Assembly (NCBI RefSeq): GCF_051903065.1
Contig: NZ_CP178438.1
From: Escherichia coli
GTDB taxonomy: Bacteria; Pseudomonadota; Gammaproteobacteria; Enterobacterales; Enterobacteriaceae
Length of the DNA stretch: 64,000 nt
Reading direction: 5' to 3' (one strand)
Shown: one piece after another, positions 1 through 64,000 of the stretch
Layout: each line of letters starts with the position of its first letter
Position numbering within the stretch: the first letter of the stretch is position 1
Made by a program: the position numbers and the translations under genes
Notes under the pieces: generated by a model
Told to the model about the DNA's origin: nothing
The model's input: the letters and a program-made list of their open reading frames with translations, nothing else
Databases searched by the model: none

Positions 1-12386: not shown

Positions 12387-12470
12387 GCCGCTTTATTATC
12401 GAGTTCGGTGACCGCCAGGACGGTCACTTCTGAGAAAAGGCATTTACACAGAATCTTAAACAGGTTCACG
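12387..12470 (+). mobile_element. IS256-family terminal fragment (3' end with terminal repeat), opposite orientation to adjacent transposase pseudogene
   Basis: Direct repeat of 622-700; terminal sequence ggcatttacacagaatcttaaacaggttcac mirrors the sequence at 12358-12386. Confidence 0.5.
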
Positions 12471-13108
12471 CAGCACTGGCGTCAGGGCATTGATTGTCGC
12501 TTTCACTGATTTGCTCCGGTTTCCCGTGGTCAGACTGCGCACTTTCTCCTTCAGCCTGTTCACACTCGTCAGGGCTATTTTCAGCTTCAACTGTTTGTGC
12601 CATGTCATACTGTACCCGAGGAACTTCTGCTCCCACGGGCGCGCCACCGCGCTCTTCTTCTCATTCACTTTCTGCTTCAGTTTGTTCTCTACGACGTCCT
12701 GATACCATCCAGCAATGGCCGCCCTGCGGCATGCCTTCCTGCCATTTCTCTCTTTGCCCGTCCCGGACTATTTCCTCTTTCAAGTAGCGGCGTATCAGCC
12801 TCAGCACCCGCCTGTCCTTTATCGTACTGGCCAGACGCGTCATCAGGAGTCTGTGATCCACACGGTCGAAGAACTTCTCCAGATTTATATCCACCACCCA
12901 CCGTTTGCTGCCCCGTATATAATGCTGTGCCTATTGCACTGCCTGCCATACGTTGCGTCCCAGCCGGAAACCGTGCCTAGAGTCTGAGAAGCTTTTGTCC
13001 ACGATGGCGCTTAAATGTTGCGCTATAGCTATAGCCTGCTGGATAGGCCTATCCACCACTGTCGGGATGCCTAAGGTTCTCACGCCGCCATCATGCAGCT
13101 CTGACGGA
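12471..13108 (-). pseudogene. Group II intron-encoded reverse transcriptase/maturase remnant (frameshifted, internally deleted, truncated at both ends by IS insertions)
   Basis: RT motifs GIPTVVDRPIQQA and DINLEKFFDRVDH; C-terminal maturase-like RPWEQKFLGYSMT; split across overlapping ORFs in different frames. Confidence 0.65.
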
Positions 13109-13172
13109 TGAGGTAGCCTGAGTTTAACGGACACTCCTTCCTGAAATAGAATGGCATCAGAAGGAGCTAATA

Positions 13173-13435
13173 ATGAGCAGAAAAACCCAACGTTACTCTA
13201 AAGAGTTCAAAGCCGAAGCTGTCAGAACGGTTCTTGAAAATCAACTTTCGATCAGTGAAGGCGCTTCCCGATTATCTCTTCCTGAAGGCACTTTAGGACA
13301 ATGGGTTACCGCCGCCAGAAAAGGGCTCGGTACTCTTGGTTCCCGCACGGTGGCTGAACTGGAATCTGAAATTCTGCAACTGCGTAAGGCGTTAAATGAA
13401 GCTCGCCTTGAGCGAGATATATTAAAAAAAGCCGT
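13173..13435 (+). pseudogene. IS600-like OrfA, disrupted by IS30 insertion 5 bp downstream of the A7 slippery run
   Basis: MSRKTQRYSKEFKAEAVRTV...ERDILKKA then IS30 left end; continuation [10 protein letters not shown] follows IS30 right end at 14657. Confidence 0.75.
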
Positions 13436-15564
<2,129 letters not shown>

Positions 15565-15573
15565 CCACTTCAT

Positions 15574-15897
15574 GTCGTTGAACTGCATAATACTGGCCCA
15601 AGCACCGCAACCAGTCTTGCTGCGCTTATCGCTTTATGTTCGATATTGCTGGCAAAACCAGTACAGGAACAGATGGTGGTGTTGGGCAGTATGACGCTTG
15701 GTGGAGTAATTAACCCGATACAAGATCTTGCTGCCAGTTTACAGCTCGCCTTCGACAGCGGCGCAAAACGAGTTCTGTTGCCGATGTCCTCGGCTATGGA
15801 TATTCCAACGGTTCCGGCAGAGTTATTTACCAAGTTTCAGGTGAGTTTTTACTCAGACCCGGTTGATGCTGTTTATAAGGCGCTGGGTGTGAATTAA
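15574..15897 (+). pseudogene. Lon-like protease C-terminal domain fragment (possibly BrxL-like), 5'-truncated by IS600-like element
   Basis: In-frame translation from IS boundary: ...NTGPSTATSLAALIAL...MTLGGVINPIQDLAASLQLAFDSGAKRVLLP... parallels Lon DGPSAG...[30 protein letters not shown]; no N-terminal ATPase region present. Confidence 0.5.
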
Positions 15898-15983
15898 TGT
15901 AGTAACTATTTTAATGAACTGGAGAGGACAATGGCTCAAGAACGTTCTGTAATTAAATTCATCAGACCGGTAATGACTCCAAC

Positions 15984-16487
15984 TTATTGATAGTGTTTTA
16001 TGTTCAGATAATGCCCGATGACTTTGTCATGCAGCTCCACCGATTTTGAGAACGACAGCGACTTCCGTCCCAGCCGTGCCAGGTGCTGCCTCAGATTCAG
16101 GTTATGCCGCTCAATTCGCTGCGTATATCGCTTGCTGATTACGTGCAGCTTTCCCTTCAGGCGGGATTCATACAGCGGCCAGCCATCCGTCATCCATATC
16201 ACCACGTCAAAGGGTGACAGCAGGCTCATAAGACGCCCCAGCGTCGCCATAGTGCGTTCACCGAATACGTGCGCAACAACCGTCTTCCGGAGCCTGTCAT
16301 ACGCGTAAAACAGCCAGCGCTGGCGCGATTTAGCCCCGACATAGCCCCACTGTTCGTCCATTTCCGCGCAGACGATGACGTCACTGCCCGGCTGTATGCG
16401 CGAGGTTACCGACTGCGGCCTGAGTTTTTTAAGTGACGTAAAATCGTGTTGAGGCCAACGCCCATAATGCGGGCTGTTGCCCGGCAT
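15984..16487 (-). CDS. insB: IS1 InsB (expressed as InsAB fusion by frameshift)
   Basis: 167-aa ORF overlapping insA in -1 frame. Confidence 0.85.
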
Positions 16488-16681
16488 CCAACGCCATTCA
16501 TGGCCATATCAATGATTTTCTGGTGCGTACCGGGTTGAGAAGCGGTGTAAGTGAACTGCAGTTGCCATGTTTTACGGCAGTGAGAGCAGAGATAGCGCTG
16601 ATGTCCGGCGGTGCTTTTGCCGTTACGCACCACCCCGTCAGTAGCTGAACAGGAGGGACAGCTGATAGAAACAGAAGCCAC
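16406..16681 (-). CDS. insA: IS1 InsA
   Basis: 91 aa [43 protein letters not shown]... Confidence 0.9.
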
Positions 16682-16890
16682 TGGAGCACCTCAAAAACAC
16701 CATCATACACTAAATCAGTAAGTTGGCAGCATCACCGGCTGTTTATGCTACCCGATTCTCAAATCAATTACCGAAAGCTTCTGTTCATCAACTAACTCAT
16801 TACTTTTAATGATGGGGCCCTTTCTGGGGCCCAAGAAATTAACAACGCTAACAAACAACATAAATAACAATAAATTAAATAAAAAATTTC

Positions 16891-16909
16891 ATTCCTGCAG
16901 GGGACACCA
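16891..16909 (+). repeat. Partial copy of argW tRNA-Arg 3' end (att-type direct repeat) marking island boundary
   Basis: attcctgcaggggacacca matches the 3' terminal 19 nt of tRNA-Arg(CCU) argW as recalled; no upstream tRNA body. Confidence 0.65.
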
Positions 16910-17350
16910 GATACCCTTCAAACCAAATCTACCTTCATCCCGTAAACGATGGGTTTGGCAGCACACTTGCCCTATATCTACTCATTTTTACTGCAACAGG
17001 TTGAAATCTCAGCACTGTCAGAAAGCGCTGATGACTAAACAGCCCTGGGCCGGGCGATGTAACCATCACACAGAATCCTGATAGCGAAATATGGCGTGAC
17101 TCGATACTTCACTCCGCAATGCATTCCTTGATGAATTCGCAGGCCCGTGATACACGCGACAGGTCGCTGAATGACGACAATGTCCTGGAAATCAGCGAAC
17201 CGTGTATCCGGAGTACATTTGAGCGACTGTACCAGAACATGAATGAGGTGTTTGGATTAGGCGATTATTAGCAGGGCTAAGCATTTTACTATTATTATTT
17301 TCCGGTTGAGGGATATAGAGCTATCGACAACAACCGGAAAAAGTTTACGT

Positions 17351-18598
17351 CTATATTGCTGAAGGTACAGGCGTTTCCATAACTATTTGCTCGCGTTTTT
17401 TACTCAGGAAGAAAATGCCAAATAGCAACATCAGGCAGACAATACCCGAAATTGCGAAGAAAACTGTCTGGTAGCCTGCGTGGTCAAAGAGTATCCCAGT
17501 CGGCGTTGAAAGCAGCACAATCCCAAGCGAACTGGCAATTTGAAAACCAATCAGAAAGATCGTCGACGACAGGCGCTTATCAAAGTTTGCCACGCTGTAT
17601 TTGAAGACGGATATGACACAAAGTGGAACCTCAATGGCATGTAACAGCTTCACTAATGAAATAATCCAGGGGTTAACGAACAGCGCGCAGGAAAGGATAC
17701 GCAACGCCATAATCACAACACCGATAAGTAATGCATTTTTTGGCCCTACCCGATTCACAAAGAACGGAATAATCGCCATGCACAGCGCTTCGAGTACCAC
17801 CTGGAATGAGTTGAGATAACCATACAGGCGCGTTCCTACATCGTGTGATTCGAATAAACCTGCATAAAAGACGGGAAAAAGTTGTTGATCAAAAATGTTA
17901 TAGAAAGACCACGTCCCAACAATAAATATGACGAAAACCCAGAAGTTTCGATCCTTGAAAACTGCGATAAAATCCTCTTTTTTTACCCCTCCCGCATCCG
18001 CCGCTACGCACTGGTGATCCTTATCTTTAAAACACATGTTGATCATCATAAATACAGCGCCAAATAGCGAGACCAACCAGAAGTTGATATGGGGACTGAT
18101 ACTAAAAAATATGCCGGCAAAGAACGCGCCAATAGCATAGCCAAAAGATCCCCAGGCGCGCGCTGTTCCATATTCGAAATGAAAATTTCGCGCCATTTTT
18201 TCAGTGAAGCTGTCAAGCAAACCGCAGCCCGCCAGATAACCCAGGCCAAAAAAGAGCGCACCCAGAATTAAACCTACAGAAAAATTGCTTTGCAGTAACG
18301 GTTCATAAACGTAAATCATAAACGGTCCGGTCAAGACCAGGATGAAACTCATACACCAGATGAGCGGTTTCTTCAGACCGAGTTTATCCTGAACGATGCC
18401 GTAGAACATCATAAATAGAATACTGGTAAACTGGTTGACCGAATAAAGTGTACCTAATTCCGTCCCTGTCAACCCTAGATGTCCTTTCAGCCAAATAGCG
18501 TATAACGACCACCACAGCGACCAGGAAATAAAAAAGAGAAATGAGTAACTGGATGCAAAACGATAGTACGCATTTCTGAATGGAATATTCAGTGCCAT
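17351..18598 (-). CDS. cscB: Sucrose:H+ symporter CscB (LacY-type MFS)
   Basis: 415 aa, N-terminus MALNIPFRNAYYRFASSYSFLFFISW; arrangement with cscK, cscA, cscR. Confidence 0.9.
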   Translation of the reverse strand: MALNIPFRNAYYRFASSYSFLFFISWSLWWSLYAIWLKGHLGLTGTELGTLYSVNQFTSILFMMFYGIVQDKLGLKKPLIWCMSFILVLTGPFMIYVYEPLLQSNFSVGLILGALFFGLGYLAGCGLLDSFTEKMARNFHFEYGTARAWGSFGYAIGAFFAGIFFSISPHINFWLVSLFGAVFMMINMCFKDKDHQCVAADAGGVKKEDFIAVFKDRNFWVFVIFIVGTWSFYNIFDQQLFPVFYAGLFESHDVGTRLYGYLNSFQVVLEALCMAIIPFFVNRVGPKNALLIGVVIMALRILSCALFVNPWIISLVKLLHAIEVPLCVISVFKYSVANFDKRLSSTIFLIGFQIASSLGIVLLSTPTGILFDHAGYQTVFFAISGIVCLMLLFGIFFLSKKREQIVMETPVPSAI

Positions 18599-18669
18599 AA
18601 TTACCTGCCTGTCGTTAAAAAATTCACGTCCTATTTAGAGATAAGAGCGACTTCGCCGTTTACTTCTCA

Positions 18670-19584
18670 CTATTCCAGTTCTTGTCGACATGGCAGCGCT
18701 GTCATTGCCCCTTTCGCCGTTACTGCAAGCGCTCCGCAACGTTGAGCGAGATCGATAATTCGTCGCATTTCTCTCTCATCTGTAGATAATCCCGTAGAGG
18801 ACAGACCTGTGAGTAACCCGGCAACGAACGCATCTCCCGCCCCCGTGCTATCGACACAATTCACAGACATTCCAGCAAAATGGTGAACTTGTCCTCGATA
18901 ACAGACCACCACCCCTTCTGCACCTTTAGTCACCAACAGCATGGCGATCTCATACTCTTTTGCCAGGGCGCATATATTCCGATCGTTCTGTGTTTTTCCA
19001 CTGATAAGTCGCCATTCTTCTTCCGAGAGCTTGACGACATCCGCCAGTTGTAGCGCCTGCCGCAAACACAAGCGGAGCAAATGCTCGTCTTGCCATAGAT
19101 CTTCACGAATATTGGGATCGAAGCTGACAAAACCTCCGGCATGCCGGATCGCAGTCATCGCAGTAAATGCGCTGGTACGCGAAGGCTCGGCAGACAACGC
19201 AATTGAACAGAGATGTAACCATTCGCCATGTCGCCAGCAGGGCAAGTCTGTCGTCTCTAAAAAAAGATCGGCACTGGGGCGGACCATAAACGTAAATGAA
19301 CGTTCCCCTTGATCGTTCAGATCGACAAGCACCGTGGATGTCCGGTGCCATTCATCTTGCTTCAGATACGTGATATCGACTCCCTCAGTTAGCAGCGTTC
19401 TTTGCATTAACGCACCAAAAGGATCATCACCGACCCGACCTATAAACCCACTTATTCCGCCTAATCTGGCGATTCCCACCGCAACGTTAGCTGGCGCGCC
19501 GCCAGGACAAGGCAGTAGGCGCCCGTCTGATTCTGGCAAGAGATCTACTACCGCATCCCCTAAAACCCATACTTTGGCTGACAT
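18670..19584 (-). CDS. cscK: Fructokinase CscK (PfkB/ribokinase family)
   Basis: 304 aa with PfkB signature ...DSTGAGDAFVAGLL...; between cscB and cscA. Confidence 0.9.
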   Translation of the reverse strand: MSAKVWVLGDAVVDLLPESDGRLLPCPGGAPANVAVGIARLGGISGFIGRVGDDPFGALMQRTLLTEGVDITYLKQDEWHRTSTVLVDLNDQGERSFTFMVRPSADLFLETTDLPCWRHGEWLHLCSIALSAEPSRTSAFTAMTAIRHAGGFVSFDPNIREDLWQDEHLLRLCLRQALQLADVVKLSEEEWRLISGKTQNDRNICALAKEYEIAMLLVTKGAEGVVVCYRGQVHHFAGMSVNCVDSTGAGDAFVAGLLTGLSSTGLSTDEREMRRIIDLAQRCGALAVTAKGAMTALPCRQELE

Positions 19585-19799
19585 TTTTTTCCCTTAAATT
19601 CATCTGACTTACGCATAGTGATAAACCTCTTTTTCGCAAAATCGTCATGGATTTACTAAAACATGCATATTCGATCACAAAATGTCATAGTTAACGTTAA
19701 CATTTGTGATATTCATCGCATTTATGAAAGTAAGGGACTTTATTTTTATAAAAGTTAACGTTAACAATTCACCAAATTTGCTTAACCAGGATGATTAAA

Positions 19800-21233
19800 A
19801 TGACGCAATCTCGATTGCATGCGGCGCAAAACGCACTAGCAAAACTTCATGAGCACCGGGGTAACACTTTCTATCCCCATTTTCACCTCGCGCCTCCTGC
19901 CGGGTGGATGAACGATCCAAACGGCCTGATCTGGTTTAACGATCGTTATCACGCGTTTTATCAACATCACCCAATGAGCGAACACTGGGGGCCAATGCAC
20001 TGGGGACATGCCACCAGCGACGATATGATCCACTGGCAGCATGAGCCTATTGCGCTAGCGCCAGGAGACGATAATGACAAAGACGGGTGTTTTTCAGGTA
20101 GTGCTGTCGATGACAATGGTGTCCTCTCACTTATCTACACCGGACACGTCTGGCTCGATGGTGCAGGTAATGACGATGCAATTCGCGAAGTACAATGTCT
20201 GGCTACCAGTCGGGATGGTATTCATTTCGAGAAACAGGGTGTGATCCTCACTCCACCAGAAGGAATCATGCACTTCCGCGATCCTAAAGTGTGGCGTGAA
20301 GCCGACACATGGTGGATGGTAGTCGGGGCGAAAGACCCAGGCAACACGGGGCAGATCCTGCTTTATCGCGGCAGTTCATTACGTGAATGGACTTTCGATC
20401 GCGTACTGGCCCACGCTGATGCGGGTGAAAGCTATATGTGGGAATGTCCGGACTTTTTCAGCCTTGGCGATCAGCATTATCTGATGTTTTCCCCGCAGGG
20501 AATGAATGCCGAGGGATACAGTTACCGAAATCGCTTTCAAAGTGGCGTAATACCCGGAATGTGGTCGCCAGGACGACTTTTTGCACAATCCGGGCATTTT
20601 ACTGAACTTGATAACGGGCATGACTTTTATGCACCACAAAGCTTTGTAGCGAAGGATGGTCGGCGTATTGTTATCGGCTGGATGGATATGTGGGAATCGC
20701 CAATGCCCTCAAAACGTGAAGGCTGGGCAGGCTGCATGACGCTGGCGCGCGAGCTATCAGAGAGCAATGGCAAACTCCTACAACGCCCGGTACACGAAGC
20801 TGAGTCGTTACGCCAGCAGCATCAATCTATCTCTCCCCGCACAATCAGCAATAAATATGTTTTGCAGGAAAACGCGCAAGCAGTTGAGATTCAGTTGCAG
20901 TGGGCGCTGAAGAACAGTGATGCCGAACATTACGGATTACAGCTCGGCACTGGAATGCGGCTGTATATTGATAACCAATCTGAGCGACTTGTTTTGTGGC
21001 GGTATTACCCACACGAGAATTTAGACGGCTACCGTAGTATTCCCCTCCCGCAGCGTGACACGCTCGCCCTAAGGATATTTATCGATACATCATCCGTGGA
21101 AGTATTTATTAACGACGGGGAAGCGGTGATGAGTAGTCGAATCTATCCGCAGCCAGAAGAACGGGAACTGTCGCTTTATGCCTCCCACGGAGTGGCTGTG
21201 GTGCAACATGGAGCACTCTGGCAACTGGGTTAA
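19800..21233 (+). CDS. cscA: Sucrose-6-phosphate hydrolase / invertase CscA (GH32)
   Basis: GH32 motifs WMNDPNG, FRDP, WECPD; start placed at MTQSRLH (ORF track begins 3 codons earlier at 19791). Confidence 0.9.
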   Translation: MTQSRLHAAQNALAKLHEHRGNTFYPHFHLAPPAGWMNDPNGLIWFNDRYHAFYQHHPMSEHWGPMHWGHATSDDMIHWQHEPIALAPGDDNDKDGCFSGSAVDDNGVLSLIYTGHVWLDGAGNDDAIREVQCLATSRDGIHFEKQGVILTPPEGIMHFRDPKVWREADTWWMVVGAKDPGNTGQILLYRGSSLREWTFDRVLAHADAGESYMWECPDFFSLGDQHYLMFSPQGMNAEGYSYRNRFQSGVIPGMWSPGRLFAQSGHFTELDNGHDFYAPQSFVAKDGRRIVIGWMDMWESPMPSKREGWAGCMTLARELSESNGKLLQRPVHEAESLRQQHQSISPRTISNKYVLQENAQAVEIQLQWALKNSDAEHYGLQLGTGMRLYIDNQSERLVLWRYYPHENLDGYRSIPLPQRDTLALRIFIDTSSVEVFINDGEAVMSSRIYPQPEERELSLYASHGVAVVQHGALWQLG

Positions 21234-21240
21234 CATAATA

Positions 21241-22236
21241 TCAGGTGGAACAACGGATCAACAGCGGGCAAGGGATCCGCGTCACACTTCCCCCTTCACG
21301 ACCTTCAATAATATGCAATGCAGCTTCCCGCCCGATAATGTCATGTGGAAGCTGAATTGTGGTCAGCGGCGGTAAAAACAGATGCCCGACGCCAACCAGA
21401 TTATCAAAGCCCATTACGGCGACATCCTGCGGGATACGTACCCCCTTAGCCAGGAGAACCTGATAAGCCACAAAGGCTGCGCGATCGTTACCACATATCA
21501 GAACATCAAAATCTGGTTTGCCCGATTTGAAGTGGTCATTGAGTAAACTTGCGAGATCGGTGTAGTGATCATCACCTGTTGCCATGTGAAATTGTTTCAC
21601 CTCAGCCAGATCTCGTCCAGCATCACGCCAGGCCTGCTCAAATCCCTGCCGACGATACCCTGTTGCCAACGCACTTTCCGGTAGCCAGAAGCATAACGGT
21701 TGACGATAGCCCGCCGCGAGCAAATGCTGTGTTGATTCATATTGTGCAGTGTAATCATCAGGGATATAACTGGGTAACGCTGGGTCATCCGCCACACAGT
21801 TCGCCAATACAATATTTTCACCATACAGAGACTCAGGTAGCGTGATATGTCGCAGCCCCATTGTAGTATAGATAATGCCATCCGGACGGTGGGCAAGCAG
21901 CTGACGTGCCGCGCGGGCAGCGTCATCTTCAGAAAAAATATTGATTAAAAAACTATTCCAGCCGAACTCGCTGGCGGTTTGCTCAATGGCAAGCAGAATA
22001 TCAACAGAGAAAGGAGTGGTAGCAGTGTCCTGCGCCAGCACGGCGAGAGTCGACGGCTTACGTCCTTGAGCGCGCATCTTACGGGCGGAAAGATCAGGAA
22101 CATAATTCAGGGTCTGGATTGCCTGCAATACGCGGTCACGCGTTGCAGGACGCACAGATTCTGCATTATGCATCACCCGGGAGACTGTCATCATCGACAC
22201 TCCCGCCAGGCGTGCGACATCCTTTAATGAAGCCAT
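21241..22236 (-). CDS. cscR: Sucrose operon repressor CscR (LacI family)
   Basis: HTH MASLKDVARLAGVSMMTVSRV; start placed at internal ATG 22236 (ORF track extends 62 codons upstream). Confidence 0.85.
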   Translation of the reverse strand: MASLKDVARLAGVSMMTVSRVMHNAESVRPATRDRVLQAIQTLNYVPDLSARKMRAQGRKPSTLAVLAQDTATTPFSVDILLAIEQTASEFGWNSFLINIFSEDDAARAARQLLAHRPDGIIYTTMGLRHITLPESLYGENIVLANCVADDPALPSYIPDDYTAQYESTQHLLAAGYRQPLCFWLPESALATGYRRQGFEQAWRDAGRDLAEVKQFHMATGDDHYTDLASLLNDHFKSGKPDFDVLICGNDRAAFVAYQVLLAKGVRIPQDVAVMGFDNLVGVGHLFLPPLTTIQLPHDIIGREAALHIIEGREGGSVTRIPCPLLIRCST

Positions 22237-22466
22237 ACCCAAGCCGTTTGCCGTAAAACGGGCACTGTAGCAGAAACAGACGTCACTGGCGAGATCCAAC
22301 GCCCTATCACCTGACACGGCAATACAATAAAAAATAACAATAATTCCCGGACAATTGTCCCCAATTCCGCCTCTGTTCTCGCCAACGAGTAACCATATAG
22401 GCAAGTAAGTAAAACATGCCAACTGGCATCGCCAACCTGGAGAAGAAAATATAAATATGGATCATT

Positions 22467-22685
22467 GTGCTGCCGCTGTATCCCGACATCAGCCCGGAAA
22501 TTATTGCGATTGCTATCGGTTCAGGCGCGATTGGCTGCACGATCGTTACGGACTCGCTTTTCTGGCTGGTGAAGCAATATTGCGGCGCTACGCTCAATGA
22601 AACATTTAAATACTATACGACAGCGACATTTATCGCTTCAGTCGTCGCTCTGGCGGGCACATTCCTGCTGTCATTTATCATCTAA
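22467..22685 (+). pseudogene. dsdX: dsdX 3' remnant (D-serine permease C-terminal about 70 codons)
   Basis: Hydrophobic C-terminal segment immediately upstream of dsdA with no N-terminal portion; csc cluster occupies the position of dsdC and dsdX 5' part. Confidence 0.7.
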
Positions 22686-22702
22686 GCGCAAAGAGACGTA
22701 CT

Positions 22703-24031
22703 ATGGAAAACGCTAAAATGAACTCGCTCATCGCCCAGTATCCGTTGGTAAAGGATCTGGTTGCTCTTAAAGAAACCACCTGGTTTAATCCTGGCACGAC
22801 CTCATTGGCTGAAGGTTTACCTTATGTTGGCCTGACCGAACAGGATGTTCAGGACGCCCATGCGCGCTTATCCCGTTTTGCACCCTATCTGGCAAAAGCA
22901 TTTCCTGAAACTGCTGCCACTGGGGGGATTATTGAATCAGAACTGGTTGCCATTCCGGCTATGCAAAAACGGCTGGAAAAGGAATATCAACAACCGATCA
23001 GCGGGCAACTGTTACTGAAAAAAGATAGCCATTTGCCCATTTCCGGCTCCATAAAAGCACGCGGCGGGATTTATGAAGTCCTGGCACACGCAGAAAAACT
23101 GGCTCTGGAAGCGGGGTTGCTGACGCTTGATGATGACTACAGCAAACTGCTTTCTCCGGAGTTTAAACAGTTCTTTAGCCAATACAGCATTGCTGTGGGC
23201 TCAACCGGAAATCTGGGGTTATCAATCGGCATTATGAGCGCCCGCATTGGCTTTAAGGTGACAGTGCATATGTCTGCTGATGCCCGGGCATGGAAAAAAG
23301 CGAAACTGCGCAGCCATGGCGTTACGGTCGTGGAATATGAGCAAGATTATGGTGTTGCCGTCGAGGAAGGACATAAAGCAGCGCAGTCTGACCCGAACTG
23401 TTTCTTTATTGATGACGAAAATTCCCGCACGTTGTTCCTTGGGTATTCCGTCGCTGGCCAGCGTCTTAAAGCGCAATTTGCCCAGCAAGGCCGTATCGTC
23501 GATGCTGATAACCCTCTGTTTGTCTATCTGCCGTGTGGTGTTGGCGGTGGTCCTGGTGGCGTCGCATTCGGGCTTAAACTGGCGTTTGGCGATCATGTTC
23601 ACTGCTTTTTTGCCGAACCAACGCACTCCCCTTGTATGTTGTTAGGCGTCCATACAGGATTACACGATCAGATTTCTGTTCAGGATATTGGTATCGACAA
23701 CCTTACCGCAGCGGATGGCCTTGCAGTTGGTCGCGCATCAGGCTTTGTCGGGCGGGCAATGGAGCGTCTGCTGGATGGCTTCTATACCCTTAGCGATCAA
23801 ACCATGTATGACATGCTTGGCTGGCTGGCGCAGGAAGAAGGTATTCGTCTTGAACCTTCGGCACTGGCGGGTATGGCCGGACCTCAGCGCGTGTGTGCAT
23901 CAGTAAGTTACCAACTGATGCACGGTTTCAGCGCAGAACAACTGCGTAATGCCACTCATCTGGTGTGGGCGACGGGAGGTGGAATGGTGCCGGAAGAAGA
24001 GATGAATCAATATCTGGCAAAAGGCCGTTAA
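22703..24031 (+). CDS. dsdA: D-serine dehydratase (deaminase)
   Basis: 442 aa, [19 protein letters not shown]..., PLP-binding Lys region SGSIKARGG. Confidence 0.95.
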
Positions 24032-24138
24032 TAACATTTCAACGCAGCATCGCCATCCTTTCCCTGGGTGAGCGATGCTGCCGATGGCGCAGACTTAAGA
24101 TCCCCGGTCTTACCCGCTATAACCCCCTGCTTTTACCA

Positions 24139-25677
24139 TCACCCAACGCCTTTCGCTGTAAACGGCGGTTTCGCAAACCAAACCAAAACCGTAAGTAAGA
24201 TAAAAGCAATAGCCGCCATACGGAAAATCTCATTTGCAGAAATAGAAAGTGACTGCTGGGTTATTTCATTATTAATTTCATTAAGAACTCCTGAAAGCGA
24301 ACCATAGTATTTATCCATAATTTGTGACGATGAATTAAACACAGGGTTAAATTGATCGATGGTTGCTGTCAACTGACTATGGTGTAACGATTCGCGTCGC
24401 CCCCACAGCGTCATTGTCAACGACGTACCAACTGATCCTGACAAGGTACGAAAAAAATTACTCATACTCGAGGCATTGGCAAATTTATTATCTGGCAACC
24501 CTGAAAACGAAATCGTTGTTAAGGGTAAAAAGAAACAGGCAACGGCGAACCCCTGGAAAAACTGTGGCAAAATGATGCCTGTAAAATCAATCGTTGGCAT
24601 AAATGTCACAGAACGCCAGTAATAGCAAACCGCATACATCAAAAAACTAAATGTCACTAACAACCGCATGTCTATTTTGTTGCCATAACGTCCTATCAAA
24701 GGTGAAATTAATAGTGGCATGATGCCGATGGGCGCATAAGCAAGTCCGGCCCATATCGCATTATACCCCATCGTTTCCTGGAGTAACTGCGGCATAAGGA
24801 CGATCGCTCCAGAGTAAAATAAATACGCGCATGTGATACTCACTATACCAATGGTGAAATTACGGGACTTAAACAAACTGAGATCAAGAATCGGGTTCTC
24901 TGAGGTCGACTCCCAAATGACTAAAGAGATCAGAGAAATAACTGATACTACTGTTAATATTATTATTGTACTCGAGTTGAACCAATCCAGATCGCGCCCT
25001 TTATCAAGCATAATTTGCAAGCCACCAACACCGAGCACTAACAGGGTCAGTCCTGGTAGATTCATTTTGACCGGTGAAGTCTCAGTTTCTCTTCCTTTAA
25101 GTAAGGTTAAGCATAATGTCAGGACGATAATACCCATAGGGACATTGATTAAAAATATCCAACCCCAGCTAAAGTTATCGCAAATATATCCGCCTAATAT
25201 CGGCCCACATATCGGAGCTATAATCACGGTCATTGACCATAATGCCAGAGCAAATGTTCTTTTTTCTGGTGGATAATTCCTTAATAATAAACTCTGTGAC
25301 AGTGGAATTAACGGCCCTGCCATTAACCCCTGAACGACTCTAAAAAATATCAACACATCAAGATTGGTCGATAAACTACACATTAAGGAAGACAGCGAAA
25401 AAAAAGTGACTGAAAGTAAAAATAACCTTAATTCGCCTATTCTTTGTGCCAGCCTGCCGGTAACAGGGATCGCAATGGCATTTGCTACGCCAAACGAGGT
25501 GATAACCCAGGTGCCTTCGTCTGTTGATGCTCCCAGAAAGCCAGATATTGTCGGTATTGCGACGTTAGAAATAGTGGAATCCAACATTTGCATAAACGTC
25601 GCTAATGACAATGCAATAGTGACGCACCATAACGTCCCACCGGTTAATGGTGCTGGAGTTGATTTAGTGATTGCCAT
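24139..25677 (-). CDS. emrY: Multidrug efflux MFS transporter EmrY
   Basis: 512 aa, 14-TMS MFS profile; synteny emrK-emrY next to evgAS. Confidence 0.9.
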   Translation of the reverse strand: MAITKSTPAPLTGGTLWCVTIALSLATFMQMLDSTISNVAIPTISGFLGASTDEGTWVITSFGVANAIAIPVTGRLAQRIGELRLFLLSVTFFSLSSLMCSLSTNLDVLIFFRVVQGLMAGPLIPLSQSLLLRNYPPEKRTFALALWSMTVIIAPICGPILGGYICDNFSWGWIFLINVPMGIIVLTLCLTLLKGRETETSPVKMNLPGLTLLVLGVGGLQIMLDKGRDLDWFNSSTIIILTVVSVISLISLVIWESTSENPILDLSLFKSRNFTIGIVSITCAYLFYSGAIVLMPQLLQETMGYNAIWAGLAYAPIGIMPLLISPLIGRYGNKIDMRLLVTFSFLMYAVCYYWRSVTFMPTIDFTGIILPQFFQGFAVACFFLPLTTISFSGLPDNKFANASSMSNFFRTLSGSVGTSLTMTLWGRRESLHHSQLTATIDQFNPVFNSSSQIMDKYYGSLSGVLNEINNEITQQSLSISANEIFRMAAIAFILLTVLVWFAKPPFTAKGVG

Positions 25678-26840
25678 TAAAGTTGTCCATTATGCGAAAT
25701 AATGTTGCTAATTTCTTTTTCTATCGGACTGGTATCGATAACTAAAGCCTTACTGGTATAAGCAGGCATGGAGGTCACGGTTGAAGCCAGATCAGGCATC
25801 TCAGCAATGTCTTCGTCCTTCGTATCAATAGTTGCAGTCATCGATAAACCAATGCGCAAGGGGTGTTCCATGAGTTCTTTTGGATCAAGAGAAACTTCAA
25901 CCGGTACACGCTGAACGATTTTGATCCAGTTCCCTGTCGCATTTTGTGCAGGTAATAAGGAGAACGCATTGCCGGTTCCCATATTGATCCCTGTCACCCG
26001 GCCATGAAACACAACATTTTCACCATAAAGATCGCTGATAATATTGACCGATTGACCAATCCGTACATCCGTGAGTTGTGTTTCTTTAAAGTTGGCATTA
26101 ACCCACATTTGACGTGCCGGTACGACAGCCATTAACGATTGTCCGGGGCTCACTGTTTCGCCGACCTGAACACTTCTCTGGGCAATATAGCCGGTAACCG
26201 GACTCTTAATATCCGTACGTTTAAGCGCCAACCAGGCTTCTTTGGTTGCATCCGCAGCTTCAACGACTTGTGGCTGACGGTTTAATGGTGTGTTCATTAC
26301 TAAAGCTTTATTCGCTTTATAAGCCTGGATAGCGGCATTCAATGCCGCTTTGCTACTTATTAACGTATCTTTGGTATGCTCCAGCGTTTCTTTTGAAATA
26401 ACCCCCTGCTTCGCTAAAGGCACACGACGGTTATAATCTTCTAAAGATTGTTGATACTGAATACGTGCTGAAGCGACTTCGGCACTGTATTGTTTATCCT
26501 GTAAGTACAGTTTATTCGTTTGCCGAACAATATTTGCCAGATTATTTTTAGCTTTATTGAGTGCGATAGTGGCATCAGTTTTATCCAGTGAAACTAAAAT
26601 GTCACCCTGTCGAACGTAGTTCGTATCTTTATGATTAACTACAGTGACACTACCTGAGACTTGTGCAGAAATTGGATCTGCATTCCCCGTGACATAGGCG
26701 TCATCTGTACTAATCATGTCTTCTAATTCCATTGACCAATAGGCATAAGCACCTGAAAACGCAATAAATAAAACTATCGCCAATAAAGAAAAGTATTTTC
26801 TTCTGTTAGAATGTTTTTTATTTGAATTAATCTGTTCCAC
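25677..26840 (-). CDS. emrK: Multidrug efflux membrane fusion protein EmrK
   Basis: 387 aa HlyD-family; overlaps emrY start. Confidence 0.9.
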   Translation of the reverse strand: MEQINSNKKHSNRRKYFSLLAIVLFIAFSGAYAYWSMELEDMISTDDAYVTGNADPISAQVSGSVTVVNHKDTNYVRQGDILVSLDKTDATIALNKAKNNLANIVRQTNKLYLQDKQYSAEVASARIQYQQSLEDYNRRVPLAKQGVISKETLEHTKDTLISSKAALNAAIQAYKANKALVMNTPLNRQPQVVEAADATKEAWLALKRTDIKSPVTGYIAQRSVQVGETVSPGQSLMAVVPARQMWVNANFKETQLTDVRIGQSVNIISDLYGENVVFHGRVTGINMGTGNAFSLLPAQNATGNWIKIVQRVPVEVSLDPKELMEHPLRIGLSMTATIDTKDEDIAEMPDLASTVTSMPAYTSKALVIDTSPIEKEISNIISHNGQL

Positions 26841-27013
26841 TATTATCTCTCATTTCGCATAGATGAAATTTATGAATTGAATGAAAAGAGTATTCATTCT
26901 TCATATCAAACACAGTGCATGTGTTGCACATTATCCCAGGAACGTTGGAGGCCTAATTTAAATGAGGTGCAAAAAAAACAACAGAGGACTAAACCGTGGC
27001 TTTTGCAATACAA

Positions 27014-27031
27014 TTCTTACGCCTGTAGGAT
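27014..27031. promoter_or_regulatory. Candidate EvgA box in emrK-evgA intergenic region
   Basis: ttcttacgcctgtaggat, imperfect 18-bp inverted repeat resembling the recalled TTCYTACA half-site consensus. Confidence 0.4.
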
Positions 27032-27255
27032 TAGTGAGAAGACTTATAGTGCTAACTTGAAACTATAAATCATCGGTATAATCCCTGATTTTATTGTTGA
27101 CATTTCATATATGCCGACTATTTATATGGTATACTTGTCGAATTATCTTAAAGGAAGCTCAAATTTTCTTATTTTTATTGAGAAAATGAGATGATGCCTT
27201 ATGTCTGTATTACTACAGGGAGAAGGGAGATGCTTCATTGCAAAGGGAATAATCT

Positions 27256-27870
27256 ATGAACGCAATAATTATTGATGACCATCCTCTTGCTATCGCAGCA
27301 ATTCGTAATTTATTGATCAAAAACGATATTGAAATCTTAGCAGAGTTGACTGAAGGCGGAAGTGCCGTTCAGCGGGTGGAAACACTTAAGCCTGATATCG
27401 TCATCATTGATGTCGATATCCCCGGAGTTAACGGTATCCAGGTGTTAGAAACGCTGAGGAAGCGCCAATATAGCGGAATTATTATTATCGTCTCCGCTAA
27501 AAATGACCATTTTTACGGGAAACATTGTGCTGATGCTGGCGCTAATGGTTTCGTGAGTAAAAAAGAAGGCATGAACAATATCATTGCGGCTATTGAAGCT
27601 GCAAAAAATGGCTACTGCTATTTCCCCTTCTCTCTCAACCGGTTTGTTGGAAGTTTAACGTCCGACCAGCAAAAACTCGACTCCTTATCGAAACAAGAAA
27701 TTAGTGTCATGCGCTATATTCTTGATGGCAAGGATAATAATGACATTGCTGAAAAAATGTTCATCAGCAACAAAACTGTCAGCACTTATAAAAGTCGCCT
27801 GATGGAAAAATTAGAATGTAAATCACTGATGGATCTTTACACATTCGCACAACGTAACAAAATCGGCTAA
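27256..27870 (+). CDS. evgA: Response regulator EvgA (NarL/FixJ family)
   Basis: 204 aa, MNAIIIDDHPLAIAAIRNLL... Confidence 0.95.
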   Translation: MNAIIIDDHPLAIAAIRNLLIKNDIEILAELTEGGSAVQRVETLKPDIVIIDVDIPGVNGIQVLETLRKRQYSGIIIIVSAKNDHFYGKHCADAGANGFVSKKEGMNNIIAAIEAAKNGYCYFPFSLNRFVGSLTSDQQKLDSLSKQEISVMRYILDGKDNNDIAEKMFISNKTVSTYKSRLMEKLECKSLMDLYTFAQRNKIG

Positions 27871-27874
27871 CCAC

Positions 27875-30800
27875 ATGAAGTTTTTACCCTATATTTTTCT
27901 TCTCTGTTGTGGTCTTTGGTCGACCATAAGTTTCGCAGACGAAGATTACATCGAATATCGTGGCATCAGTAGTAACAACCGTGTCACACTTGATCCACTA
28001 CGTCTGAGCAACAAGGAATTACGTTGGTTAGCGAGCAAAAAAAATCTTGTGATTGCAGTACATAAGTCCCAAACGGCTACGTTGTTGCATACCGATTCGC
28101 AGCAACGGGTTCGTGGTATTAATGCTGATTATTTAAATCTTTTAAAAAGAGCGTTAAATATCAAATTAACACTCCGGGAATACGCCGATCATCAAAAAGC
28201 AATGGACGCGCTGGAAGAAGGTGAAGTCGATATAGTGTTATCACATTTAGTTGCTTCGCCGCCTCTTAATGATGACATTGCTGCAACCAAACCACTGATA
28301 ATTACCTTTCCGGCGCTGGTCACCACCCTTCACGATTCAATGCGACCGCTTACCTCATCAAAACCAGTAAATATTGCTCGAGTAGCAAATTATCCCCCTG
28401 ACGAGGTAATTCATCAATCATTTCCAAAAGCAACAATTATCTCTTTTACAAATTTATATCAGGCATTAGCATCCGTCTCAGCCGGACAGAATGATTACTT
28501 TATTGGTAGTAACATCATTACCAGCAGTATGATTTCCCGCTATTTCACTCACTCCTTAAATGTAGTGAAATATTATAACTCACCGCGTCAATATAATTTT
28601 TTCTTGACCAGAAAAGAATCTGTCGTTCTTAATGAAGTACTCAATCGATTTGTTGATGCTTTGACAAATGAAGTTCGCTATGAAGTATCACAAAATTGGC
28701 TTGATACAGGAAACCTGGCCTTTCTGAACAAACCATTAGAACTCACTGAACATGAAAAACAGTGGATTAAGCAGCATCCCGATTTAAAGGTGCTGGAAAA
28801 TCCTTACTCGCCCCCCTATTCTATGACGGATGAAAATGGCTCGGTTCGGGGCGTTATGGGGGACATTCTTAATATTATTACCTTGCAAACAGGTTTAAAT
28901 TTTTCTCCGATCACCGTTTCACACAATATCCATGCTGGAACACAGCTGAATCCCGGCGGATGGGATATATTACCCGGTGCTATTTATAGTGAAGATAGAG
29001 AAAATAATGTTTTATTTGCTGAAGCCTTCATAACAACGCCTTACGTTTTTGTCATGCAAAAAGCGCCTGACAGTGAACAAACATTAAAAAAAGGAATGAA
29101 AGTTGCCATTCCATATTATTATGAGCTTCATTCGCAATTAAAAGAGATGTATCCGGAGGTAGAGTGGATAAAAGTCGATAACGCCAGCGCTGCATTTCAC
29201 AAGGTCAAGGAAGGCGAACTTGATGCTCTGGTCGCGACACAGTTAAATTCACGTTACATGATCGACCATTACTATCCTAATGAACTTTATCATTTTCTTA
29301 TTCCCGGCGTTCCGAATGCATCGCTTTCGTTCGCTTTTCCTCGCGGAGAACCGGAACTTAAGGATATTATTAATAAAGCACTGAATGCAATCCCCCCAAG
29401 CGAAGTTCTGCGCCTGACCGAAAAATGGATTAAAATGCCCAATGTGACCATTGACACATGGGACCTCTATAGCGAGCAATTTTATATTGTTACGACATTA
29501 TCCGTTTTATTAGTTGGCAGTAGCCTTTTATGGGGATTCTACCTGTTACGCTCAGTTCGTCGTCGTAAAGTCATTCAGGGTGATTTAGAAAACCAAATAT
29601 CATTCCGGAAAGCACTCTCGGATTCCTTACCGAATCCAACTTATGTTGTAAACTGGCAAGGTAATGTCATTAGTCATAATAGTGCTTTTGAACATTATTT
29701 CACTGCGGATTACTACAAAAATGCAATGTTACCATTAGAAAACAGTGACTCCCCCTTTAAAGATGTTTTTTCTAATGCGCATGAAGTCACAGCAGAAACG
29801 AAAGAAAATCGAACAATATACACACAGGTATTTGAAATTGATAATGGCATCGAGAAAAGATGCATTAATCACTGGCATACATTATGCAATCTGCCAGCCA
29901 GCGATCATGCTGTTTATATTTGTGGTTGGCAAGATATTACCGAGACGCGTGATTTAATTCATGCACTCGAAGTAGAGAGAAATAAAGCGATCAATGCAAC
30001 TGTCGCAAAAAGCCAGTTTCTGGCAACAATGAGTCACGAAATAAGAACACCAATTAGCTCCATTATGGGCTTCCTGGAACTTCTGTCGGGTTCTGGTCTT
30101 AGCAAGGAGCAACGTGTGGAGGCGATTTCACTTGCCTACGCCACCGGACAATCACTCCTCGGCTTAATTGGTGAAATCCTTGATGTCGACAAAATTGAAT
30201 CGGGTAACTATCAACTTCAACCACAATGGGTCGATATCCCTACTTTAGTCCAGAACACTTGTCACTCTTTCGGTGCGATTGCTGCAAGCAAATCGATCGC
30301 ATTAAGTTGCAGCAGTACGTTTCCTGAACATTACCTGGTTAAGATCGACCCTCAGGCGTTTAAGCAGGTCTTATCTAATTTACTGAGCAATGCTCTCAAA
30401 TTTACCACCGAGGGGGCAGTAAAAATTACGACCTCCCTGGTTCACATTGATGACAACCACGCTGTAATCAAAATGACGATTATGGATTCTGGAAGTGGAT
30501 TATCACAGGAAGAACAACAACAACTGTTTAAACGTTATAGCCAAACAAGTGCAGGTCGTCAGCAAACAGGTTCTGGTTTAGGCTTAATGATCTGCAAAGA
30601 ATTAATTAAAAACATGCAGGGTGATTTGTCATTAGAAAGTCATCCAGGCATAGGAACAACATTTACGATCACAATCCCGGTAGAAATTACCCAACAAGTG
30701 GCGGCTGTCGAGGCAAAAGCAGAACAACCTATCACACTACCTGAAAAGTTGAGCATATTAATCGCGGATGATCATCCGACCAACAGGCTATTACTCAAAC

Positions 30801-31468
30801 GCCAGCTAAATCTATTAGGATATGATGTTGACGAAGCCACTGATGGTGTGCAAGCGCTACACAAAGTCAGTATGCAACATTATGATCTGCTTATTACTGA
30901 CGTTAATATGCCGAATATGGATGGTTTTGAGTTGACTCGCAAACTCCGTGAGCAAAATTCGTCCTTACCCATCTGGGGGCTTACAGCCAACGCACAGGCT
31001 AACGAACGTGAAAAAGGGTTAAATTGCGGCATGAACTTATGTTTGTTCAAACCGTTGACCCTGGATGTACTGAAAACACATTTAAGTCAGTTACACCAGG
31101 TTGTGCATATTGCACCTCAGTATCGCCACCTTGATATCGAAGCCCTGAAAAATAATACGGCGAACGATCTACAACTGATGCAGGAGATTCTCATGACTTT
31201 CCAGCATGAAACGCATAAAGATCTACCCGCTGCGTTTCATGCACTAGAAGCTGGCGATAACAGAACTTTCCATCAATGTATTCATCGCATCCACGGTGCG
31301 GCTAACATCCTGAATTTGCAAAAGTTGATTAATATTAGCCATCAGTTAGAAATAACACCTGTTTCAGATGACAGTAAACCTGAAATTCTTCAGTTGTTGA
31401 ACTCTGTAAAAGAACACATTGCAGAGCTGGACCAGGAGATTGCTGTTTTCTGTCAACAAAATGACTAA
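27875..31468 (+). CDS. evgS: Hybrid sensor histidine kinase EvgS
   Basis: 1197 aa with periplasmic solute-binding domains, HisKA (SHEIRTP), receiver and HPt domains. Confidence 0.95.
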   Translation: MKFLPYIFLLCCGLWSTISFADEDYIEYRGISSNNRVTLDPLRLSNKELRWLASKKNLVIAVHKSQTATLLHTDSQQRVRGINADYLNLLKRALNIKLTLREYADHQKAMDALEEGEVDIVLSHLVASPPLNDDIAATKPLIITFPALVTTLHDSMRPLTSSKPVNIARVANYPPDEVIHQSFPKATIISFTNLYQALASVSAGQNDYFIGSNIITSSMISRYFTHSLNVVKYYNSPRQYNFFLTRKESVVLNEVLNRFVDALTNEVRYEVSQNWLDTGNLAFLNKPLELTEHEKQWIKQHPDLKVLENPYSPPYSMTDENGSVRGVMGDILNIITLQTGLNFSPITVSHNIHAGTQLNPGGWDILPGAIYSEDRENNVLFAEAFITTPYVFVMQKAPDSEQTLKKGMKVAIPYYYELHSQLKEMYPEVEWIKVDNASAAFHKVKEGELDALVATQLNSRYMIDHYYPNELYHFLIPGVPNASLSFAFPRGEPELKDIINKALNAIPPSEVLRLTEKWIKMPNVTIDTWDLYSEQFYIVTTLSVLLVGSSLLWGFYLLRSVRRRKVIQGDLENQISFRKALSDSLPNPTYVVNWQGNVISHNSAFEHYFTADYYKNAMLPLENSDSPFKDVFSNAHEVTAETKENRTIYTQVFEIDNGIEKRCINHWHTLCNLPASDHAVYICGWQDITETRDLIHALEVERNKAINATVAKSQFLATMSHEIRTPISSIMGFLELLSGSGLSKEQRVEAISLAYATGQSLLGLIGEILDVDKIESGNYQLQPQWVDIPTLVQNTCHSFGAIAASKSIALSCSSTFPEHYLVKIDPQAFKQVLSNLLSNALKFTTEGAVKITTSLVHIDDNHAVIKMTIMDSGSGLSQEEQQQLFKRYSQTSAGRQQTGSGLGLMICKELIKNMQGDLSLESHPGIGTTFTITIPVEITQQVAAVEAKAEQPITLPEKLSILIADDHPTNRLLLKRQLNLLGYDVDEATDGVQALHKVSMQHYDLLITDVNMPNMDGFELTRKLREQNSSLPIWGLTANAQANEREKGLNCGMNLCLFKPLTLDVLKTHLSQLHQVVHIAPQYRHLDIEALKNNTANDLQLMQEILMTFQHETHKDLPAAFHALEAGDNRTFHQCIHRIHGAANILNLQKLINISHQLEITPVSDDSKPEILQLLNSVKEHIAELDQEIAVFCQQND

Positions 31469-31475
31469 ATAGCGG

Positions 31476-31500
31476 CTCCCACAATGTTCAAATGTGGGAG
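31476..31500. terminator. Hairpin between convergent evgS and yfdE
   Basis: 8-bp stem ctcccaca/tgtgggag with 9-nt loop. Confidence 0.45.
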
Positions 31501-31523
31501 CTATTTACCAGCACATCTTACAT

Positions 31524-32669
31524 TTATGATGAGAACTCCTGGCGAATTTGTTCCCCATGCTGGTCGAGCGTTGCCGCTCCCGGCATAACATGCGGGTCCG
31601 CGCAGCCACTGATTTTTATCGGATTACCCGGCATCATTATTCCCCCGGCTTCAATCAACATATTTCTCGCCTGAGTTTGTGGCAAATTAATGGCCTCAGC
31701 CACACTTAATAACGGCGCGACGGGCACACCAACTTCATGTATTCTGGCTAACCAAACTTCAGCTGCCTGTGTTTTTAACGTCCGCTCAATATATTGTTTA
31801 AGAATAGCCTGGTTTTGTACGCGTAAAATATTGCTGCTAAATCTGGGATCATTAACCAGTTCCGTAAGCTCCAGTGCCTGGCATAACGCAGAGAAAAGCT
31901 TGTCATTACCACAACAAATCGTAATCGGCTTATCCTGAGTATCGAAAACATCAAAAGGTGCCATGTAGGGGTGGCGATTTCCCAAACGTTGTGGTGACTT
32001 CCCAGTCGCGATATATGCCATCAGCCCGTGCTCCAGAAAACTCAGCGTGGCATCAAACATCGCTATATCGACATGCGCCCCTCTCTGGCTCTTTTCGCGG
32101 CCATAAAGTGCACTCACTATTCCACTGAATAAATAGACACCGCCACATAGATCCGCAAGAGAAGTGCCAACGCGCACTGGCGGAGCATCAGGGTATCCCG
32201 TTTCCATCATTATCCCGCTCATTGCCTGAATGATGGTATCGTAGGCAGGAGCATCTTTTAGCGGACCGGTATGTCCGAAACCTGACGATGAAGCATATAT
32301 GAGGCGCGGGTTGATTTCTTGTAACCTTTCCCATGAAAACCCCAGTTTTTCCATTGTACCTGGGCGAAAATTCTCAGCTAATACATCAGCTTGTTTAAGC
32401 ATATTTATAAATATACTTTTATCGTGATCATTCTTTAAATCAAGAACCACACTCTCTTTACCATGATTAATAAAACTGTAATAGAGTGACTGTCCATCCA
32501 CATAGGGACCAAATGTGCGGGTATCATCACCATGACCTGGTGGCTCAACTTTAATTACCCTTGCGCCCATATTACAAAGAAGTTGAGTTCCGAAAGGTCC
32601 ATTAAGGACATGTGTCATATCGATAACTAATAAGCCTTCAAACGGCCCTTTGCTTTCATTATTTGTCAT
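31524..32669 (-). CDS. yfdE: Acetyl-CoA:oxalate CoA-transferase (CaiB/BaiF family)
   Basis: 381 aa from ATG at 32669 (MTNNESKGPFEGLLVIDMTH); ORF track starts 13 codons upstream. Confidence 0.9.
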   Translation of the reverse strand: MTNNESKGPFEGLLVIDMTHVLNGPFGTQLLCNMGARVIKVEPPGHGDDTRTFGPYVDGQSLYYSFINHGKESVVLDLKNDHDKSIFINMLKQADVLAENFRPGTMEKLGFSWERLQEINPRLIYASSSGFGHTGPLKDAPAYDTIIQAMSGIMMETGYPDAPPVRVGTSLADLCGGVYLFSGIVSALYGREKSQRGAHVDIAMFDATLSFLEHGLMAYIATGKSPQRLGNRHPYMAPFDVFDTQDKPITICCGNDKLFSALCQALELTELVNDPRFSSNILRVQNQAILKQYIERTLKTQAAEVWLARIHEVGVPVAPLLSVAEAINLPQTQARNMLIEAGGIMMPGNPIKISGCADPHVMPGAATLDQHGEQIRQEFSS

Positions 32670-32742
32670 TTGCTTATGCCTTGAAAAAAGCCGAAGGTGA
32701 AAAGACACTTCGGCATTTATGTAAAATCAATAACATGATTAA

Positions 32743-33687
32743 TTATGAAACCAGTCGACTGACATAAATCCACAAGGGAGCCGTGACGACAAAACCCAGT
32801 ACGCTCACAGCCAATGACGCTGTACCAGTGCGGGTGTAGACATTAAACCGGCTGGCAATAATGATTCCGGAGAATGCCGGCGGTAATGCGCCTGCCAGTA
32901 CCATCATCTGCAGATGTTCGCTGTTCAAATGACATGCCATACCAACAAGAAGCAGCGCCAGTGGCATCAGAATCAGCTTCAGGAAGGTGTTATAAGCAAT
33001 TTCGGCACTGAACTCGAATTTATGTGCAGCCAGAGTCAACCCCGCAGCGAATACCGCTACCCCTGAGTTAGCCTTCGCAATCAGATTAAAGGTTGGGTCC
33101 CATGCTGCCGGAATTTTTACCCCAACCAACACCAGGATCGTTGCCAGAACAGGTGCCCATACAACTGGCTCCTTTGCCGCAGAAATTAATGCGCTCAGAT
33201 TACTATTCTTCTTACCATCCGCTCCTGAGGAAGGATTCAGCAAATACAGACCAATAGGAATAGTAATTGCGTTAACAATAATAGAAATAATTGCTACAAC
33301 TAAACCTGTTGATACGGAATCACCATAAATAGGGTCGAGAACTGCAAATCCCAGGAATCCAATAGTAGGTGAACCTGCAATTAATGCACATACAGCTGCT
33401 TCTGCATGAGTACGTTTAAAAAATTTGTAGCAACCGAACCAGGAGAAAAAGAAACATCCGACAATAACCACAAGTGATACAAGGGTCAGACGAGTGTCCG
33501 CAAAAATCATTTCCCTGTTTGCCCGGGTAATAGATACAAATAGAGCCGCAGGAAGAGCGTAGTTTAATACCAGTTTATTAAATGCCCGAGCTTGATCTTC
33601 TGAAAATGTTTCTCGTCTGCCGCTAAAATAACCCAACAGCATGATTACAATAATAGGCAATAAATCGCCAATAAAAAATGTTAGCAT
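32743..33687 (-). CDS. yfdV: Putative transporter YfdV (AEC family)
   Basis: 314 aa polytopic membrane protein; synteny. Confidence 0.9.
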
Positions 33688-33756
33688 AATAGTATTTCCG
33701 ATAAGGGTCCCCTCACCATCGCATAATGAGTTGGCAAGAGGAGACGATGTCAGTAT

Positions 33757-35451
33757 TTAATTACCAGCGACTTGTTTTGGGTTAAGTTTGGTAATATGGC
33801 CACTTTCAGTTCCTGCTGCTGGGTCGATGACCACATTAATAATGGTCGGTTTGCGCGACTGAATACCGGTGGTTAAAGCATGACGAAGTTCATCTGTCGT
33901 GGTTACGTTATAGCCAACGCCACGAAACGCATCCATTAATTTGTCATACCTTGCATGGTGCAACAGATCTGTTGGTGATGGTGCACCAGCGCCACTGAGA
34001 TCAACACCGTCTCCTCTGTAGATGCCGCCATTATTAAAAATAACGATCGTCACCGGCAGGTTATATCGACAAATCGTTTCAATCTCCATCCCACTGAAAC
34101 CAAAAGCACTATCACCTTCAATGGCGACAACCGGAGAACCAGAGGTCACGCTAGCACCGATGGCATAGCCCATACCGATGCCCATGACACCCCAGGTACC
34201 ACAATCCAGACGACGACGTGGTTTATACATATCAATAATATTTCGTGCATTATCCAGGGTATTTGCACCTTCATTAACTAAATAAATATCCTGGTTCTCA
34301 CGCAATACATCGCGCACAGCACTTAATGCATTAAAGTAATTTAATGGTTGGGTATCTGTACTTAATTTTTCATGCATTTTTTGTGCATTTTGCTGCTTGT
34401 GGATATTTAAAATATCGCGCCATACCAGTGGAGTCGTAAATGTGTTTTGTTTCAGTTCTGCCAGCATACCTTGCATACTGGATGCAATATCGCCAACGAC
34501 TGGCACAGCAATGGGGCGGTTGCTGTCAATTTCCTGCGGTTCAATATCCAGTTGAATAAACTGTGTATCTGCCGCCCATCCTTTTTTACCGTGTGCCAGT
34601 AACCAATTCAGTCGTGCACCAACAAGCATGACAACGTCAGCATTTGCCAGGGCAAACGAACGCGCAGCTGCCGCAGAAAGTGGATGCGTATCTTCGAGGA
34701 TCCCTTTCGCCATAGACATTGGCAGGAATGGAATCTGGGCACTTTCAATAAATTCACGAAGCTGTTCGTCAGCTTGTGAATACGCCGCGCCTTTGCCAAG
34801 GATAATTAATGGCCGTTCAGCTTTTGCTAAAAGCGAAATTGCGCTAGTGACTGACTTCGGGCATGGCAATAATGCTGGCGACGGATTTTCAACTTTTACA
34901 ATCGTGGTTAACGCTTCGTCTTTTTCCATCGTCGCGGCCAGGACATTTGCTGGCAAATCAAGATAAACTCCGCCAGGGCGACCCGATACGGAGACCCGGA
35001 TAGCGCGTGCCAATGCAATGCCAAGATCCTGCGGCTGATTAACGCGAAATGCTGCTTTGGCATACGGTTTTGCCGCATTCATTTGGTCCAGCTCTTCATA
35101 ATCACCTTGCTGTAGGTCAACGATCGCGCGGTCGCTGGAGCCGCTAATCATGATCATCGGAAAACCATTTACCGTTGCGTTGGCCAATGCGGTCAAACCA
35201 TTGAGGAATCCTGGCGCAGACACTGTCAGGCAGATCCCCGGTTTTTGGGTAAGAAAACCGCTTGCCGCAGCGGCATAGCCTGCCGACTGCTCATGACGAA
35301 AACCAATATAACGAATGCCTTCCGCCTGGGCATGGCGCGCCATATCCGTCACAGGAATACCTACAACACCATAAATAGTGTCAATATTATTCTGTTTTAA
35401 TGCTTCAACGATGATATGCATACCATCTGTCATTTGAAGTTGATCTGACAT
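33757..35451 (-). CDS. oxc: Oxalyl-CoA decarboxylase (ThDP-dependent)
   Basis: 564 aa; ThDP-binding motif GDSAFGFSGMEIET... Confidence 0.95.
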   Translation of the reverse strand: MSDQLQMTDGMHIIVEALKQNNIDTIYGVVGIPVTDMARHAQAEGIRYIGFRHEQSAGYAAAASGFLTQKPGICLTVSAPGFLNGLTALANATVNGFPMIMISGSSDRAIVDLQQGDYEELDQMNAAKPYAKAAFRVNQPQDLGIALARAIRVSVSGRPGGVYLDLPANVLAATMEKDEALTTIVKVENPSPALLPCPKSVTSAISLLAKAERPLIILGKGAAYSQADEQLREFIESAQIPFLPMSMAKGILEDTHPLSAAAARSFALANADVVMLVGARLNWLLAHGKKGWAADTQFIQLDIEPQEIDSNRPIAVPVVGDIASSMQGMLAELKQNTFTTPLVWRDILNIHKQQNAQKMHEKLSTDTQPLNYFNALSAVRDVLRENQDIYLVNEGANTLDNARNIIDMYKPRRRLDCGTWGVMGIGMGYAIGASVTSGSPVVAIEGDSAFGFSGMEIETICRYNLPVTIVIFNNGGIYRGDGVDLSGAGAPSPTDLLHHARYDKLMDAFRGVGYNVTTTDELRHALTTGIQSRKPTIINVVIDPAAGTESGHITKLNPKQVAGN

Positions 35452-35504
35452 GATTAATAACCTCGAAATTTTTATAAATTGGGAGCCAGAAGCCCCCGTT
35501 AATA

Positions 35505-36755
35505 TCAGATGGCGTGGTTTTGCTTCATTGCAGCAATTTCATCGTCGCTATAACCCAGCTCCTGCAATACAGCAGCGGTATGTTCACCTAATAGCGGCGC
35601 AGCTTTAATATCTGGCGTAAAGGCAGAGAATTTCATTGGACAACCAACTGTCAGATATTTTCCACGCAACGGTTGTTCCACTTCGACAACACTGCCACTT
35701 TGGCGCAAAGAGGGATCAAGTGAAATTTCTTTCATACTTAAAACCGGTGCACAAGGAATATCAAATTGAGTCAAATAGGCCACCGCTTCATGTTTATCAA
35801 TAGTGACAGTGTATTTTTCAATTTCAGCAAAAATATCGAAAATATGTGGCTGTCGGGCATGGGCTGTACTGTATGCCGGATCGGTAATCCAATCTGGTTT
35901 GCCGATGGCTTTACAGGTGTTTTCCCAGTTTTGCTCCTGAATAGTGAAATAAATATAGGCGTTAGGATCGGTTTCCCAACCTTTACATTTCAGGATCCAG
36001 CCAGGCTGACCGCCACCACCCGCATTACCTCCGCGGGGAACTGCATCACCAAATGTGCCATTCGGATACTGCGGGTATTCTTCCAGATAACCCAATTTAT
36101 CGAGACGCTGCTGGTCGCGTAATTTCACGCGGCAAAGATTCAACACGGCATCCTGCATTGACATGGTGACTCGTTGCCCACGCCCCGTTTTTTCGCGATG
36201 CAGCAAAGCAGCAAGTAAACCGATCAGTAAATGCATTCCGGTGTTGCTGTCACCCAACGCTGCAGCGCTTACCAGCGGCGGACCGTCCCAAAAACCCGTA
36301 GTGGATGCCGCGCCACCCGCTGCCTGAGCAACGTTTTCATAGGCTTTTACATTCACATAAGGCGAACACTCATCAAACCCTTTGATCGAACCAAAAATCA
36401 GACGTGGATTGATTTCTTGAATATGCTCCCAGGTGAAACCCATGTGATCAATGGCCCCTGGATGAAAGTTCTCGACTAAGATATCAGCTTCGCGGATCAG
36501 CTTTTCCATTACCTCTTTGCCTTCCGCTGTTTTGGTATTTAACTCAATAGAACGTTTGTTACTGTTAAGCATGGTGAAGTAAAGCGCATCGATATCAGGA
36601 ATATCTCGCAGCTGGTGACGCGTTACGTCACCAACGCCGGGGCGTTCAATTTTAATGACGTCAGCGCCAAACCAGGCCAGCATTTGAGTACAAGATGGGC
36701 CAGATTGCACACCGGTGAAATCGAGAACTTTAATTCCTTGAAGTGGAGTTGACAT
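35505..36755 (-). CDS. frc: Formyl-CoA:oxalate CoA-transferase
   Basis: 416 aa [40 protein letters not shown]. Confidence 0.95.
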
Positions 36756-37266
36756 AGCAATACCTATTAGTTAATTAAATATGTGTTAATTTAGCGTTTA
36801 TTTAAGGCGTAACGCCTCTATAAATAATCCGCAAAATATCGTCGTAGCGGCACTCGATATTTTTACATTCCTGTATCAAGTACTGAAAATCATTTCATCG
36901 CTACTTCCAATTCCTTTCTGCATGGTAAGTAGTGAGGACGAAAAGAAGAATATGATAAATATTGGTTCGTGGTAATCAGAGAGAGTCGCGACATTTGTGA
37001 TGTTATTCTTACAACTGTAAGAAGCGCCGGTGATTTACAAGTAAGGGTATGATTACGCTTTTTAAAGCGTACCATAAAATATAACATATTAAATAATTTG
37101 TGATGACACGGGATTATTGCGGTTTACTTTGAGGAATATAAAATGCGAGTTTATAGAACAGCGAGCGCCAAATAATTTTATGACCACAACCTGTCGTATT
37201 GTGGTCATAAAAAATTGTCGGCTGGAGGGAGTTAAATCCTTTACCTCAATATACTGCCTGTCAGCA

Positions 37267-37902
37267 TTAGTTCACAAACAGTGCTTCGCTATCGACGATG
37301 ATTCCATCTTCCGCACCTTTAAGCGCCAGGTTTGCCTCGTAGTATTGCTTTTTATCAAGCAGTTTCTGCGCATCAGCAAGTGCATTACGAGTCTGTTTAA
37401 GCGGCATCAGATATTGGTTTTCCATTACACCAACACCGGCCAGGCGAAGCTCTTCCATTGCGCCCTTTTTATCCCCTTTCGCCATTTTTTCATTGGCAAT
37501 TTTTATCGCGGCTTCTTTTTCGGGTGTCGCTACATAACTCTCAGAAATTCCGACAGATGCATTAATGACAATATATTGGTCATCATTGACATTGGTCTTT
37601 TTACCTGGCTTAGCGAACTTTGCCCATTCGGTACTGTCATCTGACAACAAAGCTGAAGCTTCATTGGTCAGTTCTTTTGCCTTTTCCGGATCGCCATGAA
37701 ACAGAGCCAGGCGCGCTACCTGCACGTCACGCATCGCATATAAACCTTGTTCAGAGATACGCTCTGCTGCAGCTGCCGTTTTCTGGGTTTGCTGAACTTG
37801 CTGAGTTTGCTGTTGTGCCGCTACCGGAGCATTATCAGCAGCCCATACAGTTGAAGATGCCAGAATTGCTGTGACCATCGTAGCCATAATTAAACGTTTC
37901 AT
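37267..37902 (-). CDS. yfdX: YfdX family periplasmic protein
   Basis: 211 aa with signal peptide [21 protein letters not shown]. Confidence 0.9.
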
Positions 37903-38197
37903 ACTTACCTCATTCTTTAACAGTTTTAGAAAACGCCGCCATCATATTGGGTGAGCATGAAATGAGAAATCAGAGAGCAACGGTCATTTTGAAAGGGTTA
38001 TCTTACAGTTGTAGTTATTATCGCAAGAAGTATTTTAGTCTTACAATTGTAGGAATATGCTTCCTGTCACAGAGAACTATTCTTATATACCACAAAGAGA
38101 TGTCATTTATTATATCGATGTAAATACTGATTAATTAAATGTAAATACAGCCATAACATCGTAGGTCCTCAGTGAACCATTTTCAGGATAACTTTCT

Positions 38198-38473
38198 ATG
38201 AAAGTAAACTTAATACTTTTTAGCTTATTTTTATTGGTCTCTATTATGGCATGCAATGTTTTTGCATTTTCCATTTCTGGTGGTGGAAGTGAGAGGAGCT
38301 ATAAAGAGACTGAAAAAACATCAGCGATGACGACAACTCACTCTACAAAATTTCAGCCATCACAGGCGATTTTGTTTAAGATGAGAGAAGATGCACCACC
38401 ATTAAACCTCACAGAAGAAACCACGCCCACTTATCCGACAAAGGCGAGTTATCTTATTCATCCTGTGCGATAG
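38198..38473 (+). CDS. ypdI: Putative lipoprotein YpdI
   Basis: 91 aa, signal peptide with lipobox-like MAC. Confidence 0.8.
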   Translation: MKVNLILFSLFLLVSIMACNVFAFSISGGGSERSYKETEKTSAMTTTHSTKFQPSQAILFKMREDAPPLNLTEETTPTYPTKASYLIHPVR

Positions 38474-38549
38474 CGTCTGTCACATGGCAGGTGAGCAATC
38501 ATGTCTGATGCTGATGTGAACACCTGCCCAAATGAGCCATCCTGACCCA

Positions 38550-38792
38550 CTACCGCCTGCCATACCCCACCATAAAGCGAATCATCAAGCCACAAGCCGG
38601 GGCAAGAAACATAAATATCCCCGTCACCAGTTCATTACCGCCTGTTAACCACATGGTGAAGTAATAAATGAGTGCAGCGAGGATCACCATGCCGAAGAAA
38701 GAAGAGACCGCCGATACCACGTTCAGTACCTGACCGATGTAGCCGCTTACGCAGACAATACACAGGGCGAGAAACATCCATAAATAAATCAT
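38550..38792 (-). CDS. yfdY: Small membrane protein YfdY
   Basis: 80 aa, two predicted TM helices. Confidence 0.8.
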   Translation of the reverse strand: MIYLWMFLALCIVCVSGYIGQVLNVVSAVSSFFGMVILAALIYYFTMWLTGGNELVTGIFMFLAPACGLMIRFMVGYGRR

Positions 38793-39144
38793 AGCTCAAC
38801 CTCCTGCCGCGCTAAAAAACCTGTAACTTCAGTCACTTTAATAGTAAGACAATCCTTAACCTCTGGCAATTTTTGCTAAGCATCAATGAAAACAGCATGT
38901 TAAATGCAACACTATTGCATGCGGAAAATTTTTTACTTTGCACGATTAATAATCAGTAGCTGAAAGCAGTCAGCCAGTGATAAAGTAGAGCCACCGCATT
39001 CATGCTCCTCGTGGTTATGTCCTGACTAGTCTTTACACTCTTTACAGGAACCATTGTCGTACATGATGGCCCAACCAATTGAGTGTACCGCTGTCGACAT
39101 GGAATCTTCTGCGATACAACAATTCGTATCTACAGAAGGTAACT

Positions 39145-40065
39145 ATGTTTCCACAATGCAAATTTTCCCGCGAGTTTCTACATCCTCGCTACTGGCTCAC
39201 ATGGTTTGGGCTTGGTGTACTCTGGCTTTGGGTACAGCTTCCTTATCCTGTTCTCTGCTTTCTCGGCACGCGTATTGGCGCAATGGCGCGACCATTCCTG
39301 AAACGGCGTGAATCTATCGCCCGTAAAAACCTGGAACTTTGCTTCCCGCAGCATTCTGCGGAAGAACGCGAGAAGATGATTGCCGAAAACTTTCGTTCAC
39401 TCGGCATGGCGCTGGTAGAAACCGGCATGGCGTGGTTCTGGCCCGACAGTCGCGTACGTAAATGGTTTGATGTTGAAGGGCTGGATAACCTTAAACGCGC
39501 ACAAATGCAAAATCGCGGCGTAATGGTTGTCGGCGTCCATTTTATGTCGCTGGAACTGGGCGGTCGCGTGATGGGACTTTGTCAGCCAATGATGGCTACC
39601 TATCGTCCACATAATAATCAGCTGATGGAATGGGTGCAGACCCGTGGTCGCATGCGCTCTAACAAAGCGATGATCGGCAGAAATAATCTGCGCGGCATTG
39701 TCAGTGCACTGAAGAAAGGTGAAGCGGTATGGTTTGCTCCCGATCAGGATTATGGTCGTAAAGGCAGCTCCTTCGCGCCGTTCTTTGCGGTAGAAAATGT
39801 CGCCACAACCAATGGCACCTATGTTCTCTCTCGTCTCTCTGGCGCAGCAATGTTGACCGTAACGATGGTAAGAAAAGCGGATTACAGCGGATATCGTTTG
39901 TACATCACCCCAGAGATGGAAGGCTACCCGGCAGATGAAAATCAAGCCGCTGCCTATATGAACAAGATTATCGAGAAAGAGATCATGCGCGCACCGGAGC
40001 AGTACCTCTGGATCCACCGTCGCTTTAAAACGCGCCCGGTGGGAGAATCGTCGTTATACATTTAA
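39145..40065 (+). CDS. lpxP: Lipid A biosynthesis palmitoleoyltransferase (cold-induced)
   Basis: 306 aa from ATG 39145 (MFPQCKFSREFLHPRYW...); ORF track begins 22 codons upstream. Confidence 0.9.
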   Translation: MFPQCKFSREFLHPRYWLTWFGLGVLWLWVQLPYPVLCFLGTRIGAMARPFLKRRESIARKNLELCFPQHSAEEREKMIAENFRSLGMALVETGMAWFWPDSRVRKWFDVEGLDNLKRAQMQNRGVMVVGVHFMSLELGGRVMGLCQPMMATYRPHNNQLMEWVQTRGRMRSNKAMIGRNNLRGIVSALKKGEAVWFAPDQDYGRKGSSFAPFFAVENVATTNGTYVLSRLSGAAMLTVTMVRKADYSGYRLYITPEMEGYPADENQAAAYMNKIIEKEIMRAPEQYLWIHRRFKTRPVGESSLYI

Positions 40066-40420
40066 CAAACTGCTCTGACTCTTTACCTCCTCACATAAGC
40101 CATAATAACCTCATGGTTTTTATGGCTTTTTTCTTAAGGTTTTTTCCTTCGCTGAATATCTAATTATTACCGTCAGAAATTAAACTGTCGCCGATATGAG
40201 ACACCTGTAAGTTACTAAAAGTAAATAAGAAAATGCCTCTTGTCTCGTTTCAGTTTTAGGCGTACATTAGCGCCGTCTCGAGCAGTTTAGCTCAGAATTC
40301 TGGGGTGATGCCCACGGTAAAATACAGGACTTTTAAGGTCGTTTTGCCCGGTGTCAACTCACTGTATCAGGTGTAATGAAGTCATTCAGGCGTAACAGCA
40401 ATTACGCGGAGAGATGTAAA

Positions 40421-40492
40421 GTGAAATATTTCTTTATGGGCATTTCTTTTATGGTCATCGTTTGGGCCGGTACTTTTGCCCTGATGATCTAA
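40421..40492 (+). CDS. ypdK: Small membrane protein YpdK (23 aa, GTG start)
   Basis: VKYFFMGISFMVIVWAGTFALMI; preceded by purine-rich stretch. Confidence 0.55.
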   Translation: MKYFFMGISFMVIVWAGTFALMI

Positions 40493-40511
40493 AAGCAAAC
40501 TGTGCAATGAA

Positions 40512-40535
40512 AAACAGGAGCCATCAGGCTCCTGT
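40512..40535. terminator. Hairpin between ypdK and convergent alaC
   Basis: aacaggagcc-atca-ggctcctgtt, 10-bp stem. Confidence 0.5.
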
Positions 40536-40556
40536 TTGCATTTCTGAGGTCGGTGT

Positions 40557-41795
40557 TTATTCCGCGTTTTCGTGAATATGTTTGCTGCTGGCGGGTAGTA
40601 AACCGTCGGCACGGAACATCGCTTTAATCCCACGAATCGCCTGACGAATACGGTCGCGGTTTTCAATCAGTGCAAAGCGCACATGCGTATCACCATAGTC
40701 GCCAAAGCCAATCCCCGGAGAGACACAGACCTTCGCTTCGTTAAGCAATTTCTTGGCAAATTCCAGCGAGCCCATGGCAGCATACGGTTCCGGTATTTTC
40801 GCCCAGACATACATCGAAGCCTTCGGCATTTCGACCATCCAGCCCGCTTCATGCAGCCCTTTAACCAATACATCACGGCGGCGTTTGTACTGTTCGGCAA
40901 TGTCGCGCACGCACTGTTGATCGCCCTCGAGTGCCGCAATCGCCGCCACCTGCAACGGCGTAAAGGTGCCGTAATCGTGATAGCTTTTAATACGTGCCAG
41001 GGCGCTGACCAGCGTTTTGTTGCCAACCATAAAGCCGATACGCCAGCCCGCCATGTTGTAGCTTTTCGACAGCGTAAAGAACTCGACCGCCACATCGCGT
41101 GCACCCGGCACCTGCATGATTGACGGCGCTTTCCAGCCATCGTAGACGATATCGGCATAGGCCAGGTCGTGGACCACCAGCACATCGTAGCGTTTCGCCA
41201 GCGCCACAACCTTTTCGAAGAACTCCAGTTCCACGCATTGCGCGGTTGGGTTCGACGGGAAGCCGAGGATCATCATCTTCGGTTTCGGATAACTTTCACG
41301 AATGGCGCGCTCCAGTTCGTTGAAGAAATCGACACCTTCCACCAGCGGCACTGAGCGTACCTGAGCCCCGGCAATCACCGCGCCGTAAATATGAATGGGG
41401 TAACTTGGATTCGGCACCAGCACTGTGTCACCGTGATCCAGTGTCGCCAGCATCAGATGCGCCAGGCCCTCTTTCGAACCAATAGTGACGATGGCTTCTG
41501 ATTCCGGGTCGATTTCAACGTCGTAGCGATCCTGATACCAACGGGAAATGGCGCGACGTAGCCGCGGAATACCGCGTGAAGTGGAGTAACCATGCGTGTC
41601 CGGGCGCTGGGCCACAGTACATAATTTTTCGACGATATGCGGCGGAGTCGCACCGTCCGGGTTACCCATACTGAAATCGATAATATCTTCGCCGCGCCGA
41701 CGCGCAGCCATTTTCAGTTCAGCGGTAATGTTAAAAACATAGGGCGGGAGACGATCAATGCGCGTAAAGCGACGTTCAGGGCGAGTGTCAGCCAT
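40557..41795 (-). CDS. alaC: Glutamate-pyruvate aminotransferase AlaC (YfdZ)
   Basis: 412 aa, class I aminotransferase with PLP-Lys motif. Confidence 0.95.
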
Positions 41796-42171
41796 AATTT
41801 CCTCAGATTAACGTTAGCGCCCGGACCGTCCGAGCGACGCTGCCACGATGGTGGCTGTTTTGAAAATAGCCTGATTAATTTCTGTCTGTCCAGCGTTTTA
41901 GAACATTTTTATTAATGACGTTAAATGAGGAACTCTGCTTTAAAAACAGGAAATTTATCTGCGCTAACAAGAAAATTACCACTCATTTTATTAACATAAT
42001 AATTTCAATAAATTTACTAACCAGAAGTGCATTATCAAGAGATGCATTGCTAATACACCATTTATCCATCAATCCCCTTTTAAAATTGTGGTTTTTCCTC
42101 AAAAACGGCCTGCTGGTCATCAGCCTTCAGGTTACCTATCATAGAGGTTTAATCCTTATTCAGAGTCACCC

Positions 42172-43869
42172 GTGCACGAAATATTCAACATGCTGCTGGC
42201 GGTCTTCGATCGGGCAGCGTTAATGCTTATCTGCCTGTTCTTTCTCATCCGTATCCGCCTGTTTCGCGAACTGTTGCACAAGTCGGCACACTCACCGAAA
42301 GAGTTGCTCGCCGTTACCGCCATTTTCTCGCTGTTCGCTCTGTTCAGCACCTGGTCCGGCGTTCCCGTAGAAGGCTCGCTGGTGAACGTACGTATTATCG
42401 CGGTGATGTCCGGCGGGATTCTGTTTGGCCCATGGGTGGGCATCATTACCGGCGTGATTGCGGGTATTCACCGGTATTTAATTGATATCGGCGGCGTGAC
42501 GGCGATCCCCTGCTTTATCACCAGCATTCTGGCGGGTTGTATATCGGGCTGGATCAACCTGAAAATCCCCAAAGCACAGCGCTGGCGCGTCGGTATTCTC
42601 GGCGGCATGTTGTGTGAAACGTTGACCATGATTCTGGTGATTGTCTGGGCACCAACTACCGCGTTGGGGATCGATATCGTCTCTAAAATCGGCATTCCAA
42701 TGATCCTCGGCAGCGTCTGTATCGGCTTTATTGTGCTTCTGGTGCAAAGCGTTGAGGGCGAAAAAGAGGCCAGCGCCGCGCGGCAGGCCAAGCTGGCGCT
42801 AGATATCGCCAACAAAACGCTACCTCTGTTTCGCCATGTCAATAGCGAGTCATTACGCAAGGTCTGCGAAATTATCCGCGATGACATTCACGCCGATGCG
42901 GTGGCAATTACCAATACCGATCATGTGCTGGCCTATGTTGGCGTGGGTGAACATAACTATCAGAATGGCGATGACTTCATTAGCCCGACTACCCGTCAGG
43001 CGATGAATTACGGAAAAATCATCATTAAAAACAATGATGAAGCCCACCGCACACCAGAGATTCATTCCATGCTGGTGATCCCATTGTGGGAGAAAGGGGT
43101 CGTGACCGGAACGCTGAAAATTTACTACTGCCACGCGCATCAGATAACCTCGTCATTACAGGAAATGGCGGTTGGTCTGTCGCAAATCATCTCCACGCAA
43201 CTGGAGGTTTCACGCGCCGAGCAGCTACGTGAAATGGCAAATAAGGCAGAGCTTCGCGCCCTGCAAAGCAAAATTAATCCCCATTTTCTGTTTAACGCTC
43301 TGAACGCTATTTCATCGTCAATCCGTCTGAATCCGGATACCGCTCGCCAGCTGATCTTTAATCTGTCGCGTTATCTGCGCTATAACATTGAATTAAAAGA
43401 CGATGAGCAAATCGATATCAAAAAAGAGCTGTATCAAATTAAAGACTATATTGCCATTGAGCAGGCCCGCTTTGGCGATAAGCTGACGGTTATCTATGAT
43501 ATTGATGAAGAGGTGAATTGCTGCATTCCCAGCCTGCTGATCCAGCCGTTGGTGGAGAATGCCATTGTCCACGGTATCCAGCCTTGCAAAGGTAAAGGCG
43601 TTGTCACCATCAGCGTTGCAGAGTGCGGCAATCGGGTACGCATTGCGGTGCGGGATACCGGGCACGGCATCGATCCAAAGGTGATTGAGCGGGTCGAAGC
43701 GAATGAAATGCCGGGCAATAAAATTGGCCTACTGAATGTCCATCATCGCGTGAAGTTATTGTATGGCGAGGGGCTGCATATCCGCCGCCTGGAACCAGGA
43801 ACGGAAATTGCGTTTTACATTCCTAACCAACGCACCCCAGTCGCCTCACAGGCTACGTTATTGCTTTGA
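42172..43869 (+). CDS. ypdA: Sensor histidine kinase YpdA (LytS family, 5TM-5TMR_LYT + GAF + HK)
   Basis: 565 aa; pairs with LytTR regulator downstream. Confidence 0.95.
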
Positions 43870-43883
43870 GCCGGAGTGATATT

Positions 43884-44618
43884 GTGAAAGTCATCATTGT
43901 TGAAGACGAATTCCTGGCACAACAGGAACTGAGCTGGCTAATTAAAGAGCACAGCCAGATGGAGATTGTCGGCACCTTTGACGACGGTCTGGACGTGTTG
44001 AAGTTTTTGCAGCATAACCGCGTCGACGCCATTTTTCTGGATATCAATATTCCGTCGCTGGATGGTGTGTTGCTGGCGCAAAACATCAGCCAGTTCGCCC
44101 ATAAACCGTTTATTGTGTTCATCACCGCGTGGAAAGAACATGCGGTAGAAGCGTTTGAACTGGAGGCGTTTGACTACATTCTCAAACCGTATCAGGAGTC
44201 ACGCATTACCGGGATGCTGCAAAAACTGGAAGCGGCCTGGCAACAACAGCAGACCAGCAGCACGCCTGCCGCGACGGTAACGCGTGAGAATGACACCATT
44301 AATCTGGTGAAAGATGAGCGAATAATCGTCACGCCAATTAACGATATCTATTACGCCGAAGCGCACGAGAAAATGACCTTTGTTTATACGCGGCGTGAAT
44401 CCTACGTAATGCCGATGAACATTACCGAATTTTGCAGCAAACTGCCGCCGTCGCATTTTTTCCGCTGCCATCGCTCATTTTGTGTCAATCTGAACAAAAT
44501 CCGCGAGATCGAACCGTGGTTTAATAACACCTATATTCTGCGGCTGAAAGATCTGGATTTTGAAGTGCCAGTCAGCCGCAGCAAAGTAAAAGAATTTCGC
44601 CAGTTAATGCATCTTTAA
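43884..44618 (+). CDS. ypdB: Response regulator YpdB (LytTR family)
   Basis: 244 aa from GTG 43884 (VKVIIVEDEF...); ORF track starts at upstream TTG. Confidence 0.9.
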   Translation: MKVIIVEDEFLAQQELSWLIKEHSQMEIVGTFDDGLDVLKFLQHNRVDAIFLDINIPSLDGVLLAQNISQFAHKPFIVFITAWKEHAVEAFELEAFDYILKPYQESRITGMLQKLEAAWQQQQTSSTPAATVTRENDTINLVKDERIIVTPINDIYYAEAHEKMTFVYTRRESYVMPMNITEFCSKLPPSHFFRCHRSFCVNLNKIREIEPWFNNTYILRLKDLDFEVPVSRSKVKEFRQLMHL

Positions 44619-44630
44619 TCGGGAACTTTC

Positions 44631-45488
44631 ATGAAAGCACCAGGCTTGCCCGCCGATCAACAATTTTTCGCCGATCTGTTCAGCGGCCTGGTGCTTAACC
44701 CGCAACTACTGGGGCGCGTCTGGTTTGCCAGCCAGCCTGCCTCGTTGCCGGTGGGCAGTTTATGTATTGATTTTCCCCGTCTGGATATCGTGCTGCGCGG
44801 CGAATACGGCAATCTGCTGGAAGCAAAGCAGCAACGTTTGGTGGAAGGAGAAATGCTGTTTATTCCGGCGCGCGCGGCTAATTTACCGATCAACAACAAA
44901 CCGGTGATGCTGTTAAGTCTGGTGTTCGCACCGACCTGGCTTGGGTTATCGTTTTACGATAGCCGCACCACGTCGTTGTTGCATCCAGCCCGCCAGATCC
45001 AGCTTCCCAGCCTGCAACGCGGTGAAGGTGAAGCGATGCTTACCGCCCTCACCCATCTTAGCCGTTCGCCGCTGGAGCAGAATATCATTCAGCCACTGGT
45101 GTTAAGTTTGCTGCATCTTTGCCGCAACGTGGTGAATATGCCGCCGGGCAATTCGCAGCCGCGCGGCGATTTTCTCTATCACAGCATTTGTAACTGGGTT
45201 CAGGATAATTATGCCCAGCAGCTCACCCGCGAGAGCGTGGCACAGTTTTTTAATATCACGCCCAATCATCTGTCAAAACTGTTTGCTCAGCATGGAACAA
45301 TGCGTTTTATCGAATATGTGCGTTGGGTGCGAATGGCGAAGGCGAGGATGATTTTGCAGAAATATCATCTGTCAATTCATGAAGTGGCACAGCGTTGCGG
45401 TTTTCCGGATAGCGACTATTTTTGTCGCGTTTTCCGGCGTCAGTTTGGTCTGACGCCGGGAGAGTACAGCGCCCGTTTTCAGGGCTAA
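44631..45488 (+). CDS. ypdC: AraC-family transcriptional regulator YpdC
   Basis: 285 aa with C-terminal AraC HTH. Confidence 0.9.
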   Translation: MKAPGLPADQQFFADLFSGLVLNPQLLGRVWFASQPASLPVGSLCIDFPRLDIVLRGEYGNLLEAKQQRLVEGEMLFIPARAANLPINNKPVMLLSLVFAPTWLGLSFYDSRTTSLLHPARQIQLPSLQRGEGEAMLTALTHLSRSPLEQNIIQPLVLSLLHLCRNVVNMPPGNSQPRGDFLYHSICNWVQDNYAQQLTRESVAQFFNITPNHLSKLFAQHGTMRFIEYVRWVRMAKARMILQKYHLSIHEVAQRCGFPDSDYFCRVFRRQFGLTPGEYSARFQG

Positions 45489-45490
45489 CG

Positions 45491-47986
45491 TCAGAAGGTT
45501 AATTCTGTTTCCAGCAGCGTCAGGATACTTTGTGCATCTTGCGCGGCAAACAACGACTGGCGGAAGTTTTTATTCACCAGTTTACGCACCAGCTGCGAGA
45601 AGACTTTCACATGATTCATCCCTTCGTTAGCACCCAGCGTCAGCATGATCACCAGTTCGACTTCGCCCATTTCTGACTGCCAGTCAACCGGTTTCGCCAG
45701 CCGGGCAATGCTGATACTGGAATGACGGATCCACTGAGATTTGGTGTGCGGGATCGCCACGCCAAAACCAACGCCAGTGGTGACAATCTCTTCCCGCTGC
45801 CAGACATCCTCTTCCAGCTCGAACGGATGTTCAGTGCGCCCGTTAACGCCGAGGTTACCGCACAGGAACTGGATCGCCTGCTCTTTATTGCTAAAGGCCT
45901 GATCAACGAAGATATTCTCCAGCGCCAGCAGCGGGCGAACGTCTTCTTCCGGCGTAAAGGCGGTGAGTAACGCTTCAATTTCCTGCGCGCTGCGGCATTC
46001 ACACGCCTGACGCGCCAGTTCCCGACACGCCTCGCTATCCAGTTGACGAAGCTGGCTTTTCACCGCCGGAATGCGCGGGCTACTCATACTCAGCTCATCC
46101 AGGCCCAGCCCAAGCAGTAGCGGCAGATAACGGCTTTCACCGCCCAGTTCACCGCAAATGCCTACCCATTTGCCCCGCTGATGCGCAGTGGTAACAATCT
46201 GCTGCAACATGCGCAGGAACGATGGCGTAATCGGGTTATATAGCGGCGATACGCGCGGGTTATTACGATCGACCGCATACAGATACTGGGTCATATCGTT
46301 GGAGCCGATACTGAAGAAATCGACCTCATCGCAGAAGTGATCGATGATGTAGCACACCGACGGCACTTCCACCATGATACCCAGCGTAATCGTCTCTGCA
46401 TGACGCAGGCCATCGCGCTTAAGCTCAACGATCGCTTTTTGGATCTCGCCCTTCACCCATAAGATCTGATCGAGGCTGTGGACCATCGGGATCATCAACT
46501 GGGCGTTGCCGAAACTGGCGGCGCGCAAAATGGCCCGCAGTTGAGTGCGGAACAGGCCAGCAAATTCCGGGTAAATACGTACCGCGCGATAGCCGAGGAA
46601 CGGGTTCTCTTCCTGGGGAATATTCAGATAAGGAATGCTTTTATCGCCTCCGATGTCCATTGTGCGGAAGATAATCGGCTTGTCGCCCGCTGCCAGTAGC
46701 ACCTGCTGGTAGGCTTCAAATTGCTCCTGCTCGTCCGGCGCGCTGTCGCGATCCATATAGAGCATTTCGGTACGGAACAGCCCGACGCCTTCCGCGCCGT
46801 TGGCAAACGCGCCAGGCGCTTCCAGAGCGGTGCCAATATTCGCCGCGATATCAATACGCTTGTTATCACGGGAATAAGCCAGCTGCGCGGCAGCCTGCGC
46901 CTGTTGTTTTTGGCGTTTATCCGCCAGCGTCTGCGCGACCTGATAATAACCGCTCACCGCGTCATTCGGGTTAATCGCCAGCACGCCGCACTGGGCGTCA
47001 AGCACTGCAGGTTGCCCGGCATAACGGGCAATCGCATCCAGCGGCAGGCCGCTCAGTACCGGGATCGCCGAGGCGCGGGCCAGAATCAGGGTATGCGAGG
47101 TGCGCCCGGTTTTCTCCAGAATCATGCCCGCAAGATTTTTTAAATCCAGGCTTAAAAACTGGCTTGGGGTTAAATCCTCGGCCACCAGAATAGTCGGTTT
47201 TTCCAGCACCAGATTGTTGCGCGGCTTCAGTTCCGGCCAGGTAATATGCAGCAACTGTTCGCTAATATCGCGAATGTCGCTAACACGTTCGCGCAGATAA
47301 TCGCTGGCAGAAGCAGAAAGTTTGGCGCAAACCTGCTCCATATTGCTGATGATCGCCGCCCCCAGCCCCTGATGCTGTTCTGTCATCAGGCGACGGATAT
47401 TGCCTGCAAATTCATCATCCTGAATCAGCGACAAATGGGCGCTGAGGATAGTTTTGCTTTCGCCGTCACGCTCACGCAATTGCTGGTTCAGTTGCTCGGC
47501 AAGCGTTGCCAGGCTGTGCTCCAGCCGGGTGGAATCTTGCGCACTGGCGGGGATTGCCCGATAACTGTCGAGGCTGTCGCTTTGTAACAGGGTCAGCGTA
47601 CCCACGCCGACGCCGCTTGCCAGCACATTGCCGTACAGTAAATCCGGGTTAAGGCGGCTTAATGAACGCGGCAGCGGATGCGCCGTCAGTTCTGCCTGCG
47701 TTGGCTGAACGCTGTCGCTGTCGATAAAGCGCACCTGGATGTACTCTTCCAGCACGCGCCGCGCCTGCTCTTCATCGCTGCCGCTAATATTCAGGCTGCA
47801 ACTGTCATTAAATAGGGTGCCGGTGCCAATCAGCGCCAGCGAGCTTTTGGCATCGGCCTTTGCGTTCTGGCGATGGTTAATAAAAGTGATTTCGCTTTGC
47901 CACTGGCTGCACTGTTCTTTAAGTTCCCACGCCGGACGAGCATGTAGACCGTTAGGCAAAGGACAGAGAAATTGAATCGTTAACAT
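45491..47986 (-). CDS. fryA: PTS multiphosphoryl transfer protein FryA (HPr-EI-IIA fusion)
   Basis: 831 aa; EI-like PEP-utilising domain and IIA domain. Confidence 0.95.
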   Translation of the reverse strand: MLTIQFLCPLPNGLHARPAWELKEQCSQWQSEITFINHRQNAKADAKSSLALIGTGTLFNDSCSLNISGSDEEQARRVLEEYIQVRFIDSDSVQPTQAELTAHPLPRSLSRLNPDLLYGNVLASGVGVGTLTLLQSDSLDSYRAIPASAQDSTRLEHSLATLAEQLNQQLRERDGESKTILSAHLSLIQDDEFAGNIRRLMTEQHQGLGAAIISNMEQVCAKLSASASDYLRERVSDIRDISEQLLHITWPELKPRNNLVLEKPTILVAEDLTPSQFLSLDLKNLAGMILEKTGRTSHTLILARASAIPVLSGLPLDAIARYAGQPAVLDAQCGVLAINPNDAVSGYYQVAQTLADKRQKQQAQAAAQLAYSRDNKRIDIAANIGTALEAPGAFANGAEGVGLFRTEMLYMDRDSAPDEQEQFEAYQQVLLAAGDKPIIFRTMDIGGDKSIPYLNIPQEENPFLGYRAVRIYPEFAGLFRTQLRAILRAASFGNAQLMIPMVHSLDQILWVKGEIQKAIVELKRDGLRHAETITLGIMVEVPSVCYIIDHFCDEVDFFSIGSNDMTQYLYAVDRNNPRVSPLYNPITPSFLRMLQQIVTTAHQRGKWVGICGELGGESRYLPLLLGLGLDELSMSSPRIPAVKSQLRQLDSEACRELARQACECRSAQEIEALLTAFTPEEDVRPLLALENIFVDQAFSNKEQAIQFLCGNLGVNGRTEHPFELEEDVWQREEIVTTGVGFGVAIPHTKSQWIRHSSISIARLAKPVDWQSEMGEVELVIMLTLGANEGMNHVKVFSQLVRKLVNKNFRQSLFAAQDAQSILTLLETELTF

Positions 47987-48010
47987 AACCGCTCCGGGTT
48001 AATCAGGAGA

Positions 48011-49048
48011 TCATCTGAAATCCGTCAGTTGAACAACCGTCTCACGCGTAAGACGTTGAATAAGGGCAGATAAAAGTTGCTCCATCTGCAAAATGTCGCG
48101 GCAATCGGCAATCGACGCGGCGCAATGTCCGTGGCGGGTGGCAGGCCCCATCACCACTGTGGGTACGCCAGTACCGGTTAAGTGCACCGCTCCACCGTCC
48201 GTGCCGCCGTTACTGAACATATCCGCCTGTAACGGCACGCCAATTTCTGCCGCCACGGTTTCGATCCAGGCGGTGAGTTTTGGCGGCGCAATCAGTGACT
48301 TGTCGCTTAACACCAGCATCGGGCCGTTACCAATCTGGCGATGGTTAGCCGCGCCATAATCAAAGTTTTTCGCCCAGCAGGCGGTATCAAGGACAATGGC
48401 GACGTCCGGCGACACCGCGCGGGTGGCAGTTTGCCCGCCGCGTAACCCCACCTCTTCGCTGGAACTTGCCACCAGCCACACTTCCGCAGGCAGTTCGACG
48501 TCGTGCAGCTCACGTAGTAACGTCACCAGCAGATAGCAACCGAGGCGGTCATCAAAGGCTTTCCCCATCACTCGCTGGTGGGGGAGAACCTGAAAAGTGG
48601 TATCGAACGTGACGCGATCGCCTGGACGAATTCCCGCCTGCATCACTTCGTCATACGAGCGCGCGCCAATATCCACGCGCATGGCGCTGACATCATTCCC
48701 CTGCCGGTCGCCGTCAAGCAGGCCTGGAATTTTGCACTCTTCACGGGTGGTGATGCGCACCGGCTGCAGCTGGCGGGCAGCCATGCGTACATTGCCAACC
48801 GGCAGCACATCAATCGCCCCTTCGCGGGAGATACTGCGCACCATAAATCCAACTTCGTCCATATGCGCACAGATCATCACTTTCGGACCTGTCGATTCAT
48901 TGAGGCGGATCAGCACCGATCCCAGCCCATCAAATCGCACTTCTTTTTGCAGGCGATCCGCTTCTTCCAGCAGGATCTGCCGCACTTCCTGTTCCGAGGA
49001 GGCGATCGCATCTGCCTCGCTCAACGCTTTTAATAGCGATAAATCCAT
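48011..49048 (-). CDS. ypdE: Aminopeptidase YpdE (M42 family)
   Basis: 345 aa [26 protein letters not shown]. Confidence 0.95.
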
Positions 49049-50133
49049 TATGCCTCTCCCGTGAGCAACACTGTTTTCGGCATGGCGTAGAGCACTTCTG
49101 CGCCTTGCGGGGTGACCAGCACAACATCCTCGATGCGCACGCCCCCTTGCCCTGGCAAATAAATCCCCGGCTCCACGGTCAGTAACATGCCTGGCTGTAG
49201 CGTCGTGGTATCCCGCGGTGAAAAGCGCGGATCTTCGTGTACTTCAATGCCAATAGCATGACCGGTGTTGTGACCAAAATAGTCGCCAAATCCTGCCTCG
49301 GTAATCACCCGACGCGCGGCTTCGTCAACCTGCTGGCAGCGCACACCGGGGCGAATTGCAGAGATTGCTGCGAGCTGTGCCTGCAAAACAATCTGATAGA
49401 CGTTAAACAGCGGATGAGATTCGGCGCTCACCCCTTCGCCATTCACCAGCAAGGTGCGCGTCATATCAGAGCAGTAGCCCTGATACAGCGCACCGAAATC
49501 GAGAGTGACAAACTCGCCCGCTGCAACAATCTTGTCGCTGGCTTTGCCGTGCGGCAGCGCCCCACGCCAGCCACTGGCAACAATGGTGTCAAAAGAGGTT
49601 TTTTCTGCGCCCTGCTGGCGCATAAACCACTCCAGTTCAGCGGCTATCTCGCGCTCGCTCATCCCCGCCTGAATAAAGCGGCGAATATGCTCTGCACCGC
49701 GATCGGCAATCCCACAGGCAAGGCGGATTTTCTCCACCTCCTCTGGCGTTTTGATTTGCCGCAGCACATCCGGCGTGGCGCTAACCAGTTTCGCATTGAG
49801 TTCAGACTGCCAGCGGTGCGCGGTTTCCCAACTCACCTGCTGGCCTTCAAAACCGAGCGTTTGCAACTGTTCATCGGCAATGATTTCATTGACGATGGTT
49901 GCAAGCGTGTGTGTCGCGTCAAGCAAATGCAGCTGGTAACCTTGCGTACGAGCTTCTACATCCGCGTAATAGCGCGAGTCCACCAGAATGTGCTCACTTT
50001 CACGGCTAATCAGCACATAGCCTGATCCGGTGGAGATCCCCAGATGCGGCTGTTTGTTCTGCCGTGAGGAGAGAAGCACTGCATCCAGTTGTTGCGCCTT
50101 AAGCCAGTCGCGCAGCGAAGCGAGTAATGTCAT
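49048..50133 (-). CDS. ypdF: Xaa-Pro aminopeptidase YpdF (M24 family)
   Basis: 361 aa; M24 metal-binding residues present. Confidence 0.95.
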
Positions 50134-50147
50134 CTGGATTTTCCTTC

Positions 50148-51395
50148 TTACAGGCTATCGATTAACAATTTGCCTTTGCGGAACATCATCAGACGCAGGA
50201 ACACCACCATCAGCGCAGTAATGATTGCCCCCAGCGCGATCCCCGCCATATAGACGCCCAAGTTAGTGACCAGCGGCCATGCCCAGATAGCGGACTCCGG
50301 GAACCATTGCACTGCGCCCAGCCAGACAGCTGCGGTTGAGCCGACAATCGCGCCAACCATATAGGACGGAATGGCGGTGATGGGGCTTTCCAGTGCAAAC
50401 GGAATCGCACCCTCACTAATCCCCATAAACGCCAGGAACATCGCGGTTTTACCCTGCGGATAAAGCTGAGCACTGAACAGACGTTTGCCGGTTAAACGGC
50501 GGTCGATAATGGTCGCCAGACCCAGACCAATCGGCGGAATAACAATAGCGATAGAACGAGCGGTGACCGGTAATACGTGGTCAGTGGTAAAGCTGAAGGC
50601 AACGAAACCTGCGGCTTTGTTGATCGGGCCACCAAGGTCGATTGCTGTCGCCGCGGCGATCCCCATTGCGTACATCAGCGCGCCCTTCTCACCTGCGGCA
50701 GTCAGCACAGTACGGATACCGCCGTTGATCCAGCCCTCAAATGGGGTGATGACGTAGTACATCGCCAGCATGACAAAAATGGCGGAAAGAATCGGTAGCA
50801 AAAATGTGGTTTTGAACGCTAACAGGAAATCCGGTAACTGGATTTTCTGGTTCATCCATTTCACAAGGTAACCGGCAACGATAGAAATAATCAGCGCACC
50901 AATGAAGGTGGACGGCACCGGCGAAGAGGTCGCCCATTGCATAGTGCTGGGATCGAAGTTCAGCAGTTGCGTCGGCTGGGTAGACATCAAGCCGCCGATA
51001 AAACCAGCCGGAAACGCCAGTTTGCCACCGATAGAGTTCGCCACAAAAGCAGCAAACATCGGAATGGCAAAACCAAACAACACGCCGCCGAAGGACTGCG
51101 ACAACCAGGCAAATTTCAGTAAGGAGAGGTCGAAACCGGAGAATTTCCCGCTATTAAGAGCATCCATGATGCCGATCTCAGCAGGAATTTTAAGCCAGCT
51201 ATAAGCAATCAGCTGGCTGAAAGCGAGGATCACACCGCCCATAATTAAGGTCGGCACCATGCGTGAAATCCCTGACATCACATGCTGCGGGAGTTCACCC
51301 CAGAAGGTGCTTTTAGAGGCCTGCGGATTCTTAACTGCCGCTGCCGCACCGGATGCGCCAGGCACAACGGTTGCACTGCGTTTTTTAATGGCCAT
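50148..51395 (-). CDS. fryC: PTS fructose-like IIC component FryC
   Basis: 415 aa polytopic membrane protein. Confidence 0.95.
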
Positions 51396-51416
51396 AACAA
51401 TTATCCCTGTCGAATA

Positions 51417-51743
51417 TTACTGTTGTTCAGAGGCAATCATCTCTTCGATTTCTTTGATGATGCCCGCAGCGTTTTTAATTGCGTCCTGCAAAGTGATTTC
51501 ATAAACGTCGCGTGATTCGAAACGTTCGTTATCTTCCGGGGTAACTGCCACGGAGTGGATGATGATGGTCGCTTCGGCGATATCCTGCGCCGTCAGGCGA
51601 TTCTGGATACCGTCCGCGCCCTGGGTTTCAATTTTCACTTCATAACCGGCTTCTACCGCTGCTTCTTCCAGCGCCTGAGCGGCCATAAAGGTGTGAGCCA
51701 GGCCCATCGGGCAGGCACATAAGGCAATCAGTTTCTTACTCAT
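51417..51743 (-). CDS. fryB: PTS fructose-like IIB component FryB
   Basis: 108 aa from ATG 51743 (MSKKLIALCACPMGLAHTFMAAQ...); Cys in CACPMG motif. Confidence 0.9.
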   Translation of the reverse strand: MSKKLIALCACPMGLAHTFMAAQALEEAAVEAGYEVKIETQGADGIQNRLTAQDIAEATIIIHSVAVTPEDNERFESRDVYEITLQDAIKNAAGIIKEIEEMIASEQQ

Positions 51744-51962
51744 CGTTAATTCCTCGTTCAGTGATAGTTGACGAGTGAAATTATGAACGTGCAAAACAAA
51801 TCGCCGTTACCAGACAAATAATGCATTTACTGGAGAATTAATCCCGCTGTACGGAAGTGTGACGCAGGTCGGTCTGGTGAGGAGGACACAAAGAAAAATT
51901 GAATTAACTGTATGATTTAAAAGATTATCGGGAGAGTTACCTCCCGATATAACAGGAAGGAT

Positions 51963-52928
51963 TTACAGAATGTGACCTAAGGTCTGGCGTAAATGTGCAC
52001 CGGAACCGAGAAGCCCCGGATTGTCATGGACGATGAGATACACCGGAATATCATGGACATATTCTTTAAAGCGCCCTTTATCTTCAAATGCGGCACGGAA
52101 ACCAGAGGCTTTGAAGAACTCAAGGAAGCGCGGCACGATACCGCCCGCAATAAACACGCCCCCAAATGTCCCGAGATTGAGCGCCAGATTGCCGCCAAAA
52201 CGGCCCATAATGACGCAAAACAGCGACAACGCACGGCGGCAATCGGTGCAGCTGTCAGCCAGCGCGCGTTCGGTAATATCTTTTGGCTTGAGATTTTCTG
52301 GCAGGCGGTTGTCGGCTTTAACAATTGCGCGATACAAATTCACCAGTCCTGGGCCAGAAAGCACACGTTCCGCCGAAACATGACCAATTTCCGCACGCAA
52401 TATTTCGAGGATAATGGCCTCTTCTTCACTATTCGGCGCAAAATCAACGTGACCGCCTTCGCCCGGCAAGCTTACCCAACGCTTATCGACATGGACCAGA
52501 TGCGCAACCCCAAGCCCCGTTCCGGCACCGTAAACCGCAATAGGCTTACCTTCTACCGGTTCTGCGCCACCAAACTGAATCAGATGCTCTTTTTTCAGCA
52601 TCGGGATCGCCATCGATACAGCGGTAAAATCGTTAATAATTTCCAGATGGCTAAAACCGAGATTCTTTTTCATTTCGGCAATTGAGAACGCCCAGGTATG
52701 GTTGGTCATTGCCACCCAGTCATCGGTAATTGGGCAAGCGATGGCAATACAGCCGTCTTTCACCTCGACCTTATGTTCTTCAAGATAAACGCGAATGACC
52801 GCTTCGAGGCTGGGGTAATCAAGCCCTGAATAGGTCTTAGCCTGCGAGATTTCACCACTGGCAATATCACACAGAGCAAGACGTGCGTTGGTGCCGCCCA
52901 CATCACCGACTAATGCATACTTTGTCAT
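51963..52928 (-). CDS. glk: Glucokinase
   Basis: 321 aa [21 protein letters not shown]. Confidence 0.95.
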
Positions 52929-53131
52929 TCTTCAACTGCTCCGCTAAAGTCAAAATAATTCTTTCTCACACTGTAAATACCTGGGGGCATAACAACAACG
53001 CCGGAAAGGCAGGCTCCCTGTAAATATCGATCTGGGTCACACAATTACTTTATCGTTTCAGCACCAATTGCAGCGATGCCTTTTTGCAAGCTGGGCAAAC
53101 TAAGTATCTGACCCCGCATAAGGAATAGAAC

Positions 53132-54388
53132 ATGCTCCATCCGCGAGCCAGAACCATGTTGTTATTATCGCTCCCCGCCGTGGCAATTGGGATTGCGTCC
53201 AGTCTTATTCTGATTGTGGTGATGAAAATCGCCTCGGTATTACAGAATTTGCTCTGGCAACGACTGCCGGGAACTCTGGGGATAGCCCAGGATTCACCCC
53301 TCTGGATCATCGGTGTATTAACGCTAACGGGTATTGCGGTGGGGTTGGTTATCCGTTTCAGCCAGGGTCATGCCGGACCAGACCCCGCCTGTGAACCGCT
53401 GATCGGCGCACCGGTTCCGCCCTCTGCGCTACCAGGACTTATCGTAGCATTAATTCTCGGTCTTGCTGGCGGCGTCAGCCTGGGGCCGGAACATCCGATC
53501 ATGACCGTCAATATCGCCCTTGCGGTTGCCATTGGCGCTCGTCTGTTACCGCGCGTCAACCGAATGGAGTGGACTATTTTAGCCTCTGCCGGAACCATCG
53601 GCGCGCTGTTTGGTACACCTGTTGCGGCGGCGTTGATATTTTCGCAAACCTTAAATGGCAGTAGTGAAGTTCCGCTATGGGATCGTCTTTTTGCGCCGTT
53701 AATGGCGGCAGCAGCTGGTGCACTTACTACCGGATTATTTTTCCATCCCCATTTTTCACTGCCCATTGCGCATTACGGACAGATGGAAATGACCGATATT
53801 CTCAGCGGTGCAATTGTCGCGGCGATTGCCATCGCAGCAGGGATGGTCGCCGTATGGTGCTTACCACGGTTGCACGCGATGATGCATCAAATGAAAAATC
53901 CGGTGCTCGTGCTGGGTATTGGCGGATTTATTCTCGGTATTCTGGGGGTTATTGGTGGACCAGTTTCGCTGTTTAAAGGGCTGGATGAGATGCAGCAGAT
54001 GGTGGCAAATCAGGCTTTCAGCACCAGCGATTACTTTTTGCTGGCGGTAATTAAACTTGCCGCCCTGGTCGTTGCTGCCGCCAGTGGCTTTCGCGGTGGG
54101 CGAATCTTCCCGGCAGTGTTTGTCGGCGTGGCATTAGGGTTGATGCTGCATGAGCACGTTCCCGCCGTACCAGCGGCAATAACCGTTTCCTGCGCTATTC
54201 TCGGCATCGTGCTGGTGGTAACACGCGATGGCTGGTTAAGTCTTTTTATGGCGGCAGTCGTTGTACCCAATACCACATTGCTACCGCTGCTCTGTATCGT
54301 CATGCTTCCGGCATGGCTGTTATTAGCAGGTAAGCCGATGATGATGGTCAATCGTCCGAAGCAACAGCCACCCCACGATAACGTTTAG
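53132..54388 (+). CDS. yfeO: ClC-family ion channel/transporter homologue YfeO
   Basis: 418 aa polytopic membrane protein. Confidence 0.9.
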
Positions 54389-54502
54389 CAAAAAATGCTC
54401 TCCTTTATGATTTAAGAGTTATGGCGATGATACGGGGCTTTACCTCCCCGTAATATTGCGTTAACAGGCCGCTGACGGCTTCGATCGTGAAGGAGAATAA
54501 CA

Positions 54503-54829
54503 ATGTTCAGGTCACTGTTTCTGGCGGCCGCCCTGATGGCATTTACCCCGCTTGCGGCAAACGCAGGCGAAATCACCCTACTGCCATCAATCAAATTACA
54601 AATTGGCGATCGCGATCATTACGGTAATTACTGGGACGGTGGTCACTGGCGCGACCGTGACTACTGGCATCGCAATTATGAATGGCGTAAAAACCGCTGG
54701 TGGCGTCATGATAATGGCTACCATCGTGGCTGGGATAAGCGTAAAGCATATGAGCGTGGCTATCGTGAAGGCTGGCGCGATCGTGACGATCATCGCGGAA
54801 AAGGCCGCGGACATGGACACCGCCATTAA
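54503..54829 (+). CDS. ypeC: Periplasmic protein YpeC (Arg/Trp/His-rich)
   Basis: 108 aa, signal peptide then [18 protein letters not shown] repeats. Confidence 0.85.
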
Positions 54830-54853
54830 ACACATTCGCCAATGGAGCACAAT

Positions 54854-54965
<112 letters not shown>

Positions 54966-54969
54966 TCAA

Positions 54970-56217
<1,248 letters not shown>

Positions 56218-56219
56218 CT

Positions 56220-56241
56220 AAAACATAGCCTTTGCTATGTT
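56220..56241. promoter_or_regulatory. MntR operator-like palindrome upstream of mntH
   Basis: aaacatagc-cttt-gctatgttt perfect 9-bp inverted repeat 12 bp upstream of mntH start. Confidence 0.65.
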
Positions 56242-56261
56242 TCATGCTATGCCAAACGAGA

Positions 56262-56280
56262 ATGATTATCAAATTCATTT
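56262..56280. promoter_or_regulatory. Fur box-like sequence in mntH promoter region
   Basis: aatgattatcaaattcatt resembles GATAATGATAATCATTATC consensus. Confidence 0.35.
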
Positions 56281-56543
56281 AAATGGGTTGTGGTGATTTC
56301 TCTGATAGACCAGGATTATGACTACGAAAAGATTGATGACTTGAATGTTATGGTTATGTTTAATGTTAGCACATTTACATAACTTTCAGCTTCCATACAC
56401 AACATAGCAGAAATGTATGACAGCTCACTATTTTTGAAGCTTGTCACAGGACGTCATTATAGTGTGTGTCAGATCTCGTTTTCCTTAACCATGTTACATA
56501 GAATGTGCACGGAAATTTAACCTGCCTCATATTTGGAGCAAAT

Positions 56544-57746
56544 ATGGACCGCGTCCTTCATTTTGTACTGGCACTTGCCGTTGTTGCGATTCTCGCACTG
56601 CTGGTAAGCAGCGACCGCAAAAAAATTCGTATCCGTTATGTTATTCAACTGCTTGTTATCGAAGTGTTACTGGCGTGGTTCTTCCTGAACTCCGACGTTG
56701 GTTTAGGCTTCGTGAAAGGCTTCTCCGAAATGTTCGAAAAACTGCTCGGATTTGCCAACGAAGGGACTAACTTCGTCTTTGGTAGCATGAATGATCAAGG
56801 CCTGGCATTCTTCTTCCTGAAAGTGCTGTGCCCAATCGTCTTTATCTCTGCACTGATCGGTATTCTCCAGCACATTCGCGTGTTGCCGGTGATTATCCGC
56901 GCAATTGGTTTCCTGCTCTCCAAAGTCAACGGCATGGGCAAACTGGAATCCTTTAACGCCGTCAGCTCCCTGATTCTGGGTCAGTCTGAAAACTTTATTG
57001 CCTATAAAGATATCCTCGGCAAAATCTCCCGTAATCGTATGTACACCATGGCAGCAACGGCGATGTCCACCGTGTCGATGTCCATCGTTGGTGCATACAT
57101 GACCATGCTGGAGCCGAAATATGTCGTTGCAGCGCTGGTACTGAATATGTTCAGCACCTTTATCGTGCTGTCGCTGATCAACCCTTACCGTGTTGATGCC
57201 AGTGAAGAAAACATTCAGATGTCCAACCTGCACGAAGGTCAGAGCTTCTTCGAAATGCTGGGTGAATACATTCTGGCAGGTTTCAAAGTTGCCATTATCG
57301 TTGCCGCAATGCTGATTGGCTTTATCGCCCTGATCGCCGCGCTGAACGCACTGTTTGCCACCGTGACTGGCTGGTTTGGCTACAGCATCTCCTTCCAGGG
57401 CATCCTGGGCTACATCTTCTATCCGATTGCATGGGTGATGGGTGTTCCGTCCAGCGAAGCACTGCAAGTGGGCAGTATCATGGCGACCAAACTGGTTTCT
57501 AACGAGTTCGTTGCGATGATGGATCTGCAGAAAATTGCCTCTACACTCTCTCCGCGTGCTGAAGGCATCATCTCTGTGTTCCTGGTTTCCTTCGCTAACT
57601 TCTCTTCAATCGGGATTATCGCAGGTGCAGTTAAAGGCCTGAATGAAGAGCAAGGTAACGTGGTTTCTCGCTTCGGTCTGAAGCTGGTTTACGGCTCTAC
57701 CCTGGTGAGTGTGCTGTCTGCGTCAATCGCAGCACTGGTGCTGTAA
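56544..57746 (+). CDS. nupC: Nucleoside:H+ symporter NupC (CNT family)
   Basis: 400 aa from ATG 56544 ([14 protein letters not shown]...); ORF track begins 13 codons upstream. Confidence 0.95.
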
Positions 57747-57749
57747 GAC

Positions 57750-57790
57750 CATACATAAAAAAGCCGGGGATAATTCCCCGGCTTTTTTAC
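57750..57790. terminator. Bidirectional rho-independent terminator between nupC and yfeA
   Basis: aaaaaa-gccgggga-taat-tccccggc-tttttt. Confidence 0.75.
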
Positions 57791-57795
57791 GCCTG

Positions 57796-59985
57796 TTAAT
57801 CAGCTAATGGCTGCGGGCGACCAATCAAATACCCTTGCAGATATTGCACCCCGAGCTTATGCAATAGCGCCTGTTGCTGTTGCGTCTCGACAAACTCCGC
57901 GACCACACTCAATGACTTCGCTTTCGCCAGATCGGTAATTGATCTCACAATCATCGCATCCAGCGTGTTCGTGACGATATCTTTCACAAAGACGCCATCA
58001 ATTTTGATGATATCAGCCTGCAAACGCTTTAACCGTTCGTAGTTGGCATAGCCGGTGCCAAAGTCATCAATCGCAATCCGGAAACCAAACTTATGCAGCT
58101 GCTCGATGTTGTACATGCTGCTTTCTGCGTTAGAAAACGCCTGCTCCTCGGTGATCTCAAGAATGACCGCCTGCGGGGAGATGTGATAACGCTTAAACAG
58201 ACGAATAATCCGCCCGGCAATATTCTTTTGCAGCAGCGTGAGCGGCATTAAATTGACTGAAAAGCGCGGTCCTTTTTTGTCGCAAGGGTGTGTTGCCAGC
58301 CACTTCAACAAGGATTCCAGCACTTGCAAATCAAAACGCGCGCTAAGGTTAAACTGAGCAATAAGGGGCAGAAACTTATCCGGGGTCATAATGCCGCCGT
58401 CATACTTCAGTCGCGCGAGGATCTCATCATAACCTTCACCCTCTTTGTTGCGAATTGGCTGGGCGTAGAGCAGCAAATCACCCTGATCTAACGCCGTGCG
58501 AATGGTATTCAGCAATAGCACCTGTTTAGTGGTCTGCCCGGAAACCATCTCCTCTCTGCTATCCAGCGCCAGCACATGATGATGTGCACAGGATTGCTCC
58601 GCCAGCCAGCTTAACTGCCCCAACAAGGGTTGCAGGGTTTCCTGATTTCCATCAAAACGCCCCCAGGCAGCACCATAGCCCATATCCAGCCCGGTATTGT
58701 TCCAGTGAATTTGCCGACTATTCAGGATGTTAACCATATGCTGGAGTCGCCCTTCCGTTTCAGGCCCGCTCAGCACTAACAGCAGTTCACTACCCGGCAA
58801 TTGATACAACTTTTCGTTTTCCTGCATCAACGGCAGCAGCGTACGGTAAATTGATCGGATACAGTGAACGCGCATCATTAACCCGTAATGACGACTCATA
58901 AACTCAAGATTATCAATGCGCAGGCAGCAAAAACTCTTGCCCGCCTCTTGCTCCGGCGCTTGTTCCAACGCACGAAAATTGGGTAGGAGCGTTAACGGAT
59001 CGGTCAGCGCCTGCAAATGCCAGCGTCGATTAAGCCATTCACTGCGATGATAAATGCGCACCATATAGAGCAGGCAAACGCTAAAGGAAATCAGCACCGC
59101 GAGAATAAATGCCAGCGAATATTCGGTTTCCACCCCTTGCAAAAAGTTCTGGTTGTAATTCAGCAGGCAAAGCGTTGAAACAGCCCAAGTGAGATTTAAA
59201 AACGGATAGCGAAGCTTACCGACCCCGAGGGTAAAGATGATGAAGAAAACGGGTACCAGGTAACCGGCAATAAAGTCGTTTTCATAAGGTGTGCACAACA
59301 GAAGTAGCAGCACGCTTAACGCTGCCAGCCAGCTTAAGGTAAATGCGCGTTTCTCTTTGCCCAACGACGGAGCGATATCCCTGCGCCACAATATCTGCGC
59401 AAAGTGGGGACTTACAATCATGCGAGTGAGATAGTAGAAAAGCATGTTGTAAATCAGCACCGCGGTGAAAAGGCTTAGTAAATCCACGACCGTGAAAATG
59501 GCATCCGCATCGCCGAAAAAGGTGGATATCTTTAGCGGGAAATCAAAGAAGCTCCCCACAAGATACATGCTGCATTTGATGCCGATCGGCGTCACCAAAC
59601 CAAGCCAGAACAGACGTTGCCAGACATATCGACTGGTCAATCCATAACGCCAACGCGTCCCCAGCTGCCAGCGTAATATTGCGCAGGCACACAACACGAC
59701 AAACGTCTGGCTACCGAGCATGACCGCAGTCTGTAAAAAAGAGAGATGAAAGTTCCACAGATTGGTGCAAAACATCCCGCATAAAACGGGAACGACACCG
59801 CGCCAGCCAAAGATAAACAAGATTGACAGCATTACGCACAGTGGCATCCACGCCAGAAAGATATAACTGGAATGGATAATGGCAAGTGGCGAAATAAAAC
59901 GGGATAGCTGAATAAGTACCACGGTGAGCGTAAACGCTAGTGTGAATATCTTGATATTTTTTATCAGGTTATGCTCCACAAACAT
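57796..59985 (-). CDS. yfeA: c-di-GMP phosphodiesterase with degenerate GGDEF and EAL domains (YfeA / PdeA)
   Basis: 729 aa from ATG 59985 (MFVEHNLIKNIK...); N-terminal membrane domain, C-terminal EAL. Confidence 0.85.
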   Translation of the reverse strand: MFVEHNLIKNIKIFTLAFTLTVVLIQLSRFISPLAIIHSSYIFLAWMPLCVMLSILFIFGWRGVVPVLCGMFCTNLWNFHLSFLQTAVMLGSQTFVVLCACAILRWQLGTRWRYGLTSRYVWQRLFWLGLVTPIGIKCSMYLVGSFFDFPLKISTFFGDADAIFTVVDLLSLFTAVLIYNMLFYYLTRMIVSPHFAQILWRRDIAPSLGKEKRAFTLSWLAALSVLLLLLCTPYENDFIAGYLVPVFFIIFTLGVGKLRYPFLNLTWAVSTLCLLNYNQNFLQGVETEYSLAFILAVLISFSVCLLYMVRIYHRSEWLNRRWHLQALTDPLTLLPNFRALEQAPEQEAGKSFCCLRIDNLEFMSRHYGLMMRVHCIRSIYRTLLPLMQENEKLYQLPGSELLLVLSGPETEGRLQHMVNILNSRQIHWNNTGLDMGYGAAWGRFDGNQETLQPLLGQLSWLAEQSCAHHHVLALDSREEMVSGQTTKQVLLLNTIRTALDQGDLLLYAQPIRNKEGEGYDEILARLKYDGGIMTPDKFLPLIAQFNLSARFDLQVLESLLKWLATHPCDKKGPRFSVNLMPLTLLQKNIAGRIIRLFKRYHISPQAVILEITEEQAFSNAESSMYNIEQLHKFGFRIAIDDFGTGYANYERLKRLQADIIKIDGVFVKDIVTNTLDAMIVRSITDLAKAKSLSVVAEFVETQQQQALLHKLGVQYLQGYLIGRPQPLAD

Positions 59986-60192
59986 GAGTACACTACTCTC
60001 ACTGATCGGGGTTTTCAGGCACACAAATAATAAGTTTATTCGCATTGCGAAGCAAACAGGGGCCATCCTGTTGCCGATTTTTCATCCAATGATGCTTTCA
60101 CCAGGCGGCACTAACCCGGACGTAGACTGTATTACAAAAGCGGCAAAAAGCAGAGACAAAAAACCCCCGCTTTGCAGCGAGGGTTGGAAATT

Positions 60193-60268
<76 letters not shown>

Positions 60269-60307
60269 ACGATGCGTTTACGTACCAAATTTGCTGGGTG
60301 CAAAATT

Positions 60308-60383
<76 letters not shown>

Positions 60384-60618
60384 GTCACGTAAAGCTTGTC
60401 GAGTTGACGGGCGGCATCATATGAATTCCGCCCGAATGTGTCAACGGCAAATTGCAACGTGTAGTTTCAATCGCTGAAAAATCAGGCAAATGAACAATTT
60501 TGGAAAACCGCTCGCATTCAGTAGTTATTCATGTCACGGTTTCCTGTAAAGTGGTGCTATAAAATGAACTACTAATAGTCCCACATACATTCAGGGAATT
60601 GTTATGTTCAAGGAGAGG

Positions 60619-60963
60619 ATGACGCCAGATGAACTTGCCAGACTGACCGGCTATAGCCGCCAGACCATTAATAAATGGGTACGCAAGGAAGGCTGGACGA
60701 CGTCACCAAAACCAGGCGTCCAGGGTGGCAAAGCCCGACTGGTTCACGTCAATGAACAGGTTCGTGAATATATTCGTAATGCTGAACGTCCAGAAGGTCA
60801 GGGAGAAGCGCCTGCCCTTTCTGGTGATGCGCCGCTTGAAGTATTGCTGGTGACACTGGCGAAAGAGATGACGCCAGTTGAACAAAAACAGTTTACATCC
60901 TTGCTTCTGCGGGAAGGGATTATCGGATTGTTACAACGCTTAGGGATTCGCGATAGCAAATAA
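60619..60963 (+). CDS. yfeC: Putative DNA-binding protein YfeC
   Basis: 114 aa from ATG 60619 preceded by aggagagg; paralogous to YfeD. Confidence 0.85.
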   Translation: MTPDELARLTGYSRQTINKWVRKEGWTTSPKPGVQGGKARLVHVNEQVREYIRNAERPEGQGEAPALSGDAPLEVLLVTLAKEMTPVEQKQFTSLLLREGIIGLLQRLGIRDSK

Positions 60964-60964
60964 T

Positions 60965-61357
60965 ATGAAAAGATTACGCAATAAAATGACCACCGAAGAA
61001 CTGGCTGAATGCCTCGGTGTGGCTAAACAAACTGTTAACCGTTGGATCAGAGAAAAAGGCTGGAAAACGGAAAAATTTCCCGGCGTGAAAGGCGGTCGTG
61101 CCAGACTTATTCTGGTCGATACGCAAGTTTGCGAGTTTATTCAGAACACGCCTGCGTTCCATAACACACCAATGTTGATGGAAGCTGAAGAGAGAATTGC
61201 TGAATACGCTCCTGGAGCACGCGCCCCGGCGTATCGACAAATCATCAACGCGATAGATAATATGACAGACATTGAGCAGGAAAAAGTCGCGCAATTTTTG
61301 TCACGTGAAGGAATTCGCAATTTCCTCGCCCGTCTCGATATTGACGAATCAGCATAA
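60965..61357 (+). CDS. yfeD: Putative DNA-binding protein YfeD
   Basis: 130 aa, shares ...TVNRWIREKGWKT...PGVKGGRARL... pattern with YfeC. Confidence 0.85.
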   Translation: MKRLRNKMTTEELAECLGVAKQTVNRWIREKGWKTEKFPGVKGGRARLILVDTQVCEFIQNTPAFHNTPMLMEAEERIAEYAPGARAPAYRQIINAIDNMTDIEQEKVAQFLSREGIRNFLARLDIDESA

Positions 61358-61364
61358 ATAAAAA

Positions 61365-61395
61365 ACGGCAGGATATTATCTCCTGCCGTTTATCT
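61365..61395. terminator. Bidirectional terminator between yfeD and gltX
   Basis: aaaaa-acggcagga-tattatc-tcctgccgt-ttatcttttt. Confidence 0.7.
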
Positions 61396-61408
61396 TTTTA
61401 CACGCTAA

Positions 61409-62824
61409 TTACTGCTGGTTTTCGCGTTCAGCAATAAAGGCCAGCGCTTTGTTGATACGCTCAATGCTACGTGTCTTACCGATTGCGTGAACGGTAACAT
61501 CCAGTGCCGGAGACTGCCCCGCACCGGTTACGGCGACACGCAGCGGCATACCAACTTTACCCATACCCACTTCCAGCTCATCCGCCGTCGCCTGAATAGC
61601 GTGATGAACGTTTTCAGCGGTCCAGTCAGTAATCGCGGCCAGTTTGTCACGAACCACTTCCAGCGGCTGACGCGCTACCGGACGCAGATGTTTTTTCGCG
61701 GCGTCGGCATCGAACTCAGCAAAATCTTCGTAGAAATAACGGCAGCTCTGTGCCATCGCTTTCAGCGTCTTGCAGCGTTCGCCCAGCAGTTTCACCAGAT
61801 CAGCCAGCTGCGGGCCGTTACGGGTATCGATATTTTCCTGCTCAATGTGCCACTGTAAGTGAGTAGCAACATACTCCGGCGGCAGCGCGTTAATGTAGTG
61901 ATGGTTCAGCCACAGCAGCTTGTCGGTGTTGAACGCACTGGCAGATTTGCTGACGGCATTCAAAGTGAAGTATTTGATCATCTCTTCACGAGTGAAGATT
62001 TCCTGATCGCCGTGGGACCAGCCCAGACGCACCAGATAGTTCAGCAGTGCTTCTGGCAAATAACCGTCATCACGATACTGCATTACGCTGACTGCCCCGT
62101 GACGTTTGGACAGTTTTTTGCCGTCATCGCCGTTGATCATAGAAACGTGCGCGTAAACCGGTACCGGCGCTTTCAGGGCTTTAAGAATGTTGATCTGGCG
62201 TGGCGTGTTGTTGATATGGTCTTCGCCACGGATAACGTGGGTGATTTCCATATCCCAGTCATCGACAACCACACAGAAGTTATAGGTTGGGGAACCATCG
62301 GTACGGCGGATAATAAGATCGTCCAGTTCCTGGTTGCTGAACTCGATCGGACCACGGATCTGATCGTCAAAAACAACAGAACCTTCCTGCGGGTTAGCAA
62401 AACGTACGACACACGGCTCATCATCAGCGTGATGCTCATGACTGTGGCGGCAGCGACCATCATAACGCGGCTTCTCACCTTTCGCCATTTGCTCTTCGCG
62501 CAGCGCTTCCAGGCGCTCTTTAGAGCAATAGCATTTATAAGCTGTGCCCTCTTCCAGCATCTGATCGATCACCGCGTTGTAGCGATCAAAACGTTTGGTC
62601 TGGAAGTACGGACCTTCATCCCACTCCAGGCTCAGCCAGTTCATGCCATCCATAATGGCTTCGATAGCTTCCGGCGTGGAACGCTCAAGATCGGTGTCTT
62701 CAATACGCAGCACGAACTCACCGCCGTGATTACGTGCAAAAAGCCAGGAGTAAAGAGCAGTACGCGCGCCGCCAACGTGCAGATAGCCTGTTGGGCTTGG
62801 CGCGAAGCGAGTTTTGATTTTCAT
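61409..62824 (-). CDS. gltX: Glutamyl-tRNA synthetase
   Basis: 471 aa [27 protein letters not shown] (HIGH motif) and KLSKR. Confidence 0.97.
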
Positions 62825-63082
62825 GAAATGGCCTTACGTTTAGAAAGATGCCGACAACCGGCAAATCCTGGAAAAATTGAGTGGGCGATATTCTATCACT
62901 CCCGCCTGATTCCTCAATGTAGTTCGGGTTGCAACCTTACGCATTATTGTTTTCGTTGACAAATTGCGCAACACGGTCTGTTTTGCGATCATCTTGCTTA
63001 AATTTACGACGAACGAACAATTTCTTTAGAAAATGCGTTGACTCATTTTGAACTCTCCCTATAATGCGACTCCACACAGCGG

Positions 63083-63158
63083 GGGTGATTAGCTCAGCTG
63101 GGAGAGCACCTCCCTTACAAGGAGGGGGTCGGCGGTTCGATCCCGTCATCACCCACCA
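63083..63158 (+). tRNA. valU: tRNA-Val (UAC)
   Basis: GGGTGATTAGCTCAGCTGGGAGAGCACCTCCCTTACAAGGAGGGGGTCGGCGGTTCGATCCCGTCATCACCCACCA. Confidence 0.95.
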
Positions 63159-63202
63159 ACTACTTTATGTAGTCTCCGCCGTGTAGCAAGAAATTGAGAA
63201 GT

Positions 63203-63278
63203 GGGTGATTAGCTCAGCTGGGAGAGCACCTCCCTTACAAGGAGGGGGTCGGCGGTTCGATCCCGTCATCACCCACCA
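63203..63278 (+). tRNA. valX: tRNA-Val (UAC)
   Basis: Identical copy. Confidence 0.95.
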
Positions 63279-63324
63279 CTTTCTCACCAGCTAAATTTCT
63301 TGTAACAATGTGAAGTACCGAAGT

Positions 63325-63400
63325 GGGTGATTAGCTCAGCTGGGAGAGCACCTCCCTTACAAGGAGGGGGTCGGCGGTTCGATCCCGTCATCACCCACCA
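63325..63400 (+). tRNA. valY: tRNA-Val (UAC)
   Basis: Identical copy. Confidence 0.95.
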
Positions 63401-63404
63401 CTTC

Positions 63405-63480
63405 GGGTCGTTAGCTCAGTTGGTAGAGCAGTTGACTTTTAATCAATTGGTCGCAGGTTCGAATCCTGCACGACCCACCA
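63405..63480 (+). tRNA. lysV: tRNA-Lys (UUU)
   Basis: GGGTCGTTAGCTCAGTTGGTAGAGCAGTTGACTTTTAATCAATTGGTCGCAGGTTCGAATCCTGCACGACCCACCA. Confidence 0.95.
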
Positions 63481-63487
63481 ATGTAAA

Positions 63488-63512
63488 AAAGCGCCCTAAA
63501 GGCGCTTTTTTG
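63488..63512 (+). terminator. Rho-independent terminator of the valU-lysV tRNA operon
   Basis: gcgcc-ctaaa-ggcgc followed by TTTTTT. Confidence 0.8.
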
Positions 63513-63599
63513 CTATCTGCGATTTGTAAGATTGATTTTTCTTCTCAAGTTCCTTGTTCTTCTACCGATATTACCTCGTACAGTGACGAGGACTGAACA

Positions 63600-63728
63600 A
63601 TGGCCACTATCTCTTCAACTTCAATTCCTTCCATACAAACACAGAGTAGTAACATGGCATCACAAGGTAGCGATGTTGCTTCACAAATCGCGCGGATAAG
63701 TCAGCAAATCATCAAACTCACTCAATAA
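63600..63728 (+). CDS. Small Ser/Gln-rich ORF (42 aa) ending at in-frame TAA; downstream frame continues as Gln-rich coiled-coil without start codon
   Basis: MATISSTSIPSIQTQSSNMASQGSDVASQIARISQQIIKLTQ* then IKEIVDTSGSAEDKQKQAELIQQQITLLETQLAQLQRQQAEKAQEKEQRLS... in same frame. Confidence 0.3.
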   Translation: MATISSTSIPSIQTQSSNMASQGSDVASQIARISQQIIKLTQ

Positions 63729-64000
63729 ATTAAAGAGATTGTAGACACTAGCGGCAGTGCTGAAGACAAACAAAAACAGGCCGAATTGATTCAACAGCAA
63801 ATCACCCTACTGGAAACACAACTGGCGCAGTTGCAGAGACAGCAGGCAGAAAAGGCGCAGGAAAAAGAGCAGCGTTTGTCTCTGAATGTATCCCTTCTAA
63901 ATCCTGTTGAAAAAACGACTCATATCGATATCTATATCTGATACAACGGATCCCCTTCCCGCCCAGCCATTAGCGCATTGCCCTGGTCTCGTACCACGTC

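Follow-up and report, generated by a model that had tools for sequence, protein, structure and literature searches.

A decayed fragment of a group II intron reverse transcriptase/maturase gene between IS600 and IS1414 ends in Escherichia coli

The survey of Leclercq and Cordaux (2012; PMC3522654) lists 111 group II intron fragments, corresponding to 55 distinct copies, from 90 Enterobacteriales genomes; these were found mostly in mobile elements and islands and were mostly single decayed copies. According to the same survey, an intron carries the name of a reference from which it diverges by no more than 10% at the nucleotide level, E.c.I6 belongs to bacterial class C (the CFT073 element being so listed in Tables S2 and S3), class C introns lie downstream of rho-independent terminators "as expected", and, among the E. 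coli introns, E.c.I4 is the one whose homing targets are IS3-family transposase genes. The CFT073 copy of E.c.I6, whose ORF is also disrupted according to PMC3522654, retains both ends and all ribozyme domains in 1807 nt. E.c.I4-tr1 of K-12, known as ykfC, lies in the CP4-6 prophage.

Here we describe a remnant that represents the same phenomenon as the Enterobacteriales fragments collected in PMC3522654. It lies in a 64-kb stretch of E. coli DNA, hereafter called the window. Its intron has the same ORF architecture as E.c.I6 (RT and X domains, no endonuclease) and, as seen in sister genomes, the same type of terminator target as the CFT073 copy, the E.c.I6 reference located in the CFT073/ED1a selC-island PAI. 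Unlike the CFT073 element, this intron has been split by IS600 and truncated by IS1414 and is without domains V/VI, and its 5′ half is absent from the window; in sequence, the remnant is slightly closer (92.3%) to intact plasmid copies, such as that of NZ_CP040454.1, than to the CFT073 element. E.c.I4-tr1/ykfC, too, is a truncated group II RT gene of an integrative island; it was interrupted by IS5 and is situated next to the same kind of IS3-family::IS30 composite. The ykfC intron, however, truly homed into an IS3-type transposase gene and kept its 5′ end, whereas here the ISs entered the intron. The solved structures closest to the intact relative of the remnant are the GsI-IIC RT (6AR1, 2e-141) and the Eubacterium rectale IIC intron RNP (7UIM, 4e-108). 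Both of these enzymes are active; the remnant, in contrast, is without RT0/1, RT5, and most of the thumb and the D domain, and carries a D-to-N change in RT3. The remnant belongs to a known intron lineage and has decayed, and debris of this kind is well described. We are highly confident that the segment is an inactive internal piece of the RT/maturase gene of a class C (IIC) intron of the E.c.I6 lineage, and that the ISs subsequently invaded this intron.

Identity and lesions of the gene fragment

The remnant comprises 641 bases of a group II intron RT/maturase gene on the minus strand (12468-13108; Table 1), and the coordinates that had been proposed from the sequence alone in the earlier note, 12471-13108 on the same strand, were right to within 3-4 nt. 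Homology extends from 13109/13108 to 12467/12468, each end having an ambiguity of 1 nt that is common to the intron and the IS terminus. A megablast search against plasmids recovered genes annotated as "ltrA: group II intron reverse transcriptase/maturase" that were 89-92% identical, and the intact copy on plasmid NZ_CP040454.1 (L001; ltrA at 2662-4050, 462 aa, within a 1900-nt intron) was used as the reference. Rfam group II domains D1-D4 were located upstream and D5-D6 downstream of the L001 ORF. Between the remnant and this intact intron, 589 of 638 nt were identical (92.3%), with blastn E-values of 3.5e-151 and 1.7e-104 and tblastn E-values of 4e-63 and 1e-37; since such matches are far beyond chance, the minus-strand homology to the intron is real. 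The remnant corresponds to approximately nt 497-1525 of the 1900-nt intron, internal deletions included; about one-third of the intron is left, and the surviving part is wholly internal to the ORF. The L001 intron is 95-97.5% identical to E.c.I6 of CFT073 (NC_004431 4320108-4321914), and the blocks of the remnant match the CFT073 element at 88.8%, 89.1%, 93.2%, and 95.8%, values that straddle the 10% naming limit. Relative to CFT073 E.c.I6, L001 has ~20 extra nt at the 5′ end of the intron (2207-2246; GTGCGCCGGGCATGGCGCG ahead of TAGCGCCGTGACTGG), and this end is preceded by an AT-rich hairpin in L001.

Table 1. Coordinates of the remnant, its parts, and the neighboring elements in the window
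Feature	Position	Strand	Basis
Whole remnant of E.c.I6-type (class C) intron ORF	12468-13108	-	blastn/tblastn against L001; TIGR04416; partial Pfam RVT_1 and GIIM matches
Block 1	13109-13086	-	L001 2723-2746, 23/24 match
Block 2	13092-12717	-	L001 3001-3370, 90.7% identity
Block 3	12714-12706	-	L001 3398-3406, 9/9 match
Block 4	12703-12467	-	L001 3514-3751, 94.5% identity
RT codons 21-28 (PSELHDG), fused in frame to codon 114	13086-13109	-	Abuts and overlaps next block by 7 nt
RT2 (part), RT2a, RT3, RT3a, start of RT4	12717-13092	-	L001 alignment, translation, 6AR1 mapping
Complex-deletion scar	12704-12716	-	143 nt of intact gene replaced by 13 nt, 9 nt of which match L001 3398-3406
End of RT6, RT7 (FLGY), first third of X/maturase domain	12467-12703	-	L001 alignment; GIIM positions
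IS600 left end (IRL and 5′ part of orfA), truncating the intron ORF at codon 21	13109-13432	+	Other IS600 copies, IRL sequence
IS30 inside IS3-family element	13436-14656	+	97.6% contiguous alignment with K-12 IS911A::IS30A, K-12 annotation coordinates; NF033563 match
IS911-type (IS3 family) orfB part, in place of IS600 right part	14657-15585	+	K-12 comparison, PGAP
IS1414-type right-end fragment, 82 bp	12386-12467	+	96% identity to L003 1748-1667 and L004 2501-2585
IS1414-type body, left end at 12385, right end absent	11656-12385	-	IS1414 comparison
Former 3′ exon (flank of FadR/GntR regulator gene)	7127-8411	+	Homology to L015 from terminator T-run / AGCGCAG

At the protein level, the repaired translation of the remnant was 72% identical to intact LtrA over 252 aligned columns, which include a 48-aa gap. 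TIGR04416 (group II RT/maturase; 2e-47) was the sole NCBIfam family that it matched at E<=1e-3, and with 161.9 bits this match did not reach the full-length cutoff of 300 bits, as no more than about 45% of the protein survives. Pfam searches gave partial RVT_1 matches and a match to positions 1-33 of the 80-position GIIM profile (E 0.0027), which is cut off by IS1414; the maturase-like segment reported in the earlier note is therefore present. The intact relative has RVT_1 and GIIM without HNH, and the C-terminus of the remnant itself is gone. Given the 92% DNA identity to intact E.c.I6-type introns and the TIGR04416 match, the identification of the segment as a group II intron RT/maturase relic stands. 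Other kinds of RT were also considered, namely a retron, DGR, Abi, or DRT defence RT, as the intact relative weakly matches retron and Drt models. Such matches are below threshold, as with any RT, and the PDB entries 5HHJ and 5HHL, although labelled "retron-type RT", are intron maturases. The 92% DNA identity links the remnant to an element in which Rfam domains D1-D4 and D5-D6 surround the ORF, a GIIM maturase segment is present, and no retron, DGR, Abi, or Drt NCBIfam model joined TIGR04416 at E<=1e-3. A non-intron origin, the retron and DGR versions of which had been named beforehand as the outcome that would refute the group II reading, consequently has a practically negligible probability.

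Aligned with L001, the remnant resolves into four collinear blocks on the minus strand. Blocks 1 and 2 overlap by the heptamer GATGGCG, indicating an in-frame 261-bp deletion (codons 29-113) at a 7-bp microhomology; the junction of this deletion is also seen in the comparison with CFT073 E.c.I6. A complex deletion of ~130 bp (~48 codons) eliminated RT5 (YADD) along with the remainder of RT4 and the beginning of RT6 and shifted the frame, and block 4 stops at codon 363, which coincides with the IS1414 terminus. In addition, a 6-bp duplication (AIAQQ to AIAIAQ) and a CAG-to-TAG stop were found. The minus-strand translation runs mostly in one frame, PSELHDGGVRTLGIPTVVDRPIQQAIAIAQHLSAIVDKSFSDSRHGFRLGRNVWQAVQ*AQHYIRGSKRWVVDINLEKFFDRVDH...GMPQGG, and reads ...VENKLKQKVNEKKSAVARPWEQKFLGYSMTWHKQ...ATINALTPVLR after the frameshift. 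The reading frame is broken because of one TAG stop and one frameshift, as the earlier note had recognized, and its "several frames" come down to two.

Motif names are those of the standard group II RT nomenclature, in which the Xiong and Eickbush blocks 1-7 are supplemented by the 0, 2a, and 3a insertions. Motifs and catalytic residues were mapped by aligning the 462-aa intact protein with the GsI-IIC RT structure, with which it aligns end to end (PDB 6AR1, E 2e-141). In the numbering of the intact protein, the remnant has kept residues 21/22-28, residues 114-236, which include part of RT2, RT2a, RT3, RT3a, and the beginning of RT4 ("GMPQGG"), and residues 285-363, where RT6 ends and RT7 ("FLGY") and the first third of the X/thumb domain follow. 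Missing are residues 1-20/21, 29-113 (RT0, RT1, and the start of RT2), ~237-284 (RT5 with YADD, together with the remainder of RT4 and the first part of RT6), and 364-462; the start codon, the N-terminal extension, two-thirds of X, and the C-terminal domain are also absent. Both RT motifs quoted in the earlier note exist: GIPTVVDRPIQQA is RT2 and DINLEKFFDRVDH is RT3. Its statement that RT domains 3-7 were missing was incorrect, as RT3, RT3a, the start of RT4, the end of RT6, and RT7 are present and the quoted DINLEKFFDRVDH itself belongs to RT3. The catalytic residues D138 and D223/D224 of 6AR1 have D181 and D266/D267 as their counterparts in the intact relative. Of these, D181 has become Asn in the remnant (VVDMDLEKFFD to VVDINLEKFFD, that is, DMD to DIN in RT3), and the YADD aspartates fall inside the deleted stretch, leaving none of the three catalytic aspartates.

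We then searched for ribozyme sequences. The Rfam check for domains V and VI that had been suggested was run on 9000-17000 at E<=1 and found no intron domains, domains V/VI included; the sole match was a chance-level one to IS009 (E 0.12). A blastn search of the whole 64-kb window with the entire intact intron (word size 7, E<=10) revealed no further intron pieces and no ribozyme parts. With no six-domain catalytic RNA, the remnant is a fragment of an intron and not an intron.

Insertion sequences at the two borders

On the right side, the IS600 IRL (TGAGGTAGCCTG...) begins at 13109, which agrees with the IS600-like left end placed at about 13109 in the earlier note. The matches of thousands of IS600 copies start at 13108-13109; the sequence there, TGAGGTAGCCTGAGTTTAACGG, is the outermost part of the left inverted repeat of IS600. 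The intact IS600 found at the identical junction in genome AMSCJX02 (L009) matches the window only up to 13432. The sequence at 13416-15085 is 97.6% identical to IS911A::IS30A of the K-12 CP4-6 prophage, both IS30 junctions included. The joint between the IS600 and IS911-type sequences lies 3 bp from the IS30 insertion point. The right inverted repeat of the IS3-type element is truncated near 15585, beside a partial S16 protease gene.

On the left side, the terminal repeat of IS1414 (IS256-family), GAACCTGTTTAAG..., begins at 12467. The outer terminus of the 82-bp right-end fragment forms the 3′ border of the remnant and reads GAACCTGT, compared with GAGCCTGT in an intact IS1414 (L003). The IS256-family terminus reported on this side is thus indeed there, as the IS1414 end at 12467, with the qualification that it belongs to an 82-bp right-end fragment and not to a whole element. 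The IS1414 body at 11656-12385 is inverted relative to this fragment and has a 512-bp internal deletion, and the body and the fragment both carry 8 bp of IS sequence (L003 1741-1748). Since the target duplication (GTTAACTC) flanking the intact IS1414 in L003 is likewise 8 bp long, the scrambled IS1414 (11656-12467) looks like the product of intramolecular (self-targeted) transposition/inversion rather than two independent copies. An IS200C fragment of 148 bp (11509-11656) adjoins the IS1414 body, an IS66-family element whose tnpC contains an internal stop occupies 9670-11346, and these two, together with IS21 and IS4 fragments further left, make up an "IS graveyard" of ~9 kb.

Since both borders of the intron sequence are outer IS termini, the ISs inserted into the intron ORF and not the intron into an IS. 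The earlier note had favored the opposite, namely that the remnant probably goes back to an intron that invaded an IS and was cut down within this host. That reading has some appeal, as IS sequence lies on all sides of the remnant and several E. coli introns target ISs: E.c.I4 is found in IS629, IS911, ISEc16, and ISEc31, E.c.I2/I9 in Rhs-associated ISs, and E.c.I3 in IS679 (PMC3522654). Moreover, the neighboring IS3-type element is 97.6% identical to K-12 IS911A::IS30A, which hosts E.c.I4/ykfC in K-12. An intron that had homed into an IS would be expected to adjoin internal IS sequence, whereas both junctions here are outer termini. The adjacent IS911A::IS30-like element had suggested that the remnant might be E.c.I4 itself; this was rejected, as blastn gave no match to E.c.I4 of IAI39 or to K-12 ykfC and the amino acid identity was 31%. 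Membership of the E.c.I4 type (class A) was rejected as well, the junction with the IS3-family element being its outer IRL and the site at 15085/15086 being uninterrupted. This lack of nucleotide similarity, the 31% protein identity, and the unoccupied E.c.I4 site also speak against homing into an IS. As an observation in its own right, 15085/15086 is the exact position at which the 5′ end of E.c.I4-tr1 (ykfC, with the eyeA sRNA within) is found in K-12, and the uninterrupted IS3-type orfB of the window represents an empty E.c.I4 homing site 2 kb from the remnant.

Sister genomes and the original insertion site

The junctions were further examined in two sister loci, L008 and L009, in which a remnant of 43-643 bp (99.7-99.85% identity) is followed by an intact IS600 and then by approximately nt 3-500 of the intron. 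In L009 (AMSCJX02), collinearity with the window extends from 13432 to 378 (99.85% identity), the intact IS600 is 1264 bp long, and the intron continues past its right end. The 5′ half of the L008 locus gave an Rfam D1D4-3 match of 89 bits, and D5/D6 were found in none of the carrier loci examined (L008, L009). The junction in both loci reads ...GGCATCC/IS600/TCCGTCAG. Comparison of the IS600 flanks, ...GACGGCATCC/IS600/TCCGTCAGAGC..., with the intact gene, GGTATCCGTCAG, indicates a simple IS600 insertion into the intron with a 3-bp TCC duplication. A 3-bp target duplication is the one expected for an IS3-family element.

The 5′ end of the intron, GTGCGCC (GTGCGCCGTGACTGGCGC), is the same as that of CFT073 E.c.I6 at every base compared. 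In L008 and L009, it is preceded by ...GACGCGTAGTGTATTCACTACGCGTTTTTTGT, a hairpin with an 11-bp stem followed by a U-run (-18.4 kcal/mol, z -5.4), just past the stop codon of a zinc-dependent alcohol dehydrogenase gene (adh), and the intron target at the adh terminator reads TTTTTTGT / A.... E.c.I6 of CFT073 is also situated directly after a rho-independent terminator. The position expected of a class C intron, directly downstream of an intrinsic terminator, is thus seen in the sister loci and is not visible in the window.

An intron-free allele exists in strain MLI110 (L015), in which MFS-adh, the terminator, and a convergent FadR/GntR gene follow one another. The downstream flank of this allele, AGCGCAGAAAAGG..., is present in the window from 7127; this former 3′ exon lies 5.3 kb from the remnant, is inverted relative to it, and has an IS4 end before it. 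The 3′ end of the intron is absent at this position (window 7127), where the IS4 end and 25 unassigned nt are found instead. The IS4 terminal repeat (CCTTAACTGATCGGCATTA) and the 25 nt occupy 7083-7126, ending exactly at the point where the intron and the 3′ exon formerly met (AGCGCAG... at 7127). No examined genome keeps the 3′ intron-exon junction, so the evidence for the insertion site comes from the 5′ junction together with the empty allele, which is only 90-93% identical. When a chimeric query consisting of the intact flanks and the remnant was used to look for an uninterrupted ancestor, none of the best 60 of 1253 matches was covered in full at an identity above 95.6%. A copy at the adh terminator was not found in the portions of the PMC3522654 coordinate table that were consulted, and the 90 genomes of this survey may hold no carrier.

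In addition to the outer IS termini at both junctions, the TCC-flanked IS600 that sister genomes carry between two stretches of intron sequence, the natural 5′ end of the intron that abuts a gene terminator and not an IS, and the known empty adh/FadR site all argue against an intron that had homed into an IS, and we regard such an origin as very unlikely. The claim of an IS-invading intron is accordingly not upheld: the intron entered an ordinary intergenic terminator in the argW (tRNA-Arg) island, and the ISs came later. An intron found beside an IS therefore need not have homed into it; here, at least three IS families entered a class C intron that targets terminators and rearranged it.

Distribution, rearrangement, and possible function

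The remnant was present at >=99% identity in 154 of 20,395 records, and adh together with the 5′ half of the intron was found in 152 genomes. The IS chimera of the window type occurred in 8 of 5426 genomes, the other carriers having an intact IS600 among the matches listed. Some carriers are without most of the remnant, 43 bp being left in L008, and other truncated forms were also seen. Within the surviving parts, the lesions were already present in every carrier examined closely (the window, L009, and the 43 bp of L008). With ~150 carrier genomes and at least three alternative arrangements, the locus could serve as a lineage marker for the argW island.

In the window, IS600 sequence ends at 13432 and the IS30-carrying IS3-family element starts from 13410, which places the joint at 13410-13432. 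In AMSCJX02, the IS30-carrying element is located ~13 kb away and is oriented opposite to IS600. The DNA of ZF8-1 is identical to the window at the remnant locus; with respect to argW, the segment that extends from the remnant to the autotransporter gene is inverted in this strain. From the gene order in these three genomes, the window arrangement probably arose by inversion between two IS3-family elements, via the 23-bp stretch that they share or via IS30. ZF8-1 also has an IS1 that adjoins a stub of the other recombinant junction, and adh and the 5′ half are absent from its island as annotated; the position of this IS1 suggests that an IS1-associated deletion removed the 5′ half and adh after the inversion.

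The following history would account for the locus. The intron would have retrohomed into the argW island right after the terminator common to adh and the convergent FadR/GntR gene. IS600 would then have entered the intron ORF at codon 21, with the 3-bp TCC duplication, and an IS1414-type element would have inserted into codon 363. The ORF may next have acquired the 261-bp microhomology deletion, the ~130-bp complex deletion with loss of YADD, the stop, the 6-bp duplication, and the catalytic D-to-N change, and the 3′ third of the intron (the end of the ORF and domains V and VI) would have been lost through further IS-mediated rearrangements. Finally, in the small sub-lineage of the window, a rearrangement joined at 13410-13432, probably an inversion, would have exchanged the right part of IS600 for a second, IS30-carrying IS3-family element, and this rearrangement would have parted the remnant from the 5′ half of the intron. 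The identity of the remnant, its lesions and junctions, the TCC duplication, the terminator target, and the empty site are directly observed, whereas the succession of IS600, IS1414, and the deletions is inferred, as is the mechanism of the inversion and the later deletion.

The remnant cannot splice because it has no ribozyme; no RT can be translated from it because the start codon is missing, a stop and a frameshift interrupt the frame, and all three catalytic aspartates are lost; and it cannot be mobilized in trans because both intron ends are missing. Judged from its sequence, the remnant appears to be without function now. Two PGAP hypothetical proteins, WP_231331227.1 (66 aa) and WP_023148293.1 (70 aa), are annotated over it, and the remnant is near-invariant among carriers; the small ORFs or a transcript might accordingly have been co-opted, with function explaining the 99.7-100% conservation in ~150 genomes. 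The flanking 13 kb of IS debris, however, is equally invariant (99.85%), as would result from recent common descent and not from selection, the ORFs represent stretches of the RT and X domains that are out of context and contain no catalytic residues, and most of the remnant has been lost in some carriers, making co-option extremely unlikely. There is likewise only a slim chance that the fragment is kept for some use, either as a small peptide or as a transcript that titrates or interferes with the maturase of plasmid-borne E.c.I6-type introns, or, in a minor variant, that the IS30-carrying IS3 element and IS600 rearrange here by way of the target specificity of IS30 and not by homologous recombination, in which case the locus would be a recurrent inversion switch of the argW island. 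Near-invariance among carriers, like that of the surrounding IS debris, reflects recent common descent.

The RefSeq "hypothetical proteins" of identical loci (L002 8340-8745) should be annotated as a group II intron RT/maturase pseudogene fragment, and the importance of the locus beyond annotation is small. It offers a clean, datable case of the early inactivation and decay of enterobacterial group II introns in islands that is described in PMC3522654. "E.c.F11" of the 2012 catalogue was considered as a possible counterpart of the remnant and rejected, as it is the Drt3a/Drt3b defence RT locus of E24377A. That locus (L010, NC_009801.1 3030090-3031244) is now annotated as the antiviral RT pair Drt3a/Drt3b and is not an intron fragment.

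As its identity to ZF8-1 (L011) shows, approximately 15600-64000 of the window contains a CP4-type island segment with Ag43, yeeS/T/U, antirestriction, DUF932, and GTPase genes, after which come the csc sucrose genes and then the backbone genes dsdA, emrKY, evgAS, oxc/frc, and ypdA-F. In other strains, the argW island carries genes for HsdR-like, DEAD-box helicase, ATP-binding, and TerB-family proteins where the window is deleted.

What the first reader, a model, noticed from the sequence alone, without database searches (positions are those of the whole stretch)
15574..15968. Lon-like protease C-terminal fragment: possible remnant of a BREX-type defence locus, truncated by IS600 and followed by IS1
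Reading in frame from the IS600-like right end gives about 108 aa that parallel the Lon proteolytic domain (GPS motif, then TLGGVINPIQ...AFDSGAKRVLLP versus Lon [15 protein letters not shown]...[11 protein letters not shown]). The Ser of the catalytic motif is present, but the position aligned with the catalytic Lys appears to be Ala (by-eye alignment). Lon-like C-terminal domains without the canonical dyad occur in BrxL of BREX systems, whose gene is last in the operon. A short ORF start (MAQERSVIKFIRP) follows and is cut by IS1. IS insertion appears to have deleted the rest of the locus.
Basis: inference. Interest (0 to 1): 0.55.

Follow-up and report, generated by a model that had tools for sequence, protein, structure and literature searches.

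The report
Dead tail of a BREX gene
This is the last 109 codons of brxL, the final gene of a BREX anti-phage defence operon, left stranded between two insertion sequences after the rest of the system was lost; it is an ordinary, already-annotated pseudogene scar.

Summary
Window 15573-15897 (+) encodes the C-terminal 109 residues (586-694 of 694) of BrxL of a type 1 BREX system. It is 108/109 identical to intact E. coli BrxL. It matches the BrxL models at E=2e-49 (NCBIfam TIGR02653) and 1.5e-39 (PADLOC), against 1e-8 for Lon. It is 65% identical to the solved Acinetobacter BrxL C-terminal domain (PDB 8EIL).

The piece starts exactly at the right end of an IS600 element (itself split by IS30). 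After a 33-nt spacer come 12 codons of the neighbouring 362-aa gene, cut by IS1. Neither IS has target-site duplications, so both mark deletions or rearrangements.

No other BREX piece is in the 64-kb window. Intact brxA-brxB-brxC-pglX-pglZ-brxL loci with about 97-98% identical DNA over the matched 401 bases exist in other E. coli. The IS600|brxL' junction is shared by 64 of 5426 complete genomes, including ATCC 8739. The IS1 junction is shared by only 2, and it accompanies a 13.4-kb loss of island cargo, not of BREX.

NCBI's annotation already calls this fragment a partial 'S16 family serine protease' pseudogene. It has no start codon, no promoter and no ATPase domain, so it is most likely non-functional. 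Interest is low.

The parts
13109..13435 (+). IS600 (IS3 family), left part with the start of orfA
   Evidence: Most of about 3,100 E. coli copies begin to match at this base (query position 61). Intact copies are annotated 'IS3-like element IS600 family transposase'. The sequence begins TGAGGTAGCC.
13436..14656 (+). IS30 inserted into IS600 (1221 bp; transposase 13498-14649)
   Evidence: Terminal inverted repeats lie at 13431-13461 and 14631-14661. There is a 383-aa ORF. PGAP annotates it as an IS30 transposase in the identical locus.
14657..15572 (+). IS600, right part (orfB 14725-15564; right end ...GACCACTTCA)
   Evidence: Two independent copies (L004, L005) end at exactly this base with unrelated flanks.
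15573..15897 (+). brxL' pseudogene: the 3' end of brxL. Codons 586-694 are readable thanks to a 5-nt CTTCA overlap with the IS end; stop codon at 15895-15897.
   Evidence: 108/109 aa identical to BrxL WP_001193073.1 residues 586-694. TIGR02653 E=2e-49, profile positions 567-675 of 675. PADLOC BrxL E=1.5e-39. PDB 8EIL E=1.4e-41. PGAP labels it 'S16 family serine protease, incomplete, missing N-terminus'.
15898..15930 (+). Native brxL-orf362 intergenic spacer with the ribosome-binding site GGAGAGG
   Evidence: Collinear with the intact locus L001 20331-20363.
15931..15968 (+). First 12 codons plus 2 nt of the 362-aa hypothetical gene that follows brxL (MAQERSVIKFIR-)
   Evidence: Matches the start of L001 20364-21452. 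It is cut by the IS1 end.
15969..16736 (-). IS1 (768 bp; insA/insB on the minus strand)
   Evidence: Inverted repeats. ORFs at 16406-16681 and 15984-16487. PGAP annotates an IS1A transposase. The flanking 9-mers CATCAGACC and GGCTGTTTA differ, so there is no target duplication.
16737..16809 (+). Last 73 nt of a YeeU/CbeA-family antitoxin gene; right edge of the IS1-associated deletion
   Evidence: Window 16737 maps to L006 38229, inside the yeeU-family CDS of strain ZF8-1.
16891..16909 (+). Displaced 3'-terminal 19 nt of tRNA-Arg argW (island right end, attR)
   Evidence: BLAST of argW plus its flank from island-free strain E6474 (L007 4005-4343) matches window 16891-17229 at 96%.

Best explanation
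The segment is a non-functional relic: the last 16% of brxL, the sixth and final gene of a type 1 BREX phage-exclusion operon.

Shown:
- It is homologous to intact brxL, and collinear with the brxL stop, the spacer and the start of the next gene.
- Its 5' edge is exactly the right end of IS600 and its 3' edge is exactly an end of IS1.
- Neither IS has a target-site duplication.
- Nothing else of BREX is in the window.

Inferred history:
1. An island carried intact BREX followed by a truncated orf362 and a zinc-ribbon gene, as in strain EC-16-526.
2. IS600 entered brxL at codon 586/587. A later IS600-mediated deletion or inter-copy recombination removed brxA to brxL codon 585. This joined the IS to a group II intron remnant on its other side. 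This state is shared by 64 genomes.
3. IS30 hopped into IS600.
4. In the window's lineage, IS1 inserted 38 nt into the orf362 stub. It then deleted 13.4 kb of island cargo up to a yeeU-family gene, just inside the argW attR.

The fragment lacks the BrxL N-terminal DNA-contacting domain, the AAA+ ATPase and the first ~40% of the Lon/RadA-like C-terminal domain. It has no start codon at its 5' edge and no promoter-like site. It therefore cannot perform BrxL's role, which is an ATP-dependent ring that binds DNA and is needed for restriction but not for methylation. This locus provides no BREX defence.
For: - Identity to BrxL 586-694.
- BrxL-specific models score far above Lon models.
- Solved BrxL structures are the top PDB hits.
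- Intact operons hold the same DNA at the end of brxL.
- IS600 right end at 15572 and left end at 13109. The flanking triplets GGA and TGT differ.
- The IS600 left flank is a group II intron maturase remnant (H124/H125).
- IS1 boundaries are defined and no 9-bp duplication is present.
- tblastn of all six BREX proteins and orf362 against the window finds only BrxL 586-694.
- ZF8-1 is 99.98% identical over window 3566-15968 and then continues into 13,383 bp that the window lacks.
- Junction censuses: 64 genomes for IS600|brxL', 2 for orf'|IS1, and 0 for the reciprocal brxL-5'|IS600 junction.
- No promoter-like or terminator-like site and no Rfam family.
- BrxL biology: PMC10164562 and PMC6326788.
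Against: - The reading frame of the relic is still open, with no frameshift or internal stop. It is in the same frame as IS600 orfB, separated only by one TGA.
- An internal ATG at 15673 is preceded by AGGAA. Transcription from IS600 and translation of a 74-aa peptide, or rare readthrough, therefore cannot be excluded from sequence alone.
- I did not examine the rest of this genome. An intact BREX elsewhere is possible: strain ZF8-1 has a second brxL-like place.
- The order of the IS600, IS30 and deletion events is inferred, not observed.
Confidence: 0.96

Rival explanations
1. The fragment derives from a housekeeping or stand-alone S16 protease (Lon, LonB, LonC/YcbZ-like), not from a defence gene.
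For: PGAP's generic label is 'S16 family serine protease'. There are weak matches to the Lon models TIGR00763 (E=1.3e-8) and NF008053 (1.1e-7). The Ser of GPS aligns with the Lon catalytic Ser.
Against: The BrxL model scores 168.6 bits against 33.8 for Lon. The fragment is 99% identical to the C-terminus of annotated BrxL inside complete BREX operons. The position of the Lon catalytic Lys is Ala.
Confidence: 0.01
2. The open frame is kept because it makes a small protein: a BrxL C-terminal half-domain. It would be made from the internal ATG at 15673 (74 aa), from TTG at 15646 (83 aa), or by readthrough of the IS600 orfB TGA. Such a protein might interfere with ring-ring contacts of BrxL from an incoming or resident BREX system.
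For: The frame is uninterrupted, and 5 of 6 coding differences from an intact allele are synonymous. The same junction persists in 64 genomes and in two island contexts. The fragment spans the residues equivalent to T658 and Q661, which mediate hexamer-hexamer contacts in the Acinetobacter structure (PMC10164562). It is in frame with orfB.
Against: The synonymous bias is what is expected from divergence between functional alleles before truncation; the truncated copies themselves are >=99% identical, so there is no signal of selection after truncation. There is no promoter-like site. Only about 60% of the domain is present, so folding is doubtful. The relic is further truncated in ATCC 8739 (228 nt) and was cut again here, as expected of neutral decay. 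Being in the same frame as orfB has a 1-in-3 chance.
Confidence: 0.02
3. The rest of the BREX operon was not deleted. It was moved elsewhere in the same genome by an IS600-mediated inversion or transposition, so the system is split rather than lost.
For: The absence of target-site duplications fits inversion between two IS600 copies as well as it fits deletion. Only 64 kb of the genome was available.
Against: No BREX protein other than BrxL 586-694 is encoded anywhere in the window. None of 5426 complete genomes has the reciprocal junction of the brxL 5' part joined to the IS600 left end, although 64 have the junction seen here. Even if the rest were relocated, brxL would stay split and inactive.
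Confidence: 0.02

Closest known systems
BrxL of type 1 BREX (E. coli HS-type; NCBIfam TIGR02653; solved Acinetobacter BrxL, PDB 8EMC/8EMH/8EIL)
   Same: Residues 586-694 are 99% identical to E. coli BrxL and 65% identical (70/108) to the Acinetobacter BrxL C-terminal domain. The match is to the Lon/RadA-like fold region that lacks the Ser-Lys dyad. The native stop codon and downstream spacer are the same.
   Different: Only 16% of the protein remains. The N-terminal domain, the AAA+ ATPase and the first part of the C-terminal domain are missing. So are the start codon, the promoter and the five partner genes.
Lon protease proteolytic domain (MEROPS S16; E. coli Lon, PDB 1RR9)
   Same: There is distant sequence similarity over about 80-95 residues (E=1e-6 to 4e-8). 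GPS aligns with the catalytic-Ser motif.
   Different: The catalytic Lys is replaced by Ala. The published BrxL structure reports no protease catalytic motif and a DNA-binding, MCM-like ring function (PMC10164562). The Ser is Leu in Acinetobacter BrxL.
IS-bounded pseudogene scars in E. coli tRNA-associated genomic islands (argW, selC)
   Same: The fragment is bounded by IS600::IS30 and IS1, neither of which has a target duplication. It lies about 1 kb from the argW attR and among many other partial transposase genes.
   Different: Nothing notable. The same IS600|brxL' module also occurs in a setC/yicL-side island in ATCC 8739.
The second, shorter brxL relic at the nanS-fimB defence hotspot (annotated 'peptidase, missing N-terminus')
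   Same: It is also a 3'-terminal brxL scar left after loss or replacement of BREX.
   Different: It is a different allele (91-93% identity), has a different breakpoint (about 60 codons), sits at a different chromosomal site, and is not IS600-bounded.

Membership tests
BrxL (BREX Lon-related AAA+ protein) | Sequence match to the BrxL-specific profile (TIGR02653 / PADLOC BrxL) | tested here: met
   TIGR02653 E=2e-49, covering profile positions 567-675 of 675. The score of 168.6 bits is below the 628-bit whole-protein cut-off only because 84% of the protein is absent. PADLOC PDLC02506 E=1.5e-39.
BrxL (BREX Lon-related AAA+ protein) | N-terminal domain plus central AAA+ ATPase (Walker A/B) that forms the DNA-binding ring | tested here: not met
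   Only residues 586-694 are encoded. tblastn of full BrxL against the window finds nothing upstream of residue 586. It is therefore a gene fragment, not a functional member.
BrxL (BREX Lon-related AAA+ protein) | Lon/RadA-like C-terminal domain without the Lon Ser-Lys catalytic dyad | tested here: met
   The position of the Lon Lys is Ala in the fragment and in Acinetobacter BrxL. The Ser is present here but is Leu in Acinetobacter. No protease motif is reported in PMC10164562. Only the last ~60% of the domain is present.
Type 1 BREX system | Gene set brxA, brxB, brxC, pglX, pglZ, brxL in one operon | tested here: not met
   The window encodes none of BrxA, BrxB, BrxC, PglX or PglZ. Intact operons are seen only in other genomes. 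This is a remnant of a BREX locus, not a BREX system.
Lon protease (S16) | Ser-Lys catalytic dyad and a fused AAA+ module | tested here: not met
   The Lys is replaced by Ala and there is no AAA+ module. Lon models score 30-34 bits against cut-offs of 608-891.
IS600 (IS3 family) | Canonical ends (TG...CA), orfA/orfB, and a 3-bp target duplication on simple insertion | tested here: inconclusive
   The ends at 13109 and 15572 match other copies, and orfA and orfB are present. However, the element is interrupted by IS30, and the flanking triplets differ (GGA vs TGT). The present flanks are therefore not those of one simple insertion.
IS1 | 768 bp, terminal inverted repeats, insA/insB, 8-9-bp target duplication on simple insertion | tested here: inconclusive
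   The length, repeats and ORFs are met. The duplication is absent (CATCAGACC vs GGCTGTTTA). Comparison with ZF8-1 shows a 13,383-bp deletion at this point.

The most novel reading that the evidence does not exclude
The open, orfB-in-frame BrxL C-terminal half-domain is carried unchanged with IS600::IS30 in 64 genomes and at least two island contexts. The most novel reading is that it is expressed (by readthrough, or from the internal ATG at 15673) and acts as a dominant-negative or decoy against BrxL ring pairing. That would make it an IS-borne anti-BREX or BREX-modulating peptide.
Probability: 0.02. Interest if true: 0.45.

Novelty: already known. Interest (0 to 1): 0.08.

Why it matters
It matters little beyond correct annotation. 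The label 'S16 family serine protease' would be better given as 'brxL pseudogene (BREX remnant)'. The locus shows that this strain's argW island once carried, or acquired a piece of, a BREX defence system that no longer works here. It is a tidy example of how insertion sequences erode defence islands stepwise, and of why the 3' end of the last gene in an operon tends to survive as a scar.

Tried and rejected
- Housekeeping Lon, LonB or LonC origin: rejected by the profile scores.
- Other BREX pieces in the window: none found by blastn or tblastn.
- Simple IS insertion: rejected for both IS600 and IS1 because target duplications are absent and the flanks are not contiguous in related genomes.
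- A surviving brxL::IS600 simple-insertion intermediate: a chimeric junction query found none in 5426 genomes.
- Regulatory or RNA element in the region: no promoter-like site, terminator-like site or Rfam hit.
- The downstream 362-aa gene as a BREX accessory component: rejected. It has no Pfam, NCBIfam, PADLOC or PHROGs match, and its homologues in Acinetobacter and Pseudomonas are not next to BREX.
- Structure prediction was not run, because a solved homologue at 65% identity exists.

Full report
**Observation**

The + strand from 15562 reads TGA (the stop of IS600 orfB). It then reads PLHVVELHNTGPSTATSLAALIALCSILLAKPVQEQMVVLGSMTLGGVINPIQDLAASLQLAFDSGAKRVLLPMSSAMDIPTVPAELFTKFQVSFYSDPVDAVYKALGVN, ending at TAA 15895-15897. 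After a 33-nt spacer that contains GGAGAGG, an ATG at 15931 opens MAQERSVIKFIR. This ORF runs into the end of IS1 at 15969.

**Identity**

- BLASTP against the 694-aa BrxL of E. coli strain 357900 (L001 18246-20330) aligns the fragment to residues 586-694, with 108/109 identities and E=1e-73.
- NCBIfam gives TIGR02653, 'protease Lon-related BREX system protein BrxL', at E=2e-49 over profile positions 567-675 of 675. Endopeptidase La (Lon) reaches only 1.3e-8, and LonB and LonC are weaker still.
- PADLOC gives BrxL at 1.5e-39.
- The best solved structures are the Acinetobacter BrxL C-terminal domain crystal structure 8EIL (E=1.4e-41; 70/108 identical) and the full-length cryo-EM entries 8EMC and 8EMH. 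Lon chains follow at 4e-8 and weaker.
- In the HMMER alignments, the Ser of GPS falls on the Lon catalytic Ser, and the Lon catalytic Lys falls on Ala.
- In Acinetobacter BrxL the Ser position is Leu, so the Ser is not a conserved BrxL feature.
- The structural paper states that the BrxL C-terminal domain resembles the Lon and RadA C-terminal domains but shows no conserved protease catalytic motif. It also shows that BrxL is an ATP-dependent, chambered DNA-binding ring (PMC10164562).
- In E. coli HS BREX, deleting brxL abolishes protection but not methylation (PMC6326788).

**Related loci**

- A megablast of 15566-15968 against 5426 complete E. coli genomes finds 589 genomes with a match.
- In strains 357900 (L001) and EC-16-526 (L008), the matching DNA (98.3% and 96.8% identity) is the 3' end of an intact brxL. 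That gene is preceded by brxA, brxB, brxC, pglX and pglZ.
- In 357900, brxL is followed after 33 nt by a 362-aa hypothetical gene beginning MAQERSVIKFIRPCLSIHEDKK.
- The 460 nt of brxL immediately upstream of the breakpoint occur in only 350 genomes. Many genomes therefore carry 3'-only relics.

**Boundaries and history**

IS600:
- The right end is base 15572. Two unrelated copies (L004, L005) end ...GACCACTTCA at the same base and then diverge.
- The left end is 13109, the base where most of about 3,100 genomic copies begin to match.
- The element is split by a 1221-bp IS30 at 13436-14656.
- The triplets flanking IS600 differ (GGA and TGT). Its left flank is a group II intron maturase remnant.
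- The IS600|brxL' junction therefore results from a deletion or from recombination between IS copies, not from a lone insertion.
- The last five bases of the IS (CTTCA) coincide with the brxL sequence, so the exact crossover is ambiguous within 15568-15572.

IS1:
- IS1 occupies 15969-16736, and its flanking 9-mers differ.
- Strain ZF8-1 is 99.98% identical to window 3566-15968, including the IS600::IS30|brxL' junction, but it has no IS1 at that point.
- In ZF8-1 the sequence continues through a frameshifted stub of orf362. It then runs through two zinc-ribbon genes, Gp2, Hha, a GTPase, Ag43, DUF932, antirestriction, yeeS, yeeT and yeeU, before reaching DUF4942, cscB and so on.
- Window 16737 maps inside that yeeU gene. 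The window therefore lacks 13,383 bp that ZF8-1 has, with IS1 in their place.

Likely ancestral state:
- Homology between the intact locus L001 and ZF8-1 stops about 204 nt into orf362.
- EC-16-526 has intact BREX followed by the same stub and the same zinc-ribbon gene (97.9% over 1018 bp). This is a plausible ancestral state.

Island position:
- The last 19 nt of argW and its native downstream flank lie at 16891-17229.

**Census**

- The IS600|brxL' junction (140-nt probe) is intact in 64 of 5426 genomes, all annotated 'S16 family serine protease' pseudogene next to an IS3-family transposase.
- One of the 64 is ATCC 8739. There the module lies in a different island beside setC/yicL, and the relic is cut again to 228 nt.
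- The exact orf'|IS1 junction exists in only two genomes, 23CRST027 and 23CRST031. These also share the full local arrangement.
- Four other genomes have IS1 a little further downstream of brxL sequence; in three of them (H150-H152) the gene is annotated as brxL. These are independent insertions.
- A chimeric probe for the reciprocal junction (brxL 5' part joined to the IS600 left end) found no genome.
- tblastn of BrxA, BrxB, BrxC, PglX, PglZ, BrxL and orf362 against the whole window returned only BrxL 586-694.

**Function**

The fragment lacks the N-terminal domain, the AAA+ ATPase and about 40% of the C-terminal domain. It has no start codon at its 5' edge. The region shows no sigma-70-like promoter, no terminator and no Rfam match. 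The most likely status is a non-functional pseudogene scar.

The frame is open, and 5 of 6 coding differences from L001 are synonymous. That pattern reflects divergence between functional alleles before truncation. The truncated copies are >=99% identical to each other, so they carry no information about selection after truncation.

The frame coincides with IS600 orfB and is separated from it by one TGA. An internal ATG at 15673 follows AGGAA. For these reasons I leave about 2% for an expressed peptide.

**Comparison and novelty**

BrxL and BREX are known, and IS-mediated erosion of genomic islands is known. NCBI's pipeline already flags this exact fragment as an N-terminally truncated pseudogene. 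The contribution here is a more precise name (brxL remnant) and a reconstructed order of events.

Noticed in passing
window 15931-15968; L001 20364-21452: The 362-aa gene downstream of brxL (WP_000046510.1) belongs to a family of ~360-aa 'hypothetical' proteins. The family is spread across Enterobacterales, Vibrio, Aeromonas, Acinetobacter, Pseudomonas, Bordetella and Massilia. It has no Pfam, NCBIfam, PADLOC or PHROGs match. In Acinetobacter and P. aeruginosa it stands alone at the edge of variable or mobile regions, not next to BREX. It is an uncharacterised island cargo gene.
   Followed up: partly
L014 6998-7177 (E. coli MS1657), matching window ~15721-15897: A second, different brxL 3' relic of about 60 codons, 91-93% identical and annotated 'peptidase' or 'hypothetical protein'. 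In the one genome inspected (MS1657) it sits at the nanS-fimB defence hotspot, next to a phosphorothioate-dependent restriction endonuclease gene. Records with a 90-95% identical partial match number 181. Intact BREX occupies that same site in strain 357900.
   Followed up: partly
window 15969-16809 versus ZF8-1 (L002 12404 onward; L006 38229): Relative to strain ZF8-1, the window lacks 13,383 bp of island cargo, with IS1 in its place and no target duplication. The missing cargo comprises two zinc-ribbon genes, Gp2, Hha, an HTH regulator, a GTPase, the Ag43 autotransporter, DUF932, antirestriction, yeeS, yeeT and most of yeeU.
   Followed up: yes
window 16891-16909: The last 19 nt of tRNA-Arg argW, followed by the native argW-downstream flank. 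This marks the right end (attR) of an argW-integrated island. No intact argW is in the window, so the island extends beyond base 1.
   Followed up: yes
L015 (E. coli ATCC 8739) 6683-9293: The same IS600::IS30|brxL' module occurs in ATCC 8739, but in an island beside setC/yicL. There the relic is cut to 228 nt and joined to an AIDA-repeat gene fragment. The scar therefore travels as part of a mosaic island segment.
   Followed up: partly
window 13436-14656: A complete IS30 (1221 bp, with an intact 383-aa transposase) is nested inside IS600 orfA. IS600 without it measures about 1244 bp.
   Followed up: partly
window 12456-13108, minus strand: Degraded group II intron reverse transcriptase/maturase fragments abut the IS600 left end. 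Further left lie IS66 tnpA/B/C (with an internal stop) and IS21, IS4 and IS3 fragments, so the area is an IS graveyard.
   Followed up: no
H150-H152 (strains 1916D18, MARGA_3, ETEC1746): In genomes where the gene is annotated as brxL, IS1 copies sit about 80 bp beyond the window's IS1 site, in the same AT-rich region downstream of brxL. These are independent insertions and suggest a local IS1 target preference.
   Followed up: no
window 15562-15575: IS600 orfB and the brxL relic are in the same reading frame and are separated only by the orfB TGA stop. This is probably coincidence.
   Followed up: partly

Follow-up and report, generated by a model that had tools for sequence, protein, structure and literature searches.

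IS1 promotes adjacent deletions by intramolecular replicative transposition, as reportedly described by Reif and Saedler in 1975 for the gal region of Escherichia coli K-12. The locus described here lies in a 64,000-nt stretch of E. coli DNA (contig NZ_CP178438.1, hereafter the window) and resembles those deletions in that a complete IS is kept, the deletion starts at the IS end, no duplication is present and the loss is of kilobase scale. It differs from them in that natural isolates are compared here, whereas the gal deletions were selected in the laboratory, and in that the structure would fit recombination between two IS1 copies as well.

Adjacent deletion and recombination between two IS copies are both documented causes of a missing target-site duplication (PMC11708052). 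The cases from the E. coli long-term evolution experiment in that study share with our locus an IS centred in a deletion, unrelated flanks and the same three candidate routes. They concern IS150 and IS5 in lines with known ancestors, whereas our locus involves IS1 and its ancestral state is deduced from a related genome.

The third point of comparison is the CP4-type islands at tRNA genes, such as CP4-44 (yeeR-flu-yeeS-yeeT-yeeU-yeeV-yeeW) and KplE1/CPS-53 at argW. Like these, the island in the window is bounded by a repeat of a tRNA 3′ end, here that of argW, and the block that it lacks has the CP4-type gene order GTPase, Ag43, DUF932, antirestriction, JAB/RadC, DUF987, YeeU. Unlike them, it has been decayed by IS911, IS30, IS66, IS903B and IS1, holds only a stump of brxL and has a truncated integrase. 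It is not the KplE1 prophage of K-12.

A complete IS1A lacking a target-site duplication

The coordinates of the features around the element are collected in Table 1. In all 64 kb the IS1 end consensus is matched only twice, at the two termini of this element, with none expected in shuffled sequence. The copy has the length of the family (∼768 bp) and its imperfect inverted repeats of ∼23 bp. The insA and insB′ frames match the Pfam families Zn_ribbon_InsA, HTH_Tnp_IS1 and DDE_Tnp_IS1 (PF03811, PF12759 and PF03400) with E-values from 1e-21 to 2e-78, and the −1 frameshift motif of the A6C type, TTAAAAAAC, was found in this copy. In the identical RefSeq record the joined coding sequence 15984–16681 is annotated as that of an IS1A transposase, intact and read with a programmed frameshift. 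The copy thus passes every structural test for the IS1 family, and the 8–9-bp target duplication is the sole feature absent. Such a duplication is a record of how a copy arrived and of its history, not of what the element is.

Table 1. Features of the IS1 locus, in window coordinates
Feature	Position	Strand	Basis
IS30, intact, inserted in the IS911 remnant	13498–14649		annotation
IS911 remnant bounding the brxL fragment	14659–15564	+	ORF list, annotation
brxL 3′ remnant, 330 nt (Lon-like S16 protease of a BREX system), cut on the left by the IS911 fragment	15568–15897	+	annotation, Pfam
Opening 12 codons of an unannotated ORF (25 codons when whole), AT-rich spacer	15932–15968	+	intact version in relatives
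Left 9-bp flank, catcagacc; ends at the final island base before the deletion (ZF8-1 L009:17404)	15960–15968	+	alignment
Complete IS1A, 768 bp	15969–16736	minus	inverted repeats, Pfam matches, RefSeq annotation as intact
IS1 right-end inverted repeat (IRR), GGTAATGACTCCAACTTATTGAT	15969–15991	+	IS1 end consensus match
insB′ frame; the A6C frameshift links it to insA, and the fusion is the transposase	15984–16487	minus	open frame, Pfam, motif
insA, 91 aa	16406–16681	minus	open frame, Pfam match
IS1 left-end inverted repeat (IRL), GGTGATGCTGCCAACTTACTGAT	16714–16736	minus	IS1 end consensus match
Right 9-bp flank, ggctgttta; starts at the first base past the deletion (ZF8-1 L009:30788)	16737–16745	+	alignment
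YeeU-family antitoxin gene remnant, last 73 nt	16737–16809	+	alignment with relatives
19-bp direct repeat of the argW 3′ end, attR-type, right island boundary	16891–16909	+	exact match

The initial annotation had described a complete IS1 of this length with differing 9-bp flanks, and this description holds. The span that it gave, 15935–16745, does contain the element but takes in flanking bases on both sides. Alignment with relatives that lack IS1 places the breakpoints exactly at 15968/15969 and 16736/16737. A matching repeat might have appeared had the boundaries been set a few bases off. We therefore looked for direct repeats of 7–14 bases with the boundaries shifted from −6 to +6, and found none. 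The best match between the flanks over all shifts was five of seven bases, which reflects only the CCGG formed at both ends of the IS.

Strain ZF8-1 carries an IS1A copy at the far end of its island (L009:361–1128), in the opposite orientation, that is identical to the element over all 768 bp. Strain 23CRST031 has no IS1 at that upstream position.

Relatives with an intact island and the DNA missing from the window

A 2.8-kb query across IS1 gave a full-length match at 100% identity in two complete E. coli genomes, 23CRST031 (NZ_AP045800.1) and 23CRST027, the alignment in the latter being one base shorter. The window as a whole is identical to these two genomes. Both are human faecal isolates, and the record of 23CRST031 gives Ecuador as the country. 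Each of the two genomes holds ∼36–38 IS1 matches, and IS1 is thus abundant in this lineage. Among 5,426 complete E. coli genomes the left and right IS1 junctions were found only in these two sisters.

The two unique flanks were also searched separately, and were found in 589 genomes (left) and 241 genomes (right). Five genomes, Combat11I9, CRE1540, THO-010, AH25 and 201609, carry both flanks in the same orientation at a distance of 13.35–13.4 kb. In Combat11I9 the window positions 1–13074 and 15013–15968 are collinear up to L006:28900 and the window resumes at L006:42305, leaving 13,404 bp in between. The sequence of this strain reads ttcatcagacc/ttgcctctcc at the left breakpoint and tttatat/ggctgttta at the right one (slashes mark the breakpoints). 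The alignments break precisely there, so the IS1 boundaries are exact. The closest relative found was ZF8-1, in which L009:1437–17404 corresponds to window 1–15968 with three mismatches and no gaps, including the IS30 inserted in IS911. Here the window resumes at L009:30788, so that 13,383 bp are lacking, which in the ZF8-1 chromosome are NZ_CP178597.1 1433229–1446611. Neither Combat11I9 nor ZF8-1 has IS1 at either site, and in both the flanks are collinear.

These comparisons with uninterrupted versions of the junction bear out the earlier reading of an IS1-associated deletion. They support the view that IS1A marks the loss of ∼13.4 kb from within a decayed genomic island that is integrated at the argW tRNA gene, and this explains why the element has no target-site duplication. 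The absent duplication was in this case a reliable signal of a hidden deletion. The endpoint of the deletion coincides exactly with the end of IS1, and the element itself is kept intact. At the right breakpoint IS1 cuts into an antitoxin gene that the relatives carry complete, so the form in the window is the derived one; for the same reason we rejected an insertion in the relatives in place of a deletion here.

According to the annotation of the intact relatives, the missing DNA comprises ∼14 island genes. They encode two zinc-ribbon proteins, an inovirus-Gp2-family protein, an Hha/YmoA-type protein, a helix-turn-helix protein, two hypothetical proteins, a GTPase, an Ag43/Cah autotransporter adhesin, a DUF932 protein, an antirestriction protein, a JAB/RadC protein and a DUF987 protein, followed by the 5′ 335 nt of the 408-nt gene for the YeeU-family type IV antitoxin. 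Neither the window nor the 50 kb that precede it contain any part of the block. The breakpoints, the size and identity of the missing DNA and the integrity of IS1 are direct observations.

On the left, the island ends in the brxL stump and an AT-rich spacer. The stump aligns with the end of the intact brxL of the BREX-1 system in strain 1916D18. The stretch 13173–15897 is a nested case of BREX decay in which the last 330 nt of brxL remain; none of brxA-C, pglX and pglZ is present with the stump in that stretch. A gene truncated by IS1 had been proposed on this side, starting at 15935. The ATG at 15932 is preceded by a good ribosome-binding site, and in the intact relatives it opens a 25-codon ORF (MAQERSVIKFIRPCLSIHEYKNTYI) that is annotated in none of those examined, so the left side offers no evidence of a truncated gene. 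The idea of a truncation is sound for the right side of IS1, where the gene that is cut is that of the YeeU-family antitoxin.

The left site is AT-rich, with 32% GC within ±30 bp. The spacer occupies 15898–15968 in the window, and the equivalent stretches are L003:14126–14256, L008:9130–9279 and, in ZF8-1, L009:17334–17483. Two further IS1 copies lie in this same spacer, 56 bp further right in EC05 and 79 bp further right in 1916D18. Thus the AT-rich 80–150 bp past the brxL stop codon hold IS1 at three positions in three strains, in the same orientation and each time without a target-site duplication. In EC05 the element connects the spacer with the distant locus yicL; in 1916D18 ∼6.2 kb are missing, as far as the GTPase gene. 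The spacer looks like a recurrent spot of IS1 entry and rearrangement and a preferred target.

Routes to the deletion

We regard an adjacent deletion by IS1 as the most likely route, a preference that we hold with middling confidence. In a first step IS1 would have entered at one breakpoint, more likely the one in the AT-rich spacer just past the brxL remnant. It would then have undergone an intramolecular transposition of the cointegrate type into a site 13.4 kb away on the same molecule, within the YeeU-family antitoxin gene. The stretch from the IS end to the new target would have been lost as a circle, leaving IS1 in place with unrelated 9-bp flanks. We infer both this order of events and the choice of a transposase-driven route over RecA-dependent recombination between two IS1 copies. 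The adjacent deletion is favoured because it takes one insertion and one intramolecular event, as against two insertions and a recombination.

The recombination route is a less probable but serious possibility. Two IS1 copies would have inserted in the same orientation, one at 15968 and the other at 16737, each with its own 9-bp duplication, and RecA-dependent recombination would have removed the intervening DNA together with one IS1. This predicts the structure that is observed, with the left flank derived from one copy and the right flank from the other. The ∼36–38 IS1 matches per genome make nearby pairs plausible, and the route is one recognised in PMC11708052. Against it stand the three events required instead of two, and the finding that no genome or metagenome contig in our searches has IS1 at either site. 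The element also bears no sign of a mosaic, being fully identical to the single IS1A copy in ZF8-1, an argument that is weak if the copies of the lineage are all identical. The final structure would be the same after an adjacent deletion and after recombination between two directly repeated copies, and the sequence alone fits both equally.

An intermediate would carry IS1 between 9-bp duplications at one breakpoint or the other. None of the 5,426 complete E. coli genomes had such a structure, and exact-pattern scans of metagenome contigs for a simple IS1 insertion at either site gave no matches. Adjacent deletion and two-copy recombination had both been named in the initial annotation, and they are inseparable because neither collection holds an intermediate. 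Some genomes seemed at first to share one junction with the window, but none of them is an intermediate. EC05 does not share the junction, its IS1 lying 56 bp further right and being joined to yicL; in CE0007a and isolate 602 the IS1 copies lie at other places, between yfdQ and yfdR and beside cscB. TUM13936, considered as an IS-free version of the junction, has a different remnant at argW and matches only in the backbone from 16895.

The same lack of intermediates would be expected had the two ends of an incoming IS1 attacked sites 13.4 kb apart, inserting and deleting in one step without any IS1 ever being resident at either site. PMC11708052 reports IS movements centred on deletions without target-site duplications that are hard to assign to the classical routes. 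We consider such a one-step event improbable. With two genomes to represent the lineage and a single close relative for the island, missing intermediates are weak evidence; moreover, PMC11708052 attributes every case of the long-term evolution experiment to adjacent deletion, and for IS1 a one-step mechanism is not established. If it were true, the locus would be an example from natural isolates of the IS-centred deletion without duplication proposed in that paper, and the AT-rich 80-bp spacer past brxL would be a recurrent entry point, with three duplication-less IS1 copies in three strains.

It is very unlikely that the 13.4 kb were moved rather than lost, in which case IS1 copies would have been the partners of an inversion or translocation and the junction seen here one of its ends. 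EC05, in which the same brxL-side region is joined through IS1 to the distant yicL, offers a parallel. However, the flanks in the window keep the order and orientation of the intact island, which an inversion would not give, the block occurs neither in the window nor in the 50 kb next to it, and a query with the left flank matches a single place in 23CRST031. A simple insertion with a decayed duplication, wrongly set IS boundaries or an assembly mis-join, to which a multicopy element such as IS1 can lead, is hardly credible given that the IS-free relatives have the flanks 13.4 kb apart, that no repeat appeared at any offset tested, that both junctions recur unchanged in two complete genomes with separate assemblies, and that three differences from ZF8-1 in 16 kb leave no room for a decayed 9-mer.

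The event is ordinary and already known biology, an IS1-associated deletion of the standard kind in a tRNA-linked island of the CP4 type. It adds a further step to the decay of the island through IS elements, by which genes for an Ag43-type adhesin, an antirestriction protein, a RadC-like protein and an antitoxin have gone, and its importance goes little beyond bookkeeping. Mildly useful by-products are the recurrent IS1 target spot past brxL and the near-identical island in strains with different backbones.

The argW island and its surroundings

The repeat of argW that had been noted about 150 bp from IS1 is real. It is an exact copy of the 3′ end of the strain's own argW, lies 154 bp from the element and is the right boundary of the island. 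The argW gene itself is found ∼6.3 kb upstream of the window start, beside an integrase gene cut by IS903B. Relatedness to ZF8-1 changes at the repeat, with three mismatches in the 16 kb to its left and 26 in the 3.4 kb to its right, starting at 16924. TUM13936, which has a different occupant at argW, matches the window from 16895 on at 99.8%. The site thus has both marks of a tRNA-associated island, a 3′-end repeat at the far boundary and a change of relatedness there. The repeat is the true boundary between island and backbone.

The island to the left of IS1 is heavily decayed and holds an autotransporter gene, fragments of IS3, IS66, IS4 and IS21 elements and the IS30 in the IS911 remnant. 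The chromosomal backbone begins to the right of the island, with the csc sucrose genes, dsdA, emrYK and evgAS. ZF8-1 is a chicken isolate from China; its island is near-identical to that of the window (three mismatches in ∼16 kb), and the chromosome past the argW repeat differs by ∼0.7%. This suggests a horizontal exchange of the island, or of a block holding it, that is younger than the divergence of the backbones.

In the intact relatives (L006:41970–42839) the argW repeat comes directly after the YeeU-family antitoxin gene, and no cognate toxin gene of the CbtA/YeeV type is present there. A short DUF4942 (YeeW-like) ORF at 17089–17271 lies just outside the repeat and is also seen in strains with other occupants of argW. 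It may be left over from an older island.

The genes cscB, cscK, cscA and cscR (17351–22422) adjoin the island boundary where the dsdC-dsdX region is expected, and a partial dsdX survives before dsdA. This placement of the csc genes is common to several of the strains examined. Further into the backbone, evgS (∼27875–32532 in the window; L001:32907–37564) is split by a frameshifted IS903B at ∼28478–29445, and the EvgS/EvgA acid-resistance system is therefore probably inactive in this strain.

Follow-up and report, generated by a model that had tools for sequence, protein, structure and literature searches.

The locus between the argW repeat and dsdA in the 64,000-nucleotide stretch of Escherichia coli DNA analysed here (hereafter, the window) almost certainly represents the csc haplotype that is standard for the argW-dsdA region of E. 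coli, in which the sucrose genes stand in place of dsdC and most of dsdX. The anatomy of the locus, its breakpoints, the missing dsdC and the frequency of the arrangement in the population were all determined in the present analysis. The arrangement and the accompanying sucrose/D-serine trade-off are themselves already known and have long been described (Alaeddinoglu and Charles 1979; Jahreis 2002; Moritz and Welch 2006; Archer 2011; Connolly 2015; O'Boyle 2020; Stephens 2024), PMC4366372 also being among the literature that supports such a reading.

Anatomy of the locus and its boundaries

An earlier note on this DNA had placed a csc cluster between an argW repeat and a dsdX tail directly upstream of an intact dsdA, and each of these elements was indeed found where it had put them (Table 1), which is the location known for the csc regulon. 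The csc segment (16910-22467; 5,558 bp) extends from the argW attachment repeat to dsdX codon 374 and replaces 2,368 bp of K-12 that comprise dsdC, the first 373 codons of dsdX and the control region between the two genes. That K-12, which lacks the csc genes, carries dsdC and a full-length dsdX at this position (argW-CPS-53-pawZ-dsdC-dsdX-dsdA), as the note had stated, was confirmed in the K-12 locus, of which positions 12600-14967 (L002; dsdC-dsdX intergenic region included) have no counterpart in the window.

Table 1. Features of the argW-dsdA region, in coordinates of the window
Feature	Position	Strand	Remarks
argW 3'-end direct repeat TTCCTGCAGGGGACACCA, 18 nt	16892-16909	+	tRNA-Arg(CCU) gene argW; left boundary of the csc segment
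Spacer, 441 bp, csc haplotype	16910-17350	+	Precedes cscB
DUF4942 gene fragment, 60 codons	17089-17271		Within the 441-bp spacer; Pfam DUF4942, E = 3.8e-9, profile positions 8-62 of 190
cscB, sucrose:H+ symporter (MFS oligosaccharide family), 415 aa	17351-18598	-	TIGR00882, 593.6 bits (cut-off 220)
cscK, fructokinase, 304 aa	18670-19584	-	NF006957 equivalog, 505.6 bits (cut-off 450); RefSeq cscK
Divergent cscK/cscA control region	19585-19799		Two 12-bp palindromes GTTAACGTTAAC, putative CscR operators
cscA, sucrose hydrolase (GH32 invertase), 477 aa	19800-21233	+	TIGR01322, 479 bits (cut-off 356)
cscR, LacI-family repressor of the csc genes, 331 aa	21241-22236	-	LacI-family models only, all below cut-offs
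cscR upstream spacer, 231 bp	22237-22467		Right end of the csc segment
dsdX remnant, last 218 nt (codons 374-445 and stop)	22468-22685	+	72-codon tail, 17 bp upstream of dsdA
dsdA, D-serine ammonia-lyase, intact, 442 aa	22703-24031	+	TIGR02035, 809.6 bits

On the left, the argW repeat has a single match in the window (0.01 expected by chance), equals the K-12 argW 3' end exactly, the 15-nt pawZ repeat included, and marks the point directly after whose CACCA the similarity to K-12 stops. It forms the right attachment site of an island of ~23 kb inserted at argW: in the closest genome, a truncated tyrosine recombinase gene accompanies argW itself ~23 kb further upstream, shortly beyond the edge of the window, so that a tRNA 3'-end repeat at the distal boundary is paired with an integrase beside the tRNA gene, and in island-free csc strains (L006, L008) an intact argW, representing the empty site, is continuous with the same downstream csc sequence. 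The 441-bp spacer that follows the repeat is 98% conserved across four strains and has no counterpart in K-12 by blastn.

On the right, blastn homology to K-12 resumes exactly at 22468, which corresponds to nucleotide 1121 of K-12 dsdX, inside codon 374, and from there through dsdA, emrYK and evgAS the identity is 98.45%. The junction, which had been expected near 22440-22470, is therefore 22467/22468, and its sequence (...GGATCATTG|TGCTGCCG) is common to five aligned csc-positive strains of different backgrounds. The open reading frame at 22467-22685 is dsdX-derived, as proposed, since it covers DsdX model positions 374-445 of 445 (E = 1.6e-42) and its protein is that of K-12 except for Met374, here GTG; the "roughly 70 codons" of the note are 72, no dsdX codons other than 374-445 being present, and RefSeq labels the remnant a pseudogene fragment.

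The csc genes and the predicted sucrose phenotype

All four csc genes are complete open reading frames, three of which (CscB, CscK and CscA) reach the curated NCBIfam cut-offs, and a genome matching the window at 100% identity over 16700-24100 has them annotated by RefSeq as cscB, cscK, cscA and cscR. The CscB of that genome (WP_001197016.1) is full length, and both it and CscR (WP_001301925.1, "sucrose operon repressor CscR") are identical at the protein level in the O55:H7 strain DEC5D. RefSeq starts cscA at 19800, and the mechanical open reading frame begins 9 nt earlier (19791); likewise, the 393-aa cscR frame from a TTG at 22422 is a mechanical extension and not the gene start. The palindrome GTTAACGTTAAC has two exact matches (19690-19701 and 19754-19765; 0.00 expected) between cscK and cscA, where two 12-bp inverted repeats have been described as operators, citing Jahreis 2002 (PMC11251922), and the locus thus holds the full csc gene set along with two putative operators.

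By what is established for the csc regulon, CscB would import sucrose together with a proton, CscA would split it into glucose and fructose, CscK would phosphorylate the fructose, and CscR would repress the divergent cscKB and cscA promoters through the two operators until sucrose is present.

The prediction of a "sucrose-positive" strain is overstated: among csc-positive, scr-negative isolates, 23 of 29 grew slowly or very slowly on sucrose, five did not grow and none grew fast (PMC11251922). The csc genes alone usually lead to slow growth on sucrose, and their intactness is no guarantee of the phenotype. It could accordingly be supposed that the cluster is cryptic in the window strain, which would then lack sucrose growth and show no trade-off at all, only a lost use of D-serine. 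Four of the five non-growing isolates had no visible csc defect (PMC11251922), and comparison with DEC5D, WCHEC035148 and E28 shows 12 bp missing from the cscR upstream spacer of the window, ~60 bp ahead of the gene (the window reads CCGGACAA where DEC5D reads CCGGATAA; the spacer has no K-12 homology by blastn). However, the four genes are full length, the putative operators are intact, two of the proteins are the very ones of DEC5D, the deletion is shared by strain JS01, and the related EHEC TUV93-0 shows a csc-dependent sucrose growth that csc deletion abolishes (PMC7486766), which leaves a cryptic cluster rather unlikely and slow sucrose use the expected phenotype.

Orphaned dsdA and the expected loss of D-serine control

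Of the parts of a functional dsdCXA, only dsdA is present intact: it has no stops, and its product is 99.3% identical to that of K-12 (substitutions R224H, Q405L and T417A). The DsdC-dependent dsdXA promoter reportedly lies within the dsdC-dsdX control region (Norregaard-Madsen 1995). The dsdA gene of the window lacks its LysR-type activator gene, the DsdX transporter and the control region, and retains only the region of a weak internal promoter reported ~115 bp upstream; because of these losses, it is expected to be essentially silent. This promoter element has been placed 115 bp ahead of the start codon of dsdA (PMC7486766), a position that falls inside the dsdX remnant.

The phenotype and the silence of dsdA are predicted from published work on strains that share this junction. 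In EHEC TUV93-0, which is unable to grow on D-serine, dsdA is silent and only deletions upstream of it restore its activity (PMC7486766). E. coli W can no longer use D-serine (PMC3032704), and the use of D-serine and csc-based use of sucrose have been described as mutually exclusive (PMC11251922, PMC13054288). The claim that D-serine deaminase would not be normally inducible agrees with these experiments on TUV93-0 and E. coli W, and the window strain is expected neither to grow on D-serine nor to escape inhibition by it.

A dsdC homologue elsewhere had been offered as a refutation of that claim. A tblastn search with K-12 DsdC (E <= 1e-3) found none in the 64-kb window, though such a test is incomplete as framed: dsdC alone would be insufficient for induction, because the dsdC-dsdX control region lies inside the replaced 2,368 bp, and restoring the D-serine phenotype would take nothing less than a second, complete copy of dsdCXA. 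A copy of this kind, as in the K1 strains RS218 and CE10, has precedents, two dsdCXA copies being documented in NMEC (PMC4366372, PMC7486766); the csc junction and a continuous dsdX occur together in at least 63 of the 5,426 complete genomes, and a second matching place is seen in 2 of the best 40 csc-positive genomes (H30, H33). Against this, the window has neither dsdC nor a second dsdA, double carriers make up ~1-2% of genomes, and a concatenated csc, dsdA and dsdC query has one matching place, hence no dsdC and no second dsdA, in the two closest genomes, a comparison that covers their chromosomes at megablast sensitivity and extends to the window strain by relatedness. One of the two, 23CRST027, shows 99.99% identity to the window across the overlap that was compared; the closest complete genomes depart from the window by two small indels and an IS5 inserted in evgS. 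Normal D-serine use by way of a second copy thus seems extremely improbable.

It is somewhat less improbable, but still unlikely, that the orphan dsdA is usefully expressed, either from the internal promoter or by read-through from the cscA promoter (cscAp) across the antisense cscR, providing low-level or sucrose-linked D-serine detoxification; such expression, if real, would explain the gene staying intact. The + strand shows no intrinsic-terminator pattern between the cscA stop (21233) and dsdA, and no stable hairpin is predicted at the cscA/cscR boundary (z = +1.08). In addition, dsdA is intact in the window and in five of the six csc-positive strains examined, with a pN/pS of 0.06-0.23, similar to that of cscA, and in EHEC, removal of the 1.1 kb in between makes dsdA transcription follow cscAp, while deletion of cscR alone confers D-serine tolerance (PMC7486766). 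Yet the reporter signal of the wild-type EHEC fragment from cscAp to dsdA does not exceed background, and EHEC of the wild type is sensitive to D-serine (PMC7486766); Rho-dependent termination would, moreover, probably act on 1.47 kb of untranslated antisense RNA facing convergent cscR transcription. The conservation of dsdA is also confounded: the gene of csc-positive WCHEC035148 is identical to that of K-12, which shows recombination across the haplotype boundary, and recombination with dsdCXA strains can refresh the gene. In DEC5D, dsdA is interrupted by two stop codons. The specific version in which dsdA has been rewired to sucrose, with transcription from the cscA promoter, relieved of CscR, running through the antisense cscR and the dsdX remnant into dsdA, is very unlikely; were it true, sucrose and not D-serine would trigger production of D-serine deaminase, and this might partly account for the intact dsdA of csc lineages. 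An essentially silent dsdA is the reading retained here.

Comparison with known csc and dsd loci

The cscBKAR-'dsdX-dsdA locus of EHEC (Jahreis 2002; Moritz and Welch 2006; Connolly 2015; O'Boyle 2020) is among the closest known counterparts: EHEC O157:H7 EDL933/TUV93-0 and O55:H7 relatives share gene order, orientation and dsdX breakpoint with the window (as checked in O55:H7 DEC5D), and DEC5D has the same 441-bp DUF4942 spacer after the argW repeat. The 5,637-bp deletion of the EHEC mutant LCV10B, from 32 bp before the z3622 3' end to 122 bp beyond the cscR 5' end (PMC7486766), fits the geometry of the DEC5D locus, with CCGGATAA at its right end, when z3622 is taken to be the recombinase gene at L005 648-1274. 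The islands upstream of the repeat differ: DEC5D has this recombinase gene there, and the window an IS1 in a YeeU-family antitoxin gene.

The csc regulon of E. coli W (ATCC 9637)/EC3132 has the same gene set, the likeness being one of description and not base-by-base. In strain W, csc is flanked by the variable argW region on one side and dsdX on the other, and the ability to use D-serine has been lost, as predicted for the window, although argW there carries a lambda-like prophage remnant (PMC3032704) and not the IS-ridden island. Citrobacter freundii csc (Cf_csc) encodes homologous proteins and conserves the cscA promoter and operator elements, but its cscA and cscR are each inverted, and it is too diverged for blastn with an E. 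coli csc query (PMC11251922).

Distribution and history of the csc junction

Of 5,426 complete E. coli genomes, 2,684 covered a 300-bp query spanning the junction, those without the junction matching only from query position 151 (window 22468), and the reciprocal K-12 query found the continuous dsdX in 2,755 of the same 5,426. The haplotype is thus one of two that are about equally frequent across the species; nearly all of phylogroups B1, D and E have it, as does the non-pathogenic strain W. The trade-off that had been attributed to "some pathogenic lineages" is thus a published one, but is not specific to pathogens. Since the identical breakpoint recurs in about half of the complete genomes, the csc junction indicates one ancient event, later spread vertically and by homologous recombination. 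In the window strain, the ~23-kb IS-ridden island integrated into argW afterwards, pushing the original argW 3' end to 16892-16909.

Significance of the csc/dsd alternative

For the window strain, these results amount to an assignment to the csc haplotype, with slow sucrose use and D-serine sensitivity predicted and no new mechanism, while the small additions to what was already described are the exact breakpoint frequency, the set of genomes with both junction types and the recombination of dsdA across the haplotype boundary. As a textbook metabolic trade-off that has become fixed at a recombination hotspot, the csc/dsd alternative divides catabolisers of D-serine, a compound abundant in urine and brain, from sucrose users inhibited by D-serine (EHEC, most B1/D/E strains, E. 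coli W). Both niche restriction and repression of the LEE type III secretion system have been connected with it.

Breakpoints of the replacement and gene content

Comparison of the whole window with the argW-evgS region of K-12 MG1655 (L002) by blastn returned a single alignment, 22468-29501, which starts at dsdX nucleotide 1121 on the K-12 side, shows 98.45% identity and puts the right junction at 22467/22468, within dsdX codon 374 and inside the 22440-22470 interval in which the earlier note had guessed it to lie. As the junction falls inside this codon, the latter reads GTG, not ATG, and no microhomology was seen at the right junction beyond the breakpoint itself (K-12 ...GCACCCA/TG versus window ...GGATCATTG/TG, the slash marking the junction). 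On the left, the similarity to K-12 ends directly after TTCCTGCAGGGGACACCA (16892-16909), which is exactly the argW 3' end, includes the 15-nt pawZ repeat of K-12 and is found in a single copy in the window (0.01 expected by chance). From the two breakpoints it follows that 5,558 bp (16910-22467) stand in place of 2,368 bp of K-12 that carry dsdC, codons 1-373 of dsdX and the control region between the two genes, and the MG1655 locus does hold dsdC and a full dsdX at the csc position, as had been stated.

The four csc genes, the dsdX tail of roughly 70 codons and the intact dsdA that had been read from the sequence at 16910-22685 were all recovered through ORF, NCBIfam and RefSeq evidence (see the table below), and the dsdX origin of the tail is borne out by its match to the DsdX model as well as by the K-12 alignment. 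A megablast search of 5,426 complete E. coli genomes found two that are 100% identical to 16700-24100, the RefSeq gene order in both being cscB, cscK, cscA, cscR, a partial GntT/GntP/DsdX-family permease and dsdA. Two copies of GTTAACGTTAAC, at 19690 and 19754, are putative CscR operators.

Features of the csc/dsd locus and tRNA genes in the window (window coordinates)
Feature	Position	Strand	Description
cscB	17351-18598	-	Complete ORF; NCBIfam oligosaccharide MFS transporter, 593.6 bits
cscK	18670-19584	-	Complete ORF; NCBIfam fructokinase equivalog, 505.6 bits (cut-off 450)
cscA	19800-21233	+	Complete ORF; NCBIfam sucrose-6-phosphate hydrolase family, 479 bits (cut-off 356)
cscR	21241-22236	-	Complete ORF; LacI family
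dsdX tail	22467-22685		72-codon ORF; DsdX model positions 374-445 of 445, E = 1.6e-42
dsdA	22703-24031		Full-length D-serine ammonia-lyase, 809.6 bits
Two tRNA-Ala(GGC) genes	60193-60383	-	
Three tRNA-Val(UAC) genes and one tRNA-Lys(UUU) gene	63083-63480	+	

The left flank and the argW island

The first 441 bp of the csc segment contain a 60-codon DUF4942 fragment, and this spacer is part of the csc haplotype: in WCHEC035148 and 20KM2762, which are free of the argW island, an intact tRNA gene is continuous with the same 441 bp, followed by cscB. The IS-rich island of about 23 kb entered argW later, in the lineage of the window; the closest genome has argW and a truncated integrase gene immediately to the left of the position equivalent to the window start.

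Positions 1-16909 represent the right part of this heavily IS-decayed island, with copies or fragments of IS30, IS911, IS66, IS903B and IS1, a 3.5-kb autotransporter gene and a FadR/GntR-family regulator gene. At 13498-15564, an IS911/IS3-family element is split by an IS30 copy (transposase 13498-14649), with the orfB remnant of the former lying at 14725-15564. At 15969-16809, a YeeU-family antitoxin gene that is uninterrupted at the same place in JS01 is interrupted by an IS1 copy (approximately 15969-16736), leaving only the last ~73 bp of the gene (16737-16809), after which no cognate CbtA-type toxin gene follows.

A search for dsdC elsewhere

A tblastn search with K-12 DsdC (E <= 1e-3) found no homologue in the 64-kb window. 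For the genome-wide test, a query was built from window 16717-24100 and the coding strand of K-12 dsdC, the latter in its non-native orientation to prevent an adjacent dsdC from being merged into the same place. This query matched a single place in each of the 23CRST027 and 23CRST031 chromosomes, which therefore contain no dsdC and no second dsdA, these two being close relatives distinct from the source genome. The former, the closest complete genome (L001), shares 99.99% identity with the window across 43 kb by blastn, but its evgS (L001 31176-35834) is split by an IS5-family element, whereas that of the window (27875-31468, 1,197 codons) is intact, so that assembly is not the source of the window, which derives from a near relative. 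Work by Norregaard-Madsen from 1995 is said to have located the DsdC-dependent dsdXA promoter within the dsdC-dsdX control region; because this region lies within the replaced segment, a stray dsdC elsewhere would probably not be enough on its own to restore induction of the window dsdA.

Predicted phenotype

The csc replacement is confirmed and its interpretation supported with three refinements, the feature itself being already known: EDL933 carries cscRAKB in place of dsdC and part of dsdX at the argW hotspot (PMC4366372, PMC7486766), E. coli W shows the same replacement (PMC3032704), and population-wide treatments exist (PMC11251922, PMC13054288), these papers citing Jahreis 2002, Moritz and Welch 2006, and Alaeddinoglu and Charles 1979.

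By analogy with published csc systems, CscB of the window strain would take up sucrose by proton symport, CscA would hydrolyse it, CscK would phosphorylate the fructose and CscR would repress the csc genes via two operators. The prediction of a sucrose-positive strain is supported, but growth is likely to be slow: of 29 isolates with csc alone, 23 grew slowly or very slowly on sucrose and 5 did not grow (PMC11251922).

As for D-serine, a weak dsdA promoter has been placed 115 bp upstream of the dsdA start (PMC7486766), and the window dsdA retains only this weak-promoter region; lacking the activator gene, the dedicated transporter and the dsdC-dsdX control region, the strain should not catabolise D-serine. 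That D-serine deaminase would fail to be induced normally, as had been predicted, is supported by EHEC with the same arrangement, which do not grow on D-serine, are inhibited by it and keep dsdA silent, the gene being switched on again only by deletions moving the cscA or z3622 promoter near dsdA (PMC7486766). The published geometry of the LCV10B deletion fits the O55:H7 DEC5D locus (L005) when z3622 is taken as the recombinase gene at L005 648-1274, and the 1,120-bp LCV2 deletion (PMC7486766) amounts to ~1,160 bp on DEC5D coordinates, a mismatch that may stem from a different cscR start annotation.

Sucrose-induced transcription from the cscA promoter reaching dsdA is conceivable, as the + strand shows no intrinsic-terminator pattern from the cscA stop to dsdA and the cscA/cscR boundary forms no stable fold, yet published wild-type reporter data oppose a strong effect of such read-through, which we consider improbable. 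A sigma-70 consensus scan of 19500-24200 yielded no promoter-like sites, and cscAp, cscRp and dsdAp were thus not located. Compared with DEC5D, WCHEC035148 and E28, the window is short of 12 bp (ACGAWATTCTCR, flanked by ACG repeats) at 22298/22299, about 62 bp before the cscR start; this deletion is also present in JS01 and may affect the cscR promoter.

Fate of the orphan dsdA and the dsdX tail

Among six csc+ sequences, dsdA pN/pS is 0.06-0.23, similar to cscA, with small counts. The dsdA of csc+ WCHEC035148 (L006 7386-8714) is nucleotide-identical to that of dsdCXA+ K-12 (L002 15203-16531), which indicates homologous recombination across the haplotype boundary. The orphan dsdA of DEC5D (L005 7236-8564) has two internal stops, at codons 27 and 377, and the gene therefore decays in some lineages. 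Purifying selection as a sign of orphan dsdA function was rejected in view of the small counts and the recombination confound; with one csc+ dsdA identical to that of K-12 and another carrying two stops, conservation may instead reflect recombination with dsdCXA strains.

The junction GTG, in the dsdX frame, opens the 72-codon ORF, which would encode the DsdX C-terminal end. A micro-protein translated from it was likewise set aside as insufficiently supported: although none of the dsdX-tail variants seen in seven strains changes an amino acid in the dsdX frame, any pair differs at no more than 4 sites, recombination again confounds the comparison, and the nearest GGAG, ~26 nt upstream of the GTG, was judged too distant for a ribosome-binding site.

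Frequency and history of the two haplotypes

With a 300-bp junction-centred query (covered >= 80%), the csc junction was detected in 2,684 of the 5,426 complete genomes, those without it matching only from query position 151, i.e., window 22468. The reciprocal K-12 query was covered in 2,755; as only 5,376 genomes gave any match to the junction queries, at least 63 must hold both forms. In commensal isolates, csc has been reported at ~35-37%; phylogroups B1, D and E carry it almost universally, whereas A and F lack it (PMC11251922). The trade-off described for some pathogenic lineages is indeed a published one, but the haplotype is not pathogen-specific. The junction sequence is identical in five csc+ strains of differing background, including O55:H7 DEC5D and urine, sewage and chicken isolates, and its recurrence both here and across the complete genomes points to one ancient event, which would have given rise to two species-wide haplotypes about equal in number.

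Follow-up and report, generated by a model that had tools for sequence, protein, structure and literature searches.

Between a repeat of the 3′ end of the tRNA-Arg gene argW and the sucrose transporter gene cscB, a stretch of Escherichia coli DNA contains an open reading frame with no start codon near its beginning. The stretch, referred to in the following as the window, comprises 64,000 nucleotides of contig NZ_CP178438.1 (assembly GCF_051903065.1). A sequence-only reading had proposed that the frame might be the 3′ end of a gene truncated when the island at argW or the csc cluster was acquired. What is this frame, how did it come to lie there, and does it still work as a gene? Very probably, it is a non-functional internal fragment, corresponding to about codons 38-151 of 281, of a DUF4942 gene and a relic of a CP4-type island at argW.

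Identity of the open frame

The + strand encodes exactly the peptide quoted in the sequence-only reading, with the conceptual translation of the frame ending in ...DRSLNDDNVLEISEPCIRSTFERLYQNMNEVFGLGDY*, and the argW repeat that it mentioned is genuine. The coordinates of the frame itself had to be revised (Table 1). It is bounded on the 5′ side by a TGA at 17032-17034 and on the 3′ side by a TAG at 17269-17271, about 15 bases further left than the position near 17286 originally given for the stop. Counting the stop, the frame comprises 79 codons, where about 70 had been estimated. As had been noticed, there is no early ATG: none occurs within the first 28 codons, and the first one, at 17119, opens an ORF of 50 aa. 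The frame is the longest stop-free stretch remaining in the window's allele. Its length alone is uninformative, since the ORF list contains many spurious ORFs of 80-90 aa nearby and the chance of 79 stop-free codons, (61/64)^79, is ~0.02 per frame position.

Table 1. Features of the argW-cscB interval and adjacent genes, in window coordinates.
Feature	Position	Strand	Evidence or remark
argW 3′-end repeat, 19 nt, ATTCCTGCAGGGGACACCA	16891-16909	+	attR core of the IS-ridden island filling window 1-16909
Spacer, 66 bp, directly after the argW/attR core	16910-16975		csc-linked
Upstream degenerate DUF4942 pseudogene piece, ~codons 38-63	16976-17052	+	blastn, tblastn
Main DUF4942-homologous piece, ~residues 82-151 of 281	17053-17262	+	blastn, tblastn, Pfam PF13708
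Open frame, 78 sense codons + TAG	17035-17271	+	translation, RefSeq annotation
Junction segment, supplying the last codons (~DY) and the TAG	17263-17282		outside the block clearly conserved with Citrobacter
Native cscB 3′ flank with 11-bp-stem hairpin	17283-17350	-	86-87% identity, Citrobacter amalonaticus
cscB, sucrose MFS transporter, intact	17351-18598	-	ORF list, annotation of identical genome
cscK	18670-19584	-	ORF list

What makes the frame genuine is its homology to DUF4942. Its translation matched the Pfam family DUF4942 (PF13708) with an E value of 4.3e-10 and a score of 40 bits, covering only positions 5-62 of the 190 in the profile. This score is above the curated cut-off of 25 bits and shows ancestry, not function. 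An intact member of the family has 281 aa, with the domain at residues 87-275 spanning profile positions 1-189, and the complete domain of ~190 positions in a protein of ~281 aa is not present here. In tblastn searches with two intact DUF4942 proteins, window positions 17035-17262 aligned with residues 76-151 at 53-54% identity (E 2e-20 to 4e-21), and positions 16976-17059 aligned weakly with residues 38-65, in a frame that differs from that of the main piece and contains a stop. At the nucleotide level, blastn showed homology over 16976-17254, corresponding to nt 112-445 of the 846-nt intact gene, at 74-77% identity. The main piece was 77% and 74% identical to the two intact genes, and the upstream piece was 74% identical over 88 nt (16976-17063) to positions 5001-5088 of locus L003, overlapping the main piece at a repeat.

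The two pieces are joined by a 54-bp deletion, inferred because they overlap at a short sequence that is present twice in the intact gene; the deletion runs between imperfect direct repeats, which read GGCGATGAAA and GGCAATGAAA in the intact genes. A second lesion, a 1-bp deletion, lies near 17062-17063, and as a result of the two deletions the reading frame shifts between the pieces. The upstream piece also contains an in-frame TAA at 17036-17038. Counting both pieces, ~37 N-terminal and ~130 C-terminal codons of the gene are missing, and ~38-151 of 281 survive. Homology ended at nucleotide 17254 in the DNA comparison and at ~17262 in the protein comparison. The TAG that closes the frame is thus fortuitous rather than a native stop, since it lies beyond the last homologous base. 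An uninterrupted frame with native start and stop is consequently not found: both ends are missing, the remainder carries the TAA and the 54- and 1-bp deletions, and further stops occur in other alleles. The sequences on either side (16912-16975 and 17255-17350) resembled the rest of the intact DUF4942 genes and their neighbours no better than shuffled sequence did. The earlier idea of a truncated gene remnant was therefore borne out by the DUF4942 homology and the loss of both gene ends, and so was its association with the csc cluster, as one of the two breakpoints abuts csc.

We also looked for a closer intact relative of the fragment. A word-indexed search of 5.8 billion protein clusters returned only copies of the fragment, and the best full-length match in an exhaustive HMMER search of 1.84 billion representatives was 55% identical. 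Similarly, tblastn on a plasmid collection showed a gap between matches at 93-95% and those at ≤55% identity. That no intact protein exceeded 55% identity in the collections searched fits a long-decayed copy. As to the function of the parent family, NCBIfam gave no match and a PDB sequence search returned nothing, while the best PHROG matches of the DUF4942 family were without assigned function, apart from one match to part of a phage DNA methyltransferase family.

Sequence variation and annotation

Twelve of the ~2600 alleles were aligned, a non-random choice made so as to cover the range of identity. Three of them contained premature stops inside the frame (CGG to TGA in L005 and L010, TCG to TAG in L007) and that of L008 had an 18-bp deletion; the frame was open in eight of the 12. 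None had a frameshift within 17035-17271, and deletions of 6, 2 and 1 bp were seen in the upstream piece of other alleles. Variable sites in the frame were spread over codon positions 1, 2 and 3 in the ratio 9:15:14. There were 12 synonymous and 28 nonsynonymous changes, giving a pN/pS of 0.64 that does not differ from the neutral expectation (p = 0.25). In cscB from the same genomes, by contrast, pN/pS was 0.075 and 68 of 93 variable sites were at third codon positions, indicating strong purifying selection; the difference between the frame and cscB was highly significant (Fisher p = 9e-8). The density of variable sites was 16% in the frame and 16-27% in the surrounding noncoding DNA. The spacer alone varied at 17 of 64 sites, and the 17-nt tail that follows the homology at one of 17.

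Comparison with intact genes gave a similar picture. Omega between the fragment and intact genes was 0.32-0.47 (dN ~0.30), compared to 0.03 for two intact genes over the same codons, so that the purifying selection seen between intact DUF4942 members was not seen in the fragment. We conclude that the fragment evolves as noncoding DNA and is decaying neutrally. Very weak constraint on the frame, or its occasional translation, may nevertheless be possible, given the lack of frameshifts in the 12 alleles and a pN/pS of 0.64 that is based on just 40 changes. The sequence-only reading had named two observations that would speak against a gene remnant, a lack of homologues and codon usage like that of noncoding sequence. 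Homologues were found, both through Pfam DUF4942 and by tblastn with intact proteins; the other point applies in a sense, to the way in which the fragment evolves now.

Annotation of the frame is inconsistent. RefSeq labels it variously as a "DUF4942 domain-containing protein" of 50 or 60 aa, as a hypothetical protein, or not at all, and related protein clusters span 44-85 aa. Direct inspection of the sequence revealed nothing resembling a Shine-Dalgarno motif ahead of the ATG at 17119 or of the PGAP start at 17089. A consensus scan for promoters and terminators gave counts no higher than in shuffled sequence, and an Rfam scan of 16600-17500 returned nothing meaningful, the sole match being to CrcZ at 12.6 bits, compared to a cut-off of 95 bits. 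In practice, given the inconsistent labels, the RefSeq entry would be better marked as a pseudogene fragment.

The argW-csc junction

The block from 16912 to 17350 (439 bp) was found in 2644 of 5426 complete E. coli genomes, or ~48%, with at least 80% of the block present in 2623. It is almost always single copy and on the chromosome, and it abuts cscB in every locus fetched. The spacer bases 16912-16975 occurred in 2630 of the 5426 genomes, once in each and nowhere else, and each flank of the DUF4942 piece taken alone was confined to the same genomes. In csc-positive strains with nothing integrated, the genuine argW gene ends 2 bp before the equivalent of 16912, so that argW is followed by the entire spacer in csc-positive E. 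coli. The 3′ end of the genuine tRNA-Arg gene of such strains (L005, L008, L012 and L013) has the same sequence as ATTCCTGCAGGGGACACCA. Upstream of 16891 the sequence varies between island types. At least three different elements occupy argW in csc-positive strains: a CP4-like island as in the window (with Ag43, DUF932, antirestriction protein, RadC/JAB, DUF987 and YeeU), an element encoding a small recombinase (in O55:H7 and others), and a prophage carrying torI. All of them end in the same core, which is followed by the same spacer. Around this core, three unrelated argW elements keep tRNA repeats of different lengths, with ~15-19 nt in common (window 16880-16911 and the equivalents in L005-L013).

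In a genome whose sequence matches the window at 100%, the repeat is preceded ~23 kb upstream by argW and a truncated integrase gene, and the DNA in between is largely IS debris. This makes the repeat at 16891-16909 the attR of a later arrival, with the relic immediately beyond that repeat. As the breakpoints are the same in every csc-positive genome, the argW-csc junction seems to have arisen a single time, with the argW islands and prophages that came later inserting on its upstream side.

A search with an exact 26-nt pattern from the remnant in one genome per species gave no matches; the species representatives, that of E. coli among them, therefore lack the remnant. The same layout of attR core, spacer, DUF4942 remnant, hairpin and cscB was seen in L015, where the remnant is shorter, ~70% identical and carries more deletions. 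Since L015 keeps the same order with a shorter remnant, the junction is older than the divergence of L015 and the relic has been eroding since. L015 is strain SCPM-O-B-8794, labelled E. coli but a separate GTDB species representative, with a CscB of 95% identity; the region concerned is 7240-7786, in reverse orientation, where the remnant lies behind the attR of a torI-type prophage.

On the csc side of the junction, an 11-bp-stem hairpin follows cscB, with arms at ~17298-17308 and 17332-17342. Folded as minus-strand RNA it has an energy of -17.3 kcal/mol (z = -3.2). The hairpin is conserved in Citrobacter; its tail is AAAAUAAUAAU, not a run of U, and the terminator consensus scan made no call there. 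It is probably the cscB transcription terminator. When one genome per species was searched for relatives of CscB, csc loci came up in Citrobacter amalonaticus (90-92% CscB identity), in Rosenbergiella (~62%) and in two Escherichia genomes outside the main E. coli representative. The csc loci of C. amalonaticus resemble the window (86-87% identity) over no more than the 56-68 bp that follow the cscB stop; beyond them are a methyl-accepting chemotaxis protein (MCP) gene, fbp and mpl, and there is no DUF4942 sequence in these loci. We therefore assign 17283-17350 to the native csc flank, since it is conserved in C. amalonaticus, which has no DUF4942 piece. The fragment itself is not a conserved member of the csc unit: it accompanies csc throughout E. 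coli, but is absent in C. amalonaticus.

Two further observations concern this flank. In C. amalonaticus (L016 7249-7330 and L020 7247-7340), the MCP gene starts ~60 bp after cscB, and window 17263-17300, beyond the hairpin, can be aligned by eye with the MCP gene start at 17 of 26 nt, a likeness that is without statistical support. It is a hint that the csc segment of E. coli was excised from a context of this kind; we do not claim an MCP-gene start at ~17265-17290 on the strength of 17 of 26 nt matched by eye. In Escherichia sp. MOD1-EC7003 (L014 6432-6524), similarity to the window extends 33 nt past the cscB stop and breaks off within the hairpin, and unrelated sequence continues to the end of the contig. 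This break may reflect an insertion or rearrangement.

Beyond cscK, the annotation of a genome 100% identical over the query lists cscA, cscR, truncated dsdX and dsdA. The truncated dsdX, without its N-terminus, lies at ~22467-22685 (L001 11728-11946), between cscR and the intact dsdA, and is the known right-hand scar of the csc insertion.

In the annotation of the identical genome, the island that fills the left part of the window is a nested patchwork of IS elements (IS903, IS3, IS66, IS21, IS4, IS30 and IS1). Within an IS911/IS3-family element lies an intact IS30 transposase gene (13498-14649), directly followed by what remains of the OrfB of that element (14725-15564). Closer to the junction is an IS1 copy with its inverted repeat ending at 16736 and its transposase ORFs at 15984-16681. 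This IS1 is joined to a YeeU/CbeA-family antitoxin gene of which just the final ~28 codons remain (16723-16809) and the 5′ ~335 bp are absent (window 15969-16809), and on the other side of IS1 there is a fragment of an S16 (Lon-like) protease gene, an arrangement that suggests an IS1-associated deletion or rearrangement. In the related strains L002 (5663-6070) and L010 (991-1398), over the part equivalent to the window up to 16809, the YeeU-family antitoxin is 135 aa long, compared to 122 aa normally, and its C-terminal tail is divergent. The attR follows ~80 bp after it, with no gene for CbtA toxin, DUF5983, DUF957 or DUF4942, making it an orphan antitoxin. The 3′ end of this gene may mark an internal deletion of the right-hand module of the island.

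Origin of the fragment and comparison with known systems

A frame of this kind might be explained in several ways. If it were a chance ORF in noncoding spacer, with no coding ancestry, its unremarkable length and the noncoding look of its present-day variation would be as expected; this was excluded because the frame is significantly homologous, as protein and as DNA, to an established family, and we give it practically no credence. Scarcely more credible is that the frame is the true 3′ end of a gene, with its native stop, whose 5′ part was removed when the island or csc arrived, as originally suggested. The gene is indeed truncated, there is no start near the beginning of the frame, and the frame stops shortly before cscB. 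The part of the protein matched, however, is residues 76-151 of 281 and profile positions 5-62 of 190, with some 130 C-terminal codons absent; homology stops at 17254-17262, before the TAG, and the sequence past the breakpoint is unlike that of intact genes. The alignment coordinates thus refute the 3′-end reading. The idea of a functional small protein, in which a truncated N-terminal DUF4942 peptide of 50-60 aa would have been kept in csc-positive E. coli, could draw on the PGAP CDS present in many genomes and on a frame that is open in eight of 12 alleles, without internal frameshifts and with a pN/pS (0.64) below 1. We nonetheless consider it very improbable. Premature stops in three of the 12 alleles and the 18-bp deletion in one argue against it, as do the even distribution of substitutions over the codon positions and a pN/pS that is indistinguishable from neutral. 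The annotated starts are inconsistent (44-85 aa), many genomes have no call, no ribosome-binding motif is seen, only 58 of 190 profile positions are present, and the remnant is shorter still in L015.

A different question is whether the fragment came with csc, that is, whether a CP4-type island integrating at argW carried the sucrose genes as cargo at its right end. The sequence departs from that of csc-negative strains right at the argW 3′ end, as for an integrated element, the fragment and csc are co-inherited in every csc-positive genome, and the orientation of the gene fits an island reading away from argW. Against this, the surroundings of csc in C. amalonaticus are ordinary chromosome (MCP gene, fbp and mpl) and have only the hairpin flank in common with the window, no island with an intact DUF4942 gene adjoining csc was found, and there is no attR to the right of csc, where a truncated dsdX is found instead. 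Delivery as cargo thus appears unlikely, though it deserves far more weight than the readings above. The data do not separate it from a version in which csc entered a resident island, and the fragment is a dead relic in both.

The favored explanation, a dead internal fragment left by an island, would entail the following history. An old CP4-type island would have resided at argW, with the DUF4942 gene as its terminal gene, reading away from the tRNA. The gene would then have been cut near codon 150 and its 3′ half lost on the side where csc now begins; the csc side is also without dsdC and the 5′ part of dsdX (PMC3032704; PMC11251922). On the argW side, the rest of the island and the first ~37 codons of the gene would have been deleted. 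The leftover piece would subsequently have gained a nonsense codon, the 54-bp repeat-mediated deletion and the frameshift, and have drifted neutrally since, and all csc-positive lineages of E. coli would have inherited the 439-bp argW-to-cscB spacer. Elements that came later, among them the 23-kb IS-ridden island, would have integrated into argW upstream of the relic, which is why it now lies just outside the attR repeat. The order of these events and the ancestral island are our reconstruction, built around homology limits, lesions, distribution and neutral variation that were directly observed; a longer or intact DUF4942 copy at argW was not found in any genome examined.

More tentatively, the relic could be a datable scar of sucrose acquisition, with csc either delivered on the last gene of an argW CP4-type island or recombined into it. 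The source of csc would be a Citrobacter-like chromosome, since the 3′ flank up to ~17283 matches the Citrobacter cscB-MCP intergenic region, and all csc-positive E. coli, as well as at least one divergent Escherichia lineage, would descend from one event. We regard this as possible, but rather less likely than not to hold in full.

As a dead gene fragment, the relic carries very little biological weight in itself, and is mainly of use as a small evolutionary marker for the argW-csc junction. Descriptions already exist of the family PF13708, of the island module and of the argW/csc hot spot, and the ORF already bears a label from the NCBI pipeline.

In E. coli, the argW-dsdCXA/csc region is a hot spot for recombination (Jahreis et al. 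2002; Moritz and Welch 2006; cited in PMC11251922 and PMC3032704). This known locus is the same as ours, with the csc regulon between a variable argW region and a truncated dsdX, and with several elements using argW; the relevant passages of PMC11251922 and PMC3032704 deal with the csc and dsd genes, and not with the 439-bp spacer or the DUF4942 relic.

Over the retained part, the fragment resembles the intact DUF4942 proteins (such as WP_001280435.1 and WP_000065752.1; ~281 aa), with 53-54% amino acid and 72-77% nucleotide identity, and its orientation relative to the tRNA att site is that expected of the intact DUF4942 gene of a CP4-type island at the right island end at argW. It differs from the intact genes in comprising only codons ~38-151, with a stop, the 54-bp deletion and a frameshift, in having no native start or stop, and in evolving neutrally. 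The intact gene is the last of a YeeU-CbtA-DUF5983-DUF957-DUF4942 module, next to the tRNA or the island end. This terminal module of CP4-type islands is not matched here, as the fragment is situated beyond the attR core (downstream of 16909) and has no remnant of CbtA, DUF5983 or DUF957 next to it. The fragment is thus an ordinary pseudogene relic, of DUF4942 ancestry but without any of the properties of a functional member for which we looked. Other short remnants at the ends of E. coli prophages and islands are likewise truncated, drifting, located beside a tRNA integration site and inconsistently annotated, and the DUF4942 relic is distinguished from them only by its wide spread, to ~48% of complete E. 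coli genomes, through its linkage to csc.

Follow-up and report, generated by a model that had tools for sequence, protein, structure and literature searches.

How did the convergent genes nupC and pdeA (yfeA) of Escherichia coli come to be separated by only 49 bp in one genome and by a complete IS186 element in K-12 MG1655, and which of the two arrangements came first? We addressed these questions in a stretch of 64,000 nucleotides from contig NZ_CP178438.1 (RefSeq assembly GCF_051903065.1), hereafter the window, whose own coordinates are used throughout. An earlier note, made from the sequence alone, had stated that MG1655 carries an IS186 copy at this locus and had proposed that the window retains an ancestral empty site in a non-K-12 lineage. 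Our preferred reading, to which we assign a probability of about 93%, is that the two genes natively join 3′ to 3′ across the 49-bp spacer, which has an intact shared predicted terminator and an IS186 target that was never occupied, and that other strains received independent insertions.

The spacer (57747-57795, between the two ORF ends) is bounded by two genes. On the + strand, nupC, encoding a nucleoside permease, extends from 56505 to 57746; the ORF as listed begins at GTG, ends with the TAA at 57744-57746 and scores 486.7 bits, above the cut-off, against NCBIfam TIGR00804. MntH is the NCBIfam assignment of the ORF upstream of it. On the − strand, pdeA (57796-60066; stop codon at 57796-57798, 3′ end at 57796) encodes a GGDEF/EAL c-di-GMP phosphodiesterase; its name comes from RefSeq annotation of matching genomes, and its EAL/GGDEF family matches in NCBIfam fall below the equivalog cut-offs. 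The annotated RefSeq products are 400 aa for nupC and 729 aa for pdeA. Strain ECNB21-M121, which is identical over this stretch, is annotated with the same two gene names, likewise 49 bp apart and with an empty site, and the gap length given in the earlier note is thus correct. A search with Rfam over 55000-64000 returned tRNAs only.

Most of the gap is filled by a 32-nt palindrome (57757-57788) that forms a perfect hairpin, made up of an A6 run (57757-57762), the stem arm GCCGGGG (57763-57769), the loop region ATAATT (57770-57775), the stem arm CCCCGGC (57776-57782) and a T6 run (57783-57788). Its RNA folding energies are -25.8 kcal/mol for the + strand (z-score -5.4) and -31.1 kcal/mol for the − strand (z-score -7.5), values that no shuffled sequence out of 200 matched. 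On each strand, the stable GC-rich stem-loop runs directly into a U6 tract; a simple pattern scan for terminators listed the + strand site, and the − strand site was absent from its list. Since a GC-clamped hairpin preceded by an A-run and followed by a T-run may act in both directions, this single palindrome can, on the folding predictions, serve as a Rho-independent terminator for both the nupC and the pdeA transcript. The fold and the two U6 tracts bear out the suggestion that a bidirectional terminator is all that parts the genes. In its layout, one GC-rich hairpin between an A-tract and a T-tract, it resembles the bidirectional Rho-independent terminators of convergent genes, and like them it lies close to both coding sequences, 10 nt from the nupC stop and 7 nt from the pdeA stop; its role as a terminator is predicted from structure.

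In MG1655 (NZ_CP010440.1), a transposase gene, labelled by PGAP as “IS4-like element IS421 family transposase,” sits between nupC and pdeA. The element is a 1339-bp IS186 with 23-bp perfect terminal inverted repeats (CATAAGCGCTAACTTAAGGGTTG), and IS186 is listed at MG1655 coordinates 2512296-2513638 (PMC3045373, Table 6). The earlier note's statement would have failed had MG1655 no IS at this site; the annotation, the junctions and the published table all show that it was correct. A 10-bp direct repeat, GGATAATTCC, flanks the element inside the hairpin (12 bp when the C/G at the ends of the IS is assigned to the target), and junction comparison places the single copy of the window at 57768-57777, the same 10 bp being duplicated around IS186 in MG1655 and other occupied genomes. 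In the alignment of this region that the note had proposed as a check, the window is colinear with MG1655 apart from IS186 and its duplication: once the IS and one copy of GGATAATTCC are removed, 8 SNPs remain in 600 bp. SNPs aside, taking the IS and one repeat copy out of the occupied allele yields the empty allele, which bears no footprint.

A blastn search of IS186 against the whole 64-kb window gave zero matches, at nupC-pdeA or at any other site, as the note had held, and the window contains neither the terminal inverted repeats nor the transposase gene that mark an occupied site. The locus and the target hairpin are those of IS186C (insL3) between nupC and yfeA/pdeA of MG1655, of which the window, SNPs aside, represents the pre-insertion form. 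Whereas the window lacks the element and keeps the terminator intact, both halves in MG1655 lose the hairpin: neither the nupC nor the pdeA 3′ end forms it any longer (z-scores of -0.45 and -0.04), which shows that the insertion destroys the predicted shared terminator. Among the papers searched, none names IS186 together with nupC.

A comparison with 80 kb of MG1655 shows colinearity of the window from 22468 to 57778 (98.1% identity) and from 57767 to 63523 (99.0%), and IS186 with its duplication is the sole break in this stretch. The MG1655 region has nothing equivalent to positions 1-22467 and 63524-64000. In the first of these segments, genes for a sucrose-type MFS permease, a fructokinase, a sucrose hydrolase and a LacI-type regulator adjoin dsdA; RefSeq names the permease cscB and the hydrolase cscA in strains 23CRST031 and 23CRST027, which are 100% identical over window 1-24000. 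The segment thus holds cscB, cscK, cscA and cscR at dsdA in place of dsdC/dsdX, and it also contains a large autotransporter gene and an IS66-family element. At the other end, homology to MG1655 stops at 63523, 43 bp past tRNA-Lys (lysV), and neither the RtT sRNA nor xapR, which follow lysV in MG1655, was found in 63481-64000. The window is from a wild, non-K-12 strain. The earlier note had drawn that conclusion from the csc genes, the lysV flank and the empty site together; the first two are upheld, but the empty site alone is no mark of lineage, because genomes of the K-12 haplotype can be empty and many non-K-12 strains are occupied.

To place the two states in the species, we surveyed 5,426 complete E. 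coli genomes. With a 1049-bp query that had the spacer at its centre, the site proved uninterrupted in about 4,460 of them (about 82%), O157:H7 and O104:H4 strains included. Junction queries that admitted full junction matches only gave 937 occupied genomes (17%), with IS186 at this same position; target duplication was seen in the seven that we inspected. The K-12 orientation accounts for 472 of these, a count inflated by laboratory derivatives of K-12, which form the overwhelming majority beside a few wild strains. The opposite orientation accounts for 465, mostly wild or clinical, among them E. coli C/NCTC122, a strain named ST648 and HUSEC2011 (O104:H4). IS186 is present somewhere in 2,204 genomes and occupies 7,660 chromosomal positions in them; the nupC-pdeA site is occupied in about 43% of the carriers and holds about 12% of the chromosomal copies, both figures being inflated by the over-representation of K-12 derivatives. 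In one such derivative, Stbl4 (NZ_CP081009.1), the IS186 next to nupC is broken by an IS2 that lies about 50 bp in from the left end of IS186.

Of the two states, the empty one is ancestral, as the note had proposed, and that of K-12 is derived. Besides its majority in the survey, which spans divergent lineages, the empty site occurs in the wild in the exact form from which the K-12 allele would have arisen. Using a 1000-bp reconstructed K-12 query and an E-value limit that removed half-matches, we found at least 60 wild genomes, including NCTC86, UMNF18 and FORC_081, whose sequence agrees at 100% over 1000 bp with MG1655 once the IS and one copy of the duplication are taken out of the latter. 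Some of these empty K-12-haplotype genomes, FORC_081 for example, carry IS186 elsewhere. Outside E. coli proper, a hairpin scan of one genome per species showed the cryptic-clade outgroup Escherichia sp. E1V33 to have the same uninterrupted nupC-pdeA hairpin in a short spacer with no IS, the locus being 93% identical to the window. Under the preferred reading, the IS186 transposase would have cut the GGGG-N6-CCCC stem in K-12 and in many further strains, and the hairpin would have been split by the incoming 1339-bp element, with 10 bp of the target duplicated. The strain of the window would never have received IS186 here, keeping the ancestral unoccupied site, and the occupied strains would stem from several independent insertions in either orientation.

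An empty site could also be secondary, if an ancestor had carried IS186 and lost it by precise excision between the 10-bp duplications, with the hairpin restored. Such an event leaves no footprint and is hence compatible with the sequence by itself, and 17% of genomes do carry the element here; we nevertheless judge it extremely unlikely. Precise excision is rare (one of 857 IS events in a mutation-accumulation study, PMC5009759), the empty form is the majority across divergent lineages and is also found in outgroup Escherichia, the identical genome ECNB21-M121 is empty too, and over 2.7 kb the haplotype of the window is at least 34 SNPs away from each of the occupied haplotypes that were sampled. 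Less credible still is an assembly artefact in which the repeat was collapsed or skipped. Misassembly is a classic problem at IS copies, but a collapsed IS would give a contig break or a duplicated target rather than a single perfect hairpin, and the junction is a clean palindrome, identical in thousands of independently assembled complete genomes and in the outgroup. We reject both the artefact and a precise-excision scar.

The position of the insertions has a ready explanation in the target specificity of the element. IS186 targets 5′-GGGG(N6/N7)CCCC-3′, a motif found in K-12 at just 19 loci in its N6 form and 35 in its N7 form, and it enters a target in either orientation, some sites being hit repeatedly (Lee et al. 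2016, PMC5009759); the lon promoter site also acquires spontaneous insertions in opposite orientations (PMC3045373). A pattern search with this motif shows that the centre of the terminator stem, GGGG(ATAATT)CCCC (GGGGATAATTCCCC; 57766-57779), is an exact N6 match, unoccupied in the window. The N6 form has two matches in the window against 0.56 expected, and the one N7 site overlaps the other N6 site at 3623. That second motif (3623-3637, GGGGCCATATCCCC(C)) fits both the N6 and the N7 form and lies inside a large minus-strand ORF (848-4345); it is unoccupied too.

Whether the site was struck more than once can be read from the sequences that flank the element. We compared 2.7-kb flanks in seven occupied genomes of our own choosing, a selection from which the true number of events may differ. 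All seven carry a 1339-bp IS at the same position with a 10-bp duplication, and their flanks fall into four haplotypes. The K-12 type is represented by MG1655 in the forward (K-12) orientation and by E. coli C in reverse, with 0 SNPs within the pair. A loop variant, 12-13 SNPs from the K-12 type, comprises TW10722 (forward) and HUSEC2011 (reverse), which differ by 1 SNP. The ST648 type, 52 SNPs from the K-12 type, was sampled in reverse only, in ST648 itself. The fourth haplotype, 85 SNPs from the K-12 type, has a long spacer with a REP element and includes 100248 (forward) and E600003 (reverse), with 0 SNPs between them. In the loop variant, the SNP is present in both copies of the duplication, each reading GGATCATTCC, so the insertion entered a site that already carried it. 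Four flank haplotypes imply at least four insertions, or seven if each orientation is a separate event, and with insertions in at least four local haplotypes the nupC-pdeA hairpin is a recurrent hot spot for IS186.

The two orientations might instead reflect one or a few insertions followed by inversion of IS186 in place, through recombination of its 23-25-bp inverted ends. Strains of opposite orientation do share near-identical 2.7-kb flanks in three haplotypes (0, 1 and 0 SNPs), and the two orientation classes are nearly equal (472 versus 465). However, four haplotypes would still need at least four separate insertions, no such mechanism is documented for IS186, and experiments show insertion in either orientation at a given target (PMC5009759), including the lon promoter (PMC3045373). 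Empty sites of the K-12 haplotype are moreover common; wild genomes with the exact pre-insertion haplotype offer sites open to repeated insertion, so that independent events in one haplotype are to be expected. We consider in-place inversion very unlikely as the source of the two orientations and retain independent insertions.

A looser idea is that the balanced occupancy exceeds what target preference would give, either because IS186 flips in place or because selection favours loss of the nupC/pdeA terminator. The near-equal counts, the opposite pairs on identical flanks in three haplotypes, the occupation of 43% of carriers and the presence of IS4 in the same stem are what might point that way; we regard it as speculative and improbable. 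The IS4 copy lies in strain 23CRST047 (NZ_AP045820.1, 2985-4450), in the same terminator hairpin at the equivalent of window 57766-57778, with a 13-bp duplication GGGGATAATTCCC, and strain 23CRST049 shows the same. With both IS186 and IS4 at the hairpin, two IS4-family elements are drawn there. The consensus target of IS4 is AAA-N20-TTT, which the hairpin would fit. We found nothing usable in the literature on IS4 target preference to explain IS4 in the hairpin.

Known IS186 hot spots, at the lon promoter, fimA and menC, are described as GGGG(N6/N7)CCCC sites in PMC5009759 and in what PMC3045373 and PMC4618355 cite from SaiSree et al. 2001, and against that description the nupC-pdeA stem is an exact N6 match. 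As at those sites, insertions occur at one fixed position and in both orientations, here in several haplotypes of natural genomes. The established hot spots were defined in K-12 laboratory selections or mutation-accumulation lines, in which the nupC-pdeA site was already occupied, whereas the evidence here is natural polymorphism. Unlike the lon promoter, fimA and menC, moreover, this target is part of the terminator that separates two convergent genes, where an insertion disturbs neither a coding sequence nor a promoter.

The spacer is not equally short everywhere. Some E. coli haplotypes (strain 2020CK-00188, 1995-2140) and E. whittamii (9240-9450) have a longer nupC-pdeA spacer, in which REP-like palindromes (GCCTGATAAGCG...CGCATCAGGC) lie between two copies of the terminator hairpin; in E. 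whittamii, the scan of one genome per species likewise showed the hairpin duplicated around REP elements. The longer form gives the impression that about 20 bp were duplicated to either side of a REP block, and in the REP-bearing haplotype IS186 sits in the nupC-proximal copy of the hairpin. Hairpin matches in six unrelated bacteria proved to be similar terminator-like hairpins, uninformative on the locus. A 289-bp contig (NZ_VLXZ01000152.1) in the assembly of Alkalicoccobacillus porphyridii (Bacillaceae) matches the E. coli nupC-pdeA junction at 99.3% identity; its site is empty, it has the T allele of the K-12 type, and it is almost certainly E. coli contamination.

An unoccupied site at this locus fits the annotated K-12 genome and the published target specificity of IS186, and is in that sense already known and ordinary. 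The population numbers are a modest addition to known IS186 biology and resolve no open question. Their practical value is small, the locus serving as a strain marker that sets apart K-12 derivatives (one orientation), many wild phylogroup-A-like strains (the opposite orientation) and the empty majority. For the biology of the element, natural genomes show what mutation-accumulation experiments predict, namely that GGGG-N6-CCCC sites are struck repeatedly and in both orientations.

Follow-up and report, generated by a model that had tools for sequence, protein, structure and literature searches.

The end of the window (the whole 64,000-nt stretch of Escherichia coli DNA analysed here) is occupied by gltX, a tRNA operon, a broken gene of the FlxA-like family (flx in what follows) and the 3' end of yfeR (Table 1). 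The tRNA operon, composed of three tRNA-Val(UAC) genes and one tRNA-Lys(UUU) gene, forms the left anchor of a variable locus. It is closed by an intrinsic terminator consisting of an A6 run (63485-63490), a GCGCC-CTAAA-GGCGC hairpin (63491-63505) and a T6 run (63506-63511), which is identical in K-12, O157:H7, Pseudocitrobacter, and Kluyvera. A simple consensus terminator scan did not list this element, which is described from the sequence instead; the miss is probably due to the A and T runs, which lengthen the terminator stem. On the right, flx and yfeR are convergent, and the stop region of flx overlaps the yfeR 3' end by 10 nt (63932-63941). The peptide encoded on the minus strand at 63932-64000 (…VRDQGNALMAGREGDPLYQI) is 100% identical to residues 287-308 of K-12 YfeR (tblastn). 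The core genes resume at yfeR, inside the coordinates of the feature described in the original prediction, and its statement that neither strand carries the C-terminus of a LysR-family protein does not hold: these are the last 22 residues of YfeR, although not of XapR.

Table 1. Features at the end of the window
Feature	Position	Strand	Basis or remark
gltX	61409-62824	minus	
Sigma-70-like promoter TTGACT-16-TATAAT	63038-63065	plus	Upstream of the tRNA genes; promoter scan
valU-valX-valY-lysV tRNA operon	63083-63480	plus	ARAGORN; Rfam tRNA matches
Intrinsic terminator of the tRNA operon	63485-63511	plus	Read directly from the sequence
Segment without counterpart in K-12-type genomes	63528-63930		Breaks of K-12 homology
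FliA-type promoter-like site	63545-63572	plus	Matrix and conservation
Shine-Dalgarno-like GAGGA	63588-63592	plus	7 nt ahead of the ATG; sequence
FlxA-like (PF14282) pseudogene, 113 codons	63600-63941	plus	Pfam; RefSeq; intact orthologues
Premature stop TAA at codon 43	63726-63728	plus	Single C-to-T relative to CAA (Gln)
yfeR 3' end, last 22 codons and stop	63932-64000	minus	ORF list; annotation; tblastn

The flx frame opens at an ATG at 63600, runs through 42 Ser/Thr/Gln-rich codons to the premature TAA, and continues for 70 codons to a TGA at 63939-63941, spanning 342 nt in total. With the stop read as Gln, it matches the Pfam family PF14282 (FlxA) at 53.6 bits, as compared to 50.4 bits for the O157:H7 orthologue and a gathering cut-off of 26.3 bits. 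The last 520 bases of the window are 100% identical to E. coli ECNB21-M121, in which RefSeq labels the stretch a pseudogene ('FlxA-like family protein', 'internal stop') and yfeR-yfeH-ypeB-ligA-zipA lie directly after it. Intact orthologues of 113 aa occupy the same position between lysV and yfeR in O157:H7 (WP_000201407.1 in strain 3-5-1; ECs_3279, gene 'flxA', in Sakai), and a further intact copy is found in strain XH990 (WP_001625605.1); where the window has TAA at codon 43, these genes have Gln or His. The conceptual protein shares 43% identity over 74 residues with FlxA from the Qin prophage of K-12 (E 2e-12).

An exhaustive HMMER search, used in place of a word-indexed protein search that gave only 8 family matches, yielded 80 representatives of the FlxA-like family, nearly all of 105-120 aa. 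An alignment of 53 members contains a low-complexity N-terminus, two helical segments, a G-(I/V)-N-R-P motif (degenerate in E. coli), and a C-terminal (I/V)D(I/V)Y(I/V). The window's frame has the size, the low-complexity N-terminus, the two helices and the IDIYI ending of the family, but not the intact frame of a functional member, as the TAA interrupts it. Because of the Pfam match, the intact orthologues, and the low dN/dS in Kluyvera (see below), the frame is a real gene rather than a chance ORF. The original prediction had described a 42-codon ORF ending at the TAA with about 70 further codons in the same frame, and had read them as a protein of roughly 114 aa split by a nonsense mutation; both the layout and the reading are borne out, and the homologues proposed as a check of the conceptual translation turned out to be FlxA-like orthologues. 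The flx copy after lysV is an ordinary strain-level pseudogene that is already annotated in public genomes. Literature searches for the locus tags ECs3279 and Z3670, or for 'FlxA-like', returned nothing relevant.

The lesion itself is minimal. Over 414 nt, XH990 differs from the window at one base only, position 63726 (C in XH990, T in the window), which turns Gln43 (CAA) into TAA. The window's haplotype is present at 99.8% over these 414 nt in 17 genomes, of which XH990 is the only one compared base by base; between the O157:H7 allele and the window, 9 of 491 bases differ. Given the near-identical intact haplotype of XH990, the pseudogene in the window is the result of a recent single transition. 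An old pseudogene on a long branch had been suspected, as six sampled alleles all differed from the window at 63655, 63770, and 63863; this was rejected, since the 17 genomes share the haplotype in intact form and, in the one compared (XH990), 63726 is the sole difference.

Among 5426 complete E. coli genomes, codon 43 is CAA in 1003, CAC (His, the O157:H7/O55:H7 lineage) in 308 and TAA in 4, as counted with 53-mers designed so that every 28-base seed word spans the codon. One of the TAA carriers, OkiPb01695, has a haplotype separated from that of the window by six other sites and closest to the intact allele of LH10-b-1. The occurrence of the same stop on two haplotypes means that the mutation recurred or that a short tract was transferred by gene conversion. 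A sequencing or assembly error in a gene that is actually intact might be considered, as only one base separates the window from an intact allele; with the TAA shared by four complete genomes, each assembled independently, and by two haplotypes that are six other sites apart, such an error is extremely improbable.

The C-to-T transition at 63726 cuts the product inside the first predicted helix, with the loss of the second helix and of the conserved C-terminal IDIYI tail, and the gene is dead in the window. Conceivably, the split gene could still work through its 42-aa N-terminal peptide, through a restart product covering the C-terminal helix, or both: its promoter and Shine-Dalgarno site are unbroken, and an in-frame TTG at 63786 could yield a product of 51 aa. 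Nevertheless, no ribosome-binding site is evident ahead of this TTG, the stop falls within helix 1 of the predicted hairpin, the TAA allele is rare (4 of about 1316), and the family is uniformly about 105-120 aa long, which together make residual function very unlikely.

The segment that carries flx is one of two alternative occupants of the lysV-yfeR interval. The window is homologous to K-12 up to about 63527 (ending in ...ctatctgcgatttg) and again from 63931 onwards. Between the same flanks (the lysV terminator on the left, the yfeR stop on the right), a K-12-type genome (L002) has an rtT-like repeat, xapR, a DUF1427 gene, xapB, xapA, and yfeN, i.e., about 4.4 kb of xanthosine-utilisation genes and a Tsx-family channel gene (yfeN), as opposed to about 0.4 kb in the window. 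Any remnant of flx in K-12 is limited to 10-11 nt of the yfeR 3' end itself. The flx segment was detected in about 1316 of the 5426 complete genomes and the K-12 xapR junction (query: L002 3590-3850) in 4085, so that the two states nearly partition E. coli: flx is found in about a quarter of the strains, and the remainder, K-12 included, carry xapR-xapB-xapA-yfeN. The original prediction was thus correct that the sequence after lysV differs from K-12 and varies among strains, and the comparison with the K-12 lysV-xapR junction that it proposed places the flx segment outside K-12-type genomes.

It had further suggested that the region might be the edge of a strain-specific island integrated at the lysV tRNA gene. 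The segment is missing from K-12, adjoins a tRNA gene, and has a G+C content of 41.9% as opposed to 48.2% for the whole window; it consists of one gene rich in Gln, Lys, Glu, and Ile codons, the orthologues of which have 53-54% G+C in Kluyvera and Pluralibacter. Against an island edge, the variable DNA amounts to only about 400 bp and contains no integrase, yfeR begins already at 63932, and yfeH, ypeB, and ligA follow in the identical genome ECNB21-M121, with no mobility genes adjacent to the tRNA. With up to 2 mismatches allowed, the 64-kb window contains the 3' end of lysV once only, with no such repeat within 63000-64000; of the two features that the original prediction proposed to look for, the downstream integrase is missing after the locus in ECNB21-M121 and the lysV 3'-end repeat is missing from the window. 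As the same gene order is common to at least three other genera, the flx locus is a long-standing alternative arrangement and not a recent island, and an island edge at lysV has next to no probability. For the window, the result is a corrected annotation (a FlxA-like pseudogene and a yfeR 3' end in place of an island edge); it is K-12, not the window strain, that carries the larger extra block.

Several other features of the locus vary among strains. An rtT-like element flanked by a duplication (about 60 bp) of the 3' end and terminator of lysV is found in K-12 and in some strains that carry flx (LH10-b-1, GPEC1337, and XH990), and is absent from the window (63481-63527, compared with L002 3431-3603, L015, L017, and L030), where Rfam likewise identified no RtT element. 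The duplicated lysV 3' end flanking this element is a feature of K-12 and not of the window strain, and the polymorphism is independent of the flx/xap state. Two diverged xapR types exist in E. coli, one at least 95% identical to K-12 (2497 genomes) and one at 80-90% identity (1587 genomes). K-12 XapR is 89% identical to XapR of some Salmonella and only 76-79% identical to that of E. albertii or E. fergusonii. In O157:H7 Sakai, yfeR (ECs_3280; L024 25445-26371), which adjoins an intact flx, is a pseudogene in the Sakai record.

The order gltX-tRNAs-flx-yfeR-yfeH-ypeB-ligA, the orientation of the genes, and the flx/yfeR 3' overlap are common to several other taxa. At these syntenic loci, the flx protein is 82-88% identical in Pseudocitrobacter, 55-61% identical in six Kluyvera species, and 59% identical in Pluralibacter; the order is also kept in the more distantly related GCA_008631835.1, where the family member is 38% identical. 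In Salmonella, E. albertii, and E. fergusonii, flx is missing and the site is taken by xapA-xapB-xapR, accompanied in some cases by yfeN and yfeR. Since flx and xap are both seen in outgroup genera, both occupants are old, and the outgroups would back either as the ancestral state in E. coli. In Salmonella (L020 8898-9251), a called 117-aa 'gene' between xapR and lysV corresponds to tandem REP-like palindromic repeats and is not a protein gene.

This conservation also bears on the possibility that flx is a prophage remnant, namely the last gene of a phage once integrated at lysV. The K-12 paralogue flxA (b1566) sits within the cryptic prophage Qin, the frame has a weak match to phrog_11044 (E 3.8e-8), and the low G+C content of the segment and its tRNA neighbour would fit such an origin. 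However, tblastn against 50,697 phage records gave zero matches, neighbouring phage genes are absent, and the position, orientation, and yfeR overlap are kept across several genera, with purifying selection in Kluyvera; a phage origin at this site is accordingly unlikely. The window gene resembles K-12 FlxA in Pfam family, length, the IDIY(I/V) ending, and a sigma-28 promoter at a similar distance from the ATG, but differs in being chromosomal, syntenic across genera, and broken, whereas the K-12 gene is prophage-borne and located elsewhere.

Divergence at the locus is uneven. Between E. coli and P. faecalis, dS is 0.72 for yfeR and 0.55 for flx (which Salmonella lacks), whereas yfeR dS between E. 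coli and Salmonella reaches 2.07; yfeR dN is 0.02 to Pseudocitrobacter and 0.16 to Salmonella. For ligA, dS is 1.10 to P. faecalis and 1.20 to Salmonella. E. albertii and E. fergusonii have no yfeR at this locus. Because yfeR and flx are unexpectedly close to Pseudocitrobacter while ligA is equidistant, these values suggest a past lateral exchange of the flx-yfeR block between E. coli and Pseudocitrobacter through homologous recombination. A 5.5-kb contig (L004) of an uncultured Pseudocitrobacter metagenome-assembled genome has an flx that is nearly E. coli-like (dS 0.10) next to a yfeR with a dS of 0.72, as well as an unusual tRNA array (Lys-Val-Lys-Lys-Lys); the mismatch between the two genes could reflect a recent transfer or a chimeric metagenome assembly.

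The selective regime of flx differs between genera. Pairwise dN/dS values in Kluyvera are 0.02-0.06, and flx is there a genuine constrained protein gene under strong purifying selection. Within E. coli, dN/dS is 0.46-0.65, and among seven alleles 19 codons are polymorphic (13 non-synonymous versus 6 synonymous). As the gene is absent from about three quarters of the strains, shows this relaxed dN/dS, and has TAA at codon 43 on two haplotypes, it is probably dispensable and decaying in E. coli. This combination of strong constraint in one genus and decay in another, like the retention of a sigma-28 promoter across genera described below, may be useful to research on the flagellar regulon.

The link to the flagellar regulon is provided by the region upstream of flx. 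A sigma-28 promoter-like site of the TAAAGTTT-N11-GCCGATAA type, as expected for FliA-regulon or class 3 genes, is present ahead of the ATG: the site TCAAGTTC-N11-ACCGATAT scores 15.5 bits (median of known sites 16.4) and ranks second among 127,946 window positions on a FliA matrix built from 52 ChIP-seq sites (Fitzgerald et al. 2014, PMC4183435 Table 2). In 11 of 11 orthologous loci, TCAAGTyy-N11-GCCGATAy is found with fixed spacing 55-58 nt upstream of the ATG, even where the spacers and flanks are too divergent to be aligned, so that the chromosomal flx keeps a sigma-28 promoter-like site across several genera. K-12 flxA and distant family members from unrelated contexts likewise have sigma-28-like sites, at a distance of 50-57 nt upstream. 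No sigma-70-like site was detected by the scan between the terminator and the flx ATG. FlxA has been counted as a FliA-dependent gene since the 1990s. Expression of K-12 flxA is 280, as compared to 2 in a fliA deletion (PMC4183435). On the basis of the motif and of the FliA dependence of this 43%-identical paralogue, intact flx is probably a class-3-type member of the sigma-28 regulon, transcribed from the conserved site.

The first base of the -10 element (63564) is A in the window and in several E. coli strains with an intact ORF; O157:H7, divergent E. coli alleles, and every other genus examined have G. The A costs about 3 bits on the matrix; the K-12 ycgR and fliDST promoters likewise have A at the equivalent position (PMC4183435). 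A possible 6-bp hairpin in the 5' leader (63574-63591, including GAGGA), which by eye appeared to be compensatory between E. coli and Kluyvera, was dropped: RNAalifold found no consensus structure across the orthologues, and single-sequence fold z-scores ranged from -1.8 (the window) to +0.8.

Taken together, the end of the window is best explained, with a probability of roughly 0.85, as the compact flx allele of a two-state lysV-yfeR locus, which is broken here by a nonsense mutation and the intact form of which would be driven by FliA.

The AlphaFold2 model of the flx protein (mean pLDDT 69.7, with the helices above 85) comprises disordered residues 1-21, helices at 23-47 and 54-96, and disordered residues 98-113. 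The predicted fold is accordingly a helical hairpin flanked by disordered tails, with codon 43, the site of the stop, falling in the first of the two helices. A profile search against PDB sequences and a Foldseek search with the model retrieved nothing more specific than coiled coils and helical hairpins, generic or designed (best Foldseek E 0.22). A match to CdsO, a type III secretion protein in complex with CdsV, was not significant.

What an intact flx protein might do can be approached through its paralogue. According to PMC4183435, K-12 flxA plays no obvious part in motility or in the synthesis of flagella. Extracellular proteomics offers another hint, pertinent to the flagellar type III export pathway, the substrates of which include FlgK, FliD, FliC, FlgL, and FlgM. 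In an E. coli exoproteome, 'Protein FlxA' is enriched beside these proteins (PMC6391000). From this one proteomics table on FlxA, it may be speculated that the flx protein is exported by the flagellar type III apparatus as one of its substrates, or serves it as a small accessory factor. FlgM offers a functional analogy only: it is also small, with a disordered N-terminus and a class-3-type promoter, and FlxA was found extracellularly alongside it, but the flx protein shares with it no sequence or significant fold similarity in the comparisons made, and binding of sigma-28 is not implied. In a broader and rather doubtful reading, FlxA-like proteins would be conserved sigma-28-controlled helical hairpins exported by, or acting on, the flagellar type III apparatus, and the lysV-yfeR copy would be an ancient chromosomal orthologue that E. 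coli is losing via replacement by xap, relaxed selection, and recurrent nonsense mutation. The conserved orthologue and the old proteomics hint together might mark FlxA as a candidate flagellar export substrate.

Two other sites in the window match the FliA matrix. The highest score of the whole window (20.9 bits) belongs to TAAACTTTTTCCGGTTGTTGTCGATAGC at 17320-17347 on the minus strand, just past the stop of a 415-aa MFS sugar-transporter ORF (17351-18598, minus), which probably corresponds to the RefSeq 'oligosaccharide MFS transporter' in the matching genome, the mapping of coordinates being uncertain; the site lies upstream of transposase-like ORFs (15984-16681) and has no obvious gene to drive. 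The second, TCAACTTCAACCACAATGGGTCGATATC at 30211-30238 on the plus strand (14.0 bits), is identical in sequence to a published intragenic FliA ChIP-seq site inside evgS (PMC4183435 Table 2).
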